Program-made: the position numbers and the translations under genes | The notes under the pieces: model-generated | What the model was told of the DNA's origin: nothing | Seen by the model: only the letters and a program-made list of their open reading frames with translations | Databases searched by the model: none | Assembly: GCA_947631765.1 (NCBI GenBank) | Contig: CANRMP010000013.1 | Coordinates: forward strand, 141-64,140 | DNA: 64,000 nucleotides | Source of the DNA: an uncultured Clostridia bacterium | GTDB taxonomy: Bacteria; Bacillota; Clostridia; Oscillospirales; CAG-272 | Direction: 5' to 3' | Shown: piece after piece, positions 1 to 64,000 of the stretch | How positions within the stretch are numbered: the stretch's first letter is position 1 | Layout of the letters: each line of letters begins with the position of its first letter

Positions 1-1
1 G

Positions 2-187
2 CTCCCCACACATACGGTAGTACGGAACTTTGAAGGACTGGAGAAGGAGTCTATTATTCTATCGGAGCAGATACGGACTGTTGACAAACAACGCCTGCGG
101 GAGTATGTAGGAACTCTCGGCGGGCGTTTTCTTATTGAAGTGAACACCGCATTGGCAATCAGTATCGGACTGCAAAAAAAGGATTAG
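2..187 (+). CDS. MazF/PemK-family type II toxin, C-terminal part (start lies left of the window)
   Basis: Frame-2 translation LPTHTVVRNFEGLEKESIILSEQIRTVDKQRLREYVGTLGGRFLIEVNTALAISIGLQKKD* has the conserved MazF/PemK C-terminal pattern (S-x-x-L-x-EQIRT-x-DK-x-RL). It is absent from the ORF track because no start lies in the window. Confidence 0.6.
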   Translation, partial: LPTHTVVRNFEGLEKESIILSEQIRTVDKQRLREYVGTLGGRFLIEVNTALAISIGLQKKD

Positions 188-231
188 CCCCCTCGTTATA
201 TGGGACAATCACAGGCTCATATACTTATTGA

Positions 232-459
232 GAACGAGGGAGGTGTTGGCTACTGAAGCATAGAGAATTTGTTTATGTAGGCGCTCCTGTTCCAGATTTG
301 GATGGGCAGGAATACGCAGCGTTCCTTTTGAACATTCAAAAGTCAATCCTCTTTTCTTTGGAACAGAGAAAACTATTGACCCCTTCACAGCGGGAACGCT
401 GTTTGGTTGCGCTTGAAAATCAATACAGTCAAAAAGAGAGGAATAAGCGCCAAGCATAG
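232..459 (+). other. Start-less open frame, either a small CDS or a gene remnant inside the mobile element
   Basis: Frame 1 is open from 232 to TAG 457-459 (..REFVYVGAPVPDLDGQEYAAFLLNIQKSILFSLEQRKLLTPSQRERCLVALENQYSQKERNKRQA*). There is no ATG and only an internal TTG. It ends inside a terminator hairpin. No family recognised. Confidence 0.2.
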
Positions 460-475
460 CCGCTTGGCGTTTTTA
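447..475 (+). terminator. Rho-independent terminator
   Basis: Stem GCGCCAAGC (447-455) pairs with GCTTGGCG(T) (462-470) and is followed by a T-run. Confidence 0.55.
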
Positions 476-582
476 CATATAGAGAAATGTGCAAATTTGA
501 AATTCGCACATTCGACAGAACCACCGCCCTTATTTACAATAGAAATAACGGCAGCAGAGGTTGCCGGGAAAGGAGCATTGGA

Positions 583-2271
583 ATGAACAAATACGAACTC
601 TTAAACCAAGAGCGTAAATTCGTTGATAAGAAAAAACGAGTTGCAGCTTATTGCCGAGTTTCAACCGATAACGAGGATCAAGCAAACTCTTTTGAAAGTC
701 AGCAGCGGTATTTCCGGCAATATATCGAGCGCAATCCCGATTGGGAGCTTTATGAGATATTTGCCGACGAGGGAATATCCGGCACGAACACCAAGAAGCG
801 CAAAGAGTTTAACCGCATGATTGCCTGCGCTAAAAACGGGGATTTTGATTTGATTATCACAAAAGAGATCTCCCGCTTTGCCAGAAACACGCTCGACAGC
901 ATTTACTATACCCGTGACTTGAAAAAGCATGGTGTAGGTGTTATCTTTATGAATGACAACATCAACACGATGGACGGCGACGCAGAGCTGCGCCTTGCCA
1001 TTATGTCCTCTATCGCACAGGAGGAAAGCCGAAAGACCTCGGAGCGTGTGAAGTGGGGGCAGAAACGCCAGATGGAACAAGGCGTCGTTTTCGGCAGGGA
1101 TATGCTCGGTTACGATGTCCGTGGCGGCAAGATGTATATCAATGAAGAAGGGGCAAAAATCGTCCGCCTTATCTTTCATAAGTTTGTTGTTGAGGGAAAA
1201 GGCACTCATGTTATCGCCCGTGAGCTTCGGGAGGAAGGCATTGAACCTATGCGGGTAAAGGAATGGCAGAACACGGTTATTCTCCGCATTATCCGCAACG
1301 AAAAATACTGCGGCGATCTGGTACAGAAAAAGACTTATACGCCGGACTTCCTATCCCATGAGAAAAAGTACAACCGTGGGCAGGAAGAATTCGTCATTAT
1401 TAAAGATCACCATGAGCCAATCATTTCCCGTGAGCTGTTTGATGAAGCCAATCGGATTTTAGACGAACGCTCTTTATCGCCGGAGGGGAAAGCGAAGCAC
1501 TCAAACCGCTATCCGTTCTCTGGAAAAATCAAATGCGGGTGCTGCGGCGCAAGCTATGTGGCAAGGTATAAGACCCGCAAGGACGGAAGCCGATATAAGG
1601 CATGGCGTTGTCTGGAAGCTGCTCGAAACGGCAGCCCGCATATAGATAAGGCGGGCAATCAAGTCGGTTGCACAGCCCCAAGTATCCGAAACGAGGACGC
1701 AACACATCTCATGTATCTCGTTACCAAAGACTTAAAATTCAACCGACAGAAAATCACGGATAACCTACTTTCCATTATCAAATCCATTATCGCTATGGAT
1801 ACCACAGGGTCGGATGTAGAAAAGCTGAAAGCGAAAATCAAAGCGATCGAGGAAAACCGAGCAAAGCTGATTGACCTCTATATGTCGAATGTCATAACCA
1901 AAGAGGAATTTGCAGACGCCAGAGCAAAGTACGACAGTGAAATTGCCGAGCTGCAATCGGTCATCGACAGCATTGATAAACAGCAGTCCATGATAAAGCA
2001 GCAGCAGGAGCTTATCAGAGAGATCAGCGATGCGATCAAAGAGATCGTCGGCGGCGTGGAATACGAAGATGAGTTTTACAAACGGATATTGGATAAGATG
2101 GTTGTGAATGACCGTGACAATATAGATGTGTACCTGCATTTACTTCCAATCAAGTGGAGCTATACGGTTGCAAAAGCGTCAAAAAAAGCGTTAGCCCCTA
2201 AAATGACGCATTTTAGGGGCTTCTCTACCGATATCGGTAAGCATTCCGGCAACCTTGCGGTCGGGCATTGA
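583..2271 (+). CDS. Large serine recombinase (resolvase catalytic domain, recombinase domain, zinc ribbon, coiled coil)
   Basis: The N-terminus KRVAAYCRVSTDNEDQANSFESQ carries the serine-recombinase nucleophile motif. A Cys-rich zinc ribbon (KCGCCGASY..WRC) and a long coiled-coil tail follow. Start moved from ORF-track 487 to ATG 583, which sits behind the RBS GGAAAGGAG. The 3' end reads across the junction into cotJC DNA. Confidence 0.9.
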   Translation: MNKYELLNQERKFVDKKKRVAAYCRVSTDNEDQANSFESQQRYFRQYIERNPDWELYEIFADEGISGTNTKKRKEFNRMIACAKNGDFDLIITKEISRFARNTLDSIYYTRDLKKHGVGVIFMNDNINTMDGDAELRLAIMSSIAQEESRKTSERVKWGQKRQMEQGVVFGRDMLGYDVRGGKMYINEEGAKIVRLIFHKFVVEGKGTHVIARELREEGIEPMRVKEWQNTVILRIIRNEKYCGDLVQKKTYTPDFLSHEKKYNRGQEEFVIIKDHHEPIISRELFDEANRILDERSLSPEGKAKHSNRYPFSGKIKCGCCGASYVARYKTRKDGSRYKAWRCLEAARNGSPHIDKAGNQVGCTAPSIRNEDATHLMYLVTKDLKFNRQKITDNLLSIIKSIIAMDTTGSDVEKLKAKIKAIEENRAKLIDLYMSNVITKEEFADARAKYDSEIAELQSVIDSIDKQQSMIKQQQELIREISDAIKEIVGGVEYEDEFYKRILDKMVVNDRDNIDVYLHLLPIKWSYTVAKASKKALAPKMTHFRGFSTDIGKHSGNLAVGH

Positions 2272-2412
2272 GAATCTCTGATTAAGATATCTCATTGACG
2301 CGCCGAGCTCCCCGTCCGGTCCGCCGAGCTGGCTGATTATGATTTTAGCCGCGCAGGGATTGGGATTTTTGATTTTTACAGGGTATTCAAGTTTTTTCTC
2401 GTAAGTCCACAT
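2191..2412 (-). pseudogene. cotJC: cotJC (manganese-catalase-like spore coat protein), 5' fragment only, interrupted by the element
   Basis: MWTYEKKLEYPVKIKNPNPCAAKIIISQLGGPDGELGASMRYLNQRFSMPDRKVAGMLTDIG follows the CotJC N-terminus up to the conserved LTDIG(TEE). After about residue 62 (about nt 2227) the sequence is unrelated (REAPKMRHFRG*). Full-length CotJC is about three times longer. Confidence 0.8.
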
Positions 2413-2666
2413 CAGATATTAGCCTCCAATTCCCACGGCCACGGCGTTTTGGTCCATTCCCAAGAGTCTTTATCAAGGGTGGAGTTTGCCGTCAGAGGAC
2501 CGTATTTTTCGGTATATTCCTCAACCGCCTTTTTGTACATGCAGTATATTTTCCGGCTGTATTCAAACGCCTCGTCGCTCTCGTATGCGTCAAGGTACAG
2601 CCCGTTATCGATAAGAGTGAAGCCAAGCTCCTGTATAGTTTTTAAAAGACTTTTTCTTTCGCTCAT
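2412..2666 (-). CDS. cotJB: Spore coat protein CotJB
   Basis: 84 aa with the CotJB pattern (LLKTIQELGFTLIDNGLYLD..., C-terminal PWPWE). Its stop overlaps the cotJC start, giving the cotJA-B-C operon order. Confidence 0.85.
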   Translation of the reverse strand: MSERKSLLKTIQELGFTLIDNGLYLDAYESDEAFEYSRKIYCMYKKAVEEYTEKYGPLTANSTLDKDSWEWTKTPWPWELEANI

Positions 2667-2968
2667 TTTCCCTCCCTATTTGAGCACGGGCAGAAGGGCT
2701 TGTATAGCTCTTCGAAAATCGTCCCTTTTTGAAGGGCAGCTGCCGGGTCAAATATATCCTTCCATTTTTGATAGGGAGCGTATACCATTGCAAGCACATC
2801 CTGAGGCGCTGTGTTGCTCCGGTTGCAGGTCGAGCTCTTGCGATGCTCATCCTCGGCGCTACTGTTGCGATACGCATTTGAAGCACCGGGATTTCTATTT
2901 CCGCTTTGCTGATTGCTTGCCCAGACCGGAATGTTTCTCACGCTCCTGCCGGTTCTTTGAAAATTCAT
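2663..2968 (-). CDS. cotJA: Spore coat-associated protein CotJA
   Basis: The C-terminal half LAMVYAPYQKWKDIFDPAAALQKGTIFEELYKPF matches the CotJA signature. It overlaps cotJB by 4 nt. Confidence 0.8.
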   Translation of the reverse strand: MNFQRTGRSVRNIPVWASNQQSGNRNPGASNAYRNSSAEDEHRKSSTCNRSNTAPQDVLAMVYAPYQKWKDIFDPAAALQKGTIFEELYKPFCPCSNREGK

Positions 2969-3134
2969 TATAAACCTCCGTTCCGCCCGAGGTCGGGCGG
3001 ATTGATTTGTTTTTCTTGAGAGATTTTTGGTCTCTGTTATATTTTATGAGTATCGCCGGATTATGTGAAAGCTGCATTGGGAAAATTCACGCAAAAAATC
3101 ACGTTTTCCGTCGCTTGACATCGCGGCGCGCCGA

Positions 3135-3163
3135 TTGACTTTTCGGCGTTTGTGTGATACAAT
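3135..3163 (+). promoter_or_regulatory. Sigma-A-type promoter for bcp
   Basis: TTGACT (3135-3140), 17-nt spacer ending in TGA, then TACAAT (3158-3163). Confidence 0.5.
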
Positions 3164-3290
3164 CATAAATGGGAAAAGTCATGAAAACCCGCCGAAAAAA
3201 TGTGTGCGACAAATAATTTACCGCGTTATATTAACGACTTTTTTCGGCTGCTCGGACAATTTCCTTAAATTTGATATATGGAGGCAAAAA

Positions 3291-3743
3291 ATGCTTGAAA
3301 CAGGAATGAAGGCTCCGGAGTTCACACTGCCGGACAAGGACGGACGCATGGTGTCGTTATCGGATTTTATCGGGAAAAAGGTGGTGCTGTATTTTTACCC
3401 CAAGGACAATACGCCCGGATGCACAAGACAGGCGTGCGCCTTTGCGGCATCATATGAGGGCTTTAGAAGCAAAAATGCGGTTGTTATCGGAATCAGCCGC
3501 GACAGCGTCGCCTCACACGTGAAATTTGCGGAAAAATATAACCTTCCGTTTATTCTTCTCTCGGATACCGAGCTTAATGTTATCAAAGAATACGGCGTTT
3601 GGCAGGAAAAGAAGCTGTACGGCAAGGTGAGTATGGGAGTTGTGCGCACCACCTTCGTTGTTGATGAAAAAGGCAACATAACAAGAGTGATGCGAAACGT
3701 CAAGCCGGACACAAATGCGGCGCAGGTTTTAGAGGCTCTTTGA
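3291..3743 (+). CDS. bcp: Thioredoxin-dependent peroxiredoxin Bcp
   Basis: KAPEFTLPDKDGRMVSLSDF..VVLYFYPKDNTPGCTRQAC is the Bcp/PrxQ active-site motif. Start moved to ATG 3291, behind the GGAGG RBS. Confidence 0.9.
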   Translation: MLETGMKAPEFTLPDKDGRMVSLSDFIGKKVVLYFYPKDNTPGCTRQACAFAASYEGFRSKNAVVIGISRDSVASHVKFAEKYNLPFILLSDTELNVIKEYGVWQEKKLYGKVSMGVVRTTFVVDEKGNITRVMRNVKPDTNAAQVLEAL

Positions 3744-3883
3744 AATTCTCATAATATTTCCCTGCCAAGCAGAGAGGCGCTTATGCAACGCCAAAATGCC
3801 GACCTTTTGGCAGGGTGGGCTTATTTTGCCAAGGCGTATTGCCGCCGGCAAAAAATATCTTCACATTTGGGAGGTGACGCTCA

Positions 3884-5380
3884 ATGACAAAACCGGTTAA
3901 TCTCTATCTCTTGTCACGAATAAACAATGAGGTCGCGTACCGCCGCGTGGAAAAGCACTCCTCAGGCAAAGAGGAGGAAAAAAGGACTCAAATTCATGAA
4001 ATCAACTCTTTAAGGGAGATAGTGGACGCGCTCCTTGATTACGGAATATCCATAAATACGCTTGACGGCTTTTTTCTCAGCTATCAAATCCCGCAAATAG
4101 GCAAGGAATTTGACCTCCTCAAATTCACACCCTCCCGCTGTCTTAACATTGAGCTTAAAAGCCGCGCCGTACCGGTCGAAGATATCTTGGATCAGCTGAG
4201 AAAGAACAGACACTACCTTTCGCATTTAGGAAAAGACACGAGATTTTTTACGGTTATAACAAATTCTCTGACCTCTTACAGGCTGACACAGGACAACAAT
4301 TTGCAAAAAGTCGACTTTTCCGAAGTTGCAGGCGCAGTGCTTGACTTTAGCGACAATTATCTAACGCAAATAGATAATATGTTCAGAGCCTCAGACTACT
4401 TGGTGTCTCCCTTGAATACGCCCGAAAAATTCATCAACGGCGAATATTTTTTGACCCAAGCGCAAGAACAAATAAAAAAAGAGGTGATAAGAGACATTCT
4501 CACCCTCGGGCACAGCGGTTTTTACAGTATTGTCGGCAAGCCCGGCACAGGTAAAACTCTGCTCATTTACGATATTGCAAAAGAGCTTTCAAAAAAAGAC
4601 AAAACGGCAATTATCCATTGCGGCAAGCTTTCCGACGGACAGCGAAAGCTTCGGACAAAAATCAAGAATTTTAACGTTATCGGCGCAAATACGCTCAAAA
4701 GCCGGCTGGAAATTGTCGATAACTATCGCTTTATTCTCGTCGATGAATCTCACAGGTTTTATCCGAGACAATTTGAAGATCTTTGCGGCAAGGTTATAAA
4801 TAACAGGCAAATATGCATTTTTTCCTCCGACCCTGAGCAGGTACTCTCAACCGCCGAGAAAAAGAACGCCATTTTCAGCAAAATATCGGCGCTTCCCTTG
4901 CTTGGAAAGTACGAGCTTTCGGAAAAAATCCGCACCAACAAAGAGCTTGCTTCATTTATAAACTCGGTTAGAAACCTAAATATAAAGCCGCGTGTTCCCA
5001 TGAGCTATAATAACGTTTCCCTTTCCTATGCAAACTCGGTCGATGAGGCAAAGAAAATAATAAAGTATTACAAAAATCAAAATTATGTATTTATAAATTA
5101 CTCAAAATCCAACTATAATTACAGCCCATATTCCGAATATGAGGAGGATTTTGATACGCACCACGTTATCGGACAGGAGTTTGACAACGTGCTTATGCTC
5201 CTTGATAAATCCTTTTATTATGATGAAAACAACATACTGCAAGGTGTTCCGCATCCGAATCCGGATTACCTGTACCCGAATTTGTTCTATCAAGGCATTA
5301 CGCGTGTTCGTGAAAAAATCGCCCTCGTGGTCGTCGACGCCCCGGAATTATTTGAAAAAATATCCTCAATTGTCGAATAG
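3884..5380 (+). CDS. DUF2075-type P-loop ATPase (helicase-like) with an N-terminal PD-(D/E)XK/NERD-like region
   Basis: Walker A GKPGTGKTLL, Walker B ILVDESHRF, and a C-terminal VIGQEFDNVLML..YQGITRVREK typical of DUF2075/UvrD_C-like ends. The N-terminal FDLLKF..LNIELKS resembles a nuclease core. RBS GGGAGG. Confidence 0.7.
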   Translation: MTKPVNLYLLSRINNEVAYRRVEKHSSGKEEEKRTQIHEINSLREIVDALLDYGISINTLDGFFLSYQIPQIGKEFDLLKFTPSRCLNIELKSRAVPVEDILDQLRKNRHYLSHLGKDTRFFTVITNSLTSYRLTQDNNLQKVDFSEVAGAVLDFSDNYLTQIDNMFRASDYLVSPLNTPEKFINGEYFLTQAQEQIKKEVIRDILTLGHSGFYSIVGKPGTGKTLLIYDIAKELSKKDKTAIIHCGKLSDGQRKLRTKIKNFNVIGANTLKSRLEIVDNYRFILVDESHRFYPRQFEDLCGKVINNRQICIFSSDPEQVLSTAEKKNAIFSKISALPLLGKYELSEKIRTNKELASFINSVRNLNIKPRVPMSYNNVSLSYANSVDEAKKIIKYYKNQNYVFINYSKSNYNYSPYSEYEEDFDTHHVIGQEFDNVLMLLDKSFYYDENNILQGVPHPNPDYLYPNLFYQGITRVREKIALVVVDAPELFEKISSIVE

Positions 5381-5448
5381 CGCGGCGTTGTTGAACAAAT
5401 TAAACAAACTAAGCAGGAGACTCCCCGACAAATGGGCAAAAACACACC

Positions 5449-5490
5449 CAACAGCCGCGCGAGGTTACTCACGCGGCTGTTGATGTTTTA
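5449..5490 (+). terminator. Rho-independent terminator
   Basis: CAACAGCCGCG (5449-5459) pairs with CGCGGCTGTTG (5472-5482), followed by a T-rich tail. Confidence 0.6.
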
Positions 5491-5539
5491 TTCTCTGCCG
5501 ATGCTAAAGCGCTTTTTGATAAAATGCATATAAAAAAAT

Positions 5540-5792
5540 TGTCCGCTTCGCGGACACATCATAAACCTATTCACTATTACCTATTACTTATTACTTTAAC
5601 CTGTTTGTCCGCGGAGCGGACACAGCTTCAATGAAGCATCGCCTTCGGCGATATGATGTTACGCCTGCGGCGTAATGATGCTGCGCGCGTAGCGCGCAGT
5701 GATGCGATGCTTGCCCTCATGTACCGAAGGCACATATCATTAGGCGAAGCCGATATCATTGGGCAAAACCCATATCGTTTGACAGCCGCGCT
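5540..5792. repeat. Array of short GC-rich perfect hairpins with 3-nt loops
   Basis: Perfect hairpins at 5540-5556, 5606-5622, 5638-5652, 5659-5675, 5681-5699 and 5775-5791. Stems are 6-8 bp and the loops are TTC, GGA, TTC, TGC, GTA and TAC. They are separated by ATGATG/ATCATT-like spacers. Confidence 0.6.
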
Positions 5793-5815
5793 ACGCGCGG
5801 CTTGGCAAACATCAT

Positions 5816-5850
5816 TGAACAAGGCGTTTGCCTTTGCAAACGCCTTGTTC
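5816..5850 (-). terminator. Strong hairpin immediately downstream of the tRNA pair
   Basis: GAACAAGGCGTTTGC pairs with GCAAACGCCTTGTTC (15 bp, 5-nt loop). There is no clear U-tract on the minus strand, so its terminator function is uncertain. Confidence 0.4.
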
Positions 5851-5935
5851 TGGTGGGGGATGGTGGATTCGGACCACCGAAGTCAGTGACAACAGATTTA
5901 CAGTCTGCCCCCTTTGGCCGCTCGGGAAATCCCCC
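5851..5935 (-). tRNA. tRNA-Tyr (anticodon GTA), long variable arm, CCA encoded
   Basis: Reverse complement is GGGGGATTTCCCGAGCGGCCAAAGGGGGCAGACTGTAAATCTGTTGTCACTGACTTCGGTGGTCCGAATCCACCATCCCCCACCA. The acceptor, D, anticodon (CAGA/CTGTAAA/TCTG) and T arms fold by eye. Confidence 0.9.
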
Positions 5936-6010
5936 TGGAGCTGGTGATCGGAGTCGAACCAACAACCTGCTGATTACAAATCAGCTGCTCTGCCATTGAG
6001 CCACACCAGC
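5936..6010 (-). tRNA. tRNA-Thr (anticodon TGT), CCA encoded
   Basis: Reverse complement is GCTGGTGTGGCTCAATGGCAGAGCAGCTGATTTGTAATCAGCAGGTTGTTGGTTCGACTCCGATCACCAGCTCCA. The anticodon arm is GCTGA/TTTGTAA/TCAGC. Confidence 0.9.
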
Positions 6011-6041
6011 ATTTTTTATTGAATTTTCAGTGGCGAAAGTC

Positions 6042-6070
6042 ATTATATCACATTTAAAAAGCTTTGTCAA
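6042..6070 (-). promoter_or_regulatory. Consensus sigma-A promoter for the tRNA-Thr/Tyr operon
   Basis: Minus strand reads TTGACA (6070-6065), 17-nt spacer, TATAAT (6047-6042), about 30 nt upstream of tRNA-Thr. Confidence 0.7.
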
Positions 6071-6469
6071 CAGTTTTTTTAAAAAATATTAAGCCTTCCG
6101 AAAGTTCTTTCCGACGCCTTCTTAAAACCGTTTCGGCGTTAATTCTTTTAAGCTTAACTGTGCGCTTTTATTTTCGCATGGCGCGGTTGTTGGAGCGGCA
6201 TAATATAAGCGTGACGCAATAAGCACAATATAAGATATGAAGAATTTATATAGACAAAAACTTACGGACATGCAAGCTATCCTTCGCGCCTCAAGGCTCC
6301 GCCCGAATCGCTTGAAAATTCAAGCTTTTTTTCGCTTTTTTCTTGTTGCAAATGCGTATTCTTTTTTCTGAATTTCGCTTCATCCTTCTCTTAATAAAAA
6401 TTTATTAATATTTCCAAGTAAATTAATGTAAGTCAATAAATAATTAATAAATAATTTTCACCTTTCCGA

Positions 6470-6498
6470 TTTACAAAACGCGTATTTTGTGCTACAAT
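6470..6498 (+). promoter_or_regulatory. Sigma-A-type promoter for prs
   Basis: TTTACA (6470-6475), 17-nt spacer ending in TGC (extended -10), TACAAT (6493-6498). Confidence 0.45.
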
Positions 6499-6553
6499 TA
6501 GACGGGTCAAAAAGTTGACTGCTGTTAAAACAAAACGGAAGGTAAAAAAGTGT

Positions 6554-7672
6554 ATGGAAGAATTATTCGGCAAACTGAGCGTTATCTGCATGAAGGGCAG
6601 CGAGGCATTTGTAGGAGAGGTTGACAATTATATCAGAGCTTGGAGAGGTTCGACCGAGAGCTTCATCGTTGCGGCGGAATGTCCGCGTTTCGGAAGCGGC
6701 GAAGGTAAGGGACTTTTGCACGAAACTTTGAGAGGTCACGACGTGTATATCATCTGCGACGTTTTCAATTACGGCGTCACATATAAGATGTACGGTCAGA
6801 CCGTCCCGATGAGTCCGGACGAGCATTTTGCCGATCTCAAGCGCATCATAGGCGCCATAGGTGGCAAGGCAAGAAGAATTAACGTAATAATGCCCATGCT
6901 TTACGAGGGCAGACAGCACAAACGCTCCGCAAGAGAATCGCTTGACTGCGCAATGGCGCTTCAGGAGCTGACCTCTTTGGGGGTTACCAACATTCTGACC
7001 TTTGACGCTCACGACGCGAGAGTTCAGAACGCAATTCCTCTTAACGGCTTTGAAAACGTACGCGCCACCTATCAGATGATAAAGGCTCTTATAAAGAACG
7101 TCGACGGTCTGGTGCTCAACCGTGACAATCTTACCATAGTTTCACCCGACGAGGGCGGTATGTCCCGCTGTATTTACTATTCTTCCGTTTTAAAGCTCGA
7201 TCTCGGAATGTTTTATAAACGCCGCAACTATGCAAAAATAGTTAACGGGCGCAATCCCATTGAGGCTCACGAATATCTCGGACAGAGCGTCGAGGGCAAA
7301 GACGTGATAATTGTCGACGACATGATCTCCTCAGGCGATTCGGTTATCGAGGTTGCCGAAAAGCTTAAAGAAAAAGGTGCGCGGCGCATATTTGTCTTTG
7401 CGACCTTCGGTCTTTTCTGCAACGGGCTTCAAAATATCGACGAGGCTTACAGCAAGGGCGTTATAGACCGAATATTCACCACAAATCTTATTTACCGAAC
7501 AGATGAGCTCAAAGCCAGACCGTGGTATTGCGAGGTCAATATGTGCAAATATGTCGCTTTGCTTATCGACACTTTAAACCACGATGATTCCATAAGCACT
7601 CTGCTGAATCCTGCCGAAAAGATTCGCTCGTATGTAGACAACGCTACGGCAGCCGGAAGGATAAAGCAATAA
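6554..7672 (+). CDS. prs: Ribose-phosphate pyrophosphokinase (PRPP synthetase, long clostridial form)
   Basis: RINVIMPMLYEGRQHKR, TFDAHD, IVSPDEGG and the PRPP-binding loop VIIVDDMISSGDS. Start set at ATG 6554 (the ORF-track start at 6515 is TTG). Confidence 0.85.
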   Translation: MEELFGKLSVICMKGSEAFVGEVDNYIRAWRGSTESFIVAAECPRFGSGEGKGLLHETLRGHDVYIICDVFNYGVTYKMYGQTVPMSPDEHFADLKRIIGAIGGKARRINVIMPMLYEGRQHKRSARESLDCAMALQELTSLGVTNILTFDAHDARVQNAIPLNGFENVRATYQMIKALIKNVDGLVLNRDNLTIVSPDEGGMSRCIYYSSVLKLDLGMFYKRRNYAKIVNGRNPIEAHEYLGQSVEGKDVIIVDDMISSGDSVIEVAEKLKEKGARRIFVFATFGLFCNGLQNIDEAYSKGVIDRIFTTNLIYRTDELKARPWYCEVNMCKYVALLIDTLNHDDSISTLLNPAEKIRSYVDNATAAGRIKQ

Positions 7673-7697
7673 CTCCGCGTTATAGGGGGCAAATAAA

Positions 7698-10502
7698 TTG
7701 AAACAATACGCTATTAAATTTCTTTCCGCACTGCTTGCTTGTACAATGCTTCTTGGCGCTGTGACCTCATTAATTTCCTGCTCGGATGACAATGATAAAG
7801 GCAAAAATCCGAGTCAGACTACCACCTCGGACGAGGGCGGCGAGAATATAGAAAATCCCGACAATACCACAGAGTACAAAACAGAAGAGGACCCCGCGCT
7901 TGAAATTACCGAGGTCATGATAGAAAATCAAATAGGCGTCACCGCCTCTGACGGCGAGCGCCACCCTTGGATAGAGCTGCACGCAAAAAGAGATGTTAAT
8001 CTTTCGGAGTATTCGCTTTTGTATTCTCAAAAGAATAAATACAACCTGCCCGATAAAGCCCTGAAAGCCGGCGAGTATTACCTTGTTTTCATGTATGAAG
8101 GCGGCTTTAATGTAGCTCCGGCAAGCTCGGCAAATCTCATGCTGACTCACGGGGAGTATCTCTGCCAAAGCATTGTATATTTCAACCCCAATGCAAACTG
8201 CTCCTATGTGGTGAGCGTCGGCAGTGAGACCACAAAACCCACCCCGGGCTATGAAAACGCGCTTGAAGCCGACAGGCTTTTTATCTCCGAGCTTATGTGC
8301 GACAATAACGTTTATCCGATAAACGGTGCCATATGCGACTGGATTGAGGTTTATAACGGAGGGGAAAGCGAAATAAAGCTCTCCGAATACTGGATTTCAG
8401 ACAAGCTTGACGATCCTTATTTGTCACAGCTTCCCGATATAGCTCTTGCCCCCGGAGGCTACTATGTGCTATGCGGCGACAAGGATTTTTCCTTCGGACT
8501 TTCAAGCGGCGGCGAAACGGTTTTTCTCACTCGCAGGGACGGCGTTACCTCCTCAATGATAGTCTATGAGGCATTTGACGAAAACTGCTCCTTTACGCGT
8601 GAGAACGAAATAACAAAATACCCTTCTCCCGGCTTTCCCAACGGCAAGGACGGTTATTATTCCTATATCAACAGCAGAACCGGGCTTGTAATAAACGAGG
8701 TTATCTCCTCCAACTCGAAATTCAAAAAGTACAGCGGAGATTATTACGACATTGTCGAAATATACAACGGAACAAATGCAAGCGTAGATCTCGGCGATTA
8801 TTATCTTTCTGACAAAGCCAAAAACCTGCAAAGATACAAGCTTCCGGACGTCACGCTCGGAGCGGGAAAATATCAGCTTGTATACTGCACCGGAAAGGGC
8901 GGAAAGGACCCGGACTTCGGTATAAGCAGTAAGGGGGAGAACCTACTGCTGACAAATTCCGAGGGGTATGTCTGCGACGCCATGCTTGTCCCCGAGCTGC
9001 TTCACAACATAAGCTACGGCAGAAGCGGCGGAAAATTGGTTTACTTTGAAAATCCTACGCTCGGCAGTGTAAACGGTACGGGCTACGAGGAAATATCGGC
9101 TCCCGCAGTTGCAAGCGTTGCAAGCGGCAAGTATCGCGGCGCGGTATCGGTAACTCTTTCGGGTGAAGGCGATATATATTACACCACCGACGGGACACTG
9201 CCGACAGTCGCTTCAAAGCGTTATCAAGGCGAGACAATAGTCTTTGACAAGACCGGAAATCTCCGCACGATATGCAAAAACGGCTCTTATATCACAAGCC
9301 GTGAGAGCGCTTACACCTACTATGTGGATATACCCGATTATTCGCTTCCTCTCGTCATGGTGGCTGTGGAGGAGAACGCGATGTTCGGAGAGAACGGCAC
9401 GTACACAAAATCCTCCAAAACCGAAATTCCCGGACACGTTTCATTCTATGAGGACGGAGTCGAAAAATTCTCCGTCGGCTGCGGAGTCAAGATTTTCGGC
9501 GGAACCTCAATCTACTATGCGAAAAAGAGCTTCCAGCTCAAATTCCGCGGCAAATACGGCGCCTCGAAGCTTGACTACAAGGTGTTCGACAATCTTGACA
9601 TCGACTCCTTTAATTCCTTGGTTCTGCGCGCCGGCGGTCAGGCTCAGTACCGCAGTATGATAAGCGATGAGGTGGGCACCTCCATTGCAAGTCTGAGCGG
9701 CAACATGCCCTCGCTTCTTGTTCAAAGCTACAAGCCCTGCGATTTGTATATAAACGACCGTTACATGGGCGTTTACTTCATAAGAGAAAAAATAAGCGAC
9801 GACTTTGTCGCCTCGCACCTTGGCGGCGACCCGAGCGAGACAACAATAATTAAGGACTTCTGGAACGGCAGTTACGCAGTTGCGGGTGTTGATGGCGCAG
9901 AGTGGAAGGAAATATGGTCGTTTGTTCAGAAAAAGGACCTTACAGTGGCTTCAAACTATGAATATTTAAAGTCGGTCATTGACTTTGACAGCCTTATCGA
10001 CTTTTATATCATGGAAATGTTTGTGGGCAACACCGACTCGGGCAACGTGAGACTGTGCAAAACAAGGTACGGGGACGGCAAATGGAGGTGGATACTCTTT
10101 GACCTTGACCTCTCCTTCGAGATACAAAAAAGCGGAGCAAACACCTACCTCGGCTCTCTAAGCGCAAAAAAACGCCCCTTCAACCCCGTCATTTACAACC
10201 TGCTCAAAAACAAGGAGTTTTCGCAATACTTTGAAGATAGGCTTATGATGCACGTTGGCTCGACTCTTTCAAACGAAAACGTCAGGGCGCGCATTGACGC
10301 GGTGTATAACGAAATCGCCCCCGACATGCTTTATGAAATAGACCGCTGGAAGGACGTTCCCGACAGCGCGGGAATGGCAAGACTGCGCTCGGTTTCCTCA
10401 TGGCAGAACAAGGTTGAAGCGCTTTACCGCCGCGCCAGCGCCGAATATCTCGAGCAATACGTTTCCGAGGTCAAGGCGGCGCTTGCCAAAATAAAAAAAT
10501 AA
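7698..10502 (+). CDS. Secreted lipoprotein with three lamin-tail (LTD) repeats, a chitobiase-C-like module and a CotH kinase-family domain
   Basis: Signal peptide with lipobox LISC. LTD-like repeats (LEITEVM..WIELH, LFISELM..DWIEVYNGG, LVINEVI..DIVEIYNG..LGDYYLSDK). GDIYYTTDGTLPT. CotH pattern FGGTSIYYAKKSFQLKFRGKYG..LVLRAGGQ..YINDRYMGVYFIREKI. TTG start behind RBS AGGGGG. Confidence 0.75.
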   Translation: MKQYAIKFLSALLACTMLLGAVTSLISCSDDNDKGKNPSQTTTSDEGGENIENPDNTTEYKTEEDPALEITEVMIENQIGVTASDGERHPWIELHAKRDVNLSEYSLLYSQKNKYNLPDKALKAGEYYLVFMYEGGFNVAPASSANLMLTHGEYLCQSIVYFNPNANCSYVVSVGSETTKPTPGYENALEADRLFISELMCDNNVYPINGAICDWIEVYNGGESEIKLSEYWISDKLDDPYLSQLPDIALAPGGYYVLCGDKDFSFGLSSGGETVFLTRRDGVTSSMIVYEAFDENCSFTRENEITKYPSPGFPNGKDGYYSYINSRTGLVINEVISSNSKFKKYSGDYYDIVEIYNGTNASVDLGDYYLSDKAKNLQRYKLPDVTLGAGKYQLVYCTGKGGKDPDFGISSKGENLLLTNSEGYVCDAMLVPELLHNISYGRSGGKLVYFENPTLGSVNGTGYEEISAPAVASVASGKYRGAVSVTLSGEGDIYYTTDGTLPTVASKRYQGETIVFDKTGNLRTICKNGSYITSRESAYTYYVDIPDYSLPLVMVAVEENAMFGENGTYTKSSKTEIPGHVSFYEDGVEKFSVGCGVKIFGGTSIYYAKKSFQLKFRGKYGASKLDYKVFDNLDIDSFNSLVLRAGGQAQYRSMISDEVGTSIASLSGNMPSLLVQSYKPCDLYINDRYMGVYFIREKISDDFVASHLGGDPSETTIIKDFWNGSYAVAGVDGAEWKEIWSFVQKKDLTVASNYEYLKSVIDFDSLIDFYIMEMFVGNTDSGNVRLCKTRYGDGKWRWILFDLDLSFEIQKSGANTYLGSLSAKKRPFNPVIYNLLKNKEFSQYFEDRLMMHVGSTLSNENVRARIDAVYNEIAPDMLYEIDRWKDVPDSAGMARLRSVSSWQNKVEALYRRASAEYLEQYVSEVKAALAKIKK

Positions 10503-10788
10503 CCCTCGCGCCGCGGCAACTTCTGCCTTTGCGGACTTTCAAGGTCTCGGCTTTATGCCCGAGACCTTTGAATATTTCATTTTGCGCGGAAAACAAGCGC
10601 GGCGCCGACAATCTCTATAATACCTTGAAAATTCAAGAAAATAAAATTGCAGGTATTTACATAAAAACACAAAATTAAATACCGATTTGCGATTGCAGAG
10701 CGGGCATGTAATGTGATATAATAATGATATAATAAAACGCTATAAAGTATTTTCAATATAAATTAAAGTGTGATTTTGAGGTGAACTT

Positions 10789-12858
10789 ATGAAAAGATTG
10801 CATGTAAAAAATATTATACCGATTTTGCTTGCACTTTCCCTGCTTTTTTCCTCCTTTGCGGCGTGCAAGAATCAAACCTCGACGAGTTTGGGCTCTGACC
10901 CGACCCTCTCTTCTCAACCAGAAGTTACAACAACAAAGCCGGATGAAGTATCGGAGAACACGACTCATTCGCAAACAGATGAGGAAAATCCGCCTGTTGT
11001 CACCCCCGAGCCCGTGGTTGTCGAAAATATTGAGTCTGTCCCCTTGGCGGAAAATAACGAGCTTGTCGAGCTGCGTTTTAACAATGAAAAATATTACACT
11101 GGCGACACCGTAATTCAGAGCGGGAATATTTACAATAATCAGCTTCTGCTCATAAACTGTACTTATGTTATGAATGAGGAGGAGACCGACGATTTCGGCG
11201 ACCCGATATGGGATACTTATTGGTCTATTGACCTTTTTGACCTTGAAAAGGGCGCGTATCGCGGCAGGTGCGACCTTGGAAAAAAACAGCTGAGCGACGC
11301 GGGCTTTTTAGAGGACGGAACAATTTACTTTACGGCGTTTGACGACAACACCGGCTACGATAATCTTGAGATATACGTTTTTATCTCCTTTCCCGAACAG
11401 ACAAGCAAGCTTTTGAGCATGGATTCTTCCTGCTTTTGCGGAATAAGCAATGACGGCAGAGTGTGGACACTTGACTTTGAAGCCCGACTTTTGCGCGGAC
11501 TTACTCCCTTTGACAACCGCCCGGATTTGCAGTTTGACGCAGATGAGGACTGGTCAAGCGCAACTTATACCGGAACGGGCAACGGATGCGCGTATTTTCT
11601 CATTTATGACGATGCATGGAACTCCTCTTTTATCGGAATAAATCTTTCAGACGGTACCTTGACCGATTATCCGCATCTTCGAAACGTAAATTGGGAATTT
11701 GAAAATATCCTCCCGCTTTATTCGAATGATTCTTGGATGATAGTATTGCCAAACAATCCGTATACCATCAACACCTTCCCGAAAAACAACGATTTCGGCT
11801 TTATCAGCGCGGCGGCGGGTACCTTCTTTGCGGAATATCAATACCTTGATGAGGTCGGCGTTTTCACGGTATATGACGCCAAAAACGGCTCAATGCTCGG
11901 CAGTATTGCCGAAACGGAGGGGATTTTCGGCACAACGATTCTTTGCATGGACGAGAGCGGAAGACTCTTCTTTACCTGCTATGGCAACGAGGAAGGAAAC
12001 GGAGTGCCGCGCATTGTTGTATGGCAATACGACACAAAAGAGCCGCAGCCCTCAAATAGCTTTCGAAAAATCGACGTCAGGGGCAGCAGCAGCGAGGCAA
12101 GGCGCCTTGAAAACGAAATATATATGACCTACGGCATACACGTATTTTTCGATGAAATATCACTTTCCGACCTTGTTTGGGACTACACCTGCGAGTATAT
12201 AGACGACGAGCTACAAATAGTAAACGCGCTTAAAGATTTGAAAGAGGCGCTTGCAAAATATCCGCAGGGCTTCTTTGAAGAGCTTTGCACGAGCAGCTTC
12301 AGGGGTGTTGAAATATATCTTTGCGGCAGCTTCACGCCTACCGGAGAAACCGGAATAAGCAGTGCGGCAGCGCTTACAAGTACCAAAAACGGCGCTATTA
12401 TAATGGCGTTCAATATTAACTATATGTATATGGTCGAGCAGAACCTCTCTCATGAGCTTATGCACGCCATGGAGCATAGAATAGAGGAGTATTGCGAAGA
12501 AAACGGGATTGCCTATCAGGATGAATGGAATGCGCTCAACCCCTCAAAATTCAAGTATTACGACTCCTACCATGACAAAAACGGAAACGAAATAAGCGAC
12601 ACCACCTACACCCTTTGGGAAGGAAGCCGCAAAGCTTGGTTTGTCGACCCGTACTCAAAGTCGTACGCAACGGAGGACCGTGCAAGAGTGTTTGAAAATC
12701 TCTTTGTGGCAAACGGCAACGCCTTTGAAAGCTCGCACCTTATGGCAAAAGCCGAGTATCTTTGCGGTCTTATAAGAACAGTCTTTAAATCGGTACAAAA
12801 CGCCGAAAGCGTATCCTGGGAGCGACTGCTTGAAAACAGAGTTCAAAAAGCGGCGTGA
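10789..12858 (+). CDS. Lipoprotein of unknown function with a C-terminal zincin (HExxH) metalloprotease-like region
   Basis: Signal peptide with lipobox-like FAAC. A Thr/Pro-rich linker. HELMHAMEH motif near residue 545. RBS GAGGTG. Confidence 0.6.
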   Translation: MKRLHVKNIIPILLALSLLFSSFAACKNQTSTSLGSDPTLSSQPEVTTTKPDEVSENTTHSQTDEENPPVVTPEPVVVENIESVPLAENNELVELRFNNEKYYTGDTVIQSGNIYNNQLLLINCTYVMNEEETDDFGDPIWDTYWSIDLFDLEKGAYRGRCDLGKKQLSDAGFLEDGTIYFTAFDDNTGYDNLEIYVFISFPEQTSKLLSMDSSCFCGISNDGRVWTLDFEARLLRGLTPFDNRPDLQFDADEDWSSATYTGTGNGCAYFLIYDDAWNSSFIGINLSDGTLTDYPHLRNVNWEFENILPLYSNDSWMIVLPNNPYTINTFPKNNDFGFISAAAGTFFAEYQYLDEVGVFTVYDAKNGSMLGSIAETEGIFGTTILCMDESGRLFFTCYGNEEGNGVPRIVVWQYDTKEPQPSNSFRKIDVRGSSSEARRLENEIYMTYGIHVFFDEISLSDLVWDYTCEYIDDELQIVNALKDLKEALAKYPQGFFEELCTSSFRGVEIYLCGSFTPTGETGISSAAALTSTKNGAIIMAFNINYMYMVEQNLSHELMHAMEHRIEEYCEENGIAYQDEWNALNPSKFKYYDSYHDKNGNEISDTTYTLWEGSRKAWFVDPYSKSYATEDRARVFENLFVANGNAFESSHLMAKAEYLCGLIRTVFKSVQNAESVSWERLLENRVQKAA

Positions 12859-12894
12859 CCTTTTGCCCGCATTAACGAAAAAGCTTGGTGAAAT

Positions 12895-13806
12895 ATGAAG
12901 GGTATACTTGTTACAAACAGTTTTTTAGTCGGCAAAAAATTTGACGATTTGACGTTGTTTATTATGCAAAGCGCCAAGGCGCGCGGGGTTACGCTGCTCT
13001 CTTTGACAAATTCAAAGCTGATACAAAAGCTCTCCTTTCCAAAAAGCGCCTCCTTGGAGTTTTTAAAAAACGAAGGAATAGATTTTGTACTTTTTTGGGA
13101 TAAGGACATTCGGCTTGCAAGTTATCTTGAAGCTCTCGGAATGAGGGTTTTTAACTCCTCCAAGGCAATTGAAGTATGCGACGACAAGTCTTTAACCTAT
13201 ATTAAGCTGTGCGAGAGCGGCATACCGATGCCGAAAACGACCTTTTCGCCGAAAATGTTCTTTCGCCCGGACAGCTTTTCCAAAGACTATCCCGAGGGCT
13301 TTGTCCTCTCTCTTGAAAGGGCGCTTCCTTATCCCATTGTGGTAAAGGAGTGTTACGGCTCCTTCGGGTATCAGGTCTATCTTGCAAAGGACCGCGAAGA
13401 ATTGACAAAGCTTATGGCAGACCTTGCCCCAAAACCGCTCGTCTTTCAGGAATTTATCAAAACCACGCCAAACGGCGCGGGAGGACGAGACCTGCGCTTG
13501 CACGTGGTGGGTGAAAGAGTGGTAACGGCAATGGAAAGAAGAAGCTCGGACGATTTTCGCGCCAACGTCACAAACGGGGGAAAAATGTCGCCTTACACTC
13601 CCTCAAAGGAGGAAGAAAGCATAGCTCTTGCCGCCTGCAGCAAGCTTGGACTTGACTTTGCGGGGGTCGACCTGCTTGTAAATGAAAATGGAGAGCCGCT
13701 TATTTGCGAGGTAAATTCAAACGCGCATTTTGTCAACATCTTTTCCTGCACCGGGGTCAACGTGGCTGACTTTATAATAGATCATATCGCAAAGGAGCTT
13801 TCATGA
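12895..13806 (+). CDS. ATP-grasp ligase, RimK family
   Basis: ATP-grasp pattern PIVVKECYGSFGYQVYLA, RDLRLHVVG, FRANVTNGG, AGVDLL..ICEVNSNA. Confidence 0.75.
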   Translation: MKGILVTNSFLVGKKFDDLTLFIMQSAKARGVTLLSLTNSKLIQKLSFPKSASLEFLKNEGIDFVLFWDKDIRLASYLEALGMRVFNSSKAIEVCDDKSLTYIKLCESGIPMPKTTFSPKMFFRPDSFSKDYPEGFVLSLERALPYPIVVKECYGSFGYQVYLAKDREELTKLMADLAPKPLVFQEFIKTTPNGAGGRDLRLHVVGERVVTAMERRSSDDFRANVTNGGKMSPYTPSKEEESIALAACSKLGLDFAGVDLLVNENGEPLICEVNSNAHFVNIFSCTGVNVADFIIDHIAKELS

Positions 13807-14648
13807 CCGGTTACCTTATATATAACAAAAAGGAAGCCGCACGCAACAGCTTCTTTATCGGTGAGCTAATTAAAGAAGGACAGGCGCGCTTGCTTGACAT
13901 TTCGCTTATACTTGAAGAGGACCTGTCGCCGGGTATTTGCTCTTCCGACTTTCTTGTGACAAGCGATAACAAAAAGCTCAAAAAGCCGGATTTTGTCATT
14001 GCAAGGTCTCAAAATTACATTCTCTCAAAGCACTTTGAATACATGGGCGTGCGCGTTTTCAACACTTCTAAGGTGTGCCGAATATGTAACGACAAAATGC
14101 AAACCTATCAGCTTGCCGCAAGCCTTGACATTCCGATAATGGAAACACGACTTATAAACTGTCAAAATTCCCCCGCCTCTCCCTTTTTCCCCTGCGTAAT
14201 AAAGCCGACAGGAGGAAAGGGAGGAGAAAACGTCTTTATGGCGCACGATATGGGAGAGTATGAAAAAATAATTTCAAGCTTTCCCGAAAAGTACGCGCTT
14301 GTTCAGAAATGCGCCTCAACTCTTGGCAGAGACAGCAGAATTTACGTTATGGGGGGAGAGATAATTTGCGCCTTTACCCGAATTTCAAAGGGCGATTTTC
14401 GCAGTAATTTCTGCCTTGGCGGACAAGCGGAGCCGCACACTCCCACAAGAGCCGAGCGCCTTGCCGTAGAAAAGCTTTGCAAGGCGCTAAAGCCCGACTA
14501 TGTGGGTATCGATTTTGTTTACAATGACGGTGAGCCGATATTCAACGAGATAGAGGACGCCGTCGGCGCCAGGATGGTTTATACGCTCTCCGACATTAAT
14601 ATTGCCGCAATGTACGTAAAATACATCAAGGATACTATCGGCGGCTGA
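13803..14648 (+). CDS. ATP-grasp ligase, RimK family (paralogue, 4-nt overlap with the previous gene)
   Basis: PCVIKPTGGKGGENVFM, DSRIYVMGG, FRSNFCLGG, VGIDFVY..FNEIEDA. Confidence 0.7.
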   Translation: MTGYLIYNKKEAARNSFFIGELIKEGQARLLDISLILEEDLSPGICSSDFLVTSDNKKLKKPDFVIARSQNYILSKHFEYMGVRVFNTSKVCRICNDKMQTYQLAASLDIPIMETRLINCQNSPASPFFPCVIKPTGGKGGENVFMAHDMGEYEKIISSFPEKYALVQKCASTLGRDSRIYVMGGEIICAFTRISKGDFRSNFCLGGQAEPHTPTRAERLAVEKLCKALKPDYVGIDFVYNDGEPIFNEIEDAVGARMVYTLSDINIAAMYVKYIKDTIGG

Positions 14649-14680
14649 TACCTATTTGTTTTTCTTCTCTTTTGAATAAC

Positions 14681-14732
14681 CGCGCAAAAGCGGCACTGCC
14701 ACAAGGCTGTGCCGCTTTTGCGCGATTTTTTT
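14681..14732. terminator. Bidirectional rho-independent terminator between convergent genes
   Basis: CGCGCAAAAGCGGCAC (14681-14696) pairs with GTGCCGCTTTTGCGCG (14709-14724), followed by a T-run. Confidence 0.7.
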
Positions 14733-14767
14733 GCCGTCTTATGTGAAAAGACAAGCTGAATTTTTTG

Positions 14768-15466
14768 TTATTCTTTGTTTTGGGATTTTTCCTTGTCGTG
14801 CATGATGGTTTTAAAATACTCTTCTTTGTAATAATCGTTGTCGACAAGCGGAGCTTCAAAAACGATTTTATTATCCTTAAAGAAGCGGACGAAATTGACC
14901 TTAACGTCGTTTTTAAGCGTATCCGTTTCAATGCGCACGCTGTCAAAATCGTCAAGCGAAAGCTTCATTTCAACATCCGTCGTTCCCTCTTTAACAAGAG
15001 AAATTGTTCTTTGCTTAATGCTTACAACTCCGTTTTTCTCATAGAAGAAGCTGATTATAAGGTCTTCGTTGATGTAATTGCCGCTCTTTAGCTTCCTTGC
15101 CCTGTCGATATTGTCGTTTGTTATGCGGCATCCCGCAAACACAAGCGATTTTTCATCGGCATCCGAGGGGTACTCAAGCTTTTCGAGACATTCGTCATTA
15201 AGCGCTTTAATTAAGCTGTCTGTGTCGCCCGTTACCTCGCTCTCCTTAACTATGCGGCTAAGCGCAATAAACAAGAGAATCACGCCGATAACAATGAGGG
15301 GAGTGCCCGCATAACGCAGTATCACAAAAATAATCCCGCCTACAAAAGCGCGTAAAATATAAAGAAGAATTGCAAGCCCTAACGCCGCGCCGCTGACTAT
15401 AAATATCTTTGAGGTCGTTTGGTTGAATTTGGTATCAAAATACCGCTGGTTGTTTTTGTAATCCAT
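14768..15466 (-). CDS. Membrane protein of unknown function (two N-terminal TM helices plus a soluble C-terminal domain)
   Basis: 232-aa ORF with two hydrophobic helices (IFIVSGAALGLAILLYIL.. and LIVIGVILLFIAL). No family recognised. Confidence 0.5.
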   Translation of the reverse strand: MDYKNNQRYFDTKFNQTTSKIFIVSGAALGLAILLYILRAFVGGIIFVILRYAGTPLIVIGVILLFIALSRIVKESEVTGDTDSLIKALNDECLEKLEYPSDADEKSLVFAGCRITNDNIDRARKLKSGNYINEDLIISFFYEKNGVVSIKQRTISLVKEGTTDVEMKLSLDDFDSVRIETDTLKNDVKVNFVRFFKDNKIVFEAPLVDNDYYKEEYFKTIMHDKEKSQNKE

Positions 15467-15737
15467 TTTTCCTCACTACCTTTAAAAAGGATTCCTTTCA
15501 TAAGCCGCCTTGCCGCACCCGGTCACCCGCTATGACAGAGGGCAGGCAAGCTCTGCCCTTTTGAATATGTAAAAAGCGCAAGCCTATTTTCAAAAGGTCA
15601 GTCAGTTTGTTTTTGTATAAAAATCCCCGCTTTGCTATCATATCACACTTTTAGTGTTAATTCAATAGTAATTTAGAAAAAACCATTTGATTTTTTTGCA
15701 AAATTAGCTCTCAAAATATCATAATTTGGAAATTTCT

Positions 15738-17423
15738 TTAATATTGCTCCTCAAGCCACTTTGATATTTTGTCCGTGATAAACCCGAGCGTTCCTTCCTC
15801 AAGCGGCGAGCGAAGCCCGACAGCCTTCACCAGTCCCACAAAGGTATCACTGCCCGCAAGCTTCACAAAGTCAAGATAGGTGGCAAACGCCTTTTTGCTG
15901 TCGGCAAGGTGAAGCGAAAATATTTCAAGCGACATGGTTTGCGCCATGCAGTAATCTATATAATAGAATGGGTAAATATATATGTGCAGCTGTCTTTGCC
16001 AGCCTGCGCCCCTGCCGTAAAAGGGTATTCCCTCAAGGTCAATATAGGGTCGGTATATCCTTTCAAGCCCTGCCCACGCCATATTTCTTTCCTCGGGCGT
16101 CATTTCGGGATTTTTGTAGACTATCTCCTGAAAATGGTCAACCATTGTCCCGTACGGCAGGAAAAGCAGAGCGTCCTCGGTGTGAGAAATTTGATACTTT
16201 TTGGTATCCTCCTTAAAAAACAGGCGGTGCCAGGGAGAGGTGAGAAATTCCATTGACATAGAATGTGTTTCCGCGCCCTCCATTGAAGGCATGGCGAGCA
16301 TATCCCATTTAATGGTTCTGTCCGCTATATATGAGGCAAAGGCGTGCCCCGCCTCATGGGTAAGCACGTCGACGTCTCCCGAGGTGCCGTTGAAATTCGA
16401 AAAAATAAACGGATATTTGTACTCCGGGATTGAGGTGCAATAGCCGCCCGGAGCCTTTCCCTTCTTGGCGACAAGGTCAAAAAGCTCGTTTTCCTTCATG
16501 AGCTTTATAAACTCCGCAGTTTCCGGGGACATTTCGGTGTACATTTTAACGGCGCACTCGACAAGCTCCTCGGGTGTGCCCTTAGGTGTGGCGTTGCCGT
16601 CGGCAAAGCTGAAGCCTTTATCATAATACTTGTAATCCCGAACGCCTATGCGCCCTTTGATATTTTCGGTGACCTTGGCGGCAAGCGGGACAACGTCGCG
16701 TATTATCTGATTTCTGAACACTTCAACGTCCGAGGGACCGTAACAGTTTCTGCCTCGGCGCAGATAAGCGAGCTCGACGTAATTTTCCATTCCGAGCATT
16801 TTTGCCTGCTTGGTTCTGTTTTTAACGAGCTTGTCGAATATATCGTCGAATTTTTCGCGGTTTTCATCAAAAAATCCGCTCTCCGCAAAGGTTGCTGCCC
16901 TTCTTATCTCACGGTCGGGGCTCTGCTTGTAGCTCCCGAGCTGCGCTATTGTAAGCTGCTCTCCCATAAAATCGACCTTTGCGCCGGCGTACAGCTTTTG
17001 ATACTCCGACTCAAGCTCGCTTTCCTCCTGCATCAGCGGTATAATTTCGGGAGAAAAGGATTTTATGTCCATTTCGGTGTTGATAAAGGTGATTTTTCCA
17101 AGCTCCTTTTCAAGCTCGGGGCGAAATTTTGAATTTAGCATTGCATACGACATCTTCTGATATTTTTCGGCAAGGAGGGGACCCATTTTGTCATAATAGC
17201 TCTTTTCAGCGTCGTAAAACTCGTCCTCTGTGTTTATCGTGTGCCTTATGTAGGCAACGCTGCTCATCGAATCATAGTGCTTTTGCGTTTTTTGAAGCTT
17301 GTCAAGAAGACTAAGCTGAACCTCGGCGCTCTCTGCCCTCTCAAAATCACGCGTTATTTCTTCGACCTTTGCCATAAGCTCCTCTGCGCTGACTCTCTCA
17401 TAGGGTATTTCACAAAATTTCAT
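15738..17423 (-). CDS. pepF: M3-family oligoendopeptidase F
   Basis: HEAGHAF zinc motif and PepF-like length and pattern. Start moved to ATG 17423, behind the GGAG RBS. Confidence 0.85.
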   Translation of the reverse strand: MKFCEIPYERVSAEELMAKVEEITRDFERAESAEVQLSLLDKLQKTQKHYDSMSSVAYIRHTINTEDEFYDAEKSYYDKMGPLLAEKYQKMSYAMLNSKFRPELEKELGKITFINTEMDIKSFSPEIIPLMQEESELESEYQKLYAGAKVDFMGEQLTIAQLGSYKQSPDREIRRAATFAESGFFDENREKFDDIFDKLVKNRTKQAKMLGMENYVELAYLRRGRNCYGPSDVEVFRNQIIRDVVPLAAKVTENIKGRIGVRDYKYYDKGFSFADGNATPKGTPEELVECAVKMYTEMSPETAEFIKLMKENELFDLVAKKGKAPGGYCTSIPEYKYPFIFSNFNGTSGDVDVLTHEAGHAFASYIADRTIKWDMLAMPSMEGAETHSMSMEFLTSPWHRLFFKEDTKKYQISHTEDALLFLPYGTMVDHFQEIVYKNPEMTPEERNMAWAGLERIYRPYIDLEGIPFYGRGAGWQRQLHIYIYPFYYIDYCMAQTMSLEIFSLHLADSKKAFATYLDFVKLAGSDTFVGLVKAVGLRSPLEEGTLGFITDKISKWLEEQY

Positions 17424-17593
17424 AACATTTCTCCGTATATTTTTATATTTTCGCACCGCCGCCAAGTCCTCGGCGCCGCATTGCTTCACATTGTATTTTA
17501 CATTGCTCTTTATTATATATTATTGTCCGCCGCTTGTCAATAAAAATCACAAGTAAAATTTATAAGGGTATATTTTTCGGCTTTGCTCAAACT

Positions 17594-17628
17594 CAAAAAT
17601 TTCGGGGAACGCTTGGCGTTCCCCGAAA
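17594..17628 (-). terminator. Rho-independent terminator of the TPR-protein gene
   Basis: TTCGGGGAACGC pairs with GCGTTCCCCGAA (17601-17627), with a T-run on the minus strand. Confidence 0.6.
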
Positions 17629-17645
17629 AGAGAGAGTATAAAAGG

Positions 17646-18440
17646 TCAATTTGAAAGCTCCTTTGAGAGCTCATATGCGGTCTTAACGCAAAAAAGTGCG
17701 TTGCCGTTGTGCATTACGTATTGCAGCATCTCCGAGGCTTTTTGAGTATCGCCGCGAGAGGCGTATATTCTTGCCCTGAGCAGTGAGGCAAAAACCATGT
17801 TTTGAGTTATTTTTTCATTGATATTTGTCCCCTCGAGCAGCTTTTCCGCCTCGTCATAGTTGCCCTGCCGCACCAAAATCTCAGCTCTTGAAGCGCAAAG
17901 CATAGAGTTAAATCTCTTTCCCCTCTTTCCCAGGGTTTTATGCGCTTCCTCGGCTCTTTCGAGCAGCTCCAAAGCCTTTGTGGTATCGCCGGTCTCAAGC
18001 GATAAAAGCGAAAAATTGTTGTAATACACCGTCCGAAGAACCGCCGAAGAACTCTCAATAATATCTGCAAGCTCATTGTTTATCGCAAGGCTCTTTGCAA
18101 ATTCTCCGGCGTTGTAATATCCGCAGGCAAGGTTAATCTTAAACGTCATATTACCCTTTTCGCCCTCAAGCCGCCTTTCGCACACCTCTATAAGCGGGTA
18201 CGGGTCGCACTTGTTGTTAAGCTCTATTATCGCGCTGTTAACGGGCTTTAGCCTTATGGAGCAAACGTTAAGCCATGAGAAGGGCACAATGAGAATATCA
18301 ATTAGAATATACGCCCAAAGCTTAACCTCAAGGGCCAGAAAGAGAATAGTATATATAGCTATAAGTATAAGTGAAAAAATCGCCGTTGCCAATATCGGCT
18401 GCTTTTCACAAAGCTTTTTCATAACTTGAGACCTCAACAT
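17646..18440 (-). CDS. Membrane-anchored TPR-repeat protein
   Basis: Two N-terminal TM helices followed by TPR-like repeats (GEFAKSLAINNE, GDTTKALELLERAEEAH, GNYDEAEKLLEG, GDTQKASEMLQY). An alternative start lies at 18422. Confidence 0.55.
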   Translation of the reverse strand: MLRSQVMKKLCEKQPILATAIFSLILIAIYTILFLALEVKLWAYILIDILIVPFSWLNVCSIRLKPVNSAIIELNNKCDPYPLIEVCERRLEGEKGNMTFKINLACGYYNAGEFAKSLAINNELADIIESSSAVLRTVYYNNFSLLSLETGDTTKALELLERAEEAHKTLGKRGKRFNSMLCASRAEILVRQGNYDEAEKLLEGTNINEKITQNMVFASLLRARIYASRGDTQKASEMLQYVMHNGNALFCVKTAYELSKELSN

Positions 18441-18497
18441 CCGATACTAAATCATAATCCGACTGCAATTTGCAGTGCACATTTTTAAAACTTTAAT

Positions 18498-19217
18498 TTA
18501 CTTGCTATTGTCGATTCTCGGAACCCAAGGGCAGATAAGCTCTTTAACTCTGTAATCGGGAGCCGCCCATTTTACCGCGTTTCTTATTACCGTCTGAACG
18601 TCGGGAATGTAATAGGTCGGATATGTTTCATGTCCGGGCTGGAAATAAAAGATCTTTCCGTAGCCTCTCTTATAACAGCATCCGCTTCTGAAAACCTCGC
18701 CGCTGTCATACCAGTTTATCATAAGAGTGGTGTCGGGTTCGGGAATACCGAAGGGTTCGGTGTACATCTCCTCATGCGGAATCTCGATATATCTGCCGAG
18801 TCCCTTAGCGATGGGATGGGAGGGATCGCATATCCATGTGCGGCAGAAATCGCCGTCCTCGCGCCAGTTAACGTTGCATGTGGTGCCCATTAAAAACCTG
18901 AAGGGCTTGCTGTGATGTCCCGAGTGAAGAACGACAAAGCCCATGCCCTTAAGAACGCTGTCGCGCACTCTTGCGGCAACTGTGTCGGGAACCTCGTGAT
19001 GCTTCATATGCCCCCACCAGATAAGCACGTCGGTGTCATCAAGCACCTCCTGTGTCAGTCCGCACTCCTCGTCAAGAAGAGTCGCACAGCGCACGCTGAT
19101 TTCATCCGAGGCTAAAAAGTCGGCAATAGCCTTGTGTATTCCCTCGGGGTATATCTTTTTTACCGCCTCTTCGGTTCTTTCATGGCAAAATTCGTTCCAA
19201 ACTGTAACTTTAATCAT
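18498..19217 (-). CDS. ThuA-domain protein (trehalose-utilisation-like, class I glutamine-amidotransferase-like fold)
   Basis: MIKVTVWNEF..YPEGIH..DVLIWWGH..VLHSGHHSK..LMGTTC matches the ThuA family pattern. Confidence 0.8.
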   Translation of the reverse strand: MIKVTVWNEFCHERTEEAVKKIYPEGIHKAIADFLASDEISVRCATLLDEECGLTQEVLDDTDVLIWWGHMKHHEVPDTVAARVRDSVLKGMGFVVLHSGHHSKPFRFLMGTTCNVNWREDGDFCRTWICDPSHPIAKGLGRYIEIPHEEMYTEPFGIPEPDTTLMINWYDSGEVFRSGCCYKRGYGKIFYFQPGHETYPTYYIPDVQTVIRNAVKWAAPDYRVKELICPWVPRIDNSK

Positions 19218-19475
19218 TATCGATTACCTCCATACCGTTTATTTTGTCAATTGTCCGTTTTTAAGGTCAAAAAACGATTGTTTACAAATATTATATATTA
19301 AAAATCTCCTAAAGTCAACATGATTTATCGGCGCTTCGAAAAAAAGTTTTAAATTTTTGCGGCAAGGTCGCCGCATAGCACGCGCAAAGCCGGAATTTCG
19401 GCTGAAAAGAAAGAGAACTTTACACTTTGTTAATAAAAACCGGTAGTTAAATTTACACTAAAATCCGACCGGTAC

Positions 19476-19504
19476 TTGACGTTTTTTTGTTATTATGTTA
19501 TAAT
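19476..19504 (+). promoter_or_regulatory. Consensus-like sigma-A promoter for the MoxR operon
   Basis: TTGACG (19476-19481), 17-nt spacer, TATAAT (19499-19504). Confidence 0.55.
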
Positions 19505-19552
19505 GAAAAATAATTGTAAACGTTTATTTTATTAACAGACACGGAGGCAAAA

Positions 19553-20551
19553 ATGAGCAACAAACAAGACGAAGCTTTTAACTTTAATTTTATGGACGCC
19601 GCGGAATGGGCAAAGAAGATCATTTCCGAAACCGAAAAGGTTGTCGTGGGCAAAAGAAGAGAAATAACTCTTCTTGTATGCGCCCTTCTTTCCGGTTCGC
19701 ATATTCTTATCGAGGACGTTCCAGGAGTCGGCAAAACCACTCTTGCGGCGGCGCTTGCCAAAGCCGCGGGGCTTTCATTTAAGCGCGCGCAGTTCACTCC
19801 CGACGTCATGGCGTCGGATATCACCGGCTTTAACATTTACAACCGTCAGACCGAGAGATTTGAGTTCAAAGAAGGACTTGTCATGGCAAATATCCTGCTC
19901 GGCGACGAAATTAACCGCGCCTCGCCCAAAACCCAGTCCGCTCTGCTTGAGGCAATGGAAGAGGCGAAGGTGACGGTTGACGGCGTAACGTACGAGCTTC
20001 CGACCCCCTTCATGGTGATTGCAACCCAAAACCCGCAGGGCTTTGTGGGAACCTTCCCCCTTCCCGAGGCTCAGCTTGACCGTTTTGCGATAAAAATAAG
20101 CATGGGTTACCCCACAGAGGCACAGGAAACACAGATTCTGACAAACCGCAAGGGCGTCAATCCTCTTGACTCGATAAGCGCCGTTACCGGTATCGACGAG
20201 GTTATAAAAATGAGAAAGGTAGTGTCCAATCTCGAAATTGACGAGGCGGTCTGCAAGTATATTGTCAGCCTTGTTTCCGCTACAAGAAAGCACCCCTCGG
20301 TGAATCTCGGCGCATCGCCCCGCGCATCGCTCGCGGTTATGAGAATGACTCAGGCTTGGGCGTTTATGCAGGGCAGAGAGTACGCACTGCCCGAGGACGT
20401 CAAGGCGGTATTCAGAAACGTTATCGCCCACAGAATAGTCCTCACCCAGGAAGCAAAGCTGAATCACGTTTCGGTCGAGGCAATACTTACCGAAATTATA
20501 AACCAGACCGAAGTTCCCTTTAAGGGCGCAAGAGGCGCCACCGCTTCTTAA
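19553..20551 (+). CDS. MoxR-family AAA+ ATPase
   Basis: Walker A PGVGKTTLA, Walker B/sensor LGDEINRASPKTQSALLEAMEE, IATQNP. Confidence 0.9.
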   Translation: MSNKQDEAFNFNFMDAAEWAKKIISETEKVVVGKRREITLLVCALLSGSHILIEDVPGVGKTTLAAALAKAAGLSFKRAQFTPDVMASDITGFNIYNRQTERFEFKEGLVMANILLGDEINRASPKTQSALLEAMEEAKVTVDGVTYELPTPFMVIATQNPQGFVGTFPLPEAQLDRFAIKISMGYPTEAQETQILTNRKGVNPLDSISAVTGIDEVIKMRKVVSNLEIDEAVCKYIVSLVSATRKHPSVNLGASPRASLAVMRMTQAWAFMQGREYALPEDVKAVFRNVIAHRIVLTQEAKLNHVSVEAILTEIINQTEVPFKGARGATAS

Positions 20552-20614
20552 AAAATCTGCCTGTTCCGAGCCGTCGGAATGAAACTTAAATAAAAGAAAG
20601 GCATAATTTTACCG

Positions 20615-22021
20615 ATGAATGACAAAACAAGGGCGTTTGCAGAGAAAATAAAAGCTCTTATCGCCCGAATTCCCCGATTTAACAAATCAAGCGACGAAAA
20701 TGAGCCGAAGCCTTTGCCGAAATTCAGATTCCATCGGAATTTTTGGATTCTCGTCATACTTATTCCCTTCGCCCTGCTCTTCACACAGGCGCTGATTTCA
20801 CCGGTATCGGCGGTTATTTTCGTATTTATCATCCTGCTTCCGATTATTTCACTGCTTTACATGCTGCTTGGAATTGTATGCATTAAGCTTTACCTTAACA
20901 GCAGCACCACAGAGACCGAGAAAATGAGCGAGGTGAGCTTTTCGCTCGCGCTTTCAAACGAGTCCCCGATTCCCTTTCCCTTTGTGGAAGCGGTCATAAC
21001 AATTCCCGGAGACAACGCGATAAGATCGGATTCTCAGCTGACAATGCTCTCGCTGATTCCCTTCGGAAGCTACGTCATTGATAAAACCGTGGTCTTTAAG
21101 TACCGCGGAGCTTACGATATCGGCGTTTCAGACCTCTTTATTCACGATTTCTTTCACTTTTTCTCACTTAGAGTCGAAATAAATCTGTTCAGGCAGATTT
21201 ACGTGCTCCCCCGCACCCTCATTATGCCCGAAAAGAACATCGCGGAAACGACGATTGAAAACACCGAGACCGTTGTGAGAGGGCTTGGAAGCGACAACAC
21301 CGAGACAAGCGATATAAGAAATTACATAGAGGGCGATTCGCTTCGCTCGATACACTGGAAGCTTTCGGTAAAAGCCGACGAGCTTATGGTGAAGCAGTAT
21401 TCTCAAAACAGCGAAATTCAAACTTTTATTCTCTGTGACACCGCAAGAAGGTATGCGCCCGACAACAACAAGTTTGAAAACGATATAAACGAGTTTTCGG
21501 TCGACGGAGTGGTCGAGGCGGCAATAGCGATTGTCGGCAGTCTTTTGTCAAAGCCCAACAACTCTGTGACTTTGGCTTGGTTTGACTCGCGCAGCAGCTC
21601 GGACGTCTGCTCGCTCAAGTTTTCGAGCCTGCATGAATTTGAACAGGCATACCGTTTCTTTGCAACCTCCCCAGTCACCTCCACCGACAAGACCCTTCTT
21701 GAGCTTTTCACGAGTATTCGAGCCGAAAGCTCGGAAAACACCTCGGTAATATGCGTCACCGGCTGTCCCGACAAAAACTTTGCCCCGTGTGTGAGCGCAA
21801 TTAAATCCGCCGTGCCCTTTGGCATGGAGACTTACGTGTTCACCCCGGGCGAAAAGGTTCTGCCCTCTTACAAGGACGCGTTTTACTCTGAGGTACAAAA
21901 TTGCCTTAGCGACCTTTCAAGGCACGGCATCTCGTCCTATTCGGCGCATTTTGAGGTTGCAAACGCACGTAACATAAACACCGGAAAGGAGGCTGGCGAA
22001 ATTGAAAAAGAAGAAAAATAA
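20615..22021 (+). CDS. DUF58-domain protein (MoxR partner, vWA-like) with N-terminal TM helices
   Basis: DIRNYIEGDSLRSIHWKLSVKADELMVKQY is the DUF58 signature. Confidence 0.8.
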   Translation: MNDKTRAFAEKIKALIARIPRFNKSSDENEPKPLPKFRFHRNFWILVILIPFALLFTQALISPVSAVIFVFIILLPIISLLYMLLGIVCIKLYLNSSTTETEKMSEVSFSLALSNESPIPFPFVEAVITIPGDNAIRSDSQLTMLSLIPFGSYVIDKTVVFKYRGAYDIGVSDLFIHDFFHFFSLRVEINLFRQIYVLPRTLIMPEKNIAETTIENTETVVRGLGSDNTETSDIRNYIEGDSLRSIHWKLSVKADELMVKQYSQNSEIQTFILCDTARRYAPDNNKFENDINEFSVDGVVEAAIAIVGSLLSKPNNSVTLAWFDSRSSSDVCSLKFSSLHEFEQAYRFFATSPVTSTDKTLLELFTSIRAESSENTSVICVTGCPDKNFAPCVSAIKSAVPFGMETYVFTPGEKVLPSYKDAFYSEVQNCLSDLSRHGISSYSAHFEVANARNINTGKEAGEIEKEEK

Positions 22022-24896
22022 CGCACCTTCTCTTTCCAAGGAAGAAAAAAAGAAAGCCAAAAAGGAGAAAAAGCTCCTAAAGAAGGAAAAGAAGCTCGCA
22101 AAGAAAAACAGATATCAGCTGTATGACCCGAGCAAGATGCAGGGCTCATGGCTTACAATGTGTATCGGCTATTTTCTTCGCTTCTTTGCAATAGGCTTTT
22201 CAATCTTCGGAGTTTGCACCCTTGTTTGCGACGCCTTTTTGCTCACCGAGGTAAGCTGGATACCGCTTCTTATATACTGCGTATTCATTGTCAGCGCCTT
22301 CTCGCTTATATTTATCGGCGGATGGCTCATCCTTGCGGGTATAGGACTGCTCGGCGCATATGTCGGAATATTCTTTGCCTTTGCCGGCAATCTCCTTACT
22401 TTCTATGTTTCGGGCTTTGAGGTTCTTATAAACAGAGTTATGGAGCGCCTCTCCTCAAGAGGCTTTGCCGCAACCGGAAATATATCGCTGCCGAATTTCG
22501 GAGGAATAGATTACGAGCTTCTGATATACGGCGGAGTGTTCGGAGTTGCCACAGTGCTCGGTCTGATTTTTGCCGCCTTTTCGGCAAAACGCACCCGACT
22601 TATACCGATGCTGATTTTCGGGGGCGGACTGTGCGTTGTATGCTTTACATACAACCTTTGCAACACAAACTGGGGTATTGCCTGCGTGCTTGCGGGTCTT
22701 TGCTCCGCAATTGTACTTTCGGCATACGATAAAATTTACCGCAGTCATAAAAAATCCAAAAAAAGTCGGGCGTACAGCGGATATTCCGCCGCCATTGCCG
22801 GCGTGCTCGCAATGGCAATTCTGCTTATCCCGACAATAAGCATAAAAGACCGTTTTGTCGAAATTGAGCCTATAAGCCAAAGCATGGAGGACGCGCGGCT
22901 GATTCTCACCACCATTTTAACCGGCGGAAACCCCAAGTTCAACAAGATGAACACCGCTCAAAGAGAGGTCTCGGCAAAAATCACCGATTTTGAGCCTACC
23001 GGAGCTGTTCTTTTCACTGTCGGTTCCGAGATGTCAAAGCGCAACGTTTACCTTCGCGGCTGGATAGGAAGCAATTATTCGCCCAAAAACGACACCTGGA
23101 CAATGCTTAACGACGACGATTACACGAGTCTTAGAAAAGAAGTGCAAAACGAATCCTCCGGCTTTACCGGAGACGATATCACCGCCATGCTGTACGGACT
23201 TTTTGACAGCAACGTCAATTCGTCCGGAAAAGGATATTATTCAAACACAAGGCTTGGCTTTGTGTCAAGCGTTATTGACATCGAGTATGTGAGAAACACC
23301 GGACTTTTGTACGTTCTGCCATCCGCATACAACAGCCTGCGCGGACTTTTCGAGTTCGAATCGCGCACAGAAGGCTACAATGAAAGAATGGAGCTTTATT
23401 CTGACGGTATCTACCGCTCGTCCTGGTTCAATCTCAAAAAGTCATATTCCGCCTATGCCATAACCCCGACCTATATTGAAAAAACCTACGCCGAAGACGC
23501 GGAAAAAATGATACTGTACTATCAGCTTTTAAAACAGCAGATAGATAACAGCCACGGCTATGCAAACTCCGAGGAGAATATCGCCGCATTTCAAGAAATA
23601 CTTGAGAGCAACAATATAGCATATTTCGGAGTAGAGCCGCTCAGTAACTATCTTGGCATGAACAACTCGCAAAAGCTTGAATGGTACAAAAATTACATCT
23701 CGCTTGTCACCTCATATACCGCTTATGTGAATGACTTCTATACAGAAGTCAATATCACCGAAGGACTTCAAAAGGTATACGACGAGATAAAGCCCGAGGT
23801 GGAAAAGCAAAGTACAACTCACGATAAGCTAATGTGCGTTATTGACTATCTTGTCAAAAACTATGAATACAGCTTGACTCCCACAAAGCCGAGCGGCAGG
23901 TATGAAAGCGATCTTGACTCCTTCCTGCTTGAAACCAAAAACGGATACTGCGTTCAGTTTGCCACCGCCGCAACCCTCCTTTTCAGAATGATGGGATATC
24001 CCGCAAGATATGTGCAGGGGTACGTTGCAACCGGCTTTGAAAAGCCGAAAAAGCTCACCGATGAGCAAATCGCAAACGGAGAAAAGCTTCCCGCCGCCCC
24101 GTACGTTTCAGAGGTGACAGACGAAAATGCGCACGCATGGGTGGAGGTCTATATCGACGGGCTCGGCTGGCGCACCTATGAACCCACCCCGGTTTACTAC
24201 GTCAATATCTATGAGTATAAGGATGAATTAAAAGACAATCTTGACCGCTTCGACGAGGAAGGAAAGCTTATACCCGACGAAACCGAAACCACCGACGACG
24301 AAACCGAAACCACTCCTCCGACAACCTCAACCGAGCCTCAAACGACAACTCCCGAAGAGGAAGAAAAGGAAACCTCCGCTCGCCTTCCCTTTAACGTAAA
24401 AACCGCCATAACCCTTCTTATTTACATTATTGTAATTGCCGCCGTCATTATACTTCTTATCTGGCAGATAAAACGCGCGCGGAAAATCGTCGATACAAGG
24501 CGGTATATAATCGACCGTGCAATGTACGGTTCGTTTGAAAGCGAAAAGGACAAAAACAGCGTGGCGTCTCTTGTCTGCGACTCGATTTATGACGTGCATT
24601 ACATAATAGGCAACCGTCCGCGCATGGGCGAGGACCCGACCCAGTTTGCCGCAAGAGTGGATAACCCCGACCTCACAAAGCCGGAAGAGGTCAAAAAACA
24701 GCGCCGTTCCCTCACCCTGCCCCACACATTCGGCGAAATCACAGCCCTTATCGAAAAGCAGGAGTTCGGAAACGTGCTGACGCGCGAAGAACTCACAACC
24801 CTTGGCGAGTACCTTGCCGAGTTTACAAGAGTTGAGTACAAAGCGCTGAATATCTTTAAAAAGATATGGTACAGATACATAAGGTTCATGATTTAA
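22002..24896 (+). CDS. Transglutaminase-like polytopic membrane protein (TgpA-like)
   Basis: Multiple TM helices. Cys-His-Asp core NGYCVQFAT..NAHAWVEVY..WRTYEPT. Lys-rich N-terminus. The start is uncertain (TTG at 22002 overlaps the previous gene). Confidence 0.8.
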   Translation: MKKKKNNAPSLSKEEKKKAKKEKKLLKKEKKLAKKNRYQLYDPSKMQGSWLTMCIGYFLRFFAIGFSIFGVCTLVCDAFLLTEVSWIPLLIYCVFIVSAFSLIFIGGWLILAGIGLLGAYVGIFFAFAGNLLTFYVSGFEVLINRVMERLSSRGFAATGNISLPNFGGIDYELLIYGGVFGVATVLGLIFAAFSAKRTRLIPMLIFGGGLCVVCFTYNLCNTNWGIACVLAGLCSAIVLSAYDKIYRSHKKSKKSRAYSGYSAAIAGVLAMAILLIPTISIKDRFVEIEPISQSMEDARLILTTILTGGNPKFNKMNTAQREVSAKITDFEPTGAVLFTVGSEMSKRNVYLRGWIGSNYSPKNDTWTMLNDDDYTSLRKEVQNESSGFTGDDITAMLYGLFDSNVNSSGKGYYSNTRLGFVSSVIDIEYVRNTGLLYVLPSAYNSLRGLFEFESRTEGYNERMELYSDGIYRSSWFNLKKSYSAYAITPTYIEKTYAEDAEKMILYYQLLKQQIDNSHGYANSEENIAAFQEILESNNIAYFGVEPLSNYLGMNNSQKLEWYKNYISLVTSYTAYVNDFYTEVNITEGLQKVYDEIKPEVEKQSTTHDKLMCVIDYLVKNYEYSLTPTKPSGRYESDLDSFLLETKNGYCVQFATAATLLFRMMGYPARYVQGYVATGFEKPKKLTDEQIANGEKLPAAPYVSEVTDENAHAWVEVYIDGLGWRTYEPTPVYYVNIYEYKDELKDNLDRFDEEGKLIPDETETTDDETETTPPTTSTEPQTTTPEEEEKETSARLPFNVKTAITLLIYIIVIAAVIILLIWQIKRARKIVDTRRYIIDRAMYGSFESEKDKNSVASLVCDSIYDVHYIIGNRPRMGEDPTQFAARVDNPDLTKPEEVKKQRRSLTLPHTFGEITALIEKQEFGNVLTREELTTLGEYLAEFTRVEYKALNIFKKIWYRYIRFMI

Positions 24897-24960
24897 ACCT
24901 TCTGCAAAGGGATTTTCCCATAGCACGTTAAAAATCTTATTCGCAATAACATAATAATTT

Positions 24961-25000
24961 GCCCCGTGCACATTTCGGCGCGCCGAAATGTGCACGGGGC
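24961..25000. terminator. Perfect 40-nt palindrome, bidirectional terminator between convergent genes
   Basis: GCCCCGTGCACATTTCGGCG/CGCCGAAATGTGCACGGGGC, with T-rich flanks on both strands. Confidence 0.7.
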
Positions 25001-25014
25001 TTGCTTTTGATTTT

Positions 25015-28000
25015 TTATCCTTCGGTAGGATTATTAAAGAATCCGGCGACAGTCCAATCGGCGTGGTCGTTGGTATTGCCGTCATAATGACCTTCGAAAA
25101 CGTACAGGCGTATTTGCTTTGCGCCCTCCGGGATATCGATATCAAACACATAGTGCTGACCGATTTTTATAAGCGAGGAGGCGTCAACCTGAACGCCGTC
25201 TATATAGACGTAGAACATCATGCTCTCTCCGCCGCTCTTTTCAAGGTCGCATCCCGCAACTGCAAGGAACTTTTGCGCTCCGCTCGGGATATTCATAACT
25301 ATATCCGAGGTGGCGTGTGTACCGATGCCGTGGGTAAAGGTCTTGCCGGCAAGGGTGAGTCTGTTGCCGTCAACCGACTGATTTTTGTGTATTTCACCCC
25401 AGCCTATTGTTGCGCTTATCCAGTTAAGCTCGGCGGCAAAAACGTCAACCGTACTTTCCGACCAATATATAAATCTTTCATTTGTCTCGGCATAGCAGAC
25501 GCCGTCCTGCACAAGGTAGGCTTTAAGGGTCAGATAATAATGCTTTGAGTCGGGAACCTTGAAGCTTTTGAGCGGCAGAGCGTCCGAAAGAGTCGAATCC
25601 TTGCCCACGGAAATCAAAACCGAGGGCGAGTCGTAGGGGCTTGCGGTAAAGCTGACGTCAATCTTGTCGCCGGCAGTTATTACCTTGCAGGTGGAAGCGG
25701 TAAAGGTGATAAGCGGGCGGGAGGTGTAATTATCCATGCTTCCGAGATTATAAACCGCGCTATAACCGAGCTTTAAGAGCGCGTCGAGCGCCTGAGCCGA
25801 GCGTTTTGCGGCTGAACAGTAGACAATTATGGGCTGTGCCTTGTCGGAAATCAGATTTTCTATTTCGCTTGCAACCTTGGAATATTCAAGATTTACGGCA
25901 TTTTCAATATGTCCTGCCGCATATTCCTCGGGAGAGCGCACGTCAAGCAGTATTGCACCCTTTGAGACAAGTGAGGATGCTGTCATCGGTCCTATATGGT
26001 AATCTGACACAGAGGAAATATTCACCTCTGTCTCCTGCATTTTAGTGAGCGGGAGATTGTTTTCATTCCAGAGATAAACCTCAATCTTTCCCACAAAGCC
26101 CGAAGGAACCTCGGGGATTATCTCCTCTCTTATCGGCTCCTCACCGACCTTTAGAGGCTTAGAGTCGATAAATGCGATTTTGCCCTCGCTGTCCCTCATA
26201 ACCGTGTGAAGAATTGCGCCCTTGCTTGTAGCAGTGGCGTTTACAACCGCCTTTACTACACCGTCCTTGTCTTTTTTAAGCACGGGAGCCTTGAGAGTGT
26301 CGTCTTTTGCGACCATGCTCAGCGCAACGCCCTCGACGTTGACGCTGTCGTCATTGCCGAGATTTGCAGTCACAGTCCATTTAAGATACGCGGTGGTCGG
26401 AATATCACTTGAATAGGTCATTGTCACCAGCCTGTCTTCTTTTCTGCCCCCGCCGCCTTTTATCTCCTCAAACGCCAGGACCTTGCCGCCGATAATCATC
26501 TCAATGCGCATGTCCGCCGAATATGAGCCGACAGAGACCGAAAGAGTTCTGACGTTTTTGTCGCAGGGGGTGGATACTACCATAAACGCACCCAAATTGA
26601 CAACTCCGATACCGTGCGAGGAGGAGCCGCGGGCGGTCGTTTGATCTCCGTTTGTCCAGCTGTATCTTGCGGCGGCGTTGTCATATGAAACGTAGCGCCC
26701 GTCATAGTAGAGACTTATTTCCCCCGAGCCGTCCTTCATGCGGGTGGGAGTGCTTGCATAGTGTACCCAGTCGTACTTTCCGAGCTTTGTAAGATCAATC
26801 GAGGAGGGCTTTGCCTCAATATTCATCTCTGCAACCGGCGTTGAGCCGTCCTCTGTCAGTATATCGGGAAGCTGTGTGCCCTTTATCGGCACAGGCGTAC
26901 CCTCGGCGGTATATACCATCGTGCCGTGAGCGGGAATAGTCACTGTAAAGGAATCACCGGTTGAAATGTTCTCATGCGCCCAGAGATCGCGCACTGCCCC
27001 GACGTCTGCAAGCCCAAGCTCACGAAAAGATATGGTTACTGTCGTTTTTTGATTTGAGCGGTTGAGAAGGGCAATAGCCTTTTTACCCGCGTCCGCCTTG
27101 CCGAGATCCTTTGTCCACGCCTCAACCGAGCCGTAATTTGCGGCAACCGTCGCCTGAATGCAGGCGGGGTCCTGGTCTATATCTATAAGCTCCTTGTTGG
27201 ATACAATTGACAAGGTCTCGTTTGAAATGCTGTTAAGGTCCATTCCGAGCATAAGCGGGGTGGACATCATGCACCACATGGCAAAGTGGGACTTGTCCTC
27301 CTCATAGGTCATTCCGTTACCCACTTGAAGCATGTCAAGGTCGTTGACGTGTCCCGGACCGTTGTACTTTGCAAGCGATTTGATATTATCTATCTGATAA
27401 AGTATCGATTCAAAGGTGTTGTTGATATCACCGCCCGTGCGCCAAGAGTCGGCAACGTCAAGCACCCATTCGCCGGGGAAGCTCCAACAGCAGACGTTGT
27501 ATATTTTGTCCTTTCCGGTTCTTTTTTCAATGTCGGCAACCACCCTTCCAATGGCGGTATAGCGGTCCTTTTGGCTGAGACCGAGGCGCTGACCTCCGCA
27601 CCAATCCACCTTGATAAAATCGTAGCCCCATTCGACAAAATAGCGCTCAAGGTCGGTTTCGTCATGCCCGTAAAGCCCGACGTTGCCGTTATTATTATCG
27701 CCGTCGGATATCGAGCCGCAGGTGAGCTCTCCCGCGTCCGTGTAAATGCCGACCTTAAAGCCCATTGAGTGAATCGTGTCGGCAAGCGACTTCATGCCCG
27801 AGGGAAAGCGTTCGGTGTTTATATTGACATAGCCGTCGCTTCCTCTGCCGTTCTGCCAGCCGTCGTCCACATTGACGAATACATAGCCGAGGTCTGCAAG
27901 CCCGAGCTCACGAAGCTTTTTTGCCTGAGAGAGAATGGCGCCCTCGGATATTTCCGAGCGGTAGGCATTCCAGGACGACCAGCCCATAATGGGCGTCTTG

Positions 28001-28140
28001 CGGGATTCGACCTCGCTTTCCTCTTCCTTTTCACTTGCAAATGAGAGGGTGGGAAGCGCGGGGAGCAGCATACCGCCAAGGAGTGTAAGCGACAAAATGC
28101 CCGCCGCCGTCCTGCAAAGTATTTTTCCGAATGACCTCAT
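25015..28140 (-). CDS. Secreted GH27 alpha-galactosidase with Ig-like modules, an embedded rhodanese domain and a C-terminal NPCBM domain
   Basis: Signal peptide. GH27 core PIMGWSSWNAY..VNVDDGWQ..IKVDWCG. Rhodanese ILLDVRSPEEYAAGHIENAVNL..IIVYCSAAKRS (about nt 25730-26000). NPCBM-like ATIGWGEIHKNQSVDGNRLTLAGKTFTHGIGTHA. Confidence 0.85.
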   Translation of the reverse strand: MRSFGKILCRTAAGILSLTLLGGMLLPALPTLSFASEKEEESEVESRKTPIMGWSSWNAYRSEISEGAILSQAKKLRELGLADLGYVFVNVDDGWQNGRGSDGYVNINTERFPSGMKSLADTIHSMGFKVGIYTDAGELTCGSISDGDNNNGNVGLYGHDETDLERYFVEWGYDFIKVDWCGGQRLGLSQKDRYTAIGRVVADIEKRTGKDKIYNVCCWSFPGEWVLDVADSWRTGGDINNTFESILYQIDNIKSLAKYNGPGHVNDLDMLQVGNGMTYEEDKSHFAMWCMMSTPLMLGMDLNSISNETLSIVSNKELIDIDQDPACIQATVAANYGSVEAWTKDLGKADAGKKAIALLNRSNQKTTVTISFRELGLADVGAVRDLWAHENISTGDSFTVTIPAHGTMVYTAEGTPVPIKGTQLPDILTEDGSTPVAEMNIEAKPSSIDLTKLGKYDWVHYASTPTRMKDGSGEISLYYDGRYVSYDNAAARYSWTNGDQTTARGSSSHGIGVVNLGAFMVVSTPCDKNVRTLSVSVGSYSADMRIEMIIGGKVLAFEEIKGGGGRKEDRLVTMTYSSDIPTTAYLKWTVTANLGNDDSVNVEGVALSMVAKDDTLKAPVLKKDKDGVVKAVVNATATSKGAILHTVMRDSEGKIAFIDSKPLKVGEEPIREEIIPEVPSGFVGKIEVYLWNENNLPLTKMQETEVNISSVSDYHIGPMTASSLVSKGAILLDVRSPEEYAAGHIENAVNLEYSKVASEIENLISDKAQPIIVYCSAAKRSAQALDALLKLGYSAVYNLGSMDNYTSRPLITFTASTCKVITAGDKIDVSFTASPYDSPSVLISVGKDSTLSDALPLKSFKVPDSKHYYLTLKAYLVQDGVCYAETNERFIYWSESTVDVFAAELNWISATIGWGEIHKNQSVDGNRLTLAGKTFTHGIGTHATSDIVMNIPSGAQKFLAVAGCDLEKSGGESMMFYVYIDGVQVDASSLIKIGQHYVFDIDIPEGAKQIRLYVFEGHYDGNTNDHADWTVAGFFNNPTEG

Positions 28141-28141
28141 G

Positions 28142-28558
28142 TTATTTCACCTCCGAAATATAGCTTCCGCTCTCAGCGGTCAAGATAATGTAAACCGGCT
28201 CATTTTCGGCTTTAAGAGTCAGCGTGTGCGTTCCCTTGCCGTCCTTGTCAAGGCAAATTTGCCCTATGTCCGAAAGACAGGCGCTTGCATTTTCAGACCA
28301 CGTGTACTGATACTGCGGGTCTAAAATCGCCACAAGGGACACCTCTTTCCCCGCGCACTCGGTAAGCGTGATATTCACTGTAACGGCAGCGCCGTTTTTG
28401 GTGCAGCTCATTATCCCGTCTGCCGGGGTTGCTGCAGGCTTCTCTTTTTCGGTGGTCGCGGCGGTTGAATTTTCAGGCTGTTCCTTGCCCTTACAGCCGC
28501 ACAGCACGCCGCAAACGACAAGCAGCAAAGCGCAAATGCAGACAATAATTTTTTTCAT
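28142..28558 (-). CDS. Small lipoprotein, unknown function, co-transcribed upstream of the GH27 gene
   Basis: MKKIIVCICALLLVVCGVLCGC is a signal peptide with lipobox. Start moved to ATG 28558, behind the GGGAG RBS. Its stop lies 1 nt from the GH27 start. Confidence 0.6.
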   Translation of the reverse strand: MKKIIVCICALLLVVCGVLCGCKGKEQPENSTAATTEKEKPAATPADGIMSCTKNGAAVTVNITLTECAGKEVSLVAILDPQYQYTWSENASACLSDIGQICLDKDGKGTHTLTLKAENEPVYIILTAESGSYISEVK

Positions 28559-28669
28559 AATAATTTTCTCCCTTTTAGTACTTATTTTTATTTTACTATT
28601 TACAAATCTCCTTGTACATGCTATAATGTTGTATGAACATGTAATTTTGTTGCATTTGAGGATAATAAA

Positions 28670-29455
28670 ATGGAGCTTAATACCACGCTTGACTTTTACG
28701 AGACGGGACCTTATAAGGCAGATGAAAGCTATCGCTGGGGACCGGGGATTCAGGGACTTTACGTTATACATTATATTAAAAAGGGGAGCGGATTTTTCGA
28801 AACCGACCAAAAGCTGTACAAAATAAGCGCGGGAGAGAGCTTTATAATATACCCCGAGCAGACGGTAAAATACTACCCCGACCCGAGCGACCCGTGGGAG
28901 TACTGTTGGGTCAATTTCACCGGAACGGGAGCGCGGGACATTATTGCAATGACCGCCTTTTCCGAGTATCCGGTATGCCCGAAAAATGCGGGGCTCCTTG
29001 AAATTTTCGATAAATTCTTAAAGGATAAAAAATACCGCTACGCGCAGATTTTTAATCTCGGAATGCTTCAAATTCTTCTGTCTGAATACATACGTCTTTA
29101 CCCCGCAAGCAGGCTTGAACCCACCCTGGGGCATATTAATTATGCCCATCAGTGTGTAAATTCGGGCTATCACAGGCAAAATTTCGGGGTTGGCGAGCTG
29201 GCGCGAGCGGTGGGAGTCGAGCGCACGTATCTTTACCGCATATTTATGGAAAACGACGGCGTTTCCCCAAAGCAGTATATAATCGACACAAGAATGAAAA
29301 ACGCGCTTCAAATGATGGAAAGGGGAATAACCTCCATTCAGCTTATCTCCTATTCGGTAGGATACGATGACCCGCTGTATTTTTCAAACGCGTTTAAGAA
29401 AAAATTCGGCTTATCCCCGAAAAATTACATTAAAACAAAGCTTCAAAAAAGATAG
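28670..29455 (+). CDS. AraC-family transcriptional regulator (cupin sensor plus HTH_18)
   Basis: The C-terminus has the AraC double HTH (LARAVGVERTYLYRIF..VGYDDPLYFSNAFKKKFGLSP). Divergent from the lipoprotein/GH27 operon. Confidence 0.85.
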   Translation: MELNTTLDFYETGPYKADESYRWGPGIQGLYVIHYIKKGSGFFETDQKLYKISAGESFIIYPEQTVKYYPDPSDPWEYCWVNFTGTGARDIIAMTAFSEYPVCPKNAGLLEIFDKFLKDKKYRYAQIFNLGMLQILLSEYIRLYPASRLEPTLGHINYAHQCVNSGYHRQNFGVGELARAVGVERTYLYRIFMENDGVSPKQYIIDTRMKNALQMMERGITSIQLISYSVGYDDPLYFSNAFKKKFGLSPKNYIKTKLQKR

Positions 29456-29726
29456 TCGGCAAATATTTGCCGTACAGAGCAGTCGGAAAACAAAAAAGTC
29501 TGCAACGCCGTGCGGCGCGGAAAATAGAATTTTACTTGTTTTGACAACCAATGACATGAAAAGGCAATATGCATTTTGCACAAATAATTCGCCTTTGAAA
29601 ATGTCTTACATATGTTTTTGTTGTGCATGTTTTACGAAAAATTAAATGTTTTGGGGAACAGCTTGATTTTATTTGGGCAATTATGCTATAATCAGGGTGA
29701 AATAATTCAAATGTTAGGAGGAACGT

Positions 29727-31244
29727 ATGAAACGTATGAAAAGAATCATTTCACTTATTCTTTCGCTGACAATGATTGCCGGTCTTTGCGCCGCTTTCTC
29801 GGTTTCTGCCGCAGAAGAAGCAAAAGCTCCGAAAATCACGGTCGACGGCAAGCTTGACGACTGGCAGGGCACTCACACACTCAGCGTTGTGGGAACCGGC
29901 GAGTTCGACGGAAAAAAGGTCACATTCTACGGCACTGTAACAGACGAGGGTATCTACCTTGCGGCGGATGCATATCATGCAATTTACGCAACCAATGCGA
30001 GCGAATGGTGGCAGAACACCAACTTTGAATTTTTTGTAGACCGCGCAATGAACAGAGACGATACCAAGCAGATGTGGGTTTCAGCAAAAGGAATGGGAGA
30101 AAACGACACAACCCCGCTTAAAAGTCGCACCGAGCTTAATGCCGTTATGATTACCAAAGCGGAACAGAACGGCGCCGCGGCATATCATACCATTGCCGAG
30201 GTGTTTATTCCCAAAACAATTGATTTTGTTGCCTCCAATATTATAAACGGCAATGCAAGAGTCGGTATTGCTTGGAAAACTCTTGACGACAAAATCAACA
30301 ACAGCGAAGCAGGCGACTCGACTGAATACTGGATGCCGAAGGGCACATATCCCGACAACAGGGACAAGGCAATTGTAAACGCTCGCGGTATTTTCAAACA
30401 GGCTGAGCCCGATTACGGCGGTTACGGTATCAACGCAACCTTCTACAGCAATTCGGATCATGACGCTTTGAAGGCGGCGCTTCCCAAGGGCTCAAGCGGA
30501 AGGGAAAATGACACCAACGGCGCTCAGTGTATCCCCGAAAACTTCAGATACGCCGAATCCATTGATAATATCATGAAGTTAATGAAGGAGGAGAGAACAA
30601 GAGTCATTGAGACTATAGCGGATGCGGCAACATGGGGAGATTTCTATTTGGTCGAGCTTGACGGATATATCTCTCCCAATACTACAGGAGATTACACCTT
30701 CGGCGCATACGAGGTTGATAACTGCTTCTATATGCAAATTAACGAAACCACCGTATACGAGTTCTGGGCAAATGACATCTATAACGCCAACGGCGCCGGC
30801 GGTAACACCTACACAAGCAGTATAAGCCTTGAGGCTGGCAAGATTTACAAGTTCAAAGCGGTATTCTTGGAGATCGACGGCGGAGAGGTCATTAATCTGA
30901 ATGCCAAGATCGGCAGCGGTGAAGCAAAGAGCGTAAACGAGCTGTTCACATTCACCACATCCCACGAGCACGAGTGGTCTGATGTTAAAGTAACAAAAGA
31001 GGCTACTTGCGGCAAGGCGGGAGAAGGAACACAAACCTGCGAAAAATGCGGCGAGCAGAAGAAAGTCTCTATTCCCGCAACAGGCGAGCATACATATGTT
31101 GACGGCGTCTGCTCTGTCTGCGGCGCGAAAGAAAACGAGTCCCCGAAGACCGGAGATATGACGGTACTTGTATCTGTTATCGCAATTGTTTCACTCGTCG
31201 GAGCTGCGGTTGTAGTAAGCAAAAAGAGAATACGCAGCAGATAA
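29727..31244 (+). CDS. Sortase-anchored surface protein with an N-terminal carbohydrate-binding (CBM9/DOMON-like) module and a PA14 domain
   Basis: Signal peptide. PA14-like GDFYLVELDGYISPNTTGDYTFGAYEVDNCFYMQINE. C-terminal SPKTG (31140-31154) followed by a hydrophobic helix and a KKRIRSR tail. Confidence 0.75.
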   Translation: MKRMKRIISLILSLTMIAGLCAAFSVSAAEEAKAPKITVDGKLDDWQGTHTLSVVGTGEFDGKKVTFYGTVTDEGIYLAADAYHAIYATNASEWWQNTNFEFFVDRAMNRDDTKQMWVSAKGMGENDTTPLKSRTELNAVMITKAEQNGAAAYHTIAEVFIPKTIDFVASNIINGNARVGIAWKTLDDKINNSEAGDSTEYWMPKGTYPDNRDKAIVNARGIFKQAEPDYGGYGINATFYSNSDHDALKAALPKGSSGRENDTNGAQCIPENFRYAESIDNIMKLMKEERTRVIETIADAATWGDFYLVELDGYISPNTTGDYTFGAYEVDNCFYMQINETTVYEFWANDIYNANGAGGNTYTSSISLEAGKIYKFKAVFLEIDGGEVINLNAKIGSGEAKSVNELFTFTTSHEHEWSDVKVTKEATCGKAGEGTQTCEKCGEQKKVSIPATGEHTYVDGVCSVCGAKENESPKTGDMTVLVSVIAIVSLVGAAVVVSKKRIRSR

Positions 31245-31276
31245 TAATTAAATAAGGCGCCGCCTTTTGTGCTTTT

Positions 31277-31322
31277 GCCCGCTTTACGTCTTTTCAGACG
31301 TAAAGCGGGCATTTTTGTTTTT
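31277..31322 (+). terminator. Rho-independent terminator
   Basis: GCCCGCTTTACGTC pairs with GACGTAAAGCGGGC, followed by a T-run. Confidence 0.75.
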
Positions 31323-31491
31323 TGCGCAAAATTACAGCGATAAGCACAAGCCGAAGAGTTATATTTGTACGCTCTGCTCTTTTTTCAAAAAATTTTTTAT
31401 AAAAATTTGTGAAAAATTATTGTAAAGCGCGCGTTAATCTGATATAATTTGACTTAAAGTGTTTATTATACGCAGTTAAAAAGGAGATATT

Positions 31492-32793
31492 ATGGAACGC
31501 TACTATCAACCCGAAATAGAAACCGCAAGCCTTGAGCAGATAAAGGCATGGCAGAACGAGCGCCTTTTAAAGCAGGTGAAGCACGTATGGGATAACGTAC
31601 CCTACTACCGCAAAAAAATGGAGGAAAAGGGGCTGACACCCGATGACATAAAGTCGCTTGACGACCTTCACAAGCTTCCCTTTCTCTCCAAAGACGACCT
31701 GAGAGAGGCATATCCTTACGGTCTTTTGGCAAAGCCACTTTCAGACTGTGTGCGCATTCAGTCCACCTCCGGAACCACGGGAAAAAGGGTTGTGGCGTTT
31801 TACACACAGCACGATATAGACCTGTGGGATGAATGCTGTGCGCGCGCCATTGTCGCCGCGGGCGGCACAAAGGACGACGTCTGCCAGGTATCCTACGGCT
31901 ACGGACTCTTTACCGGAGGACCCGGACTTAACGGCGGCTCGCACAAGGTCGGCTGTCTCACAATTCCCACCTCCTCGGGAAACACCGAGCGCCAGATCAT
32001 GTTCATAATGGACCTGCACGCCACAATTCTCTGCTGCACCCCCTCATACGCGGCGTACATAGGCGAAACAATGAAGGAAATGGGGCTCACCCCGGACGAG
32101 ATTCCGCTTAAAGCCGGAATATTCGGCGCCGAGGCTTGGAGCGAAGAAATGCGAAGGGATATTCAAAATACTTTAGGCATAAAGGCGTACGACATCTACG
32201 GACTTACCGAGCTTTCGGGTCCCGGCGTGTCTTTTGAATGTTCGGAACAGACCGGTATGCACATTAACGAGGACCACTTCATCGCCGAAATTATCGATCC
32301 CGACACCGGCGAGGTGCTGCCCGAAGGATCGGTCGGCGAGCTCGTCTTTACCTCAATTACAAAAGAGGCGTTTCCCCTGCTTCGCTACCGCACAAGAGAC
32401 ATCTGCAAGCTCACCCGCAAGCCCTGCTCCTGCGGAAGAACTCATATCAAGATGTGCAAGCCTATGGGTCGAAGCGACGATATGCTTATAATACGAGGAG
32501 TCAACGTCTTCCCGTCGCAAATCGAAACGGTTCTGCTCAATAAGGGCTACCCCGCAAACTATCAAATAATCGTCGACCGCGTCAGATCAACCGACACCTT
32601 GGACGTACATGTGGAGCTTACCCCCGAAATGCTCACCGACGATCCCGAAGTTAACGAACGCCGTCAAAACGAGCTGGTTAGCGCGCTTCGCTCTATGCTC
32701 GGAATCACCGCAAAAGTGACCTTGGTAGAGCCTAAAACAATCGTGCGCAGTGAGGGCAAAGCGGTTCGCGTTATAGATAAGCGTAAAATTTAA
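31492..32793 (+). CDS. paaK: Phenylacetate-CoA ligase family protein
   Basis: 433 aa with the PaaK pattern (MERYYQPEIETASLEQIKAWQNERL, STSGTTGKRVV, YGLTE). Confidence 0.85.
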   Translation: MERYYQPEIETASLEQIKAWQNERLLKQVKHVWDNVPYYRKKMEEKGLTPDDIKSLDDLHKLPFLSKDDLREAYPYGLLAKPLSDCVRIQSTSGTTGKRVVAFYTQHDIDLWDECCARAIVAAGGTKDDVCQVSYGYGLFTGGPGLNGGSHKVGCLTIPTSSGNTERQIMFIMDLHATILCCTPSYAAYIGETMKEMGLTPDEIPLKAGIFGAEAWSEEMRRDIQNTLGIKAYDIYGLTELSGPGVSFECSEQTGMHINEDHFIAEIIDPDTGEVLPEGSVGELVFTSITKEAFPLLRYRTRDICKLTRKPCSCGRTHIKMCKPMGRSDDMLIIRGVNVFPSQIETVLLNKGYPANYQIIVDRVRSTDTLDVHVELTPEMLTDDPEVNERRQNELVSALRSMLGITAKVTLVEPKTIVRSEGKAVRVIDKRKI

Positions 32794-32850
32794 AATATTT
32801 AAAAAGCACCTGTCCCTCTTAGCCGTGGGCAAAGCGCAAATAATAACTAA

Positions 32851-32897
32851 GCAAGGGTGTTTTGCCGCATGGCGGCAAAACACCCTTGCCGAATTTT
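32851..32897. terminator. Bidirectional terminator between convergent genes
   Basis: GCAAGGGTGTTTTGCCGC pairs with GCGGCAAAACACCCTTGC (18 bp, 3-nt loop), with a T-rich tail. Confidence 0.7.
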
Positions 32898-32928
32898 GAT
32901 GCAATAAATCCGAGAAGACAGAAAAATG

Positions 32929-34695
32929 TCAGCTTTGCGCGGTACTCAGACGGTAGTAGTATCCCTTTTTAGCCATTAGCTCATCATGAGTGCCCGCCTC
33001 CATTATCATACCGCCGTCGATATACAAAATCTTGTCGCAGTTTTTAATGGTTGAAAGCCTGTGTGCAATGACAAAAGAGGTTCTGTTTTCCATCAGCTTT
33101 TCAATACCCTGCTGCAAAAGGCGCTCGGTTTTGGCGTCAATTGAGGAGGTCGCCTCGTCAAGAATAAGGATTGCCGGGTCGGAAACCATAGTGCGCGCAA
33201 ATGCTATAAGTTGGCGCTGACCCTGTGAGAGCATTCCCCCGCGTTCGGTGACCGACGTCTGATATCCGTCGGGCATTTGAGATATAAATTCATCGGCGCA
33301 CACCGCCGCCGCGGCGGCTTTTATCTCCTCATCTGTGGCGTCAAGCTTGCCGTAACGGATATTATCGGCTATGGTTCCGGTGAAAATAAAGCTGTCCTGG
33401 AGCATAATTCCCATTTGCGAGCGGAGCGAGTGCAGGGTTATATCGTTTATATTGACGTCGTCTATAAGAAGCTTCCCGTCCGTGACGTTATAGAAGCGGC
33501 TTATAAGGTTGACAATTGTCGATTTACCCGAACCGGTGGGACCGACAAGTGCGATGCGTTGTCCTTTTTCGACCTTCAAATTTATACCCTTTAACACATA
33601 ATAGTCCTTTTCATAGGCGAATTTCACGTCGCAAAACTCGACCTTTCCCTTCATCTCGGGGAGCGCCTTAGCCTCGGGCAGGTCACAGATATCGGCGGGC
33701 TCGTCGATGGTCTGGAAAATGCGCTCAAGATATGACATAGTCTTTAGAAGGTTGTTATAGATATTCGCAAGGCTGATAACCGGCTGCCAGAACTTTGAAG
33801 CGTATGTCGCCATTGCAATAAGTACGCCTATTTCAACCGAGGGGGAGATCCAAAGAATACCCGCGATATATACAAGGCAGAGCACCCACTGCTTTAAGTT
33901 TTCTGTAACCGGACCCATCACGTTGTTGAGATATGCCATTTTATACCATGCCTTTTGATAATCCTTATTGAGCTCGCGGTAAATTCTCTTGTTTTCCTCC
34001 TGACGGCGGAAAATTTGCGTAACCTTAACGCCCTCAATCGCCTCGCAGGTATAAGCGGTCAGGTTGGAGTTCTTATTGTTGCAGATAAAGTTTGCCTTTT
34101 TCTGCACATTTTTCAAAAGGAAGATAAAAACAAGCAGTATAGGCATTCCCGAAAGCACGATAAGCGAGAGTCGCACGTTGACCGAGAACATATACGCAAT
34201 GATAAAGAAAATGTTGAGCAGCTCAAGAACGGCGTTGACAAGCCCGTTTGTGAGCGAATCCGAAACGTTGTTCACGTAGTTTACGACCCTGACGAGAATT
34301 TTGCCGTGCGGACGGCTGTCGTAATAGGAAAAAGGCAGGGTTTGAAGGTGGTCGAAAACATCCTTTCGGATATCGTAAATCATCGACTGACCGCAATAGG
34401 ACATTATAACGCCTCGTATGGCGCCGAGAATTGTTGAAGCCACGACAAGTCCGAGAGTCCAGAAAGCGAGCTTTACCACCATGTTCATGTCACCATTAGG
34501 AATAGCGACGTCCATTGCCTTTTGAAGCAGTACCGGGGTTGCCAGCCCGAGCAGGGAGCCGGTCATAGAGAGCAGGAGCGCAAGAATCATCAGCTTTGCA
34601 TAAGGCTTCAAATAAACGCCCGAGCGTTTGAGCTTTGAGAAGTCAAAGCCCCTCTCAAGCTCCTCATCAACGTCGTATTTGTTGCGTTTTGCCAT
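32929..34695 (-). CDS. ABC exporter, fused permease/ATPase (type I, heterodimer partner)
   Basis: Six-TM region, Walker A GPTGSGKST, signature LSQGQRQ, Walker B ILILDEATS. Confidence 0.9.
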   Translation of the reverse strand: MAKRNKYDVDEELERGFDFSKLKRSGVYLKPYAKLMILALLLSMTGSLLGLATPVLLQKAMDVAIPNGDMNMVVKLAFWTLGLVVASTILGAIRGVIMSYCGQSMIYDIRKDVFDHLQTLPFSYYDSRPHGKILVRVVNYVNNVSDSLTNGLVNAVLELLNIFFIIAYMFSVNVRLSLIVLSGMPILLVFIFLLKNVQKKANFICNNKNSNLTAYTCEAIEGVKVTQIFRRQEENKRIYRELNKDYQKAWYKMAYLNNVMGPVTENLKQWVLCLVYIAGILWISPSVEIGVLIAMATYASKFWQPVISLANIYNNLLKTMSYLERIFQTIDEPADICDLPEAKALPEMKGKVEFCDVKFAYEKDYYVLKGINLKVEKGQRIALVGPTGSGKSTIVNLISRFYNVTDGKLLIDDVNINDITLHSLRSQMGIMLQDSFIFTGTIADNIRYGKLDATDEEIKAAAAAVCADEFISQMPDGYQTSVTERGGMLSQGQRQLIAFARTMVSDPAILILDEATSSIDAKTERLLQQGIEKLMENRTSFVIAHRLSTIKNCDKILYIDGGMIMEAGTHDELMAKKGYYYRLSTAQS

Positions 34696-36548
34696 TATCG
34701 CTCACCTCCCACAGCACCGAGGACCAAGGGAGAAGCGCCCTTTAGGTCGTGATAATCGGTATTTTCGGCAATATTTTTTCTTGCCTCTTTTTCGTCGGCG
34801 GCGACCTTCCCCACAAAAGGCGGCAGGTCGTTTTCGTCCTGAAGCTCGCACACGTCGCGGTAGTAGCGGTTGCGTGCGGCAAGCTCGGCGTGAGTGCCGA
34901 TATCCACCTTGCCGTCCTCAAGCACAATTATCTTGTCGGCGTTTTTAATCGAGGAAATGCGCTGCGCTATGATTATTGTGGTACAGCCGAACGGCAGGTG
35001 GTGGAGATTGTACTGCATTTGCTTTTCAGTCTCCATATCAACCGCCGAGGTCGTGTCGTCAAGAATAAGAACCGAGGGAATCGCGGCAATTGCACGCGCC
35101 AGGGCTATTCTCTGGCGCTGACCGCCCGAAAGCCCCACGCCGCGCTCACCGACAATGGTGTCGTATCCTTCGGGCATCTTGCGGATAAAATCGTCGGCGC
35201 AGGCAAGCTGTGCGCACTCGTATATCTGCTCCATTTCCATATCCGGTTTGCAGAAGGAAATATTCCCCGCAATCGTGTCGGAAAAAAGGAAAACCTCCTG
35301 CGTGGCTATTGCCACTGTTTTGTGTATGCTTTCAAGCGTTCGAAACCGCACGTCGACGCCGTCAAGGAAAATGCTCCCTTCGTTCACGTCATAGAAACGA
35401 GCGATAAGCGAGGCGATAGTTGATTTTCCCGAACCGGTGGGACCTATAATTCCGACAACCGAGCCGGCGTCAATGGCAAACGACACCTTGTCAAGCACCT
35501 TTTTGTCCTTTGTATAGCCGAAGGTTACGTTTTTGAAAACAATTCTGCCGTCAAAGCGCTCCTCTTTATGCACGGCGTCCTCCCTGTCGTGAATGAGCGG
35601 TGCGTCATAGCATATTTCCATAACCTTGTCGGTCGCCGCCCAAAAGCGCTGCATATCGTTAAGCAGTCCGCTTACTCGGCGCATCGGGTCGGAAAGCGCC
35701 CACGTCAGGCTTGTGAAAAGGGTGAGCTCTCCGAGAGTTATCTGCCCCGTAACGGCGAAAAGCCCGCCGACGAGAATTGTGAGAAAAGAGAGAAACTGAG
35801 CGAGAAAGTCAATGACCGGCACAACCTTCTGCCATGCGTAGGCGGCGTGCATGTTCTCGTCCTTGAACTTTTTGGAGCTTTTATCGAACTTCTCGATTTC
35901 ATAATCCTCTCTTGCAAACGCCTTGACAACCCTGTTTCCCTCAATATTCTCTCTGGCGTCAATGTTGAGCATGGAGAGGCGCTCTCTTATCGAGCGGTAT
36001 ATCGGCGCAACCTTTTTTGAGTAAATCACGGTCGCAATTATTATAAACGGCGTAACGGCAAGCAGAGTGAGAGTCAACTGCCAGCTTACAAACAAAAGCA
36101 GAATAAGCGCCGAGACAAAGGTCACGACAATATCGACCGCGTTATAGGATATGTACGCCACAAAATGCCGCAGATACTCAAGGTCTCCCGTGGCGCGGGT
36201 GATAATGTCCCCTGCCCGTATGCGGTCAAAGAAGCGAAGCTCCTGATACTGCATGTTGGTGAATATCTTGTTTCGTATGTTCATTAGCATATTTTGGCTT
36301 GCCTGCTCCATGCATATGACCTTTATCATGTGCAGACCGGTCTTGACAAGCACAACAAGGCTCATAATCCCCAAGATGGGAAGGAGCCATTTCAGCTTGC
36401 CGCCGCGTATGACATCGTCAACGAGCAGCTTTTCAAGATACGGGTTGACAATGACCACAGCGGAGGTCACAAGGGTTATAAGCATTCCCAAAATAAAAAC
36501 AAAACGCTTACCCTTTACGTTACGCCATATAAATCGAATTTGAAACAT
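34695..36548 (-). CDS. ABC exporter, fused permease/ATPase (heterodimer partner)
   Basis: GPTGSGKST, LSGGQRQ, VLILDDTTS. Start moved to ATG 36548, behind the GGAGAA RBS. Its stop overlaps the downstream partner's start. Confidence 0.9.
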   Translation of the reverse strand: MFQIRFIWRNVKGKRFVFILGMLITLVTSAVVIVNPYLEKLLVDDVIRGGKLKWLLPILGIMSLVVLVKTGLHMIKVICMEQASQNMLMNIRNKIFTNMQYQELRFFDRIRAGDIITRATGDLEYLRHFVAYISYNAVDIVVTFVSALILLLFVSWQLTLTLLAVTPFIIIATVIYSKKVAPIYRSIRERLSMLNIDARENIEGNRVVKAFAREDYEIEKFDKSSKKFKDENMHAAYAWQKVVPVIDFLAQFLSFLTILVGGLFAVTGQITLGELTLFTSLTWALSDPMRRVSGLLNDMQRFWAATDKVMEICYDAPLIHDREDAVHKEERFDGRIVFKNVTFGYTKDKKVLDKVSFAIDAGSVVGIIGPTGSGKSTIASLIARFYDVNEGSIFLDGVDVRFRTLESIHKTVAIATQEVFLFSDTIAGNISFCKPDMEMEQIYECAQLACADDFIRKMPEGYDTIVGERGVGLSGGQRQRIALARAIAAIPSVLILDDTTSAVDMETEKQMQYNLHHLPFGCTTIIIAQRISSIKNADKIIVLEDGKVDIGTHAELAARNRYYRDVCELQDENDLPPFVGKVAADEKEARKNIAENTDYHDLKGASPLVLGAVGGER

Positions 36549-36884
36549 TGCTTTTTCTCCGTTCAAAACTGATTTTTTTGTGTTTTTTTCGCGCGGAGTT
36601 TGCGCTTTTCGCTTTTTGCCACAAAAGCTTCGTACATTATATTCCTTTAATAATAAAAAGTCAATGGCAAAACAAAATCTTTTTTTAATTTTTTTCACCG
36701 CCGCTATTTGTTTATGTAAAATCCCGAAACCCGCCGAAATTTAAGGGCAAAAAAACGAAGCTTTTATAAAAGCAACGCATATTCCCGCCCGCCGCAAAGC
36801 TTGATTTTGCCGCCTTGTTTATCCCCGCTTTTTGTTTATTCCTCCTCTCTTTGGATAAACTAATTACAAAAACGAGGTAATAAA

Positions 36885-37769
36885 ATGGGCAAAGCTATCA
36901 ACAATTATAAAATCGCGCGGAGGCTTAAGAGCGCGGCGGGACTTCTTGTCGGCAATCTGCTGCTTGCCTTTTCGGTAAACTGTTTTTTCATACCGAATAA
37001 CATAATGAGCGGCGGAGCCACCGGCGTTTCGCTCATTCTCTACCGCTTTTTCAATATAAACACCTCTATAACCGTTTTCATAATAAACGGCATATTGCTT
37101 ATTGTCGGAACATTTACGGTAGGCAAAAATTTTCTCATTTCAACCGCCATAAGCTCCCTGCTCTATCCGTTCTTTCTCGGCGTTATATCGCTTTTGCCGA
37201 TAGTCCCGCCAGGTATTGACGACTTTACGGTAAAAATAATGTGCGGCGGCTTTCTCTCCGGACTCGGCATAGGGCTTGTAATAAGAGCGGGCGGCTCGAC
37301 TGGAGGTTCGGACGAGCTTGCAATTATTTTAAACAAGCTGACCTCCTATCCTGTGGCAAATATAATGAGCGCCGCCGATACCGCAATACTGCTCAGCGCC
37401 CTTTTCTTCTCCGAAATTCGGTTTGTCATATACAGCATTATTGCAATGATTATCGAAATATTCACAATAAGCCGGGTAACAGTGGCGGGAACAAGTAAAA
37501 TTCAGCTTTTCGTTGTGAGTCGAAAAAACGACGAAATAAGAAAAATGCTCCTTGAAAGAGCGGACGCGGGACTCACAATGATAGACGCCCACGGCGGCTA
37601 TCTCGGCACTGCCACCGGTGCCATTCTTTGCATAATTCCCCGCCGCAAGCTGTATCATATCGAGGAGGAAATATATAAAATCGACGAGGACACCTTCATA
37701 ACAGTCACAGAAATCAAAGAGGTTCGCGGCAACGGCTTCTCCCGGGAGAGAAACAAAAGCGTAAATTAA
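36885..37769 (+). CDS. YitT-family membrane protein (DUF2179 C-terminal domain)
   Basis: Polytopic N-terminus with GGATGVSLIL and GGSTGGSDELA. The C-terminus is DUF2179-like (LTMIDAHGGY..TVTEIKEVRGNGF). Confidence 0.8.
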   Translation: MGKAINNYKIARRLKSAAGLLVGNLLLAFSVNCFFIPNNIMSGGATGVSLILYRFFNINTSITVFIINGILLIVGTFTVGKNFLISTAISSLLYPFFLGVISLLPIVPPGIDDFTVKIMCGGFLSGLGIGLVIRAGGSTGGSDELAIILNKLTSYPVANIMSAADTAILLSALFFSEIRFVIYSIIAMIIEIFTISRVTVAGTSKIQLFVVSRKNDEIRKMLLERADAGLTMIDAHGGYLGTATGAILCIIPRRKLYHIEEEIYKIDEDTFITVTEIKEVRGNGFSRERNKSVN

Positions 37770-37780
37770 ACTGCAAAATA

Positions 37781-37885
37781 AAAAGCGCTCCTTGAAGGAG
37801 CCGCACGCGGGCACACAATATAGAACCGCCAACAGCGCTTTCTCGGCACTGCCACCGGCGCCATTCTTTGCATGATCCCCCGCAC
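37781..37885 (+). pseudogene. Degenerate second copy of the yitT 3' segment
   Basis: 37781-37885 aligns by eye with 37541-37644 at a constant 240-nt offset (for example the shared CTCGGCACTGCCACCGG(T/C)GCCATTCTTTGCAT). It lies just downstream of the yitT stop. Confidence 0.6.
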
Positions 37886-37982
37886 ATTTTTCTTTTCAAA
37901 CCAACTTTTACCGCAAATTCCGCTCCGATATTATCTTTTCAAAATAACTTTTAACTTTATTTTTAAAAAATCAAAAAAGATA

Positions 37983-38011
37983 TTGAAAAACGTTTATTTC
38001 TGTGATATAAT
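37983..38011 (+). promoter_or_regulatory. Sigma-A-type promoter at the head of the tRNA-Ser repeat region
   Basis: TTGAAA (37983-37988), 17-nt spacer, TATAAT (38006-38011). Confidence 0.55.
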
Positions 38012-38048
38012 AGTCACCGTTACGGAAGTAACGCATTTAAAACAATAC

Positions 38049-38089
38049 GGAGAGGTATCGAAGCGGTCATAACGGGGCTGACTCGAAAT
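38049..38089 (+). pseudogene. Truncated tRNA-Ser-like 5' half (divergent copy) ending in the anticodon loop
   Basis: GGAGAGGTATCGAAGCGGTCATAACGGGGCTGACTCGAAAT has acceptor and D-arm features and the CTCGAAA anticodon loop. No 3' half follows. Confidence 0.5.
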
Positions 38090-38229
38090 TTTTTGAAGAG
38101 TTGGCTGTTTGCTCCGCTTAAAAAACCCATAAATTCAGGGTTTTCTTCGGTTCGAAAATTAAATATTTTGTTGTTCTTTCCGTCAGTTCTTTCCAAAAGT
38201 TTTTGGAAGAAATGCGAAATTACATACAC

Positions 38230-38270
38230 GGAGAGTTGTCCGAGTGGTCGAAGGTGCAGCACTCGAAATG
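38230..38270 (+). pseudogene. Truncated tRNA-Ser(CGA) 5' half, identical to the intact gene
   Basis: The 41 nt GGAGAGTTGTCCGAGTGGTCGAAGGTGCAGCACTCGAAATG equal 38413-38453. The sequence diverges immediately after the anticodon loop. Confidence 0.7.
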
Positions 38271-38412
38271 GTTGACTTCCGTGTCAGCTTTGTCCACCCG
38301 AAAATCCCCATTTTACGGAGCTTTTGCTCAATTCAAAAATCGAATATTTTGCTGTTCTGTCCTGCTGTTCTGCCCTCGGGTTTTTCGCAGAATTTCAGGC
38401 TTAACAATACAC

Positions 38413-38501
38413 GGAGAGTTGTCCGAGTGGTCGAAGGTGCAGCACTCGAAATGCTGTGTTCCCTCAAGGAACCTAGGGTTCGAATCCCTAACTCTCCGCC
38501 A
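38413..38501 (+). tRNA. tRNA-Ser (anticodon CGA), long variable arm, CCA encoded
   Basis: GGAGAGTTGTCCGAGTGGTCGAAGGTGCAGCACTCGAAATGCTGTGTTCCCTCAAGGAACCTAGGGTTCGAATCCCTAACTCTCCGCCA folds as a class II tRNA. Confidence 0.9.
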
Positions 38502-38542
38502 AAAAGTCCAGTAACCATGCGGGTTTCTGGACTTTTTCCTTT
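38502..38542 (+). terminator. Rho-independent terminator after tRNA-Ser
   Basis: AAAAGTCCAG pairs with CTGGACTTTT, followed by a T-rich tail. Confidence 0.65.
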
Positions 38543-38591
38543 TCCGGCAAAGCGTTTTCAGAGCACCGCATTTTTAGGGCAGAACAACATT

Positions 38592-39824
38592 TTATTCTTC
38601 GGATTTTTCATTGGTCGCCTCCGCTTCTTCGGTCAGGTCGCTCCATTTGCTTTTGAAGTCCCCGGCCTCTGGCAGCGGCATTCCGCTTACCATCGCCTGC
38701 GCCGAGGACAGCTTTGAGGAATAGTCCAGATGCGCATAGATGTTGGCGGTGGTGCTGAAATCCGAATGACCGAGCCACTCCTGAATCTGCTTGAGGGGGA
38801 CGCCGTTAGCAAGCAAGAGGCTGGCGCAGCTGTGGCGGAGATCGTGAAAGCGCATTTTCCGCAGCCCGTGACGCTGAATGAACTGCGGAAAATAGGATGT
38901 TAAGTATCCGGGGCGCATCCGTTCTCCTAACTCGTCCACGAAAACATATCCGTCGTACTCGTAATTGTAGCAGTTCCCGCAGACCTTTTTGTTCAGCTCC
39001 TGCGCCTTTTTCACTTGCAGGAAGTATTCCCGAAAGCTGCCGACCAGCGGCAGGGTGCGCATACTGGATTTTGTTTTAGCTGATTCCTGCTCGATAATTT
39101 GCTCTCTCCCGTCCACTTGAACCGATGTTACGGTGCGCTTGATCGTGATAGCGCCTCGCTCAAAGTCGATAGCGTCCCATTTGAGACCGATCACTTCTCC
39201 ACGCCGCAGGCCGTAAAAGGCGGCTACCAGAACCGGCAGTTCCAGTTTGGTTCCCTTGATGACCGTGAACAGCTTTTGCAGCTCCGCCGCATCAAGAAAC
39301 ACCGGCTGAAAATCGTTCTTTTTCGGCCTGTCCACCTTCATTGCCACGTTCTGCGTTACCAGATCGGTTTTCAGTGCGTATTTCAGCGCCTGATGAATGA
39401 CGGCATGGTAGTGGATCACGGAGTTGGGCTTGACGGTTTTCAGCTTCTCCGTGTAGAATTGCTGAATGTGCCGAGCCTCCAAGCCCCGCAGAGTGTACCC
39501 TTTCTTGCGGAAATACGGTTCAATCGTGCGCTTGACCATGGATTCATACGATGAAAAGGTTGCGATTTTAATGCGCACCTTCACGATTTCCAGCCATTGC
39601 AGCAGATAATCCGCAAAGGGCATGTCCGAATTTAAGTCCTCCACCTCCTTCGGCGGCTCGTAAGTACTGCGGATGCGGGCAAGCTCCGCCTCCGCCTTTC
39701 GTTTGTTTCCCTTTTCGGGAAGTCCCGTCGAGATCCACGGCCTGTGCCGCTTGCCGTTGACGTCGACGTAGCTGAGTACCACGTAGTAGTACCCTTTTTT
39801 GGTTTCCAAGTGTCCTGATACCAT
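38592..39824 (-). CDS. int: Tyrosine-type site-specific integrase
   Basis: C-terminal catalytic pattern YGLRRGE..HDLRHSCASLLL..LGHSDFSTTANIYAHL and an N-terminal SAM-like domain. It is tRNA-adjacent. Confidence 0.9.
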   Translation of the reverse strand: MVSGHLETKKGYYYVVLSYVDVNGKRHRPWISTGLPEKGNKRKAEAELARIRSTYEPPKEVEDLNSDMPFADYLLQWLEIVKVRIKIATFSSYESMVKRTIEPYFRKKGYTLRGLEARHIQQFYTEKLKTVKPNSVIHYHAVIHQALKYALKTDLVTQNVAMKVDRPKKNDFQPVFLDAAELQKLFTVIKGTKLELPVLVAAFYGLRRGEVIGLKWDAIDFERGAITIKRTVTSVQVDGREQIIEQESAKTKSSMRTLPLVGSFREYFLQVKKAQELNKKVCGNCYNYEYDGYVFVDELGERMRPGYLTSYFPQFIQRHGLRKMRFHDLRHSCASLLLANGVPLKQIQEWLGHSDFSTTANIYAHLDYSSKLSSAQAMVSGMPLPEAGDFKSKWSDLTEEAEATNEKSEE

Positions 39825-39849
39825 TTTTAACTCCTGTTACAATATATTT

Positions 39850-41380
39850 GCCCCTTGATCATGGCAGCCGGCCATAGGCATGGGACATCTCGTTGCCTAA
39901 GCTGTTAGAATAGAGAGGTAATGGTCTGACATGTTCCTCCAAGGGCTTTAACGTCCGTAAGAAAGTCAGTCAGCCATCCTCCTATTCGCAGCGTTCGATT
40001 TGTGCAGGTAGAGCCATAGCGTTCGTGTCAGCAAACAGATAGAATCGGCAATGGGTAAGATGGCTTTTGTCCATTGCAAATTCCAATTAGGAGTGATGTT
40101 ATGAACGCAGCAGGCATTGATGTTTCCAGCAGGAAGAGCACAGTTGCGGTGCTACGACCCTTTGGCGAGGTCGTCCGTTTGCCATTTGATGTTGCCCACA
40201 ACACGGAAGGGTTGGCCTCTCTTGCCGAACAGTTGAATGGTCTTGACGGAGAAACCCGCGTTGTACTGGAGCACACAGGGCGCTATTATGAGTGCGTCGC
40301 CAAGATTCTCCACGAAGCAGGTCTCTACGTCAGCGCCGTGAATCCACTGCTCATCAAGGAGTACGGAGGCAATTCTCTGCGCAGAGTGAAGACTGACAAA
40401 GCCGACGCCATTAAGATTGCCCGCTATGCCCTTGACAACTGGGCGGATCTGCGGGATTATACCCCTATGGATACGATTCGTTATGATCTGAAAACCTTGA
40501 ACCGCCAATTTCAGCTTGCCTCTAAGCAGCGGACAGCCAACTCTAACAACCTGATCGCTCTTTTGGAGCAATCCTTCCCCGGCATTCGCAAGTGCTTTGA
40601 CAGCCCTGTGCGAAGCGATGGGACACAGAAATGGGTGGACTTCGCCCATGCCTTCTGGCATGTGGACTGTGTACGAAAACAGAGCCTCAACGCTTTCTCT
40701 GAGCGTTATCGGAAATGGTGCAAACGTCACGGCTACAATTTTAGCATCGACAAGGCCGAGGAAGTGTATTCCCTTGCCAAGAACGCCGTTGTACTTGTTT
40801 CCAAATCCGATGTAACAAAGGTGCTCGTACAGGAAGCGGCAAACCAACTCACCGGCATCTCACGCTCTGTGGAGACCTACCGTGCTGAAATGGAACGGCT
40901 TGCCTCTATGCTGCCGGAGTACCCTGTTGTTATGGAGATGTACGGCGTTGGAAAGTCCTTTGGACCGCAGCTCATGGCGGAGATTGGCGATGTGCGCCGC
41001 TTTGAACGTAAGCAGTCCCTCGTTGCCTTTGCCGGAATAGATCCCATGCCCAACCAGTCCGGGGACAAGAATGTCCGAAGCAACAAATCCTCCAAACGAG
41101 GGTCTCCATATCTCCGCAAAACGCTGTTCAATATTATGGGGATCTATCTCAAGTGTGCGCCCACCGACGAGCCGGTGTTCCAGTTCCTTGACCGCAAGCG
41201 CTCGGAGGGCAAACCCTTCTATGTCTACATGACTGCGGCCTCCAACAAGTTCCTGCGACGCTATTATGCAAAGGTAAGGGACTACCTCGCCACGTTGGAA
41301 AATTTGTGAAGTATCCTTCCTTGAGGTGGAAACATATTGTCCATACTCTAAAAGCATCTTATGACAGAAAGCGAGCGATT
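39850..41380 (+). mobile_element. IS110-family insertion sequence (boundaries approximate)
   Basis: An IS110 transposase gene preceded by about 260 nt of non-coding leader. IS110 elements lack conspicuous terminal inverted repeats, so the ends cannot be fixed by eye. Confidence 0.5.
40101..41309 (+). CDS. IS110-family transposase (DEDD/RuvC-like plus C-terminal Ser domain)
   Basis: The MNAAGIDVSSRKSTVAVL N-terminus, the HTGRYYE motif and the C-terminal YGVG..AGIDPMPNQSGD..SKRGSPYLRKTLF are typical of IS110 transposases. RBS AGGAG. Confidence 0.9.
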   Translation: MNAAGIDVSSRKSTVAVLRPFGEVVRLPFDVAHNTEGLASLAEQLNGLDGETRVVLEHTGRYYECVAKILHEAGLYVSAVNPLLIKEYGGNSLRRVKTDKADAIKIARYALDNWADLRDYTPMDTIRYDLKTLNRQFQLASKQRTANSNNLIALLEQSFPGIRKCFDSPVRSDGTQKWVDFAHAFWHVDCVRKQSLNAFSERYRKWCKRHGYNFSIDKAEEVYSLAKNAVVLVSKSDVTKVLVQEAANQLTGISRSVETYRAEMERLASMLPEYPVVMEMYGVGKSFGPQLMAEIGDVRRFERKQSLVAFAGIDPMPNQSGDKNVRSNKSSKRGSPYLRKTLFNIMGIYLKCAPTDEPVFQFLDRKRSEGKPFYVYMTAASNKFLRRYYAKVRDYLATLENL

Positions 41381-41383
41381 AAG

Positions 41384-41803
41384 ATGTTTTTGGACAATCT
41401 ATCCGCCTCCGTTCTCCAGCTATGCGACGTCCGTAAACTCAGCTATGAATCCGCCTCCGAACAATGCCATCTCAGTTCCCGGTATTTTGGCGATATCGCT
41501 AGAGGCAAGACTGCACCCACAGTTCTCACCCTGGAAAAGCTCTGTGTCGGTTTTGAGCTGACGCCCAATGATCTGCTCATTCCTTCACCCGCATGGAGGG
41601 AGATTGCCTTTCGCTCTCCTATGCCTGTGACGCAGATCCGCTGCTTCCGTTATTCTTATCCCTATGGCCACACCGGCTTTCCTGTTTGCCCTCGGTGCGG
41701 GATCACCATGGAACGGGAATACCAAGCCTACTGCGACCGCTGCGGCCAATGTCTGAACTGGAAGGACTTCCCCAAAGTGGCCGTCATCTTCCCGGAAAAA
41801 TGA
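41384..41803 (+). CDS. XRE-family HTH protein with a C-terminal Cys4 zinc ribbon
   Basis: The HTH region is LSYESASEQCHLSSRYFGDIARGKTAPTVLTLEKLC. The C-terminus has CPRCG..CDRCGQC. Start set at ATG 41384, since the ORF-track GTG at 41306 overlaps the IS. Confidence 0.6.
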   Translation: MFLDNLSASVLQLCDVRKLSYESASEQCHLSSRYFGDIARGKTAPTVLTLEKLCVGFELTPNDLLIPSPAWREIAFRSPMPVTQIRCFRYSYPYGHTGFPVCPRCGITMEREYQAYCDRCGQCLNWKDFPKVAVIFPEK

Positions 41804-42033
41804 ATCCAATTACATACCTTCCTCACGGTCAGTCGACGTTTGCCGCTGGCCGCCTTTGTCTTGTCAATTTTCCACTCTGTAAATTTTCTTCATTTCCCTA
41901 TTGACTTTTTATTTGCAGGCTTTCTTTTCTTCGGCAAACAGGACAGCTCACACCGACAAGGACAGTATACCTTGCCGGTGTGGGTCCTGCCACTGTGCGA
42001 TTTTGTCTTTTGAAAACGCCGCTCGGCTCGAAT

Positions 42034-42948
42034 TTACCGGGCGTCCCGGTTTCGCTCCCGCTGGCGCTTTAAGAGCTCCAAGCCCTTCAGAATGTCCCGC
42101 TTGATCTGCTCATCGGTGTACCGAGGAGGAAAAAATTCTTTGAAATCCTCCCGCCGGAAGCGCAGCTGCTCCGCCTGATTCGGCTTCTCCTCGCTCATCA
42201 CGTCGTAAATGTCTTGCTCGCCGAGAACGCCCTCCTGCGCCATTTTCTTGAGGCGGATCGCCTGTGCGTGGGAAGGCGTGCAGTCATTCATGGTCATGGC
42301 GTCCAGCAGTGTCTTCTGCTCCGCCGGTTCCAGATAGGAAAGCTCCACGGCGGGGTTGAAGGCGATTTTCCCATCATCTACCATGGAAAGCAGTTCGGGA
42401 ATCAGGTGCGTCAGGCGGATATAACGCTGAATTTGCCTTCCGCTATCGGGAGCATCTTCTGCCATAATTTCCCTTGACCACTTCTGGCCAACTTGTCCAG
42501 AAGCAATACCTTGATGATTCATCGCCTCTAACTTCATCTTGTAGGCAAACGCCTTTTCGCTGGGCAGGATGTGTTCCCGCTGCAAATTGGCGTCCACCAT
42601 AGCGATCACCGCTTCATCGTCTGTCATCTCCCGGACGATCACCGGCATAGTTTTCATTCCGAGCGCCTGACACGCCGCCAGCCGCCGATGCCCGGAAACA
42701 AGCTCGTACCCGCCCTCCGGCAACGGTCTCGCCAACCCCGGAGTCAGCGTTCCGAAGCGCCGGATGCTCTCGATCATGCGCTCCATCTCCTCGCCGCTTT
42801 GTACCTTGAACGGGTGATCTTTGAAGGGGTGCAGTTCCTCAAGCGGAATCTCTTTTACCCTTTCGAGCTTTGCATCGTCCCGCTCCTCTTGCGTGGAAAA
42901 TAAATCGTCCAAGGTCGGTAAAGTAAAATCGGATTTTCTCTTTGTCAT
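42034..42948 (-). CDS. ParB/Spo0J-like N-terminal-domain protein (MGE type)
   Basis: The ParB box LVSGHRRLAACQALGMKTMPVIVREM, followed by HTH-like IQRYIRLTHLIPELL. Confidence 0.8.
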   Translation of the reverse strand: MTKRKSDFTLPTLDDLFSTQEERDDAKLERVKEIPLEELHPFKDHPFKVQSGEEMERMIESIRRFGTLTPGLARPLPEGGYELVSGHRRLAACQALGMKTMPVIVREMTDDEAVIAMVDANLQREHILPSEKAFAYKMKLEAMNHQGIASGQVGQKWSREIMAEDAPDSGRQIQRYIRLTHLIPELLSMVDDGKIAFNPAVELSYLEPAEQKTLLDAMTMNDCTPSHAQAIRLKKMAQEGVLGEQDIYDVMSEEKPNQAEQLRFRREDFKEFFPPRYTDEQIKRDILKGLELLKRQRERNRDAR

Positions 42949-44333
42949 CGTTCGTAATCTCTCTTTCTTTGATTTTTGGGAGCGTAAATTTCCTGCCGCA
43001 TTCGCTCCTCGATGCGGATGTTTTCTTTGATTTTGGGGTTGTCTTCAATCAGCCGCCCGGCGGTCTTGACGTCCCTTCGAAGCTCCGCAAGAACGGCGGT
43101 GCAGTTGTTCCGTTTGGAAACAAGCGCCGCCTTTTCCTCCGGGTCACGGCACCGGTCGATCTTCCGATAGAGGGTCTTTCGGTAGTCGGTCAGGAGCTTG
43201 ATTTCTTCCTCGCTTTTCCCGATGAACGCCTCTACGGAAGAAAGGTCGTGCAGCTTGTGCTTGGCAATCAGCTGCACTTGCTGGGAATATCGGTCGAGAA
43301 ATCGCCACGCTTCCCGCATCTCCGGAGAGAGCGGCCGGTGTGGCTTGTTCTTCGGAATCACGCCCAAAAGGTAGCAGTAACGCAGGTACAGCGCCCGCAG
43401 ACCAGTTACCTTTTTCGCCGTTTTCAGATTTCCTTTTAGCGGAAACTGTCGCCGTTGAATCGTCATACCGAAGTCCTTTTTCCCGGTAAAATCCCCGTAC
43501 AAGCGGTACGCCTCCTGCCAGTTGTTCCGCTGATTCTCCAGCATTTTGGCATACAACGATTCCCGGTCATAGGCTTCTCCGAGTCGGTATAATCGGGTGG
43601 CTTTTTGACTGTTCACCGAGCGGATCGTGGCGTATTTGTGGTAGGGATTCAGGTCGATCACATATCCCAAGCGCCGCATCACATAGCAAAAGGTCTTCTC
43701 GTTGGTGCTCATGGTCAGCGCCTTTTCGATGGCTTCCCGCATCAGGTTGTACCGGGTCGGCTCGCCGTTTTTCTCGGCAAAGTAAAGCTTGCGGGGCGTC
43801 TTTCCCTTGGGATTTTTCAACACTGTCAGCCCGTGTTCGGCGCATAATTCATCGGAAAGGCTGCGGAACTTCCAGTAAGCGCCTTCGTTACAGTTGAACT
43901 TGTTGCCGTCCCACATTCCCACCGCATTCACCACAAAATGGTTGTGGTAGGTACCGGTGTTGAAGTGGGTGGCGACCAACACCTGATACCGGTCGCTCCA
44001 CATTCTCTGCGCCAACTCCACGCCGATCTGGTGGGCAAGCTGCGGGGAAACCTCGCCAGTTTTGAAGCTCTGGTAGGCGTGATAGGCGACGTTGCCGGTG
44101 GTCTTTCCGAAGCGTTCCTGCACGGCGATCATCTCCTCCGCCGCCGTTTCCGCCCGGCAATTTACCCCGGTGACGTACATGGTTTTTTCGTCCCCGATGA
44201 CGGTTTTCTCATCGTTTTCGGCGTAGTGAAGGACGTTTTTCATCTCTGAAAATTCCGTCTTCTCGGGATTTCTTGCATACCCGACCACCCGCCCGATGCT
44301 GTCCTTCACCAGCCAGATTTTCGTCACTGCCAC
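42945..44333 (-). CDS. Relaxase/mobilisation nuclease (MobA/VirD2 family)
   Basis: N-terminal GYARNPEKT, HAYQSF and the His triad HFNTGTYHNHFVVN. It overlaps both flanking genes by 4-10 nt. Confidence 0.85.
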   Translation of the reverse strand: MAVTKIWLVKDSIGRVVGYARNPEKTEFSEMKNVLHYAENDEKTVIGDEKTMYVTGVNCRAETAAEEMIAVQERFGKTTGNVAYHAYQSFKTGEVSPQLAHQIGVELAQRMWSDRYQVLVATHFNTGTYHNHFVVNAVGMWDGNKFNCNEGAYWKFRSLSDELCAEHGLTVLKNPKGKTPRKLYFAEKNGEPTRYNLMREAIEKALTMSTNEKTFCYVMRRLGYVIDLNPYHKYATIRSVNSQKATRLYRLGEAYDRESLYAKMLENQRNNWQEAYRLYGDFTGKKDFGMTIQRRQFPLKGNLKTAKKVTGLRALYLRYCYLLGVIPKNKPHRPLSPEMREAWRFLDRYSQQVQLIAKHKLHDLSSVEAFIGKSEEEIKLLTDYRKTLYRKIDRCRDPEEKAALVSKRNNCTAVLAELRRDVKTAGRLIEDNPKIKENIRIEERMRQEIYAPKNQRKRDYER

Positions 44334-44650
44334 GGCATATCACCTGTCTTTCGGGAGCCTTCTTCGCCGCCGTTTATGTTGTGATACGCTTCCAAAAGCA
44401 AGCGAACGGACTCCTCCAAGGCACGGTCGATCTCCGCTTCCCGCATCGTTTTTCGCCGGTCTTTCAGCAGTAGTAAGAGCCGATACGCCTCGTAAAAGCT
44501 TTGCGGAGAGGCCGCCCGAACCTCCTTTCCGAGTCCCACTTTCCGCAGATATTCGGAAAGGGAAAGACCGCAATAGCGGGCGGACTTCTCCAACTTTTTC
44601 TTTTCGTTTTCGGTCACACGAAGGTTAATGGCTGTCTTTCTTAATCTCAT
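44324..44650 (-). CDS. mobC: MobC-family relaxosome accessory protein
   Basis: MRLRKTAINLRVTENEKKKLEKSARYCGLSLSEYLRKVGLG is the MobC/RHH pattern. Start moved to ATG 44650. Confidence 0.8.
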   Translation of the reverse strand: MRLRKTAINLRVTENEKKKLEKSARYCGLSLSEYLRKVGLGKEVRAASPQSFYEAYRLLLLLKDRRKTMREAEIDRALEESVRLLLEAYHNINGGEEGSRKTGDMPWQ

Positions 44651-44823
44651 AATCAATACTTCCTTTCTCATTTGGTGGGGTAACAGGGGGCATCCCCCTT
44701 TCGGCATCCTACCGCCGGTTTTGTGGGCAACACAAAGCCTATGCTCGCTGCTCCGTCTTCTTGGCATTACATATATCCATCTTTTTCAAAATGACGGTTG
44801 TGACGGCGGTGACGGCTCTTTCG

Positions 44824-45840
44824 CTATATAGCACTTTTGCCGTCATCGGTGTCATTGCCGTCACTCGTTCTGAACTGCATCAAGCGACTCGCACCCGTCC
44901 GTTTGGTCTTGTACTCAATGCCCGCCGGCGTAAGTACTTCCCCGGCAAATCGCCCGAGCATCTTCGTAACGAGGTTGGGCGGCGTTTCTGTCTCTTTCAT
45001 CTCTGATAGCAGACCAGTCGCCGTTCCCGTCCATACTGACTTGTCCTTTAGGAACTCCACGAGCCGAAAAAGGAACGGTGGGATTTCCTCCCGATGCAGG
45101 GCTGCGCTGTCCTTGTGCTCCACGAGCTGCCAGATGTTATCCTCGAACCGCAGAGTGAACTGCTGATATTCGACGTCCCTGCCGCTGACAAGGAGCGTCG
45201 CCGTGTCCTCGTCCCGCTTGCGTTTCAGAATGATGTTCGTGTCCGCTGCGCCGGTGATCCCGGTGGAACCGGATACCTCGTTGAATGGGTCGCTGGCATC
45301 CTTCATCTTCCGCAGGTGATGCACCAGAACCACGGCGATGCGGCGGCGGTCGGCAATGGATTTTACCGCCGAGATGTCGTCGTAGTCGCTGGCGTACATA
45401 CCGTTTTTTCCTGCGGTGCTCTGGGTGTTGCGTACCTTCTGGAGCGTGTCGATGATGACAAGCCTCGTGTTCGGAAAGTCATTCAGCGCCGCTTCGATCT
45501 GTTCCTCCAAGCCGCAGCCCAGCTTGCCGCAGACGGTCGCAAAGCGCAGACCAGGCGGCGCTTCATCGGTTAGCTTGTAGAGCCGCTCCTGGATCCGCAC
45601 TCGGGTATCCTCCAAGCAAAGATAGAGGACATCGCATTGGTGCGTCGGCAAATCCCATAGGGGTTTGCCCTCTGCTACCCGCAGACCGAGCCACAGCATG
45701 AGCCAGCTTTTTCCGATCTTGCCGGAGCCGCACAGCATACTCACGCCCTGCGGGATCAGGCCGTCCACAATGAACAGCGTCTTTTCCATCGGGGTGGAGA
45801 GCAGCGTATCGGCGTCCACGAGTTGTAATTTTTGAGACAT
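44824..45840 (-). CDS. RecA-fold AAA ATPase (AAA_25/RepA-like, putative element replication helicase)
   Basis: Walker A CGSGKIGKSWL and Walker B LVIIDTLQ. Shows the RepA-like architecture common next to MGE origins. Confidence 0.7.
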   Translation of the reverse strand: MSQKLQLVDADTLLSTPMEKTLFIVDGLIPQGVSMLCGSGKIGKSWLMLWLGLRVAEGKPLWDLPTHQCDVLYLCLEDTRVRIQERLYKLTDEAPPGLRFATVCGKLGCGLEEQIEAALNDFPNTRLVIIDTLQKVRNTQSTAGKNGMYASDYDDISAVKSIADRRRIAVVLVHHLRKMKDASDPFNEVSGSTGITGAADTNIILKRKRDEDTATLLVSGRDVEYQQFTLRFEDNIWQLVEHKDSAALHREEIPPFLFRLVEFLKDKSVWTGTATGLLSEMKETETPPNLVTKMLGRFAGEVLTPAGIEYKTKRTGASRLMQFRTSDGNDTDDGKSAI

Positions 45841-46071
45841 TCAATTCACTTCCTTTCTTCCGTCCTCAGAGAGAACATAGTTGATGACGTTGACCTTCGG
45901 CACACGGAAGGCGTTCCCGATCTTCACGCCGGGGATATATCCGTCTCCGATGAGCCGGTAGGCCAGCGGTCTGCTGATGCCCAGCATCGCTTGCAGCTGG
46001 GCGACGGTCAAGATGTCCGGGTATTCCGGGAACATCAGCTTGTAAAGCTCTTTGAGCTCTGTTTTTTTCAT
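45841..46071 (-). CDS. Excisionase-family (HTH_17/MerR-like) DNA-binding protein
   Basis: ILTVAQLQAMLGISRPLAYRLIGDGYIPGVKIGNAFRVPK. Start at ATG 46071, behind the AAGGAGG RBS. Confidence 0.7.
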   Translation of the reverse strand: MKKTELKELYKLMFPEYPDILTVAQLQAMLGISRPLAYRLIGDGYIPGVKIGNAFRVPKVNVINYVLSEDGRKEVN

Positions 46072-46276
46072 AGCGTTCAACCTCCTTTACTGCTATGTAT
46101 CGGGGCAGCCGCCGTAAGGAGGCGACGCTGACGGCGGCTACCCTTGCCGTTTCACCCGACTGTCGTTTTTATATCCCTGCCCCGGAGTCTCACCGCAGCG
46201 TCGCTGCGCTCGCTTCCTTTCGGAAGGTCGTCGCACGGTCATATCCCAATCGGACGGCTATTCAGTTTTCAAAGGT

Positions 46277-46738
46277 CACGAGAGAAACCTCCCCTCACAG
46301 ATTTGGAAAAGGAAGCGGTTTTGCACCCCCCTGTTCGGAAAAAGTTCTTTCACTTGTTCCGACTGGGAAGGGTCAAAACTAACCCCCTGCGGAAAGATTT
46401 TTCAAAAAGTTCTCTCACTTATTTGGACAAAGGGTATCGAAATGGACACCCATTTTTGCGCCCGTGAGAAAAATCCCTCCACTTGTTCCGACTGGGAGAG
46501 GTCGATATTCAACCGCTTTTTGAAAAAATTATTCGTTTTTTTAGAAAGGGCACCGATTTCATTTCCGCTTTTACTGCTGTGAGAAAAAGTCCTCTCACTT
46601 GTTCCGACTGGGAGAGGCCATTTTCCAACCCTCCTTGCAAAAAAAATTTTTTGCCTCCCACTAATTCGCACTGGGAAGGGGTCAACCACAAGTCATTTTT
46701 GAAAAATTTCTCTCATTATGTCTGGACAACGGACGGCG
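46277..46738. repeat. Array of about seven degenerate direct repeats of about 38 bp (iteron-like)
   Basis: Copies lie at about 46277, 46338, 46403, 46466, 46580, 46643 and 46701. The best copies read GAGAAAAAGTCCTCTCACTTGTTCCGACTGGGAGAGG. All have the same orientation and the spacing is irregular (about 60-115 bp). Confidence 0.65.
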
Positions 46739-46768
46739 TTTTTTAAGTCTACCGGCAGATGTTTTTCT

Positions 46769-46960
46769 GAATTTGGGCAAAAAAATAGAGCGCCCGATGT
46801 TACTCGGAGGCTCTGTCGTTGCACGATTGCGCATAATCGTAAAAAACTTTGAAATATCACAGATTGTCTTGAAAATAGGATGATTTTGTGCTATACTATT
46901 AAATGGATTTGTGTAAGTACGCCCCTGCCGGGAGAAAGGACAAAAAATATGGCAGTATCC
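46769..46960 (+). repeat. Direct repeat copy 1 (about 190 bp), left bracket of the defence cassette
   Basis: Aligns by eye with 63733-63917. The 39-nt core 46821-46859 is identical to 63781-63819. It contains a promoter, an RBS and the first four codons (ATGGCAGTATCC). Confidence 0.8.
46869..46897 (+). promoter_or_regulatory. Sigma-A-type promoter inside the direct repeat
   Basis: TTGAAA (46869-46874), 17-nt spacer ending in TGC, TATACT (46892-46897). The same element is present in copy 2. Confidence 0.55.
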
Positions 46961-47161
46961 TATAAGAAATTATGGCACTTACTTTTGGATCGGGATATGA
47001 AAAAGAAAGATTTGCAACAGGCGGCGGGCTTAACTGCCTATGCGATCAATAAGCTGAGCAGAAACGAAGCGGTTACTACCGATACGCTCGCAAAAATATG
47101 CAGAAGTCTTGATTGTACGGTAGATGACATTATGGAAATTCTGCCGGAAGATATAGAATAA
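46949..47161 (+). CDS. Small XRE-family HTH regulator (70 aa)
   Basis: MAVSYKKLWHLLLDRDMKKKDLQQAAGLTAYAINKLSRNEAVTTDTLAKICRSLDCTVDDIMEILPE is a one-domain HTH_26/XRE type. Start at ATG 46949, behind the GGAGAAAGGA RBS. Confidence 0.75.
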   Translation: MAVSYKKLWHLLLDRDMKKKDLQQAAGLTAYAINKLSRNEAVTTDTLAKICRSLDCTVDDIMEILPEDIE

Positions 47162-47288
47162 GTCCATTTTGAAGAGTGAGTTTGACATTTATTTGTCTTT
47201 CTCAAAGCCGGATTATATGGATAAAAAAGAAAATGTAATGTTCCTTTCATATAATACGATGTTATAAACACAACCAATATTCAACAGA

Positions 47289-49811
47289 GTGTTAATAGTG
47301 AGCGATTTAGAAATGAGAAGTCTCATGGCATCAGGTAATAAGCAATCAAAATGGGAAATCCATGAAGACGTTATCCTTCTTGCTGGTTACCTCGAATGGT
47401 TGCAAACAAACCAGCCAAAATCTAAAATTGTTAAGCGCATTTCTGCAGACTTGCGCCAAATGGCGGTAAATCGCGGCATTGAAATAGATAGCATCTACCG
47501 AAATGAGAATGGAATTTCATACCAGATTCAGAGCATGGATTCTGCATACAAAGGCAAAAAGGTGTATGTCCCAGCAACAAGATTATTTAAAGAAACCGTG
47601 GAGTTGTACCGCACAGACACAGAGAGATACTTCAAAATACTTGAGGAGGCCAAAAGCATGATTGCAGCCAAACAGGATAACAAAGATGCTTTCTTAGCAT
47701 GGGCTGAATCTACCTTTTCGGCCAATAGATATAAATGGATAGAGAAAAATATTCTGAAAATGGAGGAACTAGCTATTTCCTCTGCATTAATAACCGGCTC
47801 ACTATTTGAAGTTACGGATTTAGAAACACTGCAAACTATTTATAAAACAGCGGAAAAAAACGTATTTTTCAGAATAAAAAACAGAAAATTTTTCAGGAAA
47901 ATAGTTGATGATTTTAAAATTTATATACAGTATTGTACACGACTGCCGAAAAAAGAAAACCAAGGAGCTGATGTAAAATCCTCTGATATTGTCAACAATG
48001 CAAAAGCGCAAAGCGCTATCGTTCCTTCGAAGGAATCGGGTGTCAAGGCGACATCATCTAATGATTTGATTTCTGAAAATATTTCTAAATCAGCCTCTTG
48101 CGAAGCCGAATTTCTTAACTATTTACAGAATACTGCCAAACTTTCTACTAACACTTGCGCTGCGTATGTTTCCTCCGTTAAAAGTGCAGAACGCTATGCC
48201 ATTGAGCATGGTCTTGCTTCCTGTTCTCTTTTCAATAAGAACGAAGAAACAATTATAGCAACGGCAACAGAATTGTACGGCAAGCCAGATTTCATTAAGT
48301 TTAATGAACAACAACATAATCGTTTTAGCGCTGCGATTAACAAACTACTAGAATCAATAGGCGCTAAAATTCCAGAAAAGGCACTTGTGTCTCGTGGAGG
48401 CAATCACGATCATCAAAGTATTACCTCGCCACAGGTAAATAGTGATATAGTTGCAGTGCTGAAGCAGCACTATGAGTATGGATTCAAATATGATTCTATA
48501 AGGGAGCTTATGCGCTTCCGTCAATTTGCGGATGCGATGAGTATCACGCTCCCGGAAGAAGATGAAATTTTAAAAGCTTCTATCCTGTCATCCGGCACTC
48601 TTATTGACGACAAGGTGTACTACAAAAGTGACGATATGCTGCAGGAACTTCAGCGCATCATTGATGATGTATTTTCTTCCGGTGCAGGCGTTATTTACTA
48701 TGAAAGTCTATTTGAAAACAAGCAGGAATGGATGGAGTCCCATGTGATTACCTCTCCCGATATGCTCAAGGAGTATCTTCAGCATAATATCTCAGGGTAT
48801 TCCTTCTCAAAGAAGTTCATGGTTAAAGGTAACAGATGTTCTGAAAAGGAAGCTGTCACTGATGAGTTAAAAAGAATTTGGGGAACACATCCGGTGGAAA
48901 GCGTATACAAGCTGAATGATTGTCTGCCGTACATCCCGCTAGAAAATATCTGGCGTGTGATATCTGGGAATGACCTTTTTGTATTAGCCTCCGAGGGGGA
49001 ATATTTGTTTATCGACCGTTTCCGTATCACAAAAGACGAGGAAGAAGATATTCTCGACTTTGTGGACGAGACTTGTGAGGAAAATGGTTTTGCTTCGCTT
49101 TGCGATGTTCCTCTGGGCAGTATTGAAGAAGAGAACTACGAGCTTACGCAAGCCACAATATACAATGCAATATATAAAAAAATACTATCCAGCAAATATC
49201 ATCTGAACGGGAAGATCCTTACAAAGGAAAAATCTGAGTTGGATGTCGTAATGCTACTGAAGCAGTACATAAAAAATAAGGACGAATGCACCTTTGATGA
49301 GGTCTCAGATAAGGTGGTAGAATTGACCGGGGGGATAAACCGTCAATATGCATTTCAGGCGCTTTATGATAATATGGTGCGCATAGACAAAAACCATTTT
49401 GTGGCAGATCGGTTTGTAGATTTTTCTATAGACGAAGTTGATACCGTATTAGCTGATTTTGTTACAGATCATTTTCGAGCAATTCGTGATATAACCACCT
49501 TTGCCATGTTTCCTATCTGCGGGCAAAACTGGAACCATTATTTGCTAGAAAGTTTTTGCTATAAATACAGTAGCAAATACAGCCTCCATGTACTTAACTT
49601 CAACGATAAGAATGCCGGGATTATTGCAGAAAGAGATTTTAACAAGAAATATAACGAAATGCTTGCCATTGCCCTTGCAAGAACTGATATAGAACTGCTA
49701 CCGGAAGTTATCGGGGAATACCTGTTCAACATGGGTTATATGGCCAAGCGCAAATATGCCAAGCTGGACGAAATTGCGCAACAAGCTTTGATATTACGGA
49801 AAGAGAGGTGA
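47289..49811 (+). CDS. Large protein of unknown function, first gene of the BREX-like operon
   Basis: 840-aa ORF with no P-loop, methyltransferase or nuclease motif visible. Its stop lies 4 nt before the brxP start. The start is uncertain (GTG 47289, ATG 47313 or ATG 47325). Confidence 0.6.
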   Translation: MLIVSDLEMRSLMASGNKQSKWEIHEDVILLAGYLEWLQTNQPKSKIVKRISADLRQMAVNRGIEIDSIYRNENGISYQIQSMDSAYKGKKVYVPATRLFKETVELYRTDTERYFKILEEAKSMIAAKQDNKDAFLAWAESTFSANRYKWIEKNILKMEELAISSALITGSLFEVTDLETLQTIYKTAEKNVFFRIKNRKFFRKIVDDFKIYIQYCTRLPKKENQGADVKSSDIVNNAKAQSAIVPSKESGVKATSSNDLISENISKSASCEAEFLNYLQNTAKLSTNTCAAYVSSVKSAERYAIEHGLASCSLFNKNEETIIATATELYGKPDFIKFNEQQHNRFSAAINKLLESIGAKIPEKALVSRGGNHDHQSITSPQVNSDIVAVLKQHYEYGFKYDSIRELMRFRQFADAMSITLPEEDEILKASILSSGTLIDDKVYYKSDDMLQELQRIIDDVFSSGAGVIYYESLFENKQEWMESHVITSPDMLKEYLQHNISGYSFSKKFMVKGNRCSEKEAVTDELKRIWGTHPVESVYKLNDCLPYIPLENIWRVISGNDLFVLASEGEYLFIDRFRITKDEEEDILDFVDETCEENGFASLCDVPLGSIEEENYELTQATIYNAIYKKILSSKYHLNGKILTKEKSELDVVMLLKQYIKNKDECTFDEVSDKVVELTGGINRQYAFQALYDNMVRIDKNHFVADRFVDFSIDEVDTVLADFVTDHFRAIRDITTFAMFPICGQNWNHYLLESFCYKYSSKYSLHVLNFNDKNAGIIAERDFNKKYNEMLAIALARTDIELLPEVIGEYLFNMGYMAKRKYAKLDEIAQQALILRKER

Positions 49812-49815
49812 CTGT

Positions 49816-52113
49816 ATGTATTCCTATACTTTTGATTCGAGAACAGGCGGAATCATACTAAATTCAACTCCTACAAATTTTTCCAAAGAACCAAGGCCTG
49901 TTTACGCTGCGGAGTTGGAAATTCTTGGCTTTGATAAATACTGGGATTACGACAAACAGAACGACATGCCCTATATGTGGGCAGAGTCTAATCTTTACTG
50001 GTATAGGGGCGTGCAGATAGCCAAGACAAAAGGCGGTGACCTTTATACAGCTCCGGAACTTCAACCAACCAGAGATGAAAACGGTCGGATACCCTTTAGC
50101 AAGTTTGACGGTTCAACGTTGGAACATATGGACATAGAAGCTATGTGTGCCGCCAATGAAGATTTGCTTACCGTTATAGAGGATTCCACTGTAAAGAAAA
50201 TTGTTAAGGAGTATGAAAAGTTTAAAGGCAAATTGGATATCTTTCATGTGGCTTTCTCGGGTGGTAAAGATAGTGCAGTGCTGTTGGATCTTGTAAAGAA
50301 GGCACTGCCCAAAGGTAGCTTCGTTGTGATTTTCGGAGATACTGGCATGGAGTTTCCAGATACTTATGAGGCAGTAGAGAAAACAAAAAAGCAATGCGAA
50401 GCGGATGGTACTCCCTTCTATATTGCCCGTTCGCATTTTGAACCTAAAGAATCATGGGAGCTTTTCGGCCCACCGTCATGCACGTTAAGATGGTGCTGCA
50501 GTGTGCATAAAAGCACACCACAAACGCTGAAAATGAGAGAGATAACCGGAAAAGAAAATTACACCGGACTGGATTTTGTTGGAGTGAGAAAACACGAGAG
50601 CCTTGCTCGGAGCACTTATGAATATGAGAATTACGGCAAAAAGCAAAAGGGACAACATAGCTTTAATCCTTTGCTGGAGTGGACTTCGGCTGAAATATGG
50701 CTCTATATGTATGCACGCAATTTAGTTGTCAACAAGGCTTACATAAAGGGTAATTCTCGTGCTGGATGCCTCTTATGCCCTATGTCGGGCGGATATAGTG
50801 ATTTTATTCGTAGATATAACTATACAGAGAACATCGACTCATTTATCGATATTATCAAACGGAAGAATAACTGGGATAGCTATAGTGAAGCTGAACTCCA
50901 TTCTTATGTAACATCTGGTGGGTGGGATAATCGAAGAAGCGGCAGAGGAATAGCGGGGAATGTTCTAAAGTACAAAGAAAAGGCCTCTGAAGGCGAAATA
51001 ACCATAGAGATAATAAATCCAAATTCAAATTGGAAAGAATGGATTAAGACGGCCGATACCACAACTATACCAATAAAGATAAAAGAAAACTCAAATGGTG
51101 CCACTTTTGTTTTATTAGAGAAAGATGTAAAAGCGCATCCGACCGCCGGAAAGATTATTAGGCAGTCTCTTAAAAAAGCAGCTTATTGTGTAGGATGTCG
51201 AGTTTGTGAAACTAACTGCAAGGGTGGACACATACATTTTGAAAACGGAAAGGTAGCAATTACAGATTGCATACAATGTCACGAATGTCACGATATACCC
51301 GCAGGATGCCACGCATACAATTCGTTGAAAATTCCACAAGGAGAAAAAAAGATGAAGACAATAAACTGTTTCGATGACCACGCCCCGAAAAGGGATTGGC
51401 TTGTATCATTCTTTGATTTGCAAGATGAGTTTTTTACGGAGCACACTCTGGGTCCTAATATGTTCACGCATTTCAAGCGGTTTCTTCGTGACGCTCACCT
51501 CATAGATGGTAACAAGTGCACGGATTTTTCTGCATTAATTTGTGATTTGGGATGGGAGAGCGATACTGCGCTTGCATTAATGCTTGTAAATCTCTCTTAT
51601 GAAAATGCCCAATTCGAATGGTACATCAATCAAATGGATATTGGCTATTTTTATGAGAACAAATTATTAAAAGAGAGATTGATGGCTGACGACATAAAAG
51701 AAAAAGCCGCTAATTCGATTGTAAAGTCTTTCAAACGTATAGTTAGCACCCCGTTCGGAACTGTTTTGAACTTTGGATATGTAACTGATGACGATGATAT
51801 GGTACGTACTAAGTGCTCCATCAGTGATAATCGAGTTGTACTTTATGCACTTTATAAATTTGCCGAAAAGTGTAACCTAGATAAAGAATTTCATGTTTCT
51901 TATCTCTACAACGATACTATTGAACGTGACGGCGTCAGTCCCGTGCGCATCTTTGGCTTGTATGATGAAGAGGAATTCAAATCCATTCTCTTGGGGCTTT
52001 CCTCTGTATACCCGGAATTTATCAATGCAACATTCACCAACGATCTGCAAACCATCACTCTACGTGATAAGACAAGCGACGATGTGCTGAACCTGTTTAA
52101 GGAGGAAATATAA
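49816..52113 (+). CDS. brxP: BrxP-like PAPS-reductase/DndC-like PP-loop ATP pyrophosphatase with a Cys-rich (Fe-S-like) insert and a C-terminal extension
   Basis: PP-loop FSGGKDS (50257-50274), RWCCSVHK, GVRKHES and RAGCLLCP. Cys cluster CVGCRVCETNC..CIQCHEC..GC at 51187-51309. The last roughly 265 aa are unassigned. Confidence 0.8.
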   Translation: MYSYTFDSRTGGIILNSTPTNFSKEPRPVYAAELEILGFDKYWDYDKQNDMPYMWAESNLYWYRGVQIAKTKGGDLYTAPELQPTRDENGRIPFSKFDGSTLEHMDIEAMCAANEDLLTVIEDSTVKKIVKEYEKFKGKLDIFHVAFSGGKDSAVLLDLVKKALPKGSFVVIFGDTGMEFPDTYEAVEKTKKQCEADGTPFYIARSHFEPKESWELFGPPSCTLRWCCSVHKSTPQTLKMREITGKENYTGLDFVGVRKHESLARSTYEYENYGKKQKGQHSFNPLLEWTSAEIWLYMYARNLVVNKAYIKGNSRAGCLLCPMSGGYSDFIRRYNYTENIDSFIDIIKRKNNWDSYSEAELHSYVTSGGWDNRRSGRGIAGNVLKYKEKASEGEITIEIINPNSNWKEWIKTADTTTIPIKIKENSNGATFVLLEKDVKAHPTAGKIIRQSLKKAAYCVGCRVCETNCKGGHIHFENGKVAITDCIQCHECHDIPAGCHAYNSLKIPQGEKKMKTINCFDDHAPKRDWLVSFFDLQDEFFTEHTLGPNMFTHFKRFLRDAHLIDGNKCTDFSALICDLGWESDTALALMLVNLSYENAQFEWYINQMDIGYFYENKLLKERLMADDIKEKAANSIVKSFKRIVSTPFGTVLNFGYVTDDDDMVRTKCSISDNRVVLYALYKFAEKCNLDKEFHVSYLYNDTIERDGVSPVRIFGLYDEEEFKSILLGLSSVYPEFINATFTNDLQTITLRDKTSDDVLNLFKEEI

Positions 52114-52114
52114 G

Positions 52115-55100
52115 ATGTCGGTACAAAATCTGAAATATTGTGAATATTTTGATGTTGATGAAAAGTATTTTCCTTGTATTGACGAGTCCGCCATCAACAG
52201 CGGTGCGGCTTGGGATACTACTTACCCGCATCAGACCTTCATAGATCTGCTCACTCTGTCAGAAAAAATGCTAAGTGGCAGCACAAATCGTTCCATCTGG
52301 ATTCACGGTGCATATGGAACCGGTAAATCTCAGTGTGCTTATACGCTCAAAAAGTTATTGGAAGTGCCAGAAAATGAAGTTAGAGCATATTGGGACAAGT
52401 TTGAACCGCTAAAAAAGAATCCCGTTCTGCTGGAAAAACTTATCGGGCATAAAGCACAGGGCATAGTGACGGCCTACCGATATGCTTCCGGGAGCATTAC
52501 GACACCACAGCAACTTTTCTTTGCCGTGCAGGAAAGCATTAAAAAAGCATTAGATTCAAATGATGTTTCCTACAAGGGCGAAAACTCTCTAAAGGAAAGC
52601 GTTATTTCTTGGCTGCAAGACCCTATTCACAATCAATTTATGAACGCTTTGCTTCAGAAGTCAAAGTGGATGTCCACCTTTTCCCAGTCCTCTGCCGATG
52701 AGATCATAAACACATTGAAAAAAGGCAGCGACGTTTCATCTCTGATGGACAGTATTTTTAGCCTTGCCGCAGAAGAGGGTATTACAGCTCTTGATCTCTC
52801 CGCAGATTTTCTGCGTGACTGGATTGTGGATATTATCGATAAAAATAATATTAAACTCGTCCTTATCTGGGATGAATTCAGCGACTACTTCCGTCAAAAC
52901 AGTACATCTCTCGGCGAGTTTCAGAAAATCGTTTCCATCTGCCAAGAGAAACCTTTCTACTTCGTTATTGTTACGCATCCCCTATCCTCTCTTGCAAAAA
53001 AATTTGACAGCGGAGATAAGACCAATCCATGGTCTGTTGTGCAACAACGTTTTGATAAAGTGGAAATCACTTTACCAGACAACATTGCTTTTGACCTTAT
53101 CGGCCATGCGTTTAATGTAAAGCCCGCAGCAAAAGCAAGCTGGGTGCAGATGACTGGAGATTTGAATGCTTATGTGGCAAATGCTTGCAATGCCGTCATC
53201 AAAGTGGCAAATATTAGCGGCGAAAATGTGATGCGGGATATTTTGCCGATTCATCCAATTGCGGCACTCGTTCTAAAAAATATTGCCTCTGCTTTCCAGT
53301 CCAATCAGCGTAGCATGTTCGACTTTATCAAAACACCGAAAGATATGGATGTCAAGGCATTCCAGTGGTTTATCCAGAATACTAGCCCACTTTCCGACCG
53401 ACCCTATCTGACCGTAGATATGTTGTGGGACTTCTTTTATGAGAAGGGCAAAGATTACCTTTCTCCAGACATCAAGCTTATTTTGGACACCTTTCCTCAG
53501 CAAACGCAACTAAATGATAAAGAAAAAATCGTCCTGAAGACTATTTTGATTATGCAGTCTATTGACCAGAGGCTAGGCGGTACCCTGCCGATTCTAAAGC
53601 CTACTGATCAAAATCTCAGCTATGCGTTTGAAGGCGATGCCGGCGAACTAGAATCCTCCTGCAAGAGCATCGCAAAAGCTCTGGTAAAAAAGGGTATCTT
53701 GATTGAAAATCCGATTGCAGACGGCAAAAAAGTGTATTCCGCTGCTGTCCTTGCAGGTGATAGCGCCAAAATTGAGGCATTCAAAAAGGATATCCGTGAA
53801 AAGCAAGGCTCAACCACTAAGCTTGTCTCGGAAGGAGCTGCTGTCGCAACGGCACTTAGCCTTCCTCCTGCGCTGAAGCTTCGCTATGCGCTGGATCTGG
53901 AAAGCGGCAAACTGCCAGTTGTGACTATGTCCGATTTCAAGAAAGCTATGGATGCTTTGAAGAACAAAGATGCGGACTGGCACTTTTATGCCGTGCTTGC
54001 GTTAGCAAAGACCGACGAAGAAGCACAAAACTTCCGCACCCTGATAAAGAAAACCATCGCAGAGCCTGAATATAAAAATATTGCTATTATCGATGCTTTG
54101 TCCACACCTTTGGGATTAGAAGCTTTTGAGCAGTATGTAGATTACTCCGCTATGTCAATGTATTACAATGGCAACAACGGACAGCAATCAAAAGAAAATG
54201 CAAAAAAAGCAAAAGATGTGCTGGAGCGTGATTGGAAGGAACGTATTCACGACGGACAGTTCATAGTCTTTACCTATGCAAATCAGGACGGCGAAAAAGC
54301 AACCGGCGCTAGTGCTGTTCATACTATCATGCAAACGATTGTCCTGAATCGATTCAAGCATGTACAAGACTTTACAAAAGGCCTTTCTGAAACTCAGTTG
54401 AAGCTCACTACTCCAAAGCCCGTTGCAAAATATGGTATGGGTGGAATGGAAATCAAAGGACTGATTGCCGGATGTGAAAAGTCCGTTCTGGGTAAATTCT
54501 GGAACAAGAAAGAATATTGGAAAGATGAGTCTCTCTCAGACGAGCATATTGTCATTATAAAAAAGTCTGTTGACAAAATGATTAACGATGCTTTTAAGAG
54601 TAGTGGAAAGATTTCAATAGGTGAAATTTACGATCATTTAGAAACCACCTTCGGATTTTCCACCTGTAACCTTTCTGCATTCATTACTGGTTTTTTGCTA
54701 AAAGAATACAGCGCAGAGCCATATCGTTCCATGGATGCGGAAGGGCACAGGGATTCCATGACTCCAGACAAGCTGTCTGAGATGATTGGAAACTATATTG
54801 GTAAGAGTCCGAAATCCACCTATATTGTCAGCTTGACCGAAGAGGAAAAGGCGTTCTATGAACTCACGGAAAGCGCATGGAATATTACCGCCAACACATG
54901 CTCCTCGCCCCAGCAGGCAGGCACACTCGTTCTTTCGAAAATGAGAGACCTGTCATATCCTGTTTGGTGTCTGGAAGACGTGGACACCACGGGGGTATTT
55001 GACCTTGTTAAACTTTATATCAAGCTCGTGCAGAGTAAAGGCGATGATGCACACGATGTGGCCAATGAAATCGGTAAAATTGCAATTCAACGACCCTCAT

Positions 55101-56287
55101 CTGCGCATAATCTAAAGACACTGCTTACTCTTGAAAACTGCAAGAAGGGTATGCATATATTCCTTGAACGTTTTGAGGGCGGTAAACTGTTGAATGTTGC
55201 CAAAGAAATCGGTGCAGATGATTTCGTCATGACGGATATTAAAAAACTATTTAGCGTTCAGTATTCTGCCCTTTGGATTGGATCGACTGGAGAGGATGAA
55301 ATCCGCAAGCTCATCACTGAATATGAAGTTGTGAAATCTACAAACATTCTTCTGAATGTTACTGCTCATTCCAAGGATGCTGCATTTAAGGAATGGAGAG
55401 AAACATTGAAGTTTATCGGATTCTCCTGTGAATCAGTCAAGACCAAAAAACCTGCACTTGATAAGTTTTTCTACAGTTTACTGCGCATTGCAAACTACGA
55501 GGATATGCTCCCAGAGCATATAAAATTATTCCTTGAAGAGATGACCAATCATATGTCTGATATTCGGGGAATACTTAATAATCCTCTATTAGTCTTTATG
55601 GATATATATGCTCCCTATCTTGAAGGCTTTACTGAGGCAGAATGTGAGGAGATCAAAAATTCCATTACATCTGAGATGTTTACTGTCTCCTCCACAGCAA
55701 GCAATGCCGCCGTGAAAAAAGCTGCAGAAGACTATAAAAAAAGTCAGGTGAAGTCGCAGCTTTATAAACTTTGGAATGACAAGACAGGAGATAGTAAAAA
55801 TCCTCGCTCTTGGTCTGAAAAATACCGCACGCCCATCCTGTGCTGTATAAAAGATACTCAGTATAGTGCCGCAAGGAAAGTGTTTGCCACACTTAACAGT
55901 AGCACACAAAGCGAAGCGGATATCAAGGAGGCTTTGGAATTTCTTCAGAAAGCTGACTTCTTTGATGACATCGCTTCCGCTGATTATCGTGATGAGTGCT
56001 TTGCTAATCATATTATTGGTGATTACACAAGCCTAATTTCAGATATAAATGCGGTAAGGGATGCACTGGAAAGCACCGGGATTAGCGCCTATGAATGGAG
56101 TGACAACCCTTATATCAGAAGCAAGGTTGATAGTCTGGCAAATGCGGAATATAATGCAGGCGGCAGTGATAAGGTTGTCGACATCATTGAGGGCATGGCT
56201 GATGCAGAACTAAAGAAATGGTTGACCGACATTGTCAGGAAGGATATGGGCCTTGGCATCAAGATCATTATTAATAAGGAGGAGTAA
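52115..56287 (+). CDS. brxC: BrxC/PglY-like large P-loop ATPase
   Basis: 1390 aa. Walker A HGAYGTGKSQ near the N-terminus and Walker B LVLIWDEFSDY. Its size and its position between brxP and pglZ match BREX type 4. Confidence 0.7.
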   Translation: MSVQNLKYCEYFDVDEKYFPCIDESAINSGAAWDTTYPHQTFIDLLTLSEKMLSGSTNRSIWIHGAYGTGKSQCAYTLKKLLEVPENEVRAYWDKFEPLKKNPVLLEKLIGHKAQGIVTAYRYASGSITTPQQLFFAVQESIKKALDSNDVSYKGENSLKESVISWLQDPIHNQFMNALLQKSKWMSTFSQSSADEIINTLKKGSDVSSLMDSIFSLAAEEGITALDLSADFLRDWIVDIIDKNNIKLVLIWDEFSDYFRQNSTSLGEFQKIVSICQEKPFYFVIVTHPLSSLAKKFDSGDKTNPWSVVQQRFDKVEITLPDNIAFDLIGHAFNVKPAAKASWVQMTGDLNAYVANACNAVIKVANISGENVMRDILPIHPIAALVLKNIASAFQSNQRSMFDFIKTPKDMDVKAFQWFIQNTSPLSDRPYLTVDMLWDFFYEKGKDYLSPDIKLILDTFPQQTQLNDKEKIVLKTILIMQSIDQRLGGTLPILKPTDQNLSYAFEGDAGELESSCKSIAKALVKKGILIENPIADGKKVYSAAVLAGDSAKIEAFKKDIREKQGSTTKLVSEGAAVATALSLPPALKLRYALDLESGKLPVVTMSDFKKAMDALKNKDADWHFYAVLALAKTDEEAQNFRTLIKKTIAEPEYKNIAIIDALSTPLGLEAFEQYVDYSAMSMYYNGNNGQQSKENAKKAKDVLERDWKERIHDGQFIVFTYANQDGEKATGASAVHTIMQTIVLNRFKHVQDFTKGLSETQLKLTTPKPVAKYGMGGMEIKGLIAGCEKSVLGKFWNKKEYWKDESLSDEHIVIIKKSVDKMINDAFKSSGKISIGEIYDHLETTFGFSTCNLSAFITGFLLKEYSAEPYRSMDAEGHRDSMTPDKLSEMIGNYIGKSPKSTYIVSLTEEEKAFYELTESAWNITANTCSSPQQAGTLVLSKMRDLSYPVWCLEDVDTTGVFDLVKLYIKLVQSKGDDAHDVANEIGKIAIQRPSSAHNLKTLLTLENCKKGMHIFLERFEGGKLLNVAKEIGADDFVMTDIKKLFSVQYSALWIGSTGEDEIRKLITEYEVVKSTNILLNVTAHSKDAAFKEWRETLKFIGFSCESVKTKKPALDKFFYSLLRIANYEDMLPEHIKLFLEEMTNHMSDIRGILNNPLLVFMDIYAPYLEGFTEAECEEIKNSITSEMFTVSSTASNAAVKKAAEDYKKSQVKSQLYKLWNDKTGDSKNPRSWSEKYRTPILCCIKDTQYSAARKVFATLNSSTQSEADIKEALEFLQKADFFDDIASADYRDECFANHIIGDYTSLISDINAVRDALESTGISAYEWSDNPYIRSKVDSLANAEYNAGGSDKVVDIIEGMADAELKKWLTDIVRKDMGLGIKIIINKEE

Positions 56288-56290
56288 GAT

Positions 56291-58567
56291 ATGCTTTGCC
56301 AAGAAGTGCAAAACTACATATCAACTGCAAAAGGATTGCCTTTTTTCTATGTAGTTGGTGATGAAGACTACTCTTCTGTATTGGATGAATTGAAACAAAT
56401 GGATATCTCCATTGTGAGAATGAGTGATTTCTGTTCCAATGATGATAAATTTCCTAGCGTAGATGAACTGGTGGATTATTTTCAAACTTCCGATGTGGAT
56501 TATCGAAACAACAAATTTGTTGTGGTCGGTCTTGGGGAATATCTTGCGCTCAGGGGATCTGCCATTGCAGAGAAGGAACTACGTAGGTTAAAGAATACCA
56601 CCCTTGGAAATGCAAGAGCCATTCTTCTGCTAAGGGGGATTTCTATTCAGGCCACAAAAATCATCCGTGATGATAACAAGATAGTGAACCAGCAGAGAGC
56701 ATATATCTCCGTCAATTCTCTCACGAACATATCAATTACGAATGTACCGGAAGATGTTGGACTTGTTGCAAATGATGGTGTAAAACATTTGCTTCGATTA
56801 CTGGAAGACGGTGCTTGCGGAAATGTATATGCTAATACCGCACTGGTTCTTGATAACACGCTCTTTCCGATATCTAACCTCTCCGGAGCGCATTCTGTGG
56901 TAAAGCTACTTGTTAAGAACTTTACACTCGATAGTGATCTCGGTACAAAAGAACAGTGGCAACGGCTTCTGAAAGACCTAAATAAATTCGGAAAAGACAT
57001 CAAGACCGTATTTGATAAGAACGGCATTGACGAAAGAATCGTTGACGATTTGTGCTTAGCAGTTACCGGTCTTGAGTATCGAAACTGGCTGGTTTTCCTG
57101 TTTTTCAAATTAAATGCCAACCAGATACAAAACGCTTACCTGAAATTTGTGGTTGATGAAACTTTGAATTTTCAAGATTTCAAAACCAATCTTATGGTAA
57201 AAATTACGGAGCTATCCCATAAAGACCAGCGTTTTAGGCGGTTATATGATGAGAGAAAAAAGCTGCTAAAAGATTTTCCGGAAGAGGATGTTGCCATCTT
57301 CGTGAAGGCAAATGAAATTGACCCGGCAGAGAGCATCTATCGCCTGACTGATAATACACTATTGGAAAAGAAGACTGCAGTTAAGTGGGTGGCACGGAAC
57401 GGCTTTAGTGATGCCATATCCTATGTGTATCCCGCTCTTGATGCATACCTGAAGAAATATATATTTGACTGCCCTGTACTTGCAAGTGAATTGACGGAAT
57501 ACTTTGATTCTTATAAGCAACAAAAGGTTTCAAATCATATTTCAGATGACTTTGTAAAGCTCGTTGAGAAGTATGCATCTGGCATTTCTTATGCACAGCT
57601 ACCCACAAGGGACAATGCAATCAAGGCCATTGCAGACAAGAACAGTGCTTACCTGTATTGGATTGATGCATTAGGTGTAGAATACCTGTCGTATATTACT
57701 GCCCTTGCGAGGAAAAAGGGGCTGTCAATGCATATAGATATTGTTCGCTCCGATTTGCCGACAATCACATCGATAAATAAGCAGTTCTATGAACAATGGA
57801 CGGGTGGAAGGAAATATAAGGAAGAAGAACTAGATAACATTAAACATAAGGACAAGGGTGGGTATTTCTTTACAGAAGACGAAGATCCTATCCACATTCC
57901 AGCAGAGCTTGAGGTAATAGAAAGGGCCCTAAATACTGCTGCGATGGAGCTTGGCATGCATAACTGTAAATCGTTTGTTATCGCAAGCGATCACGGTGCT
58001 TCCAGATTGGCTGTCATAAAGAAGCAGGAAGTGCCGTATGAAACTGACACCAAGGGTGAACACTCTGGACGTTGCTGTAAGGCTTTTGAGGGATGCGATG
58101 TTCCTTATAAGGTTGAGGATAACGGCTTTATCATTCTTACCGATTATGGCAGATTTCGTGGCAGCCGCACAGCCAATGTAGAAGTACACGGAGGAGCCAG
58201 CCTTGAGGAAATTGTTGTGCCTGTAATTACGCTGACACTAAAAAAGCAGGCAAGTATTCAGATTACAGTTATGCATCCTGACGATATTACCGCAGATCGT
58301 CATGATGGTGTTACGCTGAACTTGTACATTTCAGATGTGGAGTCACCGGACAATATCAGTATTGTGATCGAGGATAAGCCTTATAAAGGTAAATCGGAAG
58401 ATGGATTGCATTACACCTTTGAACTTAAAGATATTAAGCGAGCAAAGACAAAACCGTACACAGCCGATGTCTTTGACGGGATTGATTTAATCGGTAGCGT
58501 TTCCTTCACGGTGAGGGGCAAAACCGCTACAGTTAAAGATGATTTTGATTTTGGCGATGAATTTTAA
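56291..58567 (+). CDS. pglZ: PglZ-domain protein (alkaline-phosphatase superfamily)
   Basis: YWIDALGVEYLSY, DLPTITSINK, IASDHGASR and VHGGASLEEIVVPVI are the conserved PglZ motifs. Confidence 0.8.
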   Translation: MLCQEVQNYISTAKGLPFFYVVGDEDYSSVLDELKQMDISIVRMSDFCSNDDKFPSVDELVDYFQTSDVDYRNNKFVVVGLGEYLALRGSAIAEKELRRLKNTTLGNARAILLLRGISIQATKIIRDDNKIVNQQRAYISVNSLTNISITNVPEDVGLVANDGVKHLLRLLEDGACGNVYANTALVLDNTLFPISNLSGAHSVVKLLVKNFTLDSDLGTKEQWQRLLKDLNKFGKDIKTVFDKNGIDERIVDDLCLAVTGLEYRNWLVFLFFKLNANQIQNAYLKFVVDETLNFQDFKTNLMVKITELSHKDQRFRRLYDERKKLLKDFPEEDVAIFVKANEIDPAESIYRLTDNTLLEKKTAVKWVARNGFSDAISYVYPALDAYLKKYIFDCPVLASELTEYFDSYKQQKVSNHISDDFVKLVEKYASGISYAQLPTRDNAIKAIADKNSAYLYWIDALGVEYLSYITALARKKGLSMHIDIVRSDLPTITSINKQFYEQWTGGRKYKEEELDNIKHKDKGGYFFTEDEDPIHIPAELEVIERALNTAAMELGMHNCKSFVIASDHGASRLAVIKKQEVPYETDTKGEHSGRCCKAFEGCDVPYKVEDNGFIILTDYGRFRGSRTANVEVHGGASLEEIVVPVITLTLKKQASIQITVMHPDDITADRHDGVTLNLYISDVESPDNISIVIEDKPYKGKSEDGLHYTFELKDIKRAKTKPYTADVFDGIDLIGSVSFTVRGKTATVKDDFDFGDEF

Positions 58568-58578
58568 GGAGGAGAACT

Positions 58579-60075
58579 ATGGAACTTTCCGAAAAGCTAA
58601 GAGATAATTTTGACGAGATGGTCGTCTATAAAGATTTGAAGAAAACCAACTTCTTCTCCACGTTGAGTCTCCCCGCCTTTATGCGCGACTGGCTGCTGAA
58701 AAAGTTTGAGGACGACGAGGGCGAATTTGATAAAGACGATCTTGCTAGATTTGTCAAAAAATTTATTCCTAGAAAAGATGACTGGAATGCGATAAAAAAT
58801 GACATCGTTATTGAAGGTAAAACAGTAAAATTTCTTGCCAAGGTATCTGTGAATATTGACATCAAAACCGGTGAGGTATCTTTTGCTCTGCCCGACTTCG
58901 GCTTGGGATTTAAAGAAACTATCATTGAAAGCGATGTGTGGGATTCATGCAAAGATGACCTTGTAAAAGGCCGAGATATATGGGGAATGGTAGAGCTTGG
59001 ATATCGTTCGCCAGACGATTTTGATTTTACCTTTGAGTATGAAAAAAAATCATCTAAAGCCAAAAATTCTAAAGATGGAAAAATCAAGCTTGTTTCCTTC
59101 AAGAATTTCTGTCCTTATGAGATTGATCTTGAGGACTACAAAGAGGCCCGCAAAGAATTTACTACAAGCGAATGGATTGACGTTATCCTTGGAGCTGTTG
59201 ACTATAATGCCGCCGGATACAAAACTGAAGAAGAAAAGCTCACAATGCTTACCAGACTGCTTCCGTTTGTTGAAAAGCGCCTAAATCTCATCGAGCTTGC
59301 TCCAAAGGGTACTGGAAAATCTTATCTTTTTGGAAATGTTAGCCGATATGGTTGGCTTTCTAGTGGCGGTGTTATGAGCCGAGCCAAGATGTTCTATGAC
59401 CAGACAAAGCGCCGAGAGGGATTGATTTCTGGGAGTGATTTCGTTACACTGGACGAAGTACAGACAATTTCCTTTACAGATACTGACGAAATGCGGGCTG
59501 CTTTGAAAGGCTATTTGGAACAGGGTACATTTACTGTAGGCGACTATAAAGGAACTGCAGATGCTGGCATGGTACTTTGCGGGAATATCCGCAAAGAAAT
59601 CATGGATGCAGACGGTTATGAAAATATGTTCACTGAGTTACCGCCTGTTTTCCATGAGTCAGCGTTAATTGAAAGATTTCACGGATTCATTAAAGGATGG
59701 AATATTCCTCGCATGAAAGACGATTTGAAGATAGATGGATGGGCTTTGAATTCAGAATACTTCTGTTCAATCATGCACGAACTTCGCAGCGACATGACAT
59801 ATAGAAGCATTGTGGACGAATTTATTGTTGTGCCTGAAGGAGCCGACACACGTGATACTGAAGCTGTAAAGCGAATTGCTACGGCATACCTAAAGCTTCT
59901 TTTCCCAAATGTTCAGCATGTAGAAGATATAACACCAAGAGAATTTAAGAAATATTGCTTTGATCGTGCTCGCAGAATGAGAGATACGATTAAATATCAG
60001 CTTGGCTTACTTGATGTAGAGTATGCCGGAAAGGATTTGCCGCCATTTAAAATTTATGGCATAGATGCTGAGTGA
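58579..60075 (+). CDS. brxL: BrxL-like ATPase, short form without the Lon-protease domain
   Basis: The N-terminus L..F..VVYKDL..LPAFMRDWLLKKF..G parallels the BrxL N-domain. Walker A APKGTGKSYLF and Walker B DFVTLDEVQ. The protein ends at 498 aa. Confidence 0.75.
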   Translation: MELSEKLRDNFDEMVVYKDLKKTNFFSTLSLPAFMRDWLLKKFEDDEGEFDKDDLARFVKKFIPRKDDWNAIKNDIVIEGKTVKFLAKVSVNIDIKTGEVSFALPDFGLGFKETIIESDVWDSCKDDLVKGRDIWGMVELGYRSPDDFDFTFEYEKKSSKAKNSKDGKIKLVSFKNFCPYEIDLEDYKEARKEFTTSEWIDVILGAVDYNAAGYKTEEEKLTMLTRLLPFVEKRLNLIELAPKGTGKSYLFGNVSRYGWLSSGGVMSRAKMFYDQTKRREGLISGSDFVTLDEVQTISFTDTDEMRAALKGYLEQGTFTVGDYKGTADAGMVLCGNIRKEIMDADGYENMFTELPPVFHESALIERFHGFIKGWNIPRMKDDLKIDGWALNSEYFCSIMHELRSDMTYRSIVDEFIVVPEGADTRDTEAVKRIATAYLKLLFPNVQHVEDITPREFKKYCFDRARRMRDTIKYQLGLLDVEYAGKDLPPFKIYGIDAE

Positions 60076-60076
60076 C

Positions 60077-60277
60077 ATGGAAACGAAAAAATGTTATGTC
60101 TGCGGTAAAATTCCGCTTTCTAAGGATGAGATAGGTCTTACTAAAAAGATAATCAATAAGGACGCAACGGCTTTTTATTGCTTACCTTGTCTGGCAGAAT
60201 ACCTTGAAGTTACCGAAGAAGAACTGATTGCCAAAATCGAGGAGTTCAAGGAAGAAGGCTGCACACTGTTTAAGTGA
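60077..60277 (+). CDS. Small Cys4 zinc-ribbon protein
   Basis: CYVCG..(about 32 aa)..CLPC, followed by an acidic helix. The alternative start at ATG 60065 overlaps the brxL stop. No family recognised. Confidence 0.5.
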   Translation: METKKCYVCGKIPLSKDEIGLTKKIINKDATAFYCLPCLAEYLEVTEEELIAKIEEFKEEGCTLFK

Positions 60278-60286
60278 GGAATAGCT

Positions 60287-61414
60287 ATGAAGCAGTTTAT
60301 TTATGCCGACAATGCGGCAACTACAAAATTGGATATTGATGCATTCGAGGCAATGAAACCGTTCTTGCTTGATGAGTACGGTAATGCATCGCAGCCCTAT
60401 TCTTTTGCTCGTCAACCTAAGAAAGCGCTAAGTAATGCACGAACAATTATTGCGGAATGTATAAATGCTTCGCCGAAAGAAATCTATTTTACTTCCGGTG
60501 GTACAGAAAGCGATAATTGGGCGATTAAAGGAATATCACTAAACGGAACTGTCGCTCCAATAATTACTTCGCAAATTGAACATCACGCCATTCTCAATTC
60601 CTGCAAAACAGTTGAAACGATGGGTATTCCTGTGACCTATTTGGGTGTTACAAAGCAGGGTGTTGTTGATCCGGCTGTGCTGAAAAATGCGATTGCAAAT
60701 TCAACAAAGCTTGTCTCTGTAATGTATGCGAACAATGAGATTGGGAGCGTTCAACCAATAAAAGAGCTCTGTGAAATTGCTCATAATCATGGCGCTTTAT
60801 TTCATACAGATGCTGTACAAGCCGTCGGTCATATTCGTATAGATGTTAAAGAACTGGGTGTTGATTTGCTATCTGCTTCTGCTCACAAATTTAACGGGCC
60901 TAAGGGAGTCGGTTTTTTATACATAAAAAACGGAACTCCGATTCAACCTTATGCAAACGGCGGTTCTCAAGAGTCATCGTTGCGAGCCGGAACGGAAAAT
61001 ATAGCAGCCATTGTTGGAATGGCAGTGGCTCTGAAGAAAAACTGTGAACAACTTGATCAGACACATAATCATCTTACTGGTCTGGAATACGAGTTGCTTC
61101 GTCTTCTTAGGCAGCACAGTATTCCGTTTATCCGTAATGGATCGGAAAATCACATTGCAGGAAATCTTAGCCTATCTTTTCCCAACAAAGACGGAGAGGC
61201 TATCATGCACATATTAGATCTGCACGGGATATGCGTTTCAACCGGTGCCGCTTGTGACAGTGTAAATACAGAAATATCGCACGTTTTAAAAGCTATAGGT
61301 TTGCAAGATAACTATGCCAAGGGCACAATTCGAATTTCACTCGGGAAAAATAATACAGAAAAAGATGTACGGCTAATAGCGGATTCTCTTAAGCAAATAG
61401 AATCCAAACTATAG
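60287..61414 (+). CDS. Cysteine desulfurase (class V aminotransferase, NifS/IscS/DndA-like)
   Basis: TSGGTESDN, the PLP-lysine motif SASAHKFNGPKGVG, and the active-site loop STGAACDS. Confidence 0.85.
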   Translation: MKQFIYADNAATTKLDIDAFEAMKPFLLDEYGNASQPYSFARQPKKALSNARTIIAECINASPKEIYFTSGGTESDNWAIKGISLNGTVAPIITSQIEHHAILNSCKTVETMGIPVTYLGVTKQGVVDPAVLKNAIANSTKLVSVMYANNEIGSVQPIKELCEIAHNHGALFHTDAVQAVGHIRIDVKELGVDLLSASAHKFNGPKGVGFLYIKNGTPIQPYANGGSQESSLRAGTENIAAIVGMAVALKKNCEQLDQTHNHLTGLEYELLRLLRQHSIPFIRNGSENHIAGNLSLSFPNKDGEAIMHILDLHGICVSTGAACDSVNTEISHVLKAIGLQDNYAKGTIRISLGKNNTEKDVRLIADSLKQIESKL

Positions 61415-61445
61415 TGTTCCATAATACAAAGCCACCTCTGCGCTA

Positions 61446-61503
61446 CCATTGTACAAAGGAGGCTCATTTTTGTTGAATGTGCGATTTTCGAAATTGCGGT
61501 TTT
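61446..61503. repeat. 58-bp direct repeat, copy 1 (flanks the tnpV module)
   Basis: CCATTGTACAAAGGAGGCTCATTTTTGTTGAATGTGCGATTTTCGAAATTGCGGTTTT aligns with 62158-62216. Confidence 0.7.
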
Positions 61504-61543
61504 GCCGTCTGAAAGGATATTTCGAAAAAATGGGCATCGCATT

Positions 61544-61580
61544 TTAGTCAAGTACGATTTGCCGAATCGTACTTGACTAA
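61544..61580. terminator. Perfect 16-bp hairpin, probable terminator of the operon
   Basis: TTAGTCAAGTACGATT, loop TGCCG, AATCGTACTTGACTAA, followed by a T-rich run. Confidence 0.55.
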
Positions 61581-61759
61581 ATTTTAAATTTCGGCAAGTG
61601 CGTGTTCTTTTGTACTTGATAAGACTATATGACCTCCGTTACAAAATTCGAAAACCGTGATTAAATTCCTACACGCAAATCTCATAAATCGCATGTTAAA
61701 TAGTACATTCTCTGTTATACATAGCGGCGGCAGAGATTTTTCCCTGCCGCCGCCCGGAT

Positions 61760-62134
61760 TTAACTGTAGATCAACTCATTATTGACAATCTCCGTTGCTC
61801 TGTTGCGGATATTGTTCATCCGTCCGACCCACGCCATTTGGTCTTGCGCTTTGAGCGCTTCGGTCACACCCTCACGCTCTGCCATCTGTTTTACCAGCCG
61901 GGAAAACAGTTCCTCCGCCTGCCGGTCGATGTCTGCGAGGTACTCGCTCAGCTTGCAGGCAGTGAGCAGGTTGTAGTACAAGATGCGGTGATGCTCTTTC
62001 AAATACCGCCTGTGCCGCTGTCCCCAAATACCTATGGGCTGTTCTTCCTCGGCGGGTAAAGTTAGGCAAGGGAGCCGACAGTCGCCCTGCTGTTCGTATT
62101 TCCCGCCCGTTTGCTCGAATACTGTTTTTTCCAT
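61760..62134 (-). CDS. tnpV: TnpV-family protein (transposon-associated)
   Basis: MEKTVFEQTGGKYEQQGDCRLPCLTLPAEEEQPIGIWGQRHRRYLKEHHRILYYNLL matches the TnpV pattern. Start at ATG 62134, behind the AAGGAGG RBS. Confidence 0.8.
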   Translation of the reverse strand: MEKTVFEQTGGKYEQQGDCRLPCLTLPAEEEQPIGIWGQRHRRYLKEHHRILYYNLLTACKLSEYLADIDRQAEELFSRLVKQMAEREGVTEALKAQDQMAWVGRMNNIRNRATEIVNNELIYS

Positions 62135-62157
62135 AACGCAAACCTCCTTTGCACTAT

Positions 62158-62216
62158 CATTGTACAAAGGAGGCTCGATTTCGTCGAATGTGCGATTTTC
62201 AGAATTGCAGGTTTTT
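62158..62216. repeat. 58-bp direct repeat, copy 2
   Basis: See copy 1. It overlaps the last codons of the AAA ATPase gene. Confidence 0.7.
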
Positions 62217-63551
62217 TGCGTTCCCTGTGGCGGCTTGGAAGAACATAATATCATAAATCGGGAGATAGGTGATCTTGCCGTTTGTCGTAATTTCCCGTGC
62301 GTTTGATAGGACATACGCCTTTTTGATGTGGTAGTCCTCATTCTGCACGAAAGCGGTGAGGGCGCTGTGTACCGTGTAATCTTTCCCGGATTTCACTTCA
62401 ATCGGCACAGTGGAGAGGCTGTCATAATCGTCGATTAGAAAGTCCACTTCGCCTTTGCTGCGGTTATCATAATAGAACAGCTTATACCCATGTGCCGCAA
62501 GCTCGGCGGCAACAGCGCTTTCATACACAGAACCAAGATTGATACTCCGTTCATCGTCCAAAACCGCACGGATATTATTCCCGTACAAGATACCGGTCAG
62601 AATGCCAACGTCGTTCAGGTAGAGCTTCAGCAGATTCTTTCCGCTGGACTCGATCAACGGGAATACCGGATTGGAGATGGCCTGCACGGGCAGAGAAATT
62701 CCGGCGCTGATCAGGTACTCGAACTCGTCCTGATAATCCCGAAAGGTCTTGCCCCGCTTGTTTTCGATTGTCTGCGCCACCACTCGCTTCTTTTTGTTTT
62801 CCATATTGGAGGGGATCAGGTCATAGACCCGGCGAATCTTCAGCTTTTTCTCCTCATCGTACTTGGAAGCATCCGCAGCGTAGTAATCGTGAATTTCGCT
62901 TTGGATCTCCCGCACAGACAAGATGTTTTTCTCGGAAAGATAGGCGTTCACAGCGTCCGGCAATCCGCCGACGAGCAAATATTTTCGGAACAGATCCATC
63001 ATTTTTTCGTGAACCGGCTCATCGAGGGCTTCCCGTTTTTCAAATTTCTTTCGCATCGCAGAGACGGCAATTTCATTCATCCCGTTTGCATAAAGAAACT
63101 CTTCAAAATCCAGCGGGAACATTCTGACCTTGCGGATACTGCCCATCGGGATGGAGGTCGTCTGTGAAAGCGTGACGCCCAAAAGCGAGCCGCTGGCAAT
63201 GAAGGTGAATTTATCGTCCTGCGACAGGAATTTGAGCAGCGTCAGCAGGTGCGGGTACGCCTGAATTTCATCAAGGAAGATCAGCGTATTTTCCTTCTTC
63301 TTCATTTTGCTGCCTGCCAGCATACTGACTTGAAGATAGAAGTCCTCCACCGTTTTGGTATTTGCAAACAGCCGGTCGCCCAGCGAATCTTCAACCATAT
63401 TGATCTCGATGAAGTTTTCGAACAGCTTCTTGCCGACATAGCGGATGATATACGTTTTGCCGACCTGCCTTGCGCCGTCGATCAAAAGTATTTTTTGGGA
63501 GCCGGACGTTAGGTGCGACTCGATCAATGCCTCAATTTTGCGGTATAGCAT
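62199..63551 (-). CDS. AAA_14/DUF4143-family ATPase
   Basis: Walker A DGARQVGKTY and Walker B LIFLDEIQ. The C-terminal DUF4143-like region is GEVDFLI. Confidence 0.8.
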   Translation of the reverse strand: MLYRKIEALIESHLTSGSQKILLIDGARQVGKTYIIRYVGKKLFENFIEINMVEDSLGDRLFANTKTVEDFYLQVSMLAGSKMKKKENTLIFLDEIQAYPHLLTLLKFLSQDDKFTFIASGSLLGVTLSQTTSIPMGSIRKVRMFPLDFEEFLYANGMNEIAVSAMRKKFEKREALDEPVHEKMMDLFRKYLLVGGLPDAVNAYLSEKNILSVREIQSEIHDYYAADASKYDEEKKLKIRRVYDLIPSNMENKKKRVVAQTIENKRGKTFRDYQDEFEYLISAGISLPVQAISNPVFPLIESSGKNLLKLYLNDVGILTGILYGNNIRAVLDDERSINLGSVYESAVAAELAAHGYKLFYYDNRSKGEVDFLIDDYDSLSTVPIEVKSGKDYTVHSALTAFVQNEDYHIKKAYVLSNAREITTNGKITYLPIYDIMFFQAATGNAKNLQF

Positions 63552-63732
63552 AATACGCCTCCTGACTTTTCAAGAAGATTATACCACAAAATCATTGACA
63601 TTTCAATAGGATTTGCTCGACATTTTTATGGCTTTTCAAATTTGCATGGAGTGAAATACGATTTTCCCTGTCAGAAAAGTTTCCGCTGCCGTGCAAACTC
63701 TTTTAGAATGTAAATATACTAACGGACTTTAT

Positions 63733-63917
63733 GGATTTGGGCAAAAATAAGCGTCTGATGAACTCGGATGCTCAGTCGTGGCACGATTGCGCATAATCGT
63801 AAAAAACTTTGAAATATCATAGATTATCTTGAAAATCGGATGATTTTGTGCTATACTATTAATGGATTTTATAAGTACGACCCTACTGGAGAAAGGACAT
63901 ATAATATGGCAGTATCC
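63733..63917 (+). repeat. Direct repeat copy 2, right bracket of the cassette
   Basis: Same promoter (TTGAAA, 17 nt, TATACT), RBS and ATGGCAGTATCC as copy 1. Homology fades after 63917. Confidence 0.8.
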
Positions 63918-63952
63918 ATAATCGGAAAAGGAATTGATTTCGGAGGAACAAT

Positions 63953-64000
63953 GTGGCACTTGAAAATAAATTAGGACTTACAAGCTCTGCCGACCTTGCC
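63953..64000 (+). CDS. Possible 5' end of an HTH-type gene running off the window
   Basis: GTG at 63953 lies 6 nt behind a GGAGG RBS and translates as (M)ALENKLGLTSSADLA, which is XRE-like. The ATG at 63906 inherited from the repeat terminates after 21 codons. Only 16 codons are visible. Confidence 0.3.
   Translation, partial: MALENKLGLTSSADLA

What the first reader, a model, noticed from the sequence alone, without database searches (positions are those of the whole stretch)
1..2412. Spore-coat gene cotJC is split by an element ending in a large serine recombinase (skin-like intervening element?)
Seen: the cotJA-cotJB-cotJC operon is intact up to CotJC residue about 62 (..GMLTDIG). At about nt 2215-2227 the frame leaves CotJC homology, and the adjacent DNA encodes a large serine recombinase oriented toward the junction, then a MazF toxin fragment. 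Established: in spore formers several sporulation genes are interrupted by prophage-like elements that a terminal serine recombinase excises in the mother cell, restoring the gene (sigK by skin via SpoIVCA, spsM by SPbeta via SprA). cotJ is a mother-cell operon. Inference: this may be a developmentally excised intervening element in cotJC. Otherwise the strain lacks functional CotJC.
Basis: partly seen in the sequence, partly recalled or inferred. Interest (0 to 1): 0.7.

Follow-up and report, generated by a model that had tools for sequence, protein, structure and literature searches.

The report
Mobile element splitting spore-coat gene cotJC
The spore-coat gene cotJC of this gut Clostridia bacterium really is cut in two by a mobile element that a large serine recombinase inserted at one GG dinucleotide, but the element belongs to a widespread family resembling conjugative transposons, not to skin-like prophages, and nothing yet shows that it is cut out during sporulation.

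Summary
cotJA and cotJB are intact. cotJC stops matching after Gly62, at a 2-bp crossover core (window 2228-2229; GG on the cotJC strand). A 562-aa large serine recombinase (LSR) gene and a PemK toxin gene lie on the element side.

Strains of the same species in metagenomes carry an uninterrupted 231-aa cotJC. Other contigs carry the missing 3' part joined to the element's far end. Joining the two halves in silico gives the intact CotJC exactly.

Of 80 close recombinase relatives from gut metagenomes, 73 sit in cotJC. A few sit in other genes. Three contigs carry the unintegrated attP form.

Where both ends of a relative lie on one contig, the element is 3-9 kb and has no phage genes. Larger relatives carry genes typical of Tn916/Tn5397-like conjugative transposons. 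The nearest solved structure is a conjugative-transposon recombinase.

The recombinase promoter looks like a housekeeping promoter, not a sigma-E or sigma-K one. Excision timed to sporulation is therefore possible but unsupported.

cotJC was already listed as an integration target, so this is a new member of a known kind.

One oddity: the recombinase reading frame runs across attP, so integration swaps the recombinase's C-terminal tail.

The parts
2..187 (+). 3' half of a pemK/mazF toxin gene, cut by the window edge. It is a complete 119-aa gene in conspecific contigs. It belongs to the element's conserved pemK-recombinase end module.
   Evidence: Translation. tblastn residues 59-119 at 97% identity. 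PF02452 on L010/L012. Rfam pemK RNA RF02913 lies upstream in L010/L012.
298..459 (+). Small conserved ORF between pemK and the recombinase. It is listed as 53 aa from a TTG start; conservation starts near nt 235. Function unknown; candidate antitoxin or accessory factor.
   Evidence: ORF list. Conserved in relatives L146, L160 and L203. No Pfam or PHROG match.
448..475 (+). G+C-rich hairpin followed by a T run (terminator-like), closing the pemK/small-ORF unit.
   Evidence: Read directly from the sequence. Conserved block in the 59-sequence alignment. The hairpin is also listed.
512..540 (+). Sigma-A/sigma-70-like promoter of the recombinase gene: TCGACA, 17 nt, TACAAT.
   Evidence: Promoter scan, 10 of 12 matches. 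Both hexamers are conserved in the alignment of 59 distinct upstream regions.
583..2271 (+). Large serine recombinase gene in its integrated form, 562 aa. The catalytic YCRVST motif is near residue 27. The last 13-14 codons are antisense cotJC.
   Evidence: Pfam Resolvase, Recombinase and Zn_ribbon_recom. PHROG integrase. PDB 3g13 conjugative-transposon recombinase, E 1e-45. Identical protein on two further contigs.
2193..2221 (-). Hairpin with a 13-bp stem followed by a T-rich tail on the cotJ strand, right after the stop of the truncated cotJC ORF. It probably terminates cotJ transcripts at the element boundary. It overlaps the attP-derived arm.
   Evidence: Terminator scan.
2198..2227 (.). 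Element-side arm of the attachment site (attP half-site). It is the inverted repeat of the arm at the element's other end.
   Evidence: Reconstructed attP: GCTTCTCTG-GG-TAGAGAAGC on the cotJC strand. Real attP contigs of relatives match the reconstruction.
2228..2229 (.). Two-base crossover core: CC on the + strand, GG in codon Gly62 of cotJC. These are the only bases shared by attB, attL and attR.
   Evidence: Junction comparison of the window, L001 and L093/L094. Same core in 83 related loci.
2191..2412 (-). Truncated cotJC ORF: 62 CotJC codons, then 11 element-encoded codons, then a stop.
   Evidence: Pfam Mn_catalase 1-64. 98% identical to residues 1-64 of the intact allele.
2412..2666 (-). 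cotJB, intact.
   Evidence: Pfam CotJB, E 3e-23. Identical protein on 23 contigs read.
2663..2968 (-). cotJA, intact.
   Evidence: Pfam CotJA, E 3e-16.
3041..3069 (-). Promoter-like site upstream of cotJA. The scan reports TTCACA-17-TAAAAT. The same bases also read AC-N16-CATAAAATA, which fits the sigma-K consensus as I recall it; that reading is inference only.
   Evidence: Promoter scan. Direct reading of the sequence.

Best explanation
The window begins inside an integrative mobile element. The element's large serine recombinase (LSR) inserted it into cotJC by a cut-and-swap at the GG of codon Gly62.

The element belongs to a large family in gut Clostridia. It is not a prophage. The family has a conserved end module made of the pemK RNA motif, pemK, a small ORF and the recombinase. 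Larger relatives look like Tn916/Tn5397-type conjugative transposons. Small relatives (3-9 kb) look like mobilizable or decayed derivatives.

The recombinase prefers the cotJC site, whose right half-site resembles the element's own arms. It can also use other sites, much as TndX of Tn5397 prefers Fic-coding DNA.

The insertion is reversible. Excision at the same GG restores cotJC exactly and forms a circle that carries attP.

Shown: the insertion, its exact ends, the family and its target preference, and the existence of empty sites and of attP forms.

Inferred:
- The recombinase is made from a housekeeping-type promoter.
- Excision serves transfer and is not timed by sporulation.
- Carrier cells lack full-length CotJC unless the element leaves.
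For: Insertion and ends:
- Six conspecific contigs have an intact 231-aa cotJC and flanks 99.2-99.9% identical to the window. Homology to them ends at window nt 2228.
- The other junction is on L093/L094, followed by the same downstream genes.
- GG is the only overlap between the junctions, and the element's arms are inverted repeats.
- In-silico excision gives CotJC identical to the intact allele.

Family and target preference:
- Among 80 relatives (82-89% identity), 70 abut an antisense cotJC 5' fragment, 2 lie in cotJC in the other orientation, 1 is at cotJC codon 13/14, 6 are in other genes and 1 is in the attP form.
- Recombinases 99% identical to that of attP contig L153 read into many unrelated genes.

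Unintegrated form: real attP contigs are L153, L204 and L205.

Gene content:
- Elements with both ends on one contig are 3125-8934 bp and carry ParA, ParB, Cys-rich KTR, a sigma-70 region 4 protein, PemK and AbiEi/AbiEii.
- Larger relatives carry lysozyme-like/CHAP, Xre, two-component and ABC cargo.

Affinities:
- Best PDB match is 3g13, a putative conjugative transposon recombinase (E 1e-45), against 6e-13 for SPbeta SprA.
- No sequenced phage has a recombinase above 49% identity.

Regulation and precedent:
- The TCGACA-17-TATAAT promoter is conserved.
- TndX and TnpX integrate and excise without accessory factors, and TndX targets a conserved coding motif (PMC2475636 and PMC4430133).
Against: - The middle of this strain's own element was never seen. 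Every contig breaks 0.5-0.8 kb inside either end, so its size and content are inferred from relatives.
- No relaxase, coupling protein or other type IV secretion gene was seen in the DNA I held. The conjugative-transposon label therefore rests on accessory genes and on the PDB match.
The promoter therefore does not exclude developmental excision.
- Very small elements (3.1 and 3.9 kb) keep an intact recombinase gene and intact arms. That is what host selection for excision would produce.
- 73 of 80 relatives sit in a mother-cell gene.
Confidence: 0.55

Rival explanations
1. The first reader's idea, with gin as the better model than skin. The element is a developmentally regulated intervening element. 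In the mother cell the recombinase, helped by a sporulation-controlled factor, cuts the element out and rebuilds cotJC in time for coat assembly. The germ-line copy stays in the forespore.
For: - cotJ is a mother-cell operon in B. subtilis (established knowledge).
- Excision would restore the gene exactly.
- Empty-site and attP forms exist.
- 73 of 80 relatives are in cotJC.
- Minimal 3-4 kb elements still keep an intact recombinase gene and intact arms.
- Small conserved ORFs of 53, 59 and 68 aa with no known family could be an RDF.
- The non-phage gin element in gerE, with GirC and the 6.5-kDa GirX, is a proven precedent (PMC5595907).
- cotJC was already listed among sporulation genes used for integration.
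Against: - No sigma-E-like or sigma-K-like promoter was found at the recombinase; the conserved promoter is sigma-A-like.
- Clade members insert into histidine kinase, glmS-like, relaxase and resolvase genes.
- Intact-allele contigs differ from the window by about 0.8% in the flanks, so they are other strains and not excision products of this strain.
- The catalytic domain is far closer to a conjugative-transposon recombinase than to SprA.
- No expression or excision data exist.
Confidence: 0.25
2. Dead-end knock-out. The element is fixed in this strain and no longer excises. The strain simply lacks CotJC, tolerated because Mn-catalase coat proteins are dispensable or redundant.
For: - Mutating the CotJC-like proteins of C. 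difficile reduced catalase activity but caused no significant defect in spore coat formation (cited in PMC11222575).
- A strong hairpin right after the truncated ORF would end cotJ transcripts cleanly.
Against: - The recombinase ORF is intact, has all three domains, and is identical on independent contigs.
- Both arms and the core are intact.
- Elements 99.6% identical occur both integrated and in the attP form.
Confidence: 0.15
3. A skin-like or SPbeta-like prophage, active or defective, of tens of kilobases.
For: - IMG/VR files several contigs that carry close relatives as viral.
- A real prophage with its own LSR sits in cotJC near codon 30 in some relatives.
Against: - In those viral contigs the phage genes belong to the second, neighbouring element, not to the pemK-recombinase element.
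- All five relatives with both ends on one contig are under 9 kb and have no phage genes.
- No sequenced phage has a recombinase above 49% identity.
Confidence: 0.04

Closest known systems
Tn5397 (TndX) and Tn4451 (TnpX): clostridial conjugative or mobilizable transposons moved by a large serine recombinase
   Same: - The LSR sits at the element's end.
- Crossover is at a 2-bp core.
- There is a strong preference for one conserved protein-coding target (Fic-coding DNA for TndX), with other sites also used.
- Accessory genes are Tn916-like (cell-wall hydrolase, Xre, sigma-like protein).
- The nearest solved structure is a conjugative-transposon recombinase.
   Different: - The core is GG/CC, not GA.
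- The preferred target is the sporulation gene cotJC.
- No conjugation genes were seen in the DNA I held.
- Whether this recombinase works in both directions without a helper, as TndX and TnpX do, is untested.
gin element in gerE of Bacillus cereus (GirC recombinase and GirX RDF; PMC5595907)
   Same: - A non-phage element splits a mother-cell sporulation gene.
- An LSR acts at a short core within inverted-repeat arms.
- Some relatives here carry three tandem recombinase genes (L100-L103), as gin does.
   Different: - gin excision in sporulation was shown experimentally and needs GirX. Here neither the timing nor an RDF is known.
- The host class, the target gene and the recombinase lineage all differ.
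skin (SpoIVCA) in sigK and SPbeta (SprA/SprB) in spsM of Bacillus subtilis; skin of C. difficile
   Same: A sporulation gene is interrupted, an LSR lies next to one junction, and excision restores the reading frame.
   Different: - Those are prophages or prophage remnants of 14-134 kb (sizes as I recall them) with proven mother-cell excision.
- This family is 3-9 kb or conjugative-transposon-like, and also inserts in non-sporulation genes.
- SprA is only a distant relative (E 6e-13).
Earlier notes of cotJC as an integration site (Abe et al. 2013, as cited in bioRxiv 10.1101/2021.11.22.469490; Laceyella sacchari in bioRxiv 10.1101/2022.02.25.481979)
   Same: The same gene is reported as interrupted by phage, transposon or skin-like elements.
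   Different: - Those reports concern Bacilli and are lists only.
- The exact site, core, recombinase clade, element type and spread in gut Clostridia are described here. I could not read Abe 2013 itself.
SSV1-type archaeal integrases, whose gene contains attP and is split on integration (PMC8371274)
   Same: The attachment site lies inside the recombinase reading frame, so integration changes the recombinase gene.
   Different: - Those are tyrosine recombinases that are split into two large parts.
- Here only the last 68-73 codons beyond the folded LSR domains are swapped.
- Some clade members have their own stop before the arm.

Membership tests
Large serine recombinase (serine integrase/transposase) | N-terminal resolvase catalytic domain, then a recombinase domain, then a zinc ribbon with a coiled-coil insert | tested here: met
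   Pfam PF00239, PF07508 and PF13408 in that order. The YCRVST motif with the presumed catalytic Ser is near residue 27 (read).
Large serine recombinase (serine integrase/transposase) | Recombination at a 2-bp core flanked by imperfect inverted repeats in attP | tested here: met
   GG is the only overlap of attB, attL and attR. The attP arms are GCTTCTCTG / TAGAGAAGC. Real attP contigs match the reconstruction. Relatives with the core flipped to GG on the recombinase strand sit in the opposite orientation.
Sporulation-gene intervening element (skin, SPbeta, vfbin, gin, yin) | The element lies inside the coding sequence of a sporulation gene and precise excision restores the frame | tested here: met
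   Insertion within codon Gly62 of cotJC. The in-silico composite equals the intact allele.
Sporulation-gene intervening element (skin, SPbeta, vfbin, gin, yin) | Excision is switched on during sporulation, in the mother cell | not testable with these tools
   Needs cultures or reads from sporulating cells. The only indirect hint is a sigma-A-like, not sigma-E/K-like, recombinase promoter.
Sporulation-gene intervening element (skin, SPbeta, vfbin, gin, yin) | A recombination directionality factor encoded in the element | tested here: inconclusive
   Three small conserved ORFs (53, 59 and 68 aa) have no Pfam or PHROG match. The AlphaFold model of the 68-aa ORF has mean pLDDT 43. No binding or activity test was possible.
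Prophage-like element (skin-like) | Phage structural, lysis or replication genes, or their remnants | tested here: not met
   None in the five relatives with both ends on one contig or in 10 kb of the larger relatives. This strain's own interior was not available.
Tn916/Tn5397-type conjugative transposon | Conjugation module: relaxase, coupling protein, VirB4-like ATPase | tested here: inconclusive
   Only accessory genes of that type were seen within 10 kb of the recombinase: lysozyme-like/CHAP hydrolase, Xre, a sigma-70 region 4 protein and resistance-type cargo. Sortase and pilin genes lie at the far end of L095. The core transfer genes were out of reach.
Tn916/Tn5397-type conjugative transposon | The recombinase alone carries out both integration and excision (TndX/TnpX type) | not testable with these tools
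   Needs a recombination assay. The precedent is cited in PMC2475636.
PemK/MazF toxin module | PemK fold, and the pemK RNA motif upstream | tested here: met
   PF02452 on the full gene in L010/L012. Rfam RF02913 at 49.7 bits against a gathering score of 34.8. No upstream antitoxin gene was seen.

The most novel reading that the evidence does not exclude
The recombinase gene spans attP. Integration replaces its last 68-73 codons with whatever lies beyond the junction, and excision rebuilds a 617-622-aa form fused to a conserved small domain and followed by a 59-aa gene. The integrated and excised states would then make different recombinase isoforms, and this could act as a built-in directionality or anti-reintegration switch, a natural counterpart of engineered integrase-RDF fusions.

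For this reading:
- The frame is open up to the core in all 83 loci.
- It continues in frame in all six reconstructed attP sites and in real attP contigs.
- In the window's lineage two separate one-base shifts keep the fusion in frame while the small ORF's own ATG is lost.

Against this reading:
- A few clade members carry their own stop before the arm.
- The 68-aa segment is called as a stand-alone gene in hundreds of contigs.
- It does not fold confidently on its own.
Probability: 0.12. Interest if true: 0.7.

Novelty: new member of a known kind. Interest (0 to 1): 0.45.

Why it matters
It adds a well-defined case to the list of sporulation genes interrupted by recombinase-bearing elements. 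The site, the 2-bp core, both junctions, the empty site and the attP form are all defined. The case lies in uncultured gut Clostridia, not in Bacilli.

It shows that cotJC is a hot spot. A whole recombinase clade targets codon 62 in either orientation. A second, phage-borne recombinase targets a site near codon 30, sometimes in the same genome.

It also warns against reading every such split as a skin-like developmental switch. This family looks and behaves like a conjugative or mobilizable transposon with a preferred site.

If excision did prove to be tied to sporulation, it would link horizontal transfer to spore formation in gut anaerobes. The recombinase, with its short and well-defined att sites, is also a candidate genome-engineering tool for Clostridia.

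Tried and rejected
- **Source genome.** One scan of genome contigs with the intact CotJC gave at best 77% identity. The species is not there in a recognisable form, so the DNA left of the window could not be read.
- **Walking into the element.** Every conspecific contig ends within 0.8 kb left of the window start or 0.57 kb inside the far end.
- **Bridging test.** I tested whether the two known ends overlap, which would mean a very small element. They do not.
- **attP searches.** An exact attP pattern found nothing in IMG/VR or in the loci held at that time. attP forms turned up later through protein hits.
- **Phage relatives.** Nothing above 49% identity.
- **Small ORFs.** Pfam and PHROGs gave no match. 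The AlphaFold model of the 68-aa ORF was too poor for a fold search.
- **Rejected idea: the target is the most conserved stretch of cotJC.** The 40-nt window around the core ranks only 145th of 545 (1.27 bits against a gene mean of 1.18), although the GG itself is in 77 of 79 genes.
- **Rejected idea: a long 622-aa recombinase is common in databases.** None was among the top 120 hits.
- **No second copy.** The window holds no second cotJC copy and no 3' fragment.
Full report
**1. What is in the window**

On the minus strand lie cotJA (2663-2968), cotJB (2412-2666) and an ORF of 73 codons (2191-2412). The first 62-64 residues of that ORF match the start of Mn-catalase/CotJC (Pfam).

On the plus strand, pointing at that ORF, is a 562-aa protein (583-2271) with Resolvase, Recombinase and Zn_ribbon_recom domains. 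This is a large serine recombinase (LSR).

Upstream of it lie a small ORF (298-459) and, from nt 2, the C-terminal half of a PemK/MazF toxin. The window holds no other cotJC-like sequence.

**2. It is an insertion, and the ends are exact**

I looked up the window's CotJB protein in public assemblies. Of the ten contigs shown, six carry an uninterrupted 231-aa cotJC and four carry the split.

The intact contigs align with the window at 99.2% over 10.4 kb, and the alignment stops at nt 2228. The split contigs are 99.9% identical right through the junction.

A search with the C-terminal part of the intact CotJC found P0001, a 194-aa protein. It consists of 25 foreign residues followed by CotJC from Gly62 to the end. 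Its two contigs (L093, L094) continue into the same downstream genes as the intact locus: an 88-aa ORF, an AAA_14 protein, a GH43 glycosidase and the ATP synthase operon.

Side by side, the sites read:
- attB: ...CCGATATC-GG-AACCGAGGAG...
- attL (window): ...CCGATATC-GG-TAGAGAAGCCCC...
- attR: ...GGTGCTTCTCTG-GG-AACCGAGGAG...

The only shared bases are GG (window 2228-2229, read as CC on the plus strand). The reconstructed attP, GCTTCTCTG-GG-TAGAGAAGC, is an inverted repeat around that core. This is the signature of LSR recombination.

Joining the window's 5' part to the 3' part of L093 at the core gives a 696-nt ORF. Its product is identical to the intact CotJC.

**3. A large family with the same habit**

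Eighty recombinase relatives (82-89% identity) came from metagenome contigs, many of them labelled human gut. They break down as follows:
- 70 are followed by an antisense cotJC 5' fragment ending at residues 64-70, usually with cotJB and cotJA beyond it and pemK upstream.
- 2 lie in cotJC in the opposite orientation. In these the core reads GG on the recombinase strand, as the LSR polarity rule predicts.
- 1 is at cotJC codon 13/14.
- 6 are in other genes, among them a glmS-like, a relaxase and a resolvase gene.
- 1 is unintegrated (the attP form).

Several other species have 3' cotJC fragments that start exactly at GTEEL.

Recombinases 99% identical to that of the attP contig L153 read into many unrelated genes, often where the flank encodes P-TEE. 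The clade therefore has a preferred site, not an exclusive one.

The attB region is only moderately conserved within cotJC. The GG itself is nearly invariant.

**4. All four site forms exist**

Empty sites and both junctions are described in section 2.

For attP, contig L153 carries pemK, the recombinase, an intact attP and the far-end ORF. Up to the core it is 99.6% identical to L135, an element integrated in cotJC. L204 and L205, from two other data sets, also carry the predicted attP sequence. L204 holds only the last 110 nt of the recombinase gene.

So relatives of this element do occur off the chromosome or between sites.

**5. What kind of element**

The interior of this strain's own element was out of reach. 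Every contig breaks within 0.8 kb of either end. The likely cause is that the end modules are shared at 75-88% identity among many genomes in the same communities.

Five relatives have both junctions on one contig. They measure 3125, 3922, 6822, 8597 and 8934 bp. L160 has both ends homologous to this strain's ends. It carries ParA, ParB, a Cys-rich KTR protein, a sigma-70 region 4 protein, PemK, the small ORF and the recombinase. L146 carries AbiEi/AbiEii. None has phage genes.

Larger relatives have, within 10 kb of the recombinase, a lysozyme-like/CHAP hydrolase, an Xre regulator, and two-component and ABC transporter cargo. This is the layout of the accessory end of Tn916/Tn5397-type elements (my knowledge of those elements). 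The far end of one relative carries sortase and pilin genes.

The best solved-structure match is 3g13, a 'putative conjugative transposon recombinase', at E 1e-45. SPbeta SprA scores 6e-13. No sequenced phage encodes a relative above 49% identity.

The IMG/VR 'viral' label on some contigs comes from a second, separate element next door.

**6. Regulation**

An alignment of 59 distinct upstream regions shows three conserved features: a terminator hairpin, then TCGACA-17-TATAAT (TACAAT in the window, 512-540), then a ribosome-binding site. That is a housekeeping-type promoter. No sigma-E-like or sigma-K-like motif is conserved there.

This does not settle the timing.

Three small conserved ORFs are RDF candidates: 53 aa next to the recombinase, and 68 aa and 59 aa at the far end. 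None matches a known family. TndX and TnpX need no helper at all.

On the cotJ strand, a 13-bp-stem hairpin sits right after the stop of the truncated cotJC.

**7. An oddity: the recombinase frame crosses attP**

In all 83 loci where the core can be placed, the recombinase ORF has no stop before it.

In six reconstructed attP sites, and in the real attP contig L153, the frame runs on for 68-73 codons to a total of 617 or 622 aa. It ends in a conserved segment that gene callers otherwise list as a 68-aa protein.

In the window's lineage the recombinase reads the arm in a different frame. The far-end ORF carries a one-base deletion that puts its ATG out of frame but keeps it in frame with the recombinase across attP. 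Both independent contigs agree on this.

Three results argue against a functional fusion:
- A few clade members have their own stop just after KWSYTVAKA.KKR.
- No 622-aa form is among the top database hits.
- The 68-aa segment does not fold confidently on its own.

I record this as unresolved.

**8. Comparison and verdict**

cotJC has been named as an integration target before: by Abe et al. 2013, as cited in bioRxiv 10.1101/2021.11.22.469490, and for Laceyella sacchari in bioRxiv 10.1101/2022.02.25.481979. Non-phage intervening elements are also known, namely gin.

In anatomy the closest systems are Tn5397 (TndX) and Tn4451 (TnpX). In possible function the closest is gin.

The skin-like reading is only partly supported. 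The element is best described as a new member of a known kind. Developmental excision remains an open and testable question.

Noticed in passing
L132, L135, L176, L184, L201 (metagenome loci) and L096, L098 (IMG/VR loci), just beyond the cotJC fragment: In these relatives only cotJC residues of about 30-64 remain between two converging recombinase genes. The second recombinase is only about 25% identical to the first. In L135 it heads a phage-like region with a metallo-protease, repressors and an Erf protein. So a prophage targets cotJC near codon 30, and some genomes have cotJC cut into three pieces.
   Followed up: partly
L154 and L155 around 11615-11660; proteins P0247, P0258, P0265 and others: Relatives whose core reads GG on the recombinase strand sit in cotJC in the opposite orientation. 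Their recombinase ORF then runs in frame into the cotJC 3' part, giving fusion ORFs of 692-705 aa with a Mn_catalase domain. These are common; P0265 alone is on 65 contigs.
   Followed up: partly
L010 3458-3558 and L012 18-118 (conspecific DNA just left of window nt 1): The Rfam pemK RNA motif (RF02913) lies upstream of pemK and no antitoxin gene precedes the toxin gene. A small conserved ORF follows pemK instead (window 298-459).
   Followed up: no
L129, L150, L161, L162, L173, L202; proteins P0241-P0256: Near-identical recombinases sit in unrelated genes (glmS-like, relaxase, resolvase, histidine kinase, thiamine pyrophosphokinase). The flank after the core often encodes TEE, so the half-site ACNGARGAR seems to be what the recombinase recognises.
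   Followed up: partly
L125 3048-3142 and 8662-9179: This 8.6-kb element holds a second copy of the far-end arm plus the small ORF just upstream of the recombinase. It looks like a composite or a tandem accretion of two elements.
   Followed up: no
L100-L103 (IMG/VR loci): Here the close recombinase relative is the last of three tandem serine recombinase genes at the end of the contig. In L101-L103 these contigs are 46-51 kb proviruses predicted from isolate genomes. The layout recalls girA-girB-girC of gin.
   Followed up: no
window 3884-5380 and 7698-10502: Next to the cotJ operon lie a 498-aa Schlafen-group-3-like helicase/P-loop protein and a 918-934-aa protein with CotH, LTD and CHB_HEX_C domains. 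The latter is a second spore-coat-type gene in the neighbourhood.
   Followed up: no
intact cotJC of L001 10255-10950, last ~40 codons: CotJC of this species ends in an Asn/Gly/Cys-rich low-complexity tail (..NNNCPQGGNIGNNNTGDNNNNNGNNCGCRG) that the approximately 200-aa relatives lack.
   Followed up: no
window 1 and contig ends of L005, L006, L009-L012, L093, L094: Every assembly of this species breaks within 0.5-0.8 kb inside either end of the element, and the window itself starts there. This fits end modules shared among many co-resident genomes.
   Followed up: partly

Follow-up and report, generated by a model that had tools for sequence, protein, structure and literature searches.

Is the seven-gene operon in this stretch a known defence system, and what are its genes beyond the known core? 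The window, meaning the whole stretch of 64,000 nucleotides that was analysed, comes from an uncultured Clostridia bacterium and contains seven tightly packed ORFs on the + strand at 47289-61414 (Table 1). An initial annotation read them as a BREX type 4-like operon with three additional non-canonical genes, marking self DNA by non-methyl chemistry and carried by a mobile element. We consider it probable that the seven genes make up an intact BREX type 4 system of the long form, a putative defence operon with phosphorothioate (PT)-based self/non-self DNA marking that works as proposed below, and that an integrative mobilizable element at a tRNA-Ser gene carries them as low-GC cargo.

Table 1. 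Features of the operon and its surroundings in the window.
Feature	Coordinates	Strand	Details
tRNA-Ser(CGA)	38413..38501	+	ARAGORN; left junction of mobile element
Tyrosine integrase	38592..39824	-	Pfam Phage_integrase 3.3e-27
Mobilisation/maintenance module	42034..46080	-	Pfam: ParB-like, MobA/VirD2 relaxase, NikA-like, AAA_25 ATPase, HTH_17 excisionase-like
Promoter-like site	46869..46897	+	TTGAAA, 17 nt, TG-TATACT; 5' of regulator gene
Cro/C1-type HTH regulator (HTH_26)	46880..47161	+	Pfam HTH_26 9e-19
X840, uncharacterised multi-winged-helix protein	47289..49811	+	First operon gene; 840 aa
BrxP, PP-loop PAPS-reductase-type enzyme, predicted to insert sulfur	49816..52113	+	765 aa
BrxP hypervariable internal cassette	50713..51795	+	aa ~300-660, about 360 aa
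BrxC, P-loop ATPase (SspC-like), long version	52115..56287	+	1390 aa; PADLOC, Walker motifs
PglZ, BREX-4 type, alkaline-phosphatase-fold putative effector	56291..58567	+	758 aa
BrxL, short form	58579..60075	+	498 aa; N-terminal domain + MCM-like AAA+ ATPase, no Lon-like C-terminal domain
Cys4 zinc-ribbon mini-protein	60065..60277	+	66-70 aa; conserved C-terminal helix, GCxLF tail
Cysteine desulfurase, class V aminotransferase fold, DndA/SspA/NifS class	60287..61414	+	375 aa; predicted sulfur donor
Terminator-like hairpin	61543..61581	+	18-bp stem; operon end

The gene identities, architecture and synteny come from our own analysis. The junctions between ORFs measure 4, 1, 3, 11 and 9 nt, the last one separating the desulfurase gene from the Zn-ribbon gene on its 5' side. 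At the junction of brxL and the Zn-ribbon gene, the choice of start codon gives either an 11-nt overlap (ATG 60065) or a 1-nt gap (ATG 60077). The ORF list agrees in all of this with the initial annotation.

BrxP matches the PADLOC model PDLC02510 (4.3e-243, aa 1-761) and Pfam PAPS_reduct PF01507 (1.8e-29, aa 145-322). It carries SGGKDS at 148, RWCC at 225 and GCLLCP at 317, as well as eight invariant Cys at 458-498, resembling a 2x[4Fe-4S] cluster, and a C-terminal DNA-binding region. For BrxC the best model is PADLOC PDLC02485 (E=0, 1636 bits, aa 7-1386), with weaker SspC matches and none in Pfam; Walker A (GAYGTGKSQ) is at 65 and Walker B (IWDEF) at 251. PglZ is assigned by NCBIfam NF033445 (541.3 bits, cut-off 140), PADLOC PDLC02554 (6.9e-192) and Pfam DUF7864/7863/7862, and contains YWIDALGVEY at 456, SDHGASR at 566 and HGGASLEE at 633, with metal-site motifs that are invariant in alignment A3. 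Finally, BrxL matches TIGR02688 (403.7 bits, cut-off 329.3), Pfam BrxL_N and BrxL_ATPase and a PADLOC model (1e-222), with GTGKSY at 244 and LDEVQ at 291.

The motif scan recovered every motif that had been quoted for these four proteins, and the BREX type 4 identity is confirmed. The profile searches first suggested gave a mixed outcome: PF01507 and BrxL/TIGR02688 match, but PF08665 and DUF499 do not at E<=0.01; the PglZ and BrxC assignments rest on the NCBIfam and PADLOC models. The claim that a methyltransferase is absent holds, with no family match among the seven operon proteins (Pfam, PADLOC, NCBIfam) and no [ND]PP[YFW] motif in the six large ones.

The desulfurase, also named correctly at the start, matches the PADLOC SspA and DndA models (1.1e-128) and Pfam Aminotran_5 (3.8e-80), and carries SxHK as its PLP motif and GAAC with the active-site Cys. 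Its NifS score of 437 bits is under the NifS family equivalog cut-off. In the Zn-ribbon protein, the CxxC...CxxC pattern is kept in 11 orthologues.

The mobile-element context is borne out by the neighbours. Ordinary chromosomal genes lie left of the tRNA-Ser, which has the integrase beside it, and a relaxase and accessory mobilisation genes are present, as in tRNA-adjacent integrative mobilizable elements. The GC content of the mobilisation module is 54-56%, versus 41% for the BREX cassette. A search of the window for a repeat of the tRNA 3' end (att repeat) found none, and the right end of the element is probably beyond base 64000. Upstream of the operon, the promoter-like site agrees with the consensus, a consensus match only, at 10 of 12 positions and has an extended -10; the segment of ~200 bp around it has a second copy at 63728-63917. 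The true start of the HTH regulator is likely ATG 46949, after the ribosome-binding site GGAGAAAGG. A homologue of this Cro/C1 gene is found directly 5' of the X840 gene in 16 related loci, and it is the likely operon regulator.

The same gene order is seen in ~95 independent loci, which places the arrangement far beyond chance. X840 is directly 5' of brxP in all 94 assessable long-form loci. In the X840-anchored sample, which covers many phyla and methanogen MAGs, the two genes are adjacent in 81/81 assessable loci. A small independent sample anchored on PglZ or BrxP (15 unique loci from IMG/VR, obtained with search patterns derived from the clade of the window operon) has X840 directly 5' of brxP in 13/13 long-form loci. 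The distance from the X840 stop to the brxP start is between -1 and +5 nt in 83 of 89 loci. Among nine assessable loci containing X840, all have the Zn-ribbon and eight the desulfurase, so that the co-occurrence for which a neighbourhood comparison had been suggested does exist. Two four-gene BREX-4 loci, L094 and L101, lack X840, Zn-ribbon and desulfurase alike (0/2 each). Gene order and tight junctions are kept across bacterial phyla and in archaea, while the genes flanking the operon vary between loci. X840, the Zn-ribbon and the desulfurase are a conserved long-form architecture across phyla. The initial annotation was right that the operon exceeds four genes; the three genes are not a local extension of one locus, as the word "extended" had implied.

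X840 has no Pfam, NCBIfam or PADLOC model, save a weak integrase-SAM-like match at aa 274-308, and no PDB relative by sequence. Its homologues begin at M9 or M13 of the annotated ORF (832 or 828 aa). The 840-aa ORF first described is thus present, with its true start probably at 47313 or 47325. In a confident AF2 model (mean pLDDT 85.7), the N-terminus consists of helical modules, after which come about six winged-helix domains in tandem; no catalytic fold is seen, and ten long homologues were likewise free of enzymatic Pfam domains. The winged-helix array is acidic (pI 4.6-4.9), and the best structural matches are protein-binding winged-helix arrays, weak at a TM of about 0.1-0.3. For these two reasons, direct DNA binding by X840 stays putative.

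The X840 family has 1,901 representatives, between 426 and 1724 aa long, with variable and modular N-termini. No other protein of the operon diverges as fast: X840 has 27-35% identity where BrxL has ~75% and BrxP ~57%, and its N-terminal half varies among close relatives. Conservation peaks in the sixth winged-helix domain, at its recognition helix and wing. The top conserved motif, FPxCGxxWNxxLLESxC, combines a hydrophobic Pro/aromatic cluster with two near-invariant Cys, which are replaced by Ser, Pro, Leu or Val in some family members. An assignment to DUF4007/BrxA-like/SspB proteins was rejected, with no Pfam DUF4007 match and no PDB sequence match, and SspB (6LB9) was missing from the top Foldseek matches. 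Kinship with the C-terminal DNA-binding region of BrxP was discarded as well (hhalign probability 0.7%).

The second variable part of the operon is inside BrxP. Cassette identity is 38-67%, against 85-100% for the flanking BrxP segments, BrxC, PglZ and BrxL. Between loci L008 and L009, the cassette is 38-50% identical and the remaining operon 93-100%. Judging by these alignments, the cassette is swapped between otherwise near-identical operons.

The modification chemistry, which the initial annotation held to be not worked out, has since been published: BrxP and BrxC of BREX-4, with a cysteine desulfurase, produce phosphorothioate DNA, and brxZ and brxL are not needed for it (Yuan et al., Nat Commun 2026; bioRxiv 2024; PMC12914056). 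The non-methyl marking proposed for the window operon is thereby supported, and by analogy the mark would be PT. The chemistry and the requirement for BrxP and BrxC are taken from this work by others on related systems. For X840, the Zn-ribbon, PglZ and BrxL we infer the roles. The dedicated desulfurase, probably with the Zn-ribbon as partner, would take sulfur from cysteine, and BrxP with the BrxC ATPase would then place it in the DNA backbone, at short motifs. For marking, PglZ and BrxL would be dispensable; they are presumed to be the exclusion effectors. X840 would be a non-catalytic protein co-translated with BrxP. It has a helical, basic module at the N-terminus, an integrase-core-binding-like one, and about six winged-helix domains in tandem that are acidic. 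As a subunit it may serve as scaffold or adaptor, docking the BrxP writer onto DNA or other Brx proteins.

We tentatively propose, as a possibility that falls somewhat short of an even chance, that X840 is an undescribed, obligatory and non-enzymatic multi-winged-helix scaffold of the major long form (1390-aa BrxC, desulfurase and Zn-ribbon), present in a fixed ratio with BrxP and coupling the PT writer to DNA or to PglZ/BrxL, and that the BrxP cassette (aa ~300-660) is an exchangeable module setting the PT target motif. PT chemistry does not require X840 in general, since in the B. salyersiae operon, which has no reported X840-like gene, brxP and brxC alone make PT, with a host desulfurase (PMC12914056).

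X840 could instead be the DNA target-recognition (specificity) subunit, with a winged-helix array that reads the motif thiolated by BrxP/BrxC. We consider this unlikely. The many HTH-type modules, the translational coupling to BrxP, the fast divergence with a variable N-terminal half and the diversity of Brx PT motifs (PMC12914056) would all suit such a subunit, but the strongest conservation falls on the sixth domain, in its recognition helix and wing, the opposite of a variable reader, and the array is acidic. PT is also written by four-gene BREX-4 systems without X840. Furthermore, X840 of L008 and L009 is 97-100% identical yet their BrxP cassettes differ, which assigns any switch of specificity between these two loci to BrxP.

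A role on the defence side is a similarly doubtful explanation. As a sensor or adaptor, X840 would recognise invading DNA or phage proteins, or else recruit or load PglZ and the MCM-like ring of BrxL; its swappable N-terminal modules would be the sensors. The gene shows coupling to brxP but to neither pglZ nor brxL, and co-occurs with the sulfur-supply genes, which argues against this role in spite of the variable modular N-termini (typical of sensor modules in defence proteins) and of structural matches that include the winged-helix arrays of replication-factor adaptors (Dcc1, Cdt1, Stn1). Type 1 BREX uses BrxL and is not known to have any X840-like protein, which counts against it as well.

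It is very unlikely that X840 is a transcriptional regulator of the operon or a BrxR-like anti-toxicity governor. The protein is encoded first and is rich in HTH, and BrxR is among the weak fold matches (rank 32). It is nevertheless 500-1700 aa long, has no WYL or other ligand domain, and is accompanied here and in 16 relatives by the separate Cro/C1 regulator; its translational coupling to the gene of an enzyme points to a stoichiometric subunit. Even less probable is a persulfide relay between desulfurase and BrxP, or a PT reader similar to the ScoMcrA sulfur-binding domain. Neither Cys of the conserved motif is invariant, and the C-terminal model (pLDDT 94.7) retrieved only generic winged-helix folds (best E 0.049), with no sulfur-binding domain, rhodanese or TusA-like match in that search; what suggests such a role is the co-occurrence with the desulfurase and the motif itself, with its Cys pair and hydrophobic cluster. 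A brxPCZL-only system, with the other three genes as unrelated neighbours or hitchhikers of the mobile element, is hardly credible, because the conserved order and tight junctions amid changing flanks already contradict it, even if short four-gene loci exist and four genes reportedly made up the definition of BREX type 4 by Goldfarb in 2015.

BREX type 4, enriched in gut bacteria, is one of four established systems of PT DNA marking. It is described with four to six components by PADLOC and NCBIfam and in both 2026 papers. To this picture we add a seventh conserved gene without a family model, ahead of brxP in the long form, and a recombining internal cassette in BrxP. Both are concrete and cheap genetic handles. 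If the proposal of an X840 subunit and a specificity cassette is true, natural allele pairs such as L008/L009 would make PT sequence specificity directly testable.

The brxPCZL operons of Bacteroides salyersiae and other gut isolates (PMC12914056) resemble the window operon in having BrxP, BrxC, PglZ and BrxL together without a methyltransferase. BrxC is SspC-like in both, and BrxP joins an SspD-like enzyme to a DNA-binding region. The B. salyersiae operon differs in its use of the housekeeping desulfurase SufS and in having mcrA and another unknown gene 3' of brxL. Neither an X840-like first gene nor a Zn-ribbon or dedicated desulfurase is reported for it.

In the type 4 systems surveyed by Rakesh and Krishnan (NAR 2026, PMC12839542), a DndA-like desulfurase is present in 56% of 457 taxa, and its partner is described as a small zinc-finger protein. 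Both are found in the window, the desulfurase adjoining the core and the zinc-finger beside it, together with the same BrxP alpha+beta domain and 4Fe-4S-like region and a short BrxL; the survey distinguishes two BrxC versions. Its main text and supplements list no large multi-winged-helix component 5' of brxP, and the swappable BrxP cassette is unmentioned. Two of the three genes first called non-canonical, desulfurase and zinc-finger, had therefore been published, and the X840 gene is accounted for nowhere in the searchable literature, unlike the others of the operon.

SspABCD-SspE shares with the window operon the desulfurase SspA, the PAPS-reductase-type SspD, the DUF499/DUF6079-type ATPase SspC and the PT self mark predicted for it, but the window proteins match SspD and SspC at 3.4e-10 and 3.1e-20, versus 4.3e-243 for BrxP and E=0 for BrxC. 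PADLOC finds no standalone SspB and no SspE/SspFGH, and PglZ and BrxL are there instead, so this class was rejected. DndABCDE-DndFGH has a DndA-like desulfurase, a DndC-like PP-loop enzyme and the predicted sulfur-for-oxygen backbone mark in common with the window operon. It was also rejected, given the weak DndC similarity (1.1e-6) and no homologues of DndB, DndD, DndE or DndFGH. BREX type 1 (brxABCXZL) shares the BrxC, PglZ and BrxL modules and the separation of marking from exclusion that is presumed for the window operon. N6-adenine methylation by PglX and standalone BrxA and BrxB are its own, and its BrxL has a Lon-like or HKD C-terminal domain, whereas the window BrxL is without the Lon-like one. 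Apart from X840 and the BrxP cassette, the window operon is an ordinary intact member of the published system, and overall it appears to be that known system plus one undescribed conserved component, X840.

The known components of the operon, which runs X840 (an 840-aa product), brxP, brxC, pglZ, brxL, a Zn-ribbon gene and a cysteine desulfurase gene, are those of BREX type 4. The second gene encodes BrxP (PADLOC, 4.3e-243; Pfam PAPS_reduct, 1.8e-29), whose eight invariant cysteines (458-498) follow the pattern of 2x[4Fe-4S] ferredoxins. The third is BrxC, matched over its full length by PADLOC (E=0), with a weaker similarity to SspC. Next, there is a BREX-4-type PglZ (NCBIfam NF033445, 541 bits; cut-off 140) and a BrxL (TIGR02688, 404 bits vs 329), the latter a short form without the Lon-like C-terminus. 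The seventh gene encodes a class-V cysteine desulfurase, for which SspA and DndA score equally (1.1e-128), and which retains both the PLP lysine motif and the active-site cysteine. Among the profiles proposed in the initial annotation, PAPS_reduct, TIGR02688 and PADLOC models matched, and Pfam PF08665 and DUF499, like DUF6079 besides, had no match to PglZ or BrxC at E<=0.01. Two of these checks would thus look negative, though the assignments are solid, as NCBIfam and PADLOC models bear out both identities.

In terms of layout, the seven ORFs described earlier were recovered with exactly the same coordinates, plus strand and junctions, and all quoted motifs are at the expected positions. Junctions are 4, 1, 3, 11 and 9 nt long, with the Zn-ribbon gene starting either 11 nt within brxL or 1 nt past its end. 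The reported lack of a methyltransferase motif also holds, with [ND]PP[YFW] absent from the operon proteins in a motif search. The BREX block has a GC content of 40-43%, against 54-56% for the mobilisation genes alongside and around 46% for the remaining window.

Features of the operon, its surroundings and the X840 model (window coordinates unless marked aa)
Feature	Position	Strand	Remark
X840	47289-49811	+	ORF
brxP	49816-52113	+	ORF
brxC	52115-56287	+	ORF
pglZ	56291-58567	+	ORF
brxL	58579-60075	+	ORF
Zn-ribbon gene	60065-60277	+	ORF
Cysteine desulfurase gene	60287-61414	+	ORF
Promoter-like site	46869-46897		Precedes Cro/C1 HTH gene
Hairpin, 18-bp stem	61543-61581		Downstream of desulfurase, last operon gene
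BrxP internal cassette	50713-51795 (BrxP aa ~300-660)		Identity drop between otherwise near-identical operons
IS110-family transposase gene	40074-41309		Inside integrative element, between integrase and ParB-like/relaxase module
TnpV gene	61760-62341	-	Flanked by 75-nt repeat
AAA_14/DUF4143 ATPase gene	62199-63551	-	Downstream of BREX cassette, opposite strand
X840 helical N-terminal domain	aa 16-210		AlphaFold2 model; followed by disordered linker
X840 helical integrase-core-binding-like module	aa 253-348		AlphaFold2 model
X840 array of about six tandem winged-helix domains	aa 373-775		AlphaFold2 model; then three terminal helices

The first gene is tightly linked to this system. A scan with the X840 alignment against one genome per species returned 80 loci, found in Bacillota, Synergistota, Desulfobacterota, Spirochaetota, Bacteroidota, Planctomycetota, Nitrospirota, Chloroflexota, Verrucomicrobiota and Cloacimonadota, and also in Methanoregula and Methanospirillum MAGs. 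With five metagenome contigs added, brxP-brxC-pglZ-brxL lies directly downstream of X840 on the same strand in 81 of 85 loci, the remaining four stopping at a contig edge. In 83 of 89 loci brxP begins between -1 and +5 nt from the X840 stop, a spacing which points to translational coupling of the two genes.

The reverse co-occurrence test relied on PglZ- and BrxP-anchored loci from IMG/VR, 15 of which were unique and assessable. The BrxP-anchored scan gave 80 loci, mostly phage PAPS-reductase-like genes that are not BrxP, and only ten of them (L095-L104) were used. In this small sample, with search patterns derived from the clade of the window system, X840 is directly upstream of brxP in 13 of 15 loci, including distant systems (BrxP identity of 29-32%). 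The two exceptions are L101 and L094, the latter on Methanosphaera plasmid pNP174. Among X840-containing loci the Zn-ribbon gene is present in 9/9 and the desulfurase gene in 8/9, and both are missing from the two loci lacking X840. The three genes co-occur in the neighbourhood comparison suggested earlier, within a small sample. PADLOC recognises L101 as a genuine BREX-4 of four genes, but its BrxC (1177 aa, PDLC02472) and PglZ (PDLC02542) are of other versions. From this pattern of presence and absence, two forms of BREX-4 can be told apart, a short one of four genes (brxP-brxC-pglZ-brxL) and a long one of seven, to which the operon in the window belongs.

Some variations were seen around these forms. 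L094 (Methanosphaera sp. ISO3-F5 pNP174) and L101 have a BrxC of ~1180 aa and a PglZ of ~800 aa, both in versions other than those of the long form, and L094 lies between an upstream pair of HTH and ImmA/IrrE genes and a downstream DUF262 gene. In two distant long-form loci, L099 (18678-18878) and L103 (18927-19127), the Zn-ribbon gene is found after pglZ and ahead of brxL, so this mini-protein is not merely an appendage of the desulfurase gene. Among PLSDB plasmids, megablast with the operon gave no match, and tblastn with PglZ found only the distant Methanosphaera plasmid BREX-4.

As for X840 itself, no PADLOC or NCBIfam model matches it, and from Pfam there is just one weak hit, to an integrase N-terminal SAM-like model (aa 274-308). 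The family comprises 1,901 representatives of 50%-identity clusters (E<=1e-3), with a conserved core in the C-terminal ~460 aa and a total length ranging from ~430 to 1,700 aa. The AlphaFold2 model (36-sequence alignment) is confident, with a mean pLDDT of 85.7. Foldseek against the PDB matched it to tandem winged-helix arrays only, namely UFL1/DDRGK1 (E 1.7e-4), SelB WH1-4, ESCRT-II, Dcc1 and Rpc5. The last 195 residues, modelled separately (pLDDT 94.7, pTM 0.89), had generic winged-helix matches only (best E 0.049). Conservation peaks in the sixth winged-helix domain, at its recognition helix and wing (F733, P734, C736, G737, W740, N741, L745, E746, S747 and C749, then N764, N767 and G769). 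Charge differs along the protein, which is acidic over the winged-helix array (pI 4.6-4.9) and basic in the N-terminal domain (pI 9.4) and the C-terminal tail (pI 9.1).

The phosphorothioate (PT) chemistry of BREX type 4 is established by LC-MS/MS, PT-seq and genetics (Yuan et al., PMC12914056). The minimal set is brxP, brxC and a host desulfurase, with brxZ (pglZ) and brxL dispensable for marking; BrxP amounts to SspD fused to SspB, and BrxC is homologous to SspC (PMC12914056). Gene identities, intact catalytic motifs, architecture and synteny are direct observations in the window, and a working scheme can be proposed beside them. Going by the literature, PT would be written by the desulfurase, BrxP and BrxC, with PglZ and BrxL unneeded at this step. 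Unmarked DNA would be excluded by PglZ and BrxL, and the upstream HTH gene would regulate the operon. With its own desulfurase and Zn-ribbon protein, the cassette may need no sulfur-transfer enzymes from its host, which would be an advantage for mobile cargo. X840 would be a non-catalytic scaffold or adaptor, made together with BrxP.

Other roles for X840 can be considered, as a specificity subunit, an effector-side sensor or loader, or a regulator. The fold search and the cysteines speak against a sulfur relay (persulfide carrier) or PT reader: the C-terminal model did not match a ScoMcrA-type sulfur-binding domain, and the two conserved Cys are not invariant. An origin as a split-off DUF4007, BrxA or SspB found no support in Pfam, in Foldseek, in hhalign (no profile similarity to BrxP) or in a PDB sequence search, which gave no relative. 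A nuclease or other enzyme was also rejected, with no catalytic fold in the window protein, no nuclease among the matches to its C-terminal model and no enzymatic Pfam domain in the protein or in 17 long homologues, whose N-terminal extensions gave HTH-type or integrase-SAM-like signals only. Reading the conserved C-terminal motif as PD-(D/E)xK is at odds with both its residue spacing and the fold.

Between close relatives and the window, BrxC, PglZ and BrxL are 85-97% identical, and identity falls steeply in two regions, to 37-70% over the N-terminal ~400 aa of X840 and to 38-67% over BrxP aa ~300-660. Two close relatives, L008 and L009, share X840 (97-100%), BrxC (94-100%) and the ends of BrxP (93-100%), with merely 38-50% identity in the BrxP cassette. 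This difference is a recombinational swap of the cassette. The window and L008 have the cassette in common yet differ in the X840 N-terminus, and so the swap is independent of X840. The cassette spans the alpha+beta domain and part of the DNA-binding region, and is the best candidate for a specificity module or one exposed to phage counter-defence.

The operon had been read as cargo of a mobile element. This is supported by a tRNA-Ser, an integrase and a relaxase module. No attR (copy of the tRNA-Ser 3' end) lies within the window, and the right end of the element is probably beyond it. Left of 38.4 kb, genes are ordinary chromosomal ones. Rightward from tRNA-Ser (38413-38501) follow genes for a tyrosine integrase, an IS110 transposase, ParB-like, MobA/VirD2 relaxase and NikA-like proteins, an AAA_25 ATPase and an excisionase-like HTH_17 protein, then an iteron-like repeat field, the BREX cassette, TnpV and an AAA_14/DUF4143 ATPase.

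Several repeats were found along this element. The 47 nt at 38224-38270 exactly repeat 38407-38453, 183 bp upstream of the intact tRNA-Ser(CGA) gene, and comprise its 5' half to the anticodon loop plus 6 nt upstream; they may be a remnant of earlier integration or excision at this tRNA. At ~46250-46700, between the excisionase-like gene and the promoter of the BREX regulator, four or more imperfect direct repeats share the core CTCACTTGTTCCGACTGGGAGAGG at intervals of ~115-130 bp and look like iterons or protein-binding sites (oriT, replication or partition site). A ~200-bp segment is duplicated at 46764-46960 and 63728-63917 (90-94% identity, 16.96 kb apart), bracketing the entire ~17-kb BREX, TnpV and AAA_14 cargo. 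It contains a promoter-like TTGAAA/TATACT, 5' UTR, RBS and the first five codons (MAVS-), and the gene that begins in the second copy is a different one, continuing past the window end. The segment has the look of a promoter shared by cargo modules, or of a scar left by recombination during cassette insertion. Just past the BREX terminator, a 75-nt direct repeat (83% identity; 61429-61503 and 62140-62214) lies on either side of TnpV. In the closest relatives (L001-L005) an AAA_14/DUF4143 gene at ~8.6-9.9 kb (+) is immediately upstream of BREX on the same strand. The window and relative proteins are too divergent for a tblastn match at 1e-5, and the association of this ATPase with the cassette may be recurrent.

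Lastly, the system is of a known kind, a PT-based BREX type 4, and most points left open by the initial annotation are closed by two 2026 papers. Its inference of non-methyl marking was correct and is no longer open, the PT chemistry being published (PMC12914056). The three genes beyond the four-gene core are present, and two of them were already known (PMC12839542). That work, by Rakesh and Krishnan, surveyed 457 type 4 taxa and gave an account of two BrxP regions, alpha+beta and Fe-S, calling the role of the former unclear (PMC12839542). In the searchable literature, to which paper figures and Zenodo neighbourhood tables do not belong, we found no description of X840, and an earlier depiction may exist there. 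Compared with BREX type 4 as published, two things remain new: the conserved first gene, whose multi-winged-helix product has no family model, and a swappable cassette in BrxP.

What the first reader, a model, noticed from the sequence alone, without database searches (positions are those of the whole stretch)
60287..61414. Cysteine desulfurase at the end of the operon gives a DndA/DndC-like (or SspA/SspD-like) sulfur-donor pair
Seen: a NifS/IscS-type enzyme with the PLP-lysine motif (SAHKFNGPKG) and a catalytic Cys loop (STGAACDS) sits 9 nt downstream of the Zn-ribbon gene, in the same operon as BrxP. Established: in Dnd and Ssp phosphorothioation systems a cysteine desulfurase (DndA/IscS, SspA) supplies persulfide sulfur to a PAPS-reductase-like ATP pyrophosphatase (DndC, SspD). 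Inference: this BREX variant may install a sulfur-containing DNA mark such as phosphorothioate, which would explain the missing PglX methyltransferase. A dedicated desulfurase is not part of the published type-4 core.
Basis: partly seen in the sequence, partly recalled or inferred. Interest (0 to 1): 0.8.

Follow-up and report, generated by a model that had tools for sequence, protein, structure and literature searches.

The report
Sulfur-donor enzyme of type-4 BREX
The gene is an intact cysteine desulfurase that forms the last gene of a type-4 BREX phage-defence operon and most likely supplies the sulfur for phosphorothioate marking of DNA, but both this gene association and the phosphorothioate chemistry of type-4 BREX were published in January 2026, so it is a good annotation and not a discovery.

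Summary
ORF 60287-61414 (+, 375 aa) is an intact class-I (NifS/IscS-type) cysteine desulfurase. It has the PLP lysine (K201) and the catalytic cysteine (C323). It lies 9 nt after a 66-aa Zn-ribbon gene and is the last gene of an eight-gene operon: HTH, 840-aa protein, BrxP, BrxC, PglZ, BrxL, Zn-ribbon, desulfurase.

The adjacency is not chance.
- Five of five homologues sampled at 67-87% identity sit in the same arrangement.
- In 80 species-level genomes anchored on PglZ, 54 of 70 informative loci carry the desulfurase directly after BrxL and the Zn-ribbon.
- The BREX-linked enzymes form one clade (NJ bootstrap 90/100) apart from nifU-linked NifS, E. coli IscS and a dndCDE-linked desulfurase.
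- They keep all catalytic residues and lack the C-terminal tail of the NifS/IscS references.

The interpretation (sulfur donor to BrxP for DNA phosphorothioation) is supported but already known. Yuan et al. (Nat Commun 2026; preprint 2024) showed that type-4 BREX makes phosphorothioate. [quoted passage not shown]

Small additions from this work:
- The desulfurase gene in this window was swapped in as a discrete cassette from a divergent BREX-4 lineage.
- The Zn-ribbon is retained in 14 of the 16 loci that lack the desulfurase.
- An uncharacterised tandem winged-helix protein precedes BrxP in 63 of 63 loci.

The parts
46880..47161 (+). Cro/C1-type HTH regulator upstream of the operon
   Evidence: Pfam HTH_26 E = 9e-19. 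A homologue was detected upstream in about 10 of the related loci. A promoter-like site lies at 46869-46897.
47289..49811 (+). Uncharacterised 840-aa protein. The N-terminus is variable (weak integrase SAM-like DNA-binding domain at residues 274-308). The C-terminal ~465 aa is a conserved tandem winged-helix array.
   Evidence: A homologue lies directly upstream of BrxP in 63 of 63 informative loci. It has no PADLOC or NCBIfam family, and in Pfam only a match to the integrase SAM-like domain. AF2 model of the C-terminal 470 aa: pLDDT 87.8. Best Foldseek PDB matches are tandem-WH proteins: UFL1 (E = 7e-6), SelB, ESCRT-II.
49816..52113 (+). BrxP: PAPS-reductase-like PP-loop ATP pyrophosphatase, Cys-rich ferredoxin-like region and C-terminal DUF4007/SspB-like domain. 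It is the presumed sulfur acceptor.
   Evidence: PADLOC BrxP E = 4e-243. Pfam PAPS_reduct E = 2e-29. Weaker SspD and DndC matches. The motifs FSGGKDS and CVGCRVCETNC...CIQCHEC are visible in the translation.
52115..56287 (+). BrxC/PglY ATPase (SspC homologue)
   Evidence: PADLOC BrxC E = 0 (1636 bits). SspC models match down to E = 3e-20.
56291..58567 (+). Type-4 PglZ
   Evidence: NCBIfam NF033445 BREX_PglZ_4, 541 bits (cut-off 140). Pfam DUF7864/7863/7862.
58579..60075 (+). BrxL, short type-4 form (no Lon protease domain was detected)
   Evidence: Pfam BrxL_N and BrxL_ATPase E = 6e-113. TIGR02688, 404 bits (cut-off 329).
60077..60277 (+). 66-aa Zn-ribbon/HTH-like protein (an alternative start at 60065 overlaps the end of BrxL)
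   Evidence: Present right after BrxL in 71 of 73 loci, and in 14 of the 16 loci that lack the desulfurase. Invariant C6, C9, C35, C38 and C62. Sub-threshold DUF2197 (16 of 20 members) and NirDL-like HTH (13 of 20) matches.
60287..61414 (+). Class-I cysteine desulfurase, the finding itself. It is the dedicated sulfur donor of the BREX-4 module.
60250..61400 (.). Recombination cassette: the segment whose nearest DNA relative switches from the L017-type to the L001-type BREX-4 lineage
   Evidence: Sliding-window nucleotide identity. Against L017 it is 85-90% up to about 60240 and 40-75% afterwards. Against L001 it is 40-75% before, 75-96% (mostly 80-96%) from about 60250 to 61390, and about 35% after the stop codon.
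61543..61581 (+). Terminator-like 18-bp hairpin followed by a T-run; the end of the operon

Best explanation
The gene encodes a PLP-dependent class-I cysteine desulfurase dedicated to the type-4 BREX module.

Proposed mechanism:
- It converts L-cysteine to L-alanine and carries the sulfur as a persulfide on C323.
- It hands the sulfur to BrxP. BrxP is a fusion of an SspD-like PP-loop ATP pyrophosphatase with an SspB-like DNA-binding domain and has a Cys-rich Fe-S-like region.
- BrxP, together with the SspC-like ATPase BrxC, places the sulfur into the DNA backbone as phosphorothioate. This is the self mark that replaces PglX methylation.

The enzyme is an optional, exchangeable terminal cassette. 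It makes the mobile BREX-4 island independent of the host's housekeeping desulfurase. Loci that lack it presumably borrow IscS, NifS or SufS from the host.

Shown here: gene identity, intact catalytic residues, conserved operon position, clade structure and the cassette exchange. Shown in the literature for other type-4 systems: phosphorothioate synthesis by BrxP plus BrxC. Inferred: persulfide transfer from this enzyme to BrxP, and phosphorothioation by this locus.
For: Identity:
- Aminotran_5 E = 4e-80; PADLOC SspA and DndA E = 1e-128.
- Best PDB sequence matches are all cysteine desulfurases.
- H99, D175, Q178, S198, H200, K201, C323 and R349 are each at least 97% conserved in 60 distinct BREX-linked sequences. 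They map with a +5 offset onto E. coli IscS H104, D180, Q183, S203, H205, K206, C328 and R354; the IscS numbering comes from established knowledge.

Association:
- Five of five homologues at 67-87% identity lie in BrxP-BrxC-PglZ-BrxL-small ORF-desulfurase arrangements with unrelated downstream flanks.
- 54 of 70 PglZ-anchored loci from different species have it in the same position.
- BREX-linked enzymes are monophyletic, NJ bootstrap 90/100.
- Pairwise identity correlates with BrxL (r = 0.67) and BrxP (r = 0.67) as well as those two correlate with each other (r = 0.68).

Specialisation: they lack the 14-24-residue C-terminal tail present in nifU- and iscU-linked NifS/IscS.

Partner: BrxP has an intact PP-loop and a Cys cluster.

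Literature:
- Type-4 BREX makes phosphorothioate; BrxP plus BrxC are minimal when a host desulfurase is present (PMC12914056).
- The desulfurase is reported in 56% of type-4 taxa (PMC12839542).
Against: - No experiment exists for this locus or for any operon-encoded BREX-4 desulfurase.
- 16 of 70 loci here, and 44% in the published survey, lack the gene.
- The validated B. salyersiae pathway was reconstituted in a host said to possess a SufS homologue, with no BREX desulfurase cloned. The gene is therefore dispensable in principle.
- The enzyme fails the curated NCBIfam cut-offs for DndA (327 against 480), NifS (437 against 531) and IscS (327 against 643). Its assignment as a DndA/SspA equivalent rests on context, not on orthology.
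- The cassette exchange shows no tight co-adaptation with one particular BrxP.
Confidence: 0.8

Rival explanations
1. The desulfurase serves only to build or repair the [4Fe-4S] cluster of BrxP, as DndA does for DndC in vitro. The sulfur that enters DNA would come from another donor.
For: BrxP has a ferredoxin-like CxxCxxCxxxC...CxxCxxC region (also noted in PMC12839542). DndA was characterised as able to assemble DndC as an Fe-S protein (You et al. 2007, cited).
Against: In Dnd and Ssp systems the desulfurase is accepted as the source of the phosphorothioate sulfur. The BREX-linked enzymes lack the C-terminal tail of the scaffold-linked NifS/IscS references. The locus encodes no U-type scaffold. 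The two roles are also not mutually exclusive.
Confidence: 0.1
2. It is a housekeeping NifS/IscS gene that lies next to the BREX operon by chance or by hitch-hiking on the mobile element.
For: The best curated NCBIfam model is NifS (437 bits). The gene is absent from 16 of 70 related loci.
Against: - The position after BrxL and the Zn-ribbon is conserved in 54 of 70 species-level loci and in all 5 homologues sampled, with varying flanks.
- It forms a separate clade from nifU-linked NifS of Oscillospiraceae (Vescimonas, 43% identity) and Monoglobus.
- No nifU, iscU, mnmA, thiI or nadA gene is adjacent.
- The 9-nt gap suggests translational coupling.
Confidence: 0.03
3. The desulfurase feeds a different sulfur chemistry within BREX-4, for example thiolation of a nucleotide signal or of a protein or RNA target, and not the DNA backbone mark.
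For: PAPS-reductase-like PP-loop enzymes also thiolate tRNA (ThiI, MnmA, TtcA; noted in PMC12914056). The roles of the Zn-ribbon and the 840-aa protein are unknown.
Against: Phosphorothioate dinucleotides were measured in several type-4 BREX strains, and BrxP plus BrxC were sufficient in a heterologous host. BrxC and BrxP are homologous to SspC and SspD-SspB.
Confidence: 0.05

Closest known systems
Type-4 BREX-associated cysteine desulfurase (proposed 'sixth core component'; PMC12839542, NAR 2026)
   Same: The same enzyme class sits at the same place in the same system and is accompanied by the same small zinc-finger protein. The window's gene is a member of this group: it falls in a monophyletic clade and holds the conserved position.
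   Different: Nothing essential differs. Additions here:
- The frequency is higher (77%) in the PglZ subfamily closest to the window.
- The window's copy was acquired by cassette exchange from a divergent BREX-4 lineage.
- The zinc-finger gene is retained whether or not the desulfurase is present.
DndA (Streptomyces lividans) / IscS in DndABCDE phosphorothioation
   Same: Both are class-I PLP desulfurases with the PLP lysine and the catalytic loop cysteine. Both are encoded next to a PAPS-reductase-like PP-loop enzyme and can be replaced by housekeeping desulfurases.
   Different: It is not an orthologue. TIGR03235 scores 327 bits against a cut-off of 480. The PDB DndA 3vax scores 169 bits, against 244 for E. 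coli IscS and 263 for the T. maritima NifS-like protein. A dndCDE-linked Halorubrum desulfurase falls outside the BREX clade. No dndBCDE genes are present.
SspA of SspABCD (Vibrio cyclitrophicus)
   Same: The functional position is the same: desulfurase, then SspD-like (BrxP N-terminus), SspB-like (BrxP C-terminus) and SspC-like (BrxC). The PADLOC SspA model matches full length at E = 1e-128.
   Different: PDB SspA 6m4j scores only 215 bits, lower than the IscS/NifS structures. The partners are fused and embedded in a BREX module with PglZ and BrxL.
Housekeeping NifS-NifU of gut Clostridia (e.g. Vescimonas fastidiosa, Monoglobus pectinilyticus)
   Same: Same fold and same catalytic residues, with about 43% identity.
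   Different: The housekeeping enzymes are followed by nifU (and mnmA) and carry a 14-19-residue C-terminal tail, which the BREX-linked enzymes lack. They also fall in a separate clade.

Membership tests
Class-I (IscS/NifS-type) cysteine desulfurase, Pfam PF00266 | Full-length match to Aminotran_5 above the gathering score | tested here: met
   270 bits against a cut-off of 21.5, residues 5-362.
Class-I (IscS/NifS-type) cysteine desulfurase, Pfam PF00266 | PLP-binding lysine in the S-x-H-K motif, and a catalytic cysteine in the mobile loop | tested here: met
   K201 in SAHK and C323 in STGAAC. Both are at least 97% conserved in 60 BREX-linked sequences, as are H99, D175, Q178 and R349.
Class-I (IscS/NifS-type) cysteine desulfurase, Pfam PF00266 | Cysteine desulfurase activity (alanine plus enzyme persulfide) | not testable with these tools
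   Needs an enzyme assay.
BREX type 4 | Adjacent brxP, brxC, pglZ and brxL, and no PglX methyltransferase | tested here: met
   PADLOC BrxP E = 4e-243, BrxC E = 0, PglZ E = 7e-192, BrxL E = 1e-222. NF033445 BREX_PglZ_4 is above its cut-off. No methyltransferase lies in 46880-61414.
BREX-4-associated desulfurase group (PMC12839542) | [quoted passage not shown] | tested here: met
   It lies 9 nt after the Zn-ribbon gene, which follows BrxL. The same layout occurs in 54 of 70 loci.
BREX-4-associated desulfurase group (PMC12839542) | Groups with other BREX-4-linked desulfurases and not with housekeeping enzymes | tested here: met
   NJ tree, 68 sequences. The BREX-linked clade has bootstrap 90/100; window+L001+L003 has 100/100. 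The reference set is limited to 8 outgroups.
DndA (NCBIfam TIGR03235) | Score at or above the curated equivalog cut-off | tested here: not met
   327.5 bits against a cut-off of 480.
DndA (NCBIfam TIGR03235) | Linked to dndBCDE genes | tested here: not met
   There are no dnd genes in the window. BrxP matches the DndC models only weakly, E = 1e-6.
NifS (TIGR03402) / IscS (TIGR02006) | Score at or above the curated cut-off, and linkage to a NifU/IscU scaffold gene | tested here: not met
   NifS 436.8 against 530.75. IscS 327.4 against 643.2. No scaffold gene is adjacent. The C-terminal tail of the scaffold-linked references is absent.
SspA (SspABCD) | Desulfurase encoded with sspB, sspC and sspD | tested here: inconclusive
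   The PADLOC SspA model matches at E = 1e-128, but the DndA model matches equally well and neither has a curated cut-off. The partners are BREX homologues of SspB, SspC and SspD, not canonical ssp genes.
Phosphorothioate-modifying system | Phosphorothioate-linked dinucleotides in DNA that depend on the operon | not testable with these tools
   Shown for other type-4 BREX systems by LC-MS/MS and genetics (PMC12914056), not for this locus.

The most novel reading that the evidence does not exclude
The BREX-4 desulfurase clade may not be a redundant copy of a housekeeping enzyme. It could be a specialised donor: monophyletic, lacking the C-terminal tail of scaffold-linked NifS/IscS, and exchanged as a cassette between BREX-4 lineages. 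Phosphorothioation would then require it in hosts whose own desulfurases cannot serve BrxP. It might work in a complex with the near-universal Zn-ribbon protein and the universal tandem winged-helix protein, neither of which has been characterised experimentally.
Probability: 0.25. Interest if true: 0.45.

Novelty: already known. Interest (0 to 1): 0.22.

Why it matters
The locus is a clean, complete example of a phosphorothioate-type (type-4) BREX island carried on a mobile element. The closest relatives come from gut Clostridia. Type-4 BREX is reported to be enriched in gut microbiomes, and phosphorothioate is an oxidation-sensitive DNA mark.

The central idea is published, so the remaining value is practical:
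- The locus gives a self-contained eight-gene cassette with its own sulfur donor for heterologous reconstitution.
- It points to three open questions: whether the operon-encoded desulfurase is needed, what the Zn-ribbon protein does, and what the universally conserved tandem winged-helix protein upstream of BrxP does.

Tried and rejected
- The first genome-collection scan gave no answer. The repeat worked.
- Chance adjacency or a housekeeping NifS was rejected on conservation, clade structure and the absence of scaffold genes.
- I could not obtain S. lividans DndA or Vibrio SspA sequences for the tree. I used PDB bit scores and a Halorubrum dndCDE-linked desulfurase found in the plasmid collection instead.
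- A Roseburia plasmid desulfurase groups as sister to the BREX clade. I tested it as a possible BREX remnant, and its neighbours show no similarity to BrxL or the Zn-ribbon.
- Loci without the desulfurase were checked for a replacement sulfur donor. The genes after the Zn-ribbon are unrelated to each other (AAA_14/DUF4143, KAP NTPase, TraG-like, IS200, Schlafen, AlaRS, GDSL lipase). No class-V aminotransferase lies within the sequence held on either side, at most 10 kb.
- Zn-ribbon as a persulfide relay through its invariant C-terminal Cys62: no support. The C-terminal half looks HTH-like (sub-threshold NirDL-like HTH in 13 of 20 members; a non-significant BirA N-terminal match at E = 0.6). 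The gene also persists without the desulfurase. The idea is neither confirmed nor excluded.
- The 840-aa protein has no PDB sequence match with a 20-sequence profile. hhalign against BrxP/DUF4007 found nothing (probability 0.7%).
- The full-length AF2 model of the 840-aa protein, built on a shallow alignment, was poor (pLDDT 45) and was discarded. Only the C-terminal model (pLDDT 87.8) was used.
- Rakesh et al. 2024 on phosphorothioation machinery (PMC10853773) does not mention BREX.

Full report
**1. Observation**

The window holds a low-GC block (about 0.41, against 0.46-0.56 in the flanks). It carries a tightly packed + strand gene row:
- 46880-47161: HTH
- 47289-49811: 840-aa protein
- 49816-52113: 765 aa
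- 52115-56287: 1390 aa
- 56291-58567: 758 aa
- 58579-60075: 498 aa
- 60065/60077-60277: 70/66 aa
- 60287-61414: 375 aa

Profile searches identify the four middle genes as the type-4 BREX core:
- BrxP: PADLOC E = 4e-243; Pfam PAPS_reduct.
- BrxC: 1636 bits.
- PglZ: NCBIfam BREX_PglZ_4, 541 bits against a cut-off of 140.
- BrxL: TIGR02688 above its cut-off.

The last ORF is a full-length class-V aminotransferase-fold enzyme (Aminotran_5 E = 4e-80; PADLOC SspA and DndA E = 1e-128). Both quoted motifs are present, SAHKFNGPKG at residues 198-207 and STGAACDS at 318-325, and the gap to the Zn-ribbon gene is exactly 9 nt. An 18-bp hairpin followed by a T-run at 61543-61581 closes the operon.

**2. 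Is the adjacency more than chance?**

I looked up the genomic context of five homologues of the desulfurase at 87, 80, 69, 69 and 67% identity. All five lie in the order BrxP, BrxC, PglZ, BrxL, a 65-66-aa ORF, desulfurase, and what follows is unrelated in each case.

A scan of one genome per species, anchored on PglZ, found 510 relatives. I analysed the best 80 loci by tblastn with the window's proteins:
- The Zn-ribbon gene follows BrxL in 71 of 73 informative loci.
- The desulfurase follows it in 54 of 70.
- Of the 16 loci without the desulfurase, 14 still have the Zn-ribbon.
- In those loci the genes beyond are heterogeneous, and no other class-V aminotransferase was found in the sequence held, at most 10 kb either side.

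Pairwise identities of the desulfurase correlate with those of BrxL (r = 0.67) and BrxP (r = 0.67). This is as strong as the correlation between BrxL and BrxP themselves (r = 0.68).

**3. What kind of desulfurase is it?**

In 60 distinct BREX-linked sequences, 67 positions are at least 97% conserved. They include H99, D175, Q178, S198, H200, K201, C323 and R349. By a constant +5 offset these correspond to the catalytic set of E. coli IscS (established knowledge).

The best solved-structure matches by sequence are all cysteine desulfurases:

| PDB entry | Protein | Bits |
|---|---|---|
| 9wep | cysteine desulfurase | 300 |
| — | NFS1 and T. maritima NifS-like | 263 |
| — | E. coli IscS | 244 |
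| 6m4j | SspA | 215 |
| 3vax | DndA | 169 |

None of the curated NCBIfam equivalog cut-offs is reached: NifS 437 against 531, DndA 327 against 480, IscS 327 against 643.

Housekeeping enzymes from related gut Clostridia are only about 43% identical. These include Vescimonas and Monoglobus NifS, each followed by nifU, and a Lachnospira eligens enzyme next to mnmA.

I built a neighbour-joining tree of 68 sequences. The BREX-linked enzymes form one clade (bootstrap 90/100). It excludes these housekeeping enzymes, E. coli IscS, a cyanobacterial nif-cluster NifS and a Halorubrum desulfurase encoded right after dndCDE.

The BREX-linked enzymes end 0-10 residues after the window's C-terminus. The scaffold-linked NifS and IscS references carry 14-24 further residues.

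The enzyme is therefore a member of a BREX-4-specific lineage of class-I desulfurases. It is a functional analogue of DndA and SspA, not an orthologue of them.

**4. A detail specific to this window**

The closest BREX cores (L011-L017) have BrxL at 93-97%, BrxC at 85-92% and the Zn-ribbon at 80-88% identity to the window. Their desulfurases are only 61-65% identical.

The closest desulfurase (L001, 87%) belongs to a divergent BREX-4 lineage, with BrxC at 30%, PglZ at 29% and BrxL at 59%.

Sliding-window DNA identity places the switch at about 60250, in the last codons of the Zn-ribbon gene, and at the desulfurase stop codon near 61400. The desulfurase gene was therefore replaced as a discrete cassette. 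This fits a generic donor role that is interchangeable between BREX-4 lineages.

**5. Mechanism**

BrxP carries the PP-loop FSGGKDS and a Cys-rich ferredoxin-like stretch. It also matches SspD and, weakly, DndC models, and BrxC matches SspC models.

By analogy with Dnd and Ssp, the desulfurase forms a persulfide on C323. It passes the sulfur to BrxP, which together with BrxC installs phosphorothioate.

For other type-4 systems this is experimental fact (PMC12914056):
- Phosphorothioate dinucleotides were measured in Bacteroides salyersiae and other isolates that carry brxPCZL.
- A brxC deletion abolished them.
- brxP plus brxC (cloned together with mcrA) reproduced them in B. thetaiotaomicron, which the authors note has a SufS homologue.

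The transfer step from an operon-encoded desulfurase has not been tested anywhere.

**6. Comparison with what is known**

- Yuan et al. (Nat Commun 2026; bioRxiv June 2024) established type-4 BREX as the fourth established phosphorothioate modification system, in their words.
- A comparative-genomics study (NAR 2026, PMC12839542) states that a cysteine desulfurase 'not previously associated with BREX' occurs in 255 of 457 (56%) type-4 taxa. [quoted passage not shown] It attributes the patchy distribution to substitution by IscS, NifS or SufS.

The finding is therefore already known. My independent analysis reproduces it, at 77% in the PglZ subfamily nearest the window. It adds the clade test, the missing C-terminal tail, the cassette exchange and the independence of the Zn-ribbon gene from the desulfurase.

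**7. Other components**

The 840-aa protein upstream of BrxP has a homologue directly upstream of BrxP in 63 of 63 informative loci.
- Only its C-terminal ~465 residues are conserved. In some metagenomic relatives that module stands alone (461-466 aa).
- It has no PADLOC or NCBIfam family, only a match to the integrase SAM-like domain in Pfam, and no PDB sequence match.
- It is unrelated to BrxP/DUF4007.
- A confident AF2 model (pLDDT 87.8) is an array of winged-helix domains. The best fold matches are UFL1, SelB and ESCRT-II.
- It is mentioned in none of the passages I read in the two papers.
- It looks like a nucleic-acid-binding or scaffold subunit and not an enzyme.

The Zn-ribbon protein has five invariant cysteines (C6, C9, C35, C38, C62) and an HTH-like C-terminal half.

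**8. Context**

The island lies on a mobile element:
- Upstream: integrase, IS110 transposase, ParB, MobA/VirD2 relaxase and an AAA_25 protein.
- Downstream: TnpV and an AAA_14/DUF4143 ATPase.

The rest of the window encodes ordinary chromosomal functions. The closest relatives are gut or rumen Clostridia MAGs, for example an Oscillibacter sp. MAG and a Hadza-gut Eubacteriales MAG. The window holds no second desulfurase and no dnd or ssp genes.

**9. Verdict**

Interest is low for the finding as stated. The untested need for the operon-encoded desulfurase and the two uncharacterised conserved partners leave modest residual interest.

Noticed in passing
window 47289-49811 (+): An 840-aa uncharacterised protein lies directly upstream of BrxP, and a homologue is present in 63 of 63 informative type-4 BREX loci. 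Only the C-terminal ~465 aa is conserved; the N-terminus varies (ORFs of 477-1179 aa). AF2 (pLDDT 87.8) models the conserved part as a tandem winged-helix array, with Foldseek matches to UFL1, SelB and ESCRT-II. It has no enzyme domain and no PADLOC or NCBIfam family, and it is mentioned in none of the passages I read in the two BREX-4 papers.
   Followed up: partly
window 60077-60277 (+): The 66-aa Zn-ribbon protein follows BrxL in 71 of 73 loci and is kept in 14 of the 16 loci that lack the desulfurase. It therefore behaves as a BREX-4 core gene and not as a desulfurase accessory. It has five invariant cysteines, including C62 in a conserved C-terminal EEFKxxGCxLF motif. Only sub-threshold DUF2197 and NirDL-like HTH similarity was found.
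   Followed up: partly
window ~60250-61400: The desulfurase gene is a recombination cassette. DNA identity to the closest BREX core (L017) drops from 85-90% to 40-75% at about 60250. Identity to a divergent lineage (L001) rises from 40-75% to mostly 80-96%, and falls again right after the stop codon.
   Followed up: yes
window 38592-45840 and 61760-63551: The BREX-4 operon is cargo of a mobile element. Upstream lie a tyrosine integrase, an IS110 transposase, ParB, a MobA/VirD2 relaxase and an AAA_25 protein. Downstream lie TnpV and an AAA_14/DUF4143 ATPase. Similar TnpV and AAA_14 genes flank the L001 and L022 systems.
   Followed up: partly
L009 11145-13928 and L010 11145-13928: In one BREX-4 lineage a 927-aa PLD-nuclease/DEAD-helicase/DUF3427 protein is encoded 20 nt after the desulfurase on the same strand. 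It could be an added restriction effector.
   Followed up: no
L095 (Roseburia sp. 831b plasmid) 1164-4146: A plasmid-borne desulfurase groups as sister to the BREX-4 clade. It follows two hypothetical genes of 502 and 108 aa. These sizes mimic BrxL and a small ORF, but tblastn finds no similarity to BrxL or the Zn-ribbon.
   Followed up: partly
L003/L004 5985-8296: In this BREX-4 lineage PglZ is called as a 72-aa ORF plus a 649-aa ORF without the DUF7864 N-terminal region. This may be a truncated or frameshifted PglZ.
   Followed up: no
L013 vs L014 (BrxP): These two loci have nearly identical BrxC, PglZ, BrxL and desulfurase. Their BrxP proteins, however, are 87% and 64% identical to the window's. 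This suggests module shuffling at BrxP too, perhaps in a specificity-determining part.
   Followed up: no
window 63840-63917: A short stretch encodes 27 residues that are 63% identical to the N-terminus of the operon's HTH regulator (46880-47161). It could be a second related regulator gene at the window's end.
   Followed up: no
window 25015-28140 (-): A 1041-aa alpha-galactosidase (Melibiase_2 plus NPCBM) carries an embedded rhodanese-like domain at residues 725-805. The combination is unusual and unrelated to the BREX island.
   Followed up: no
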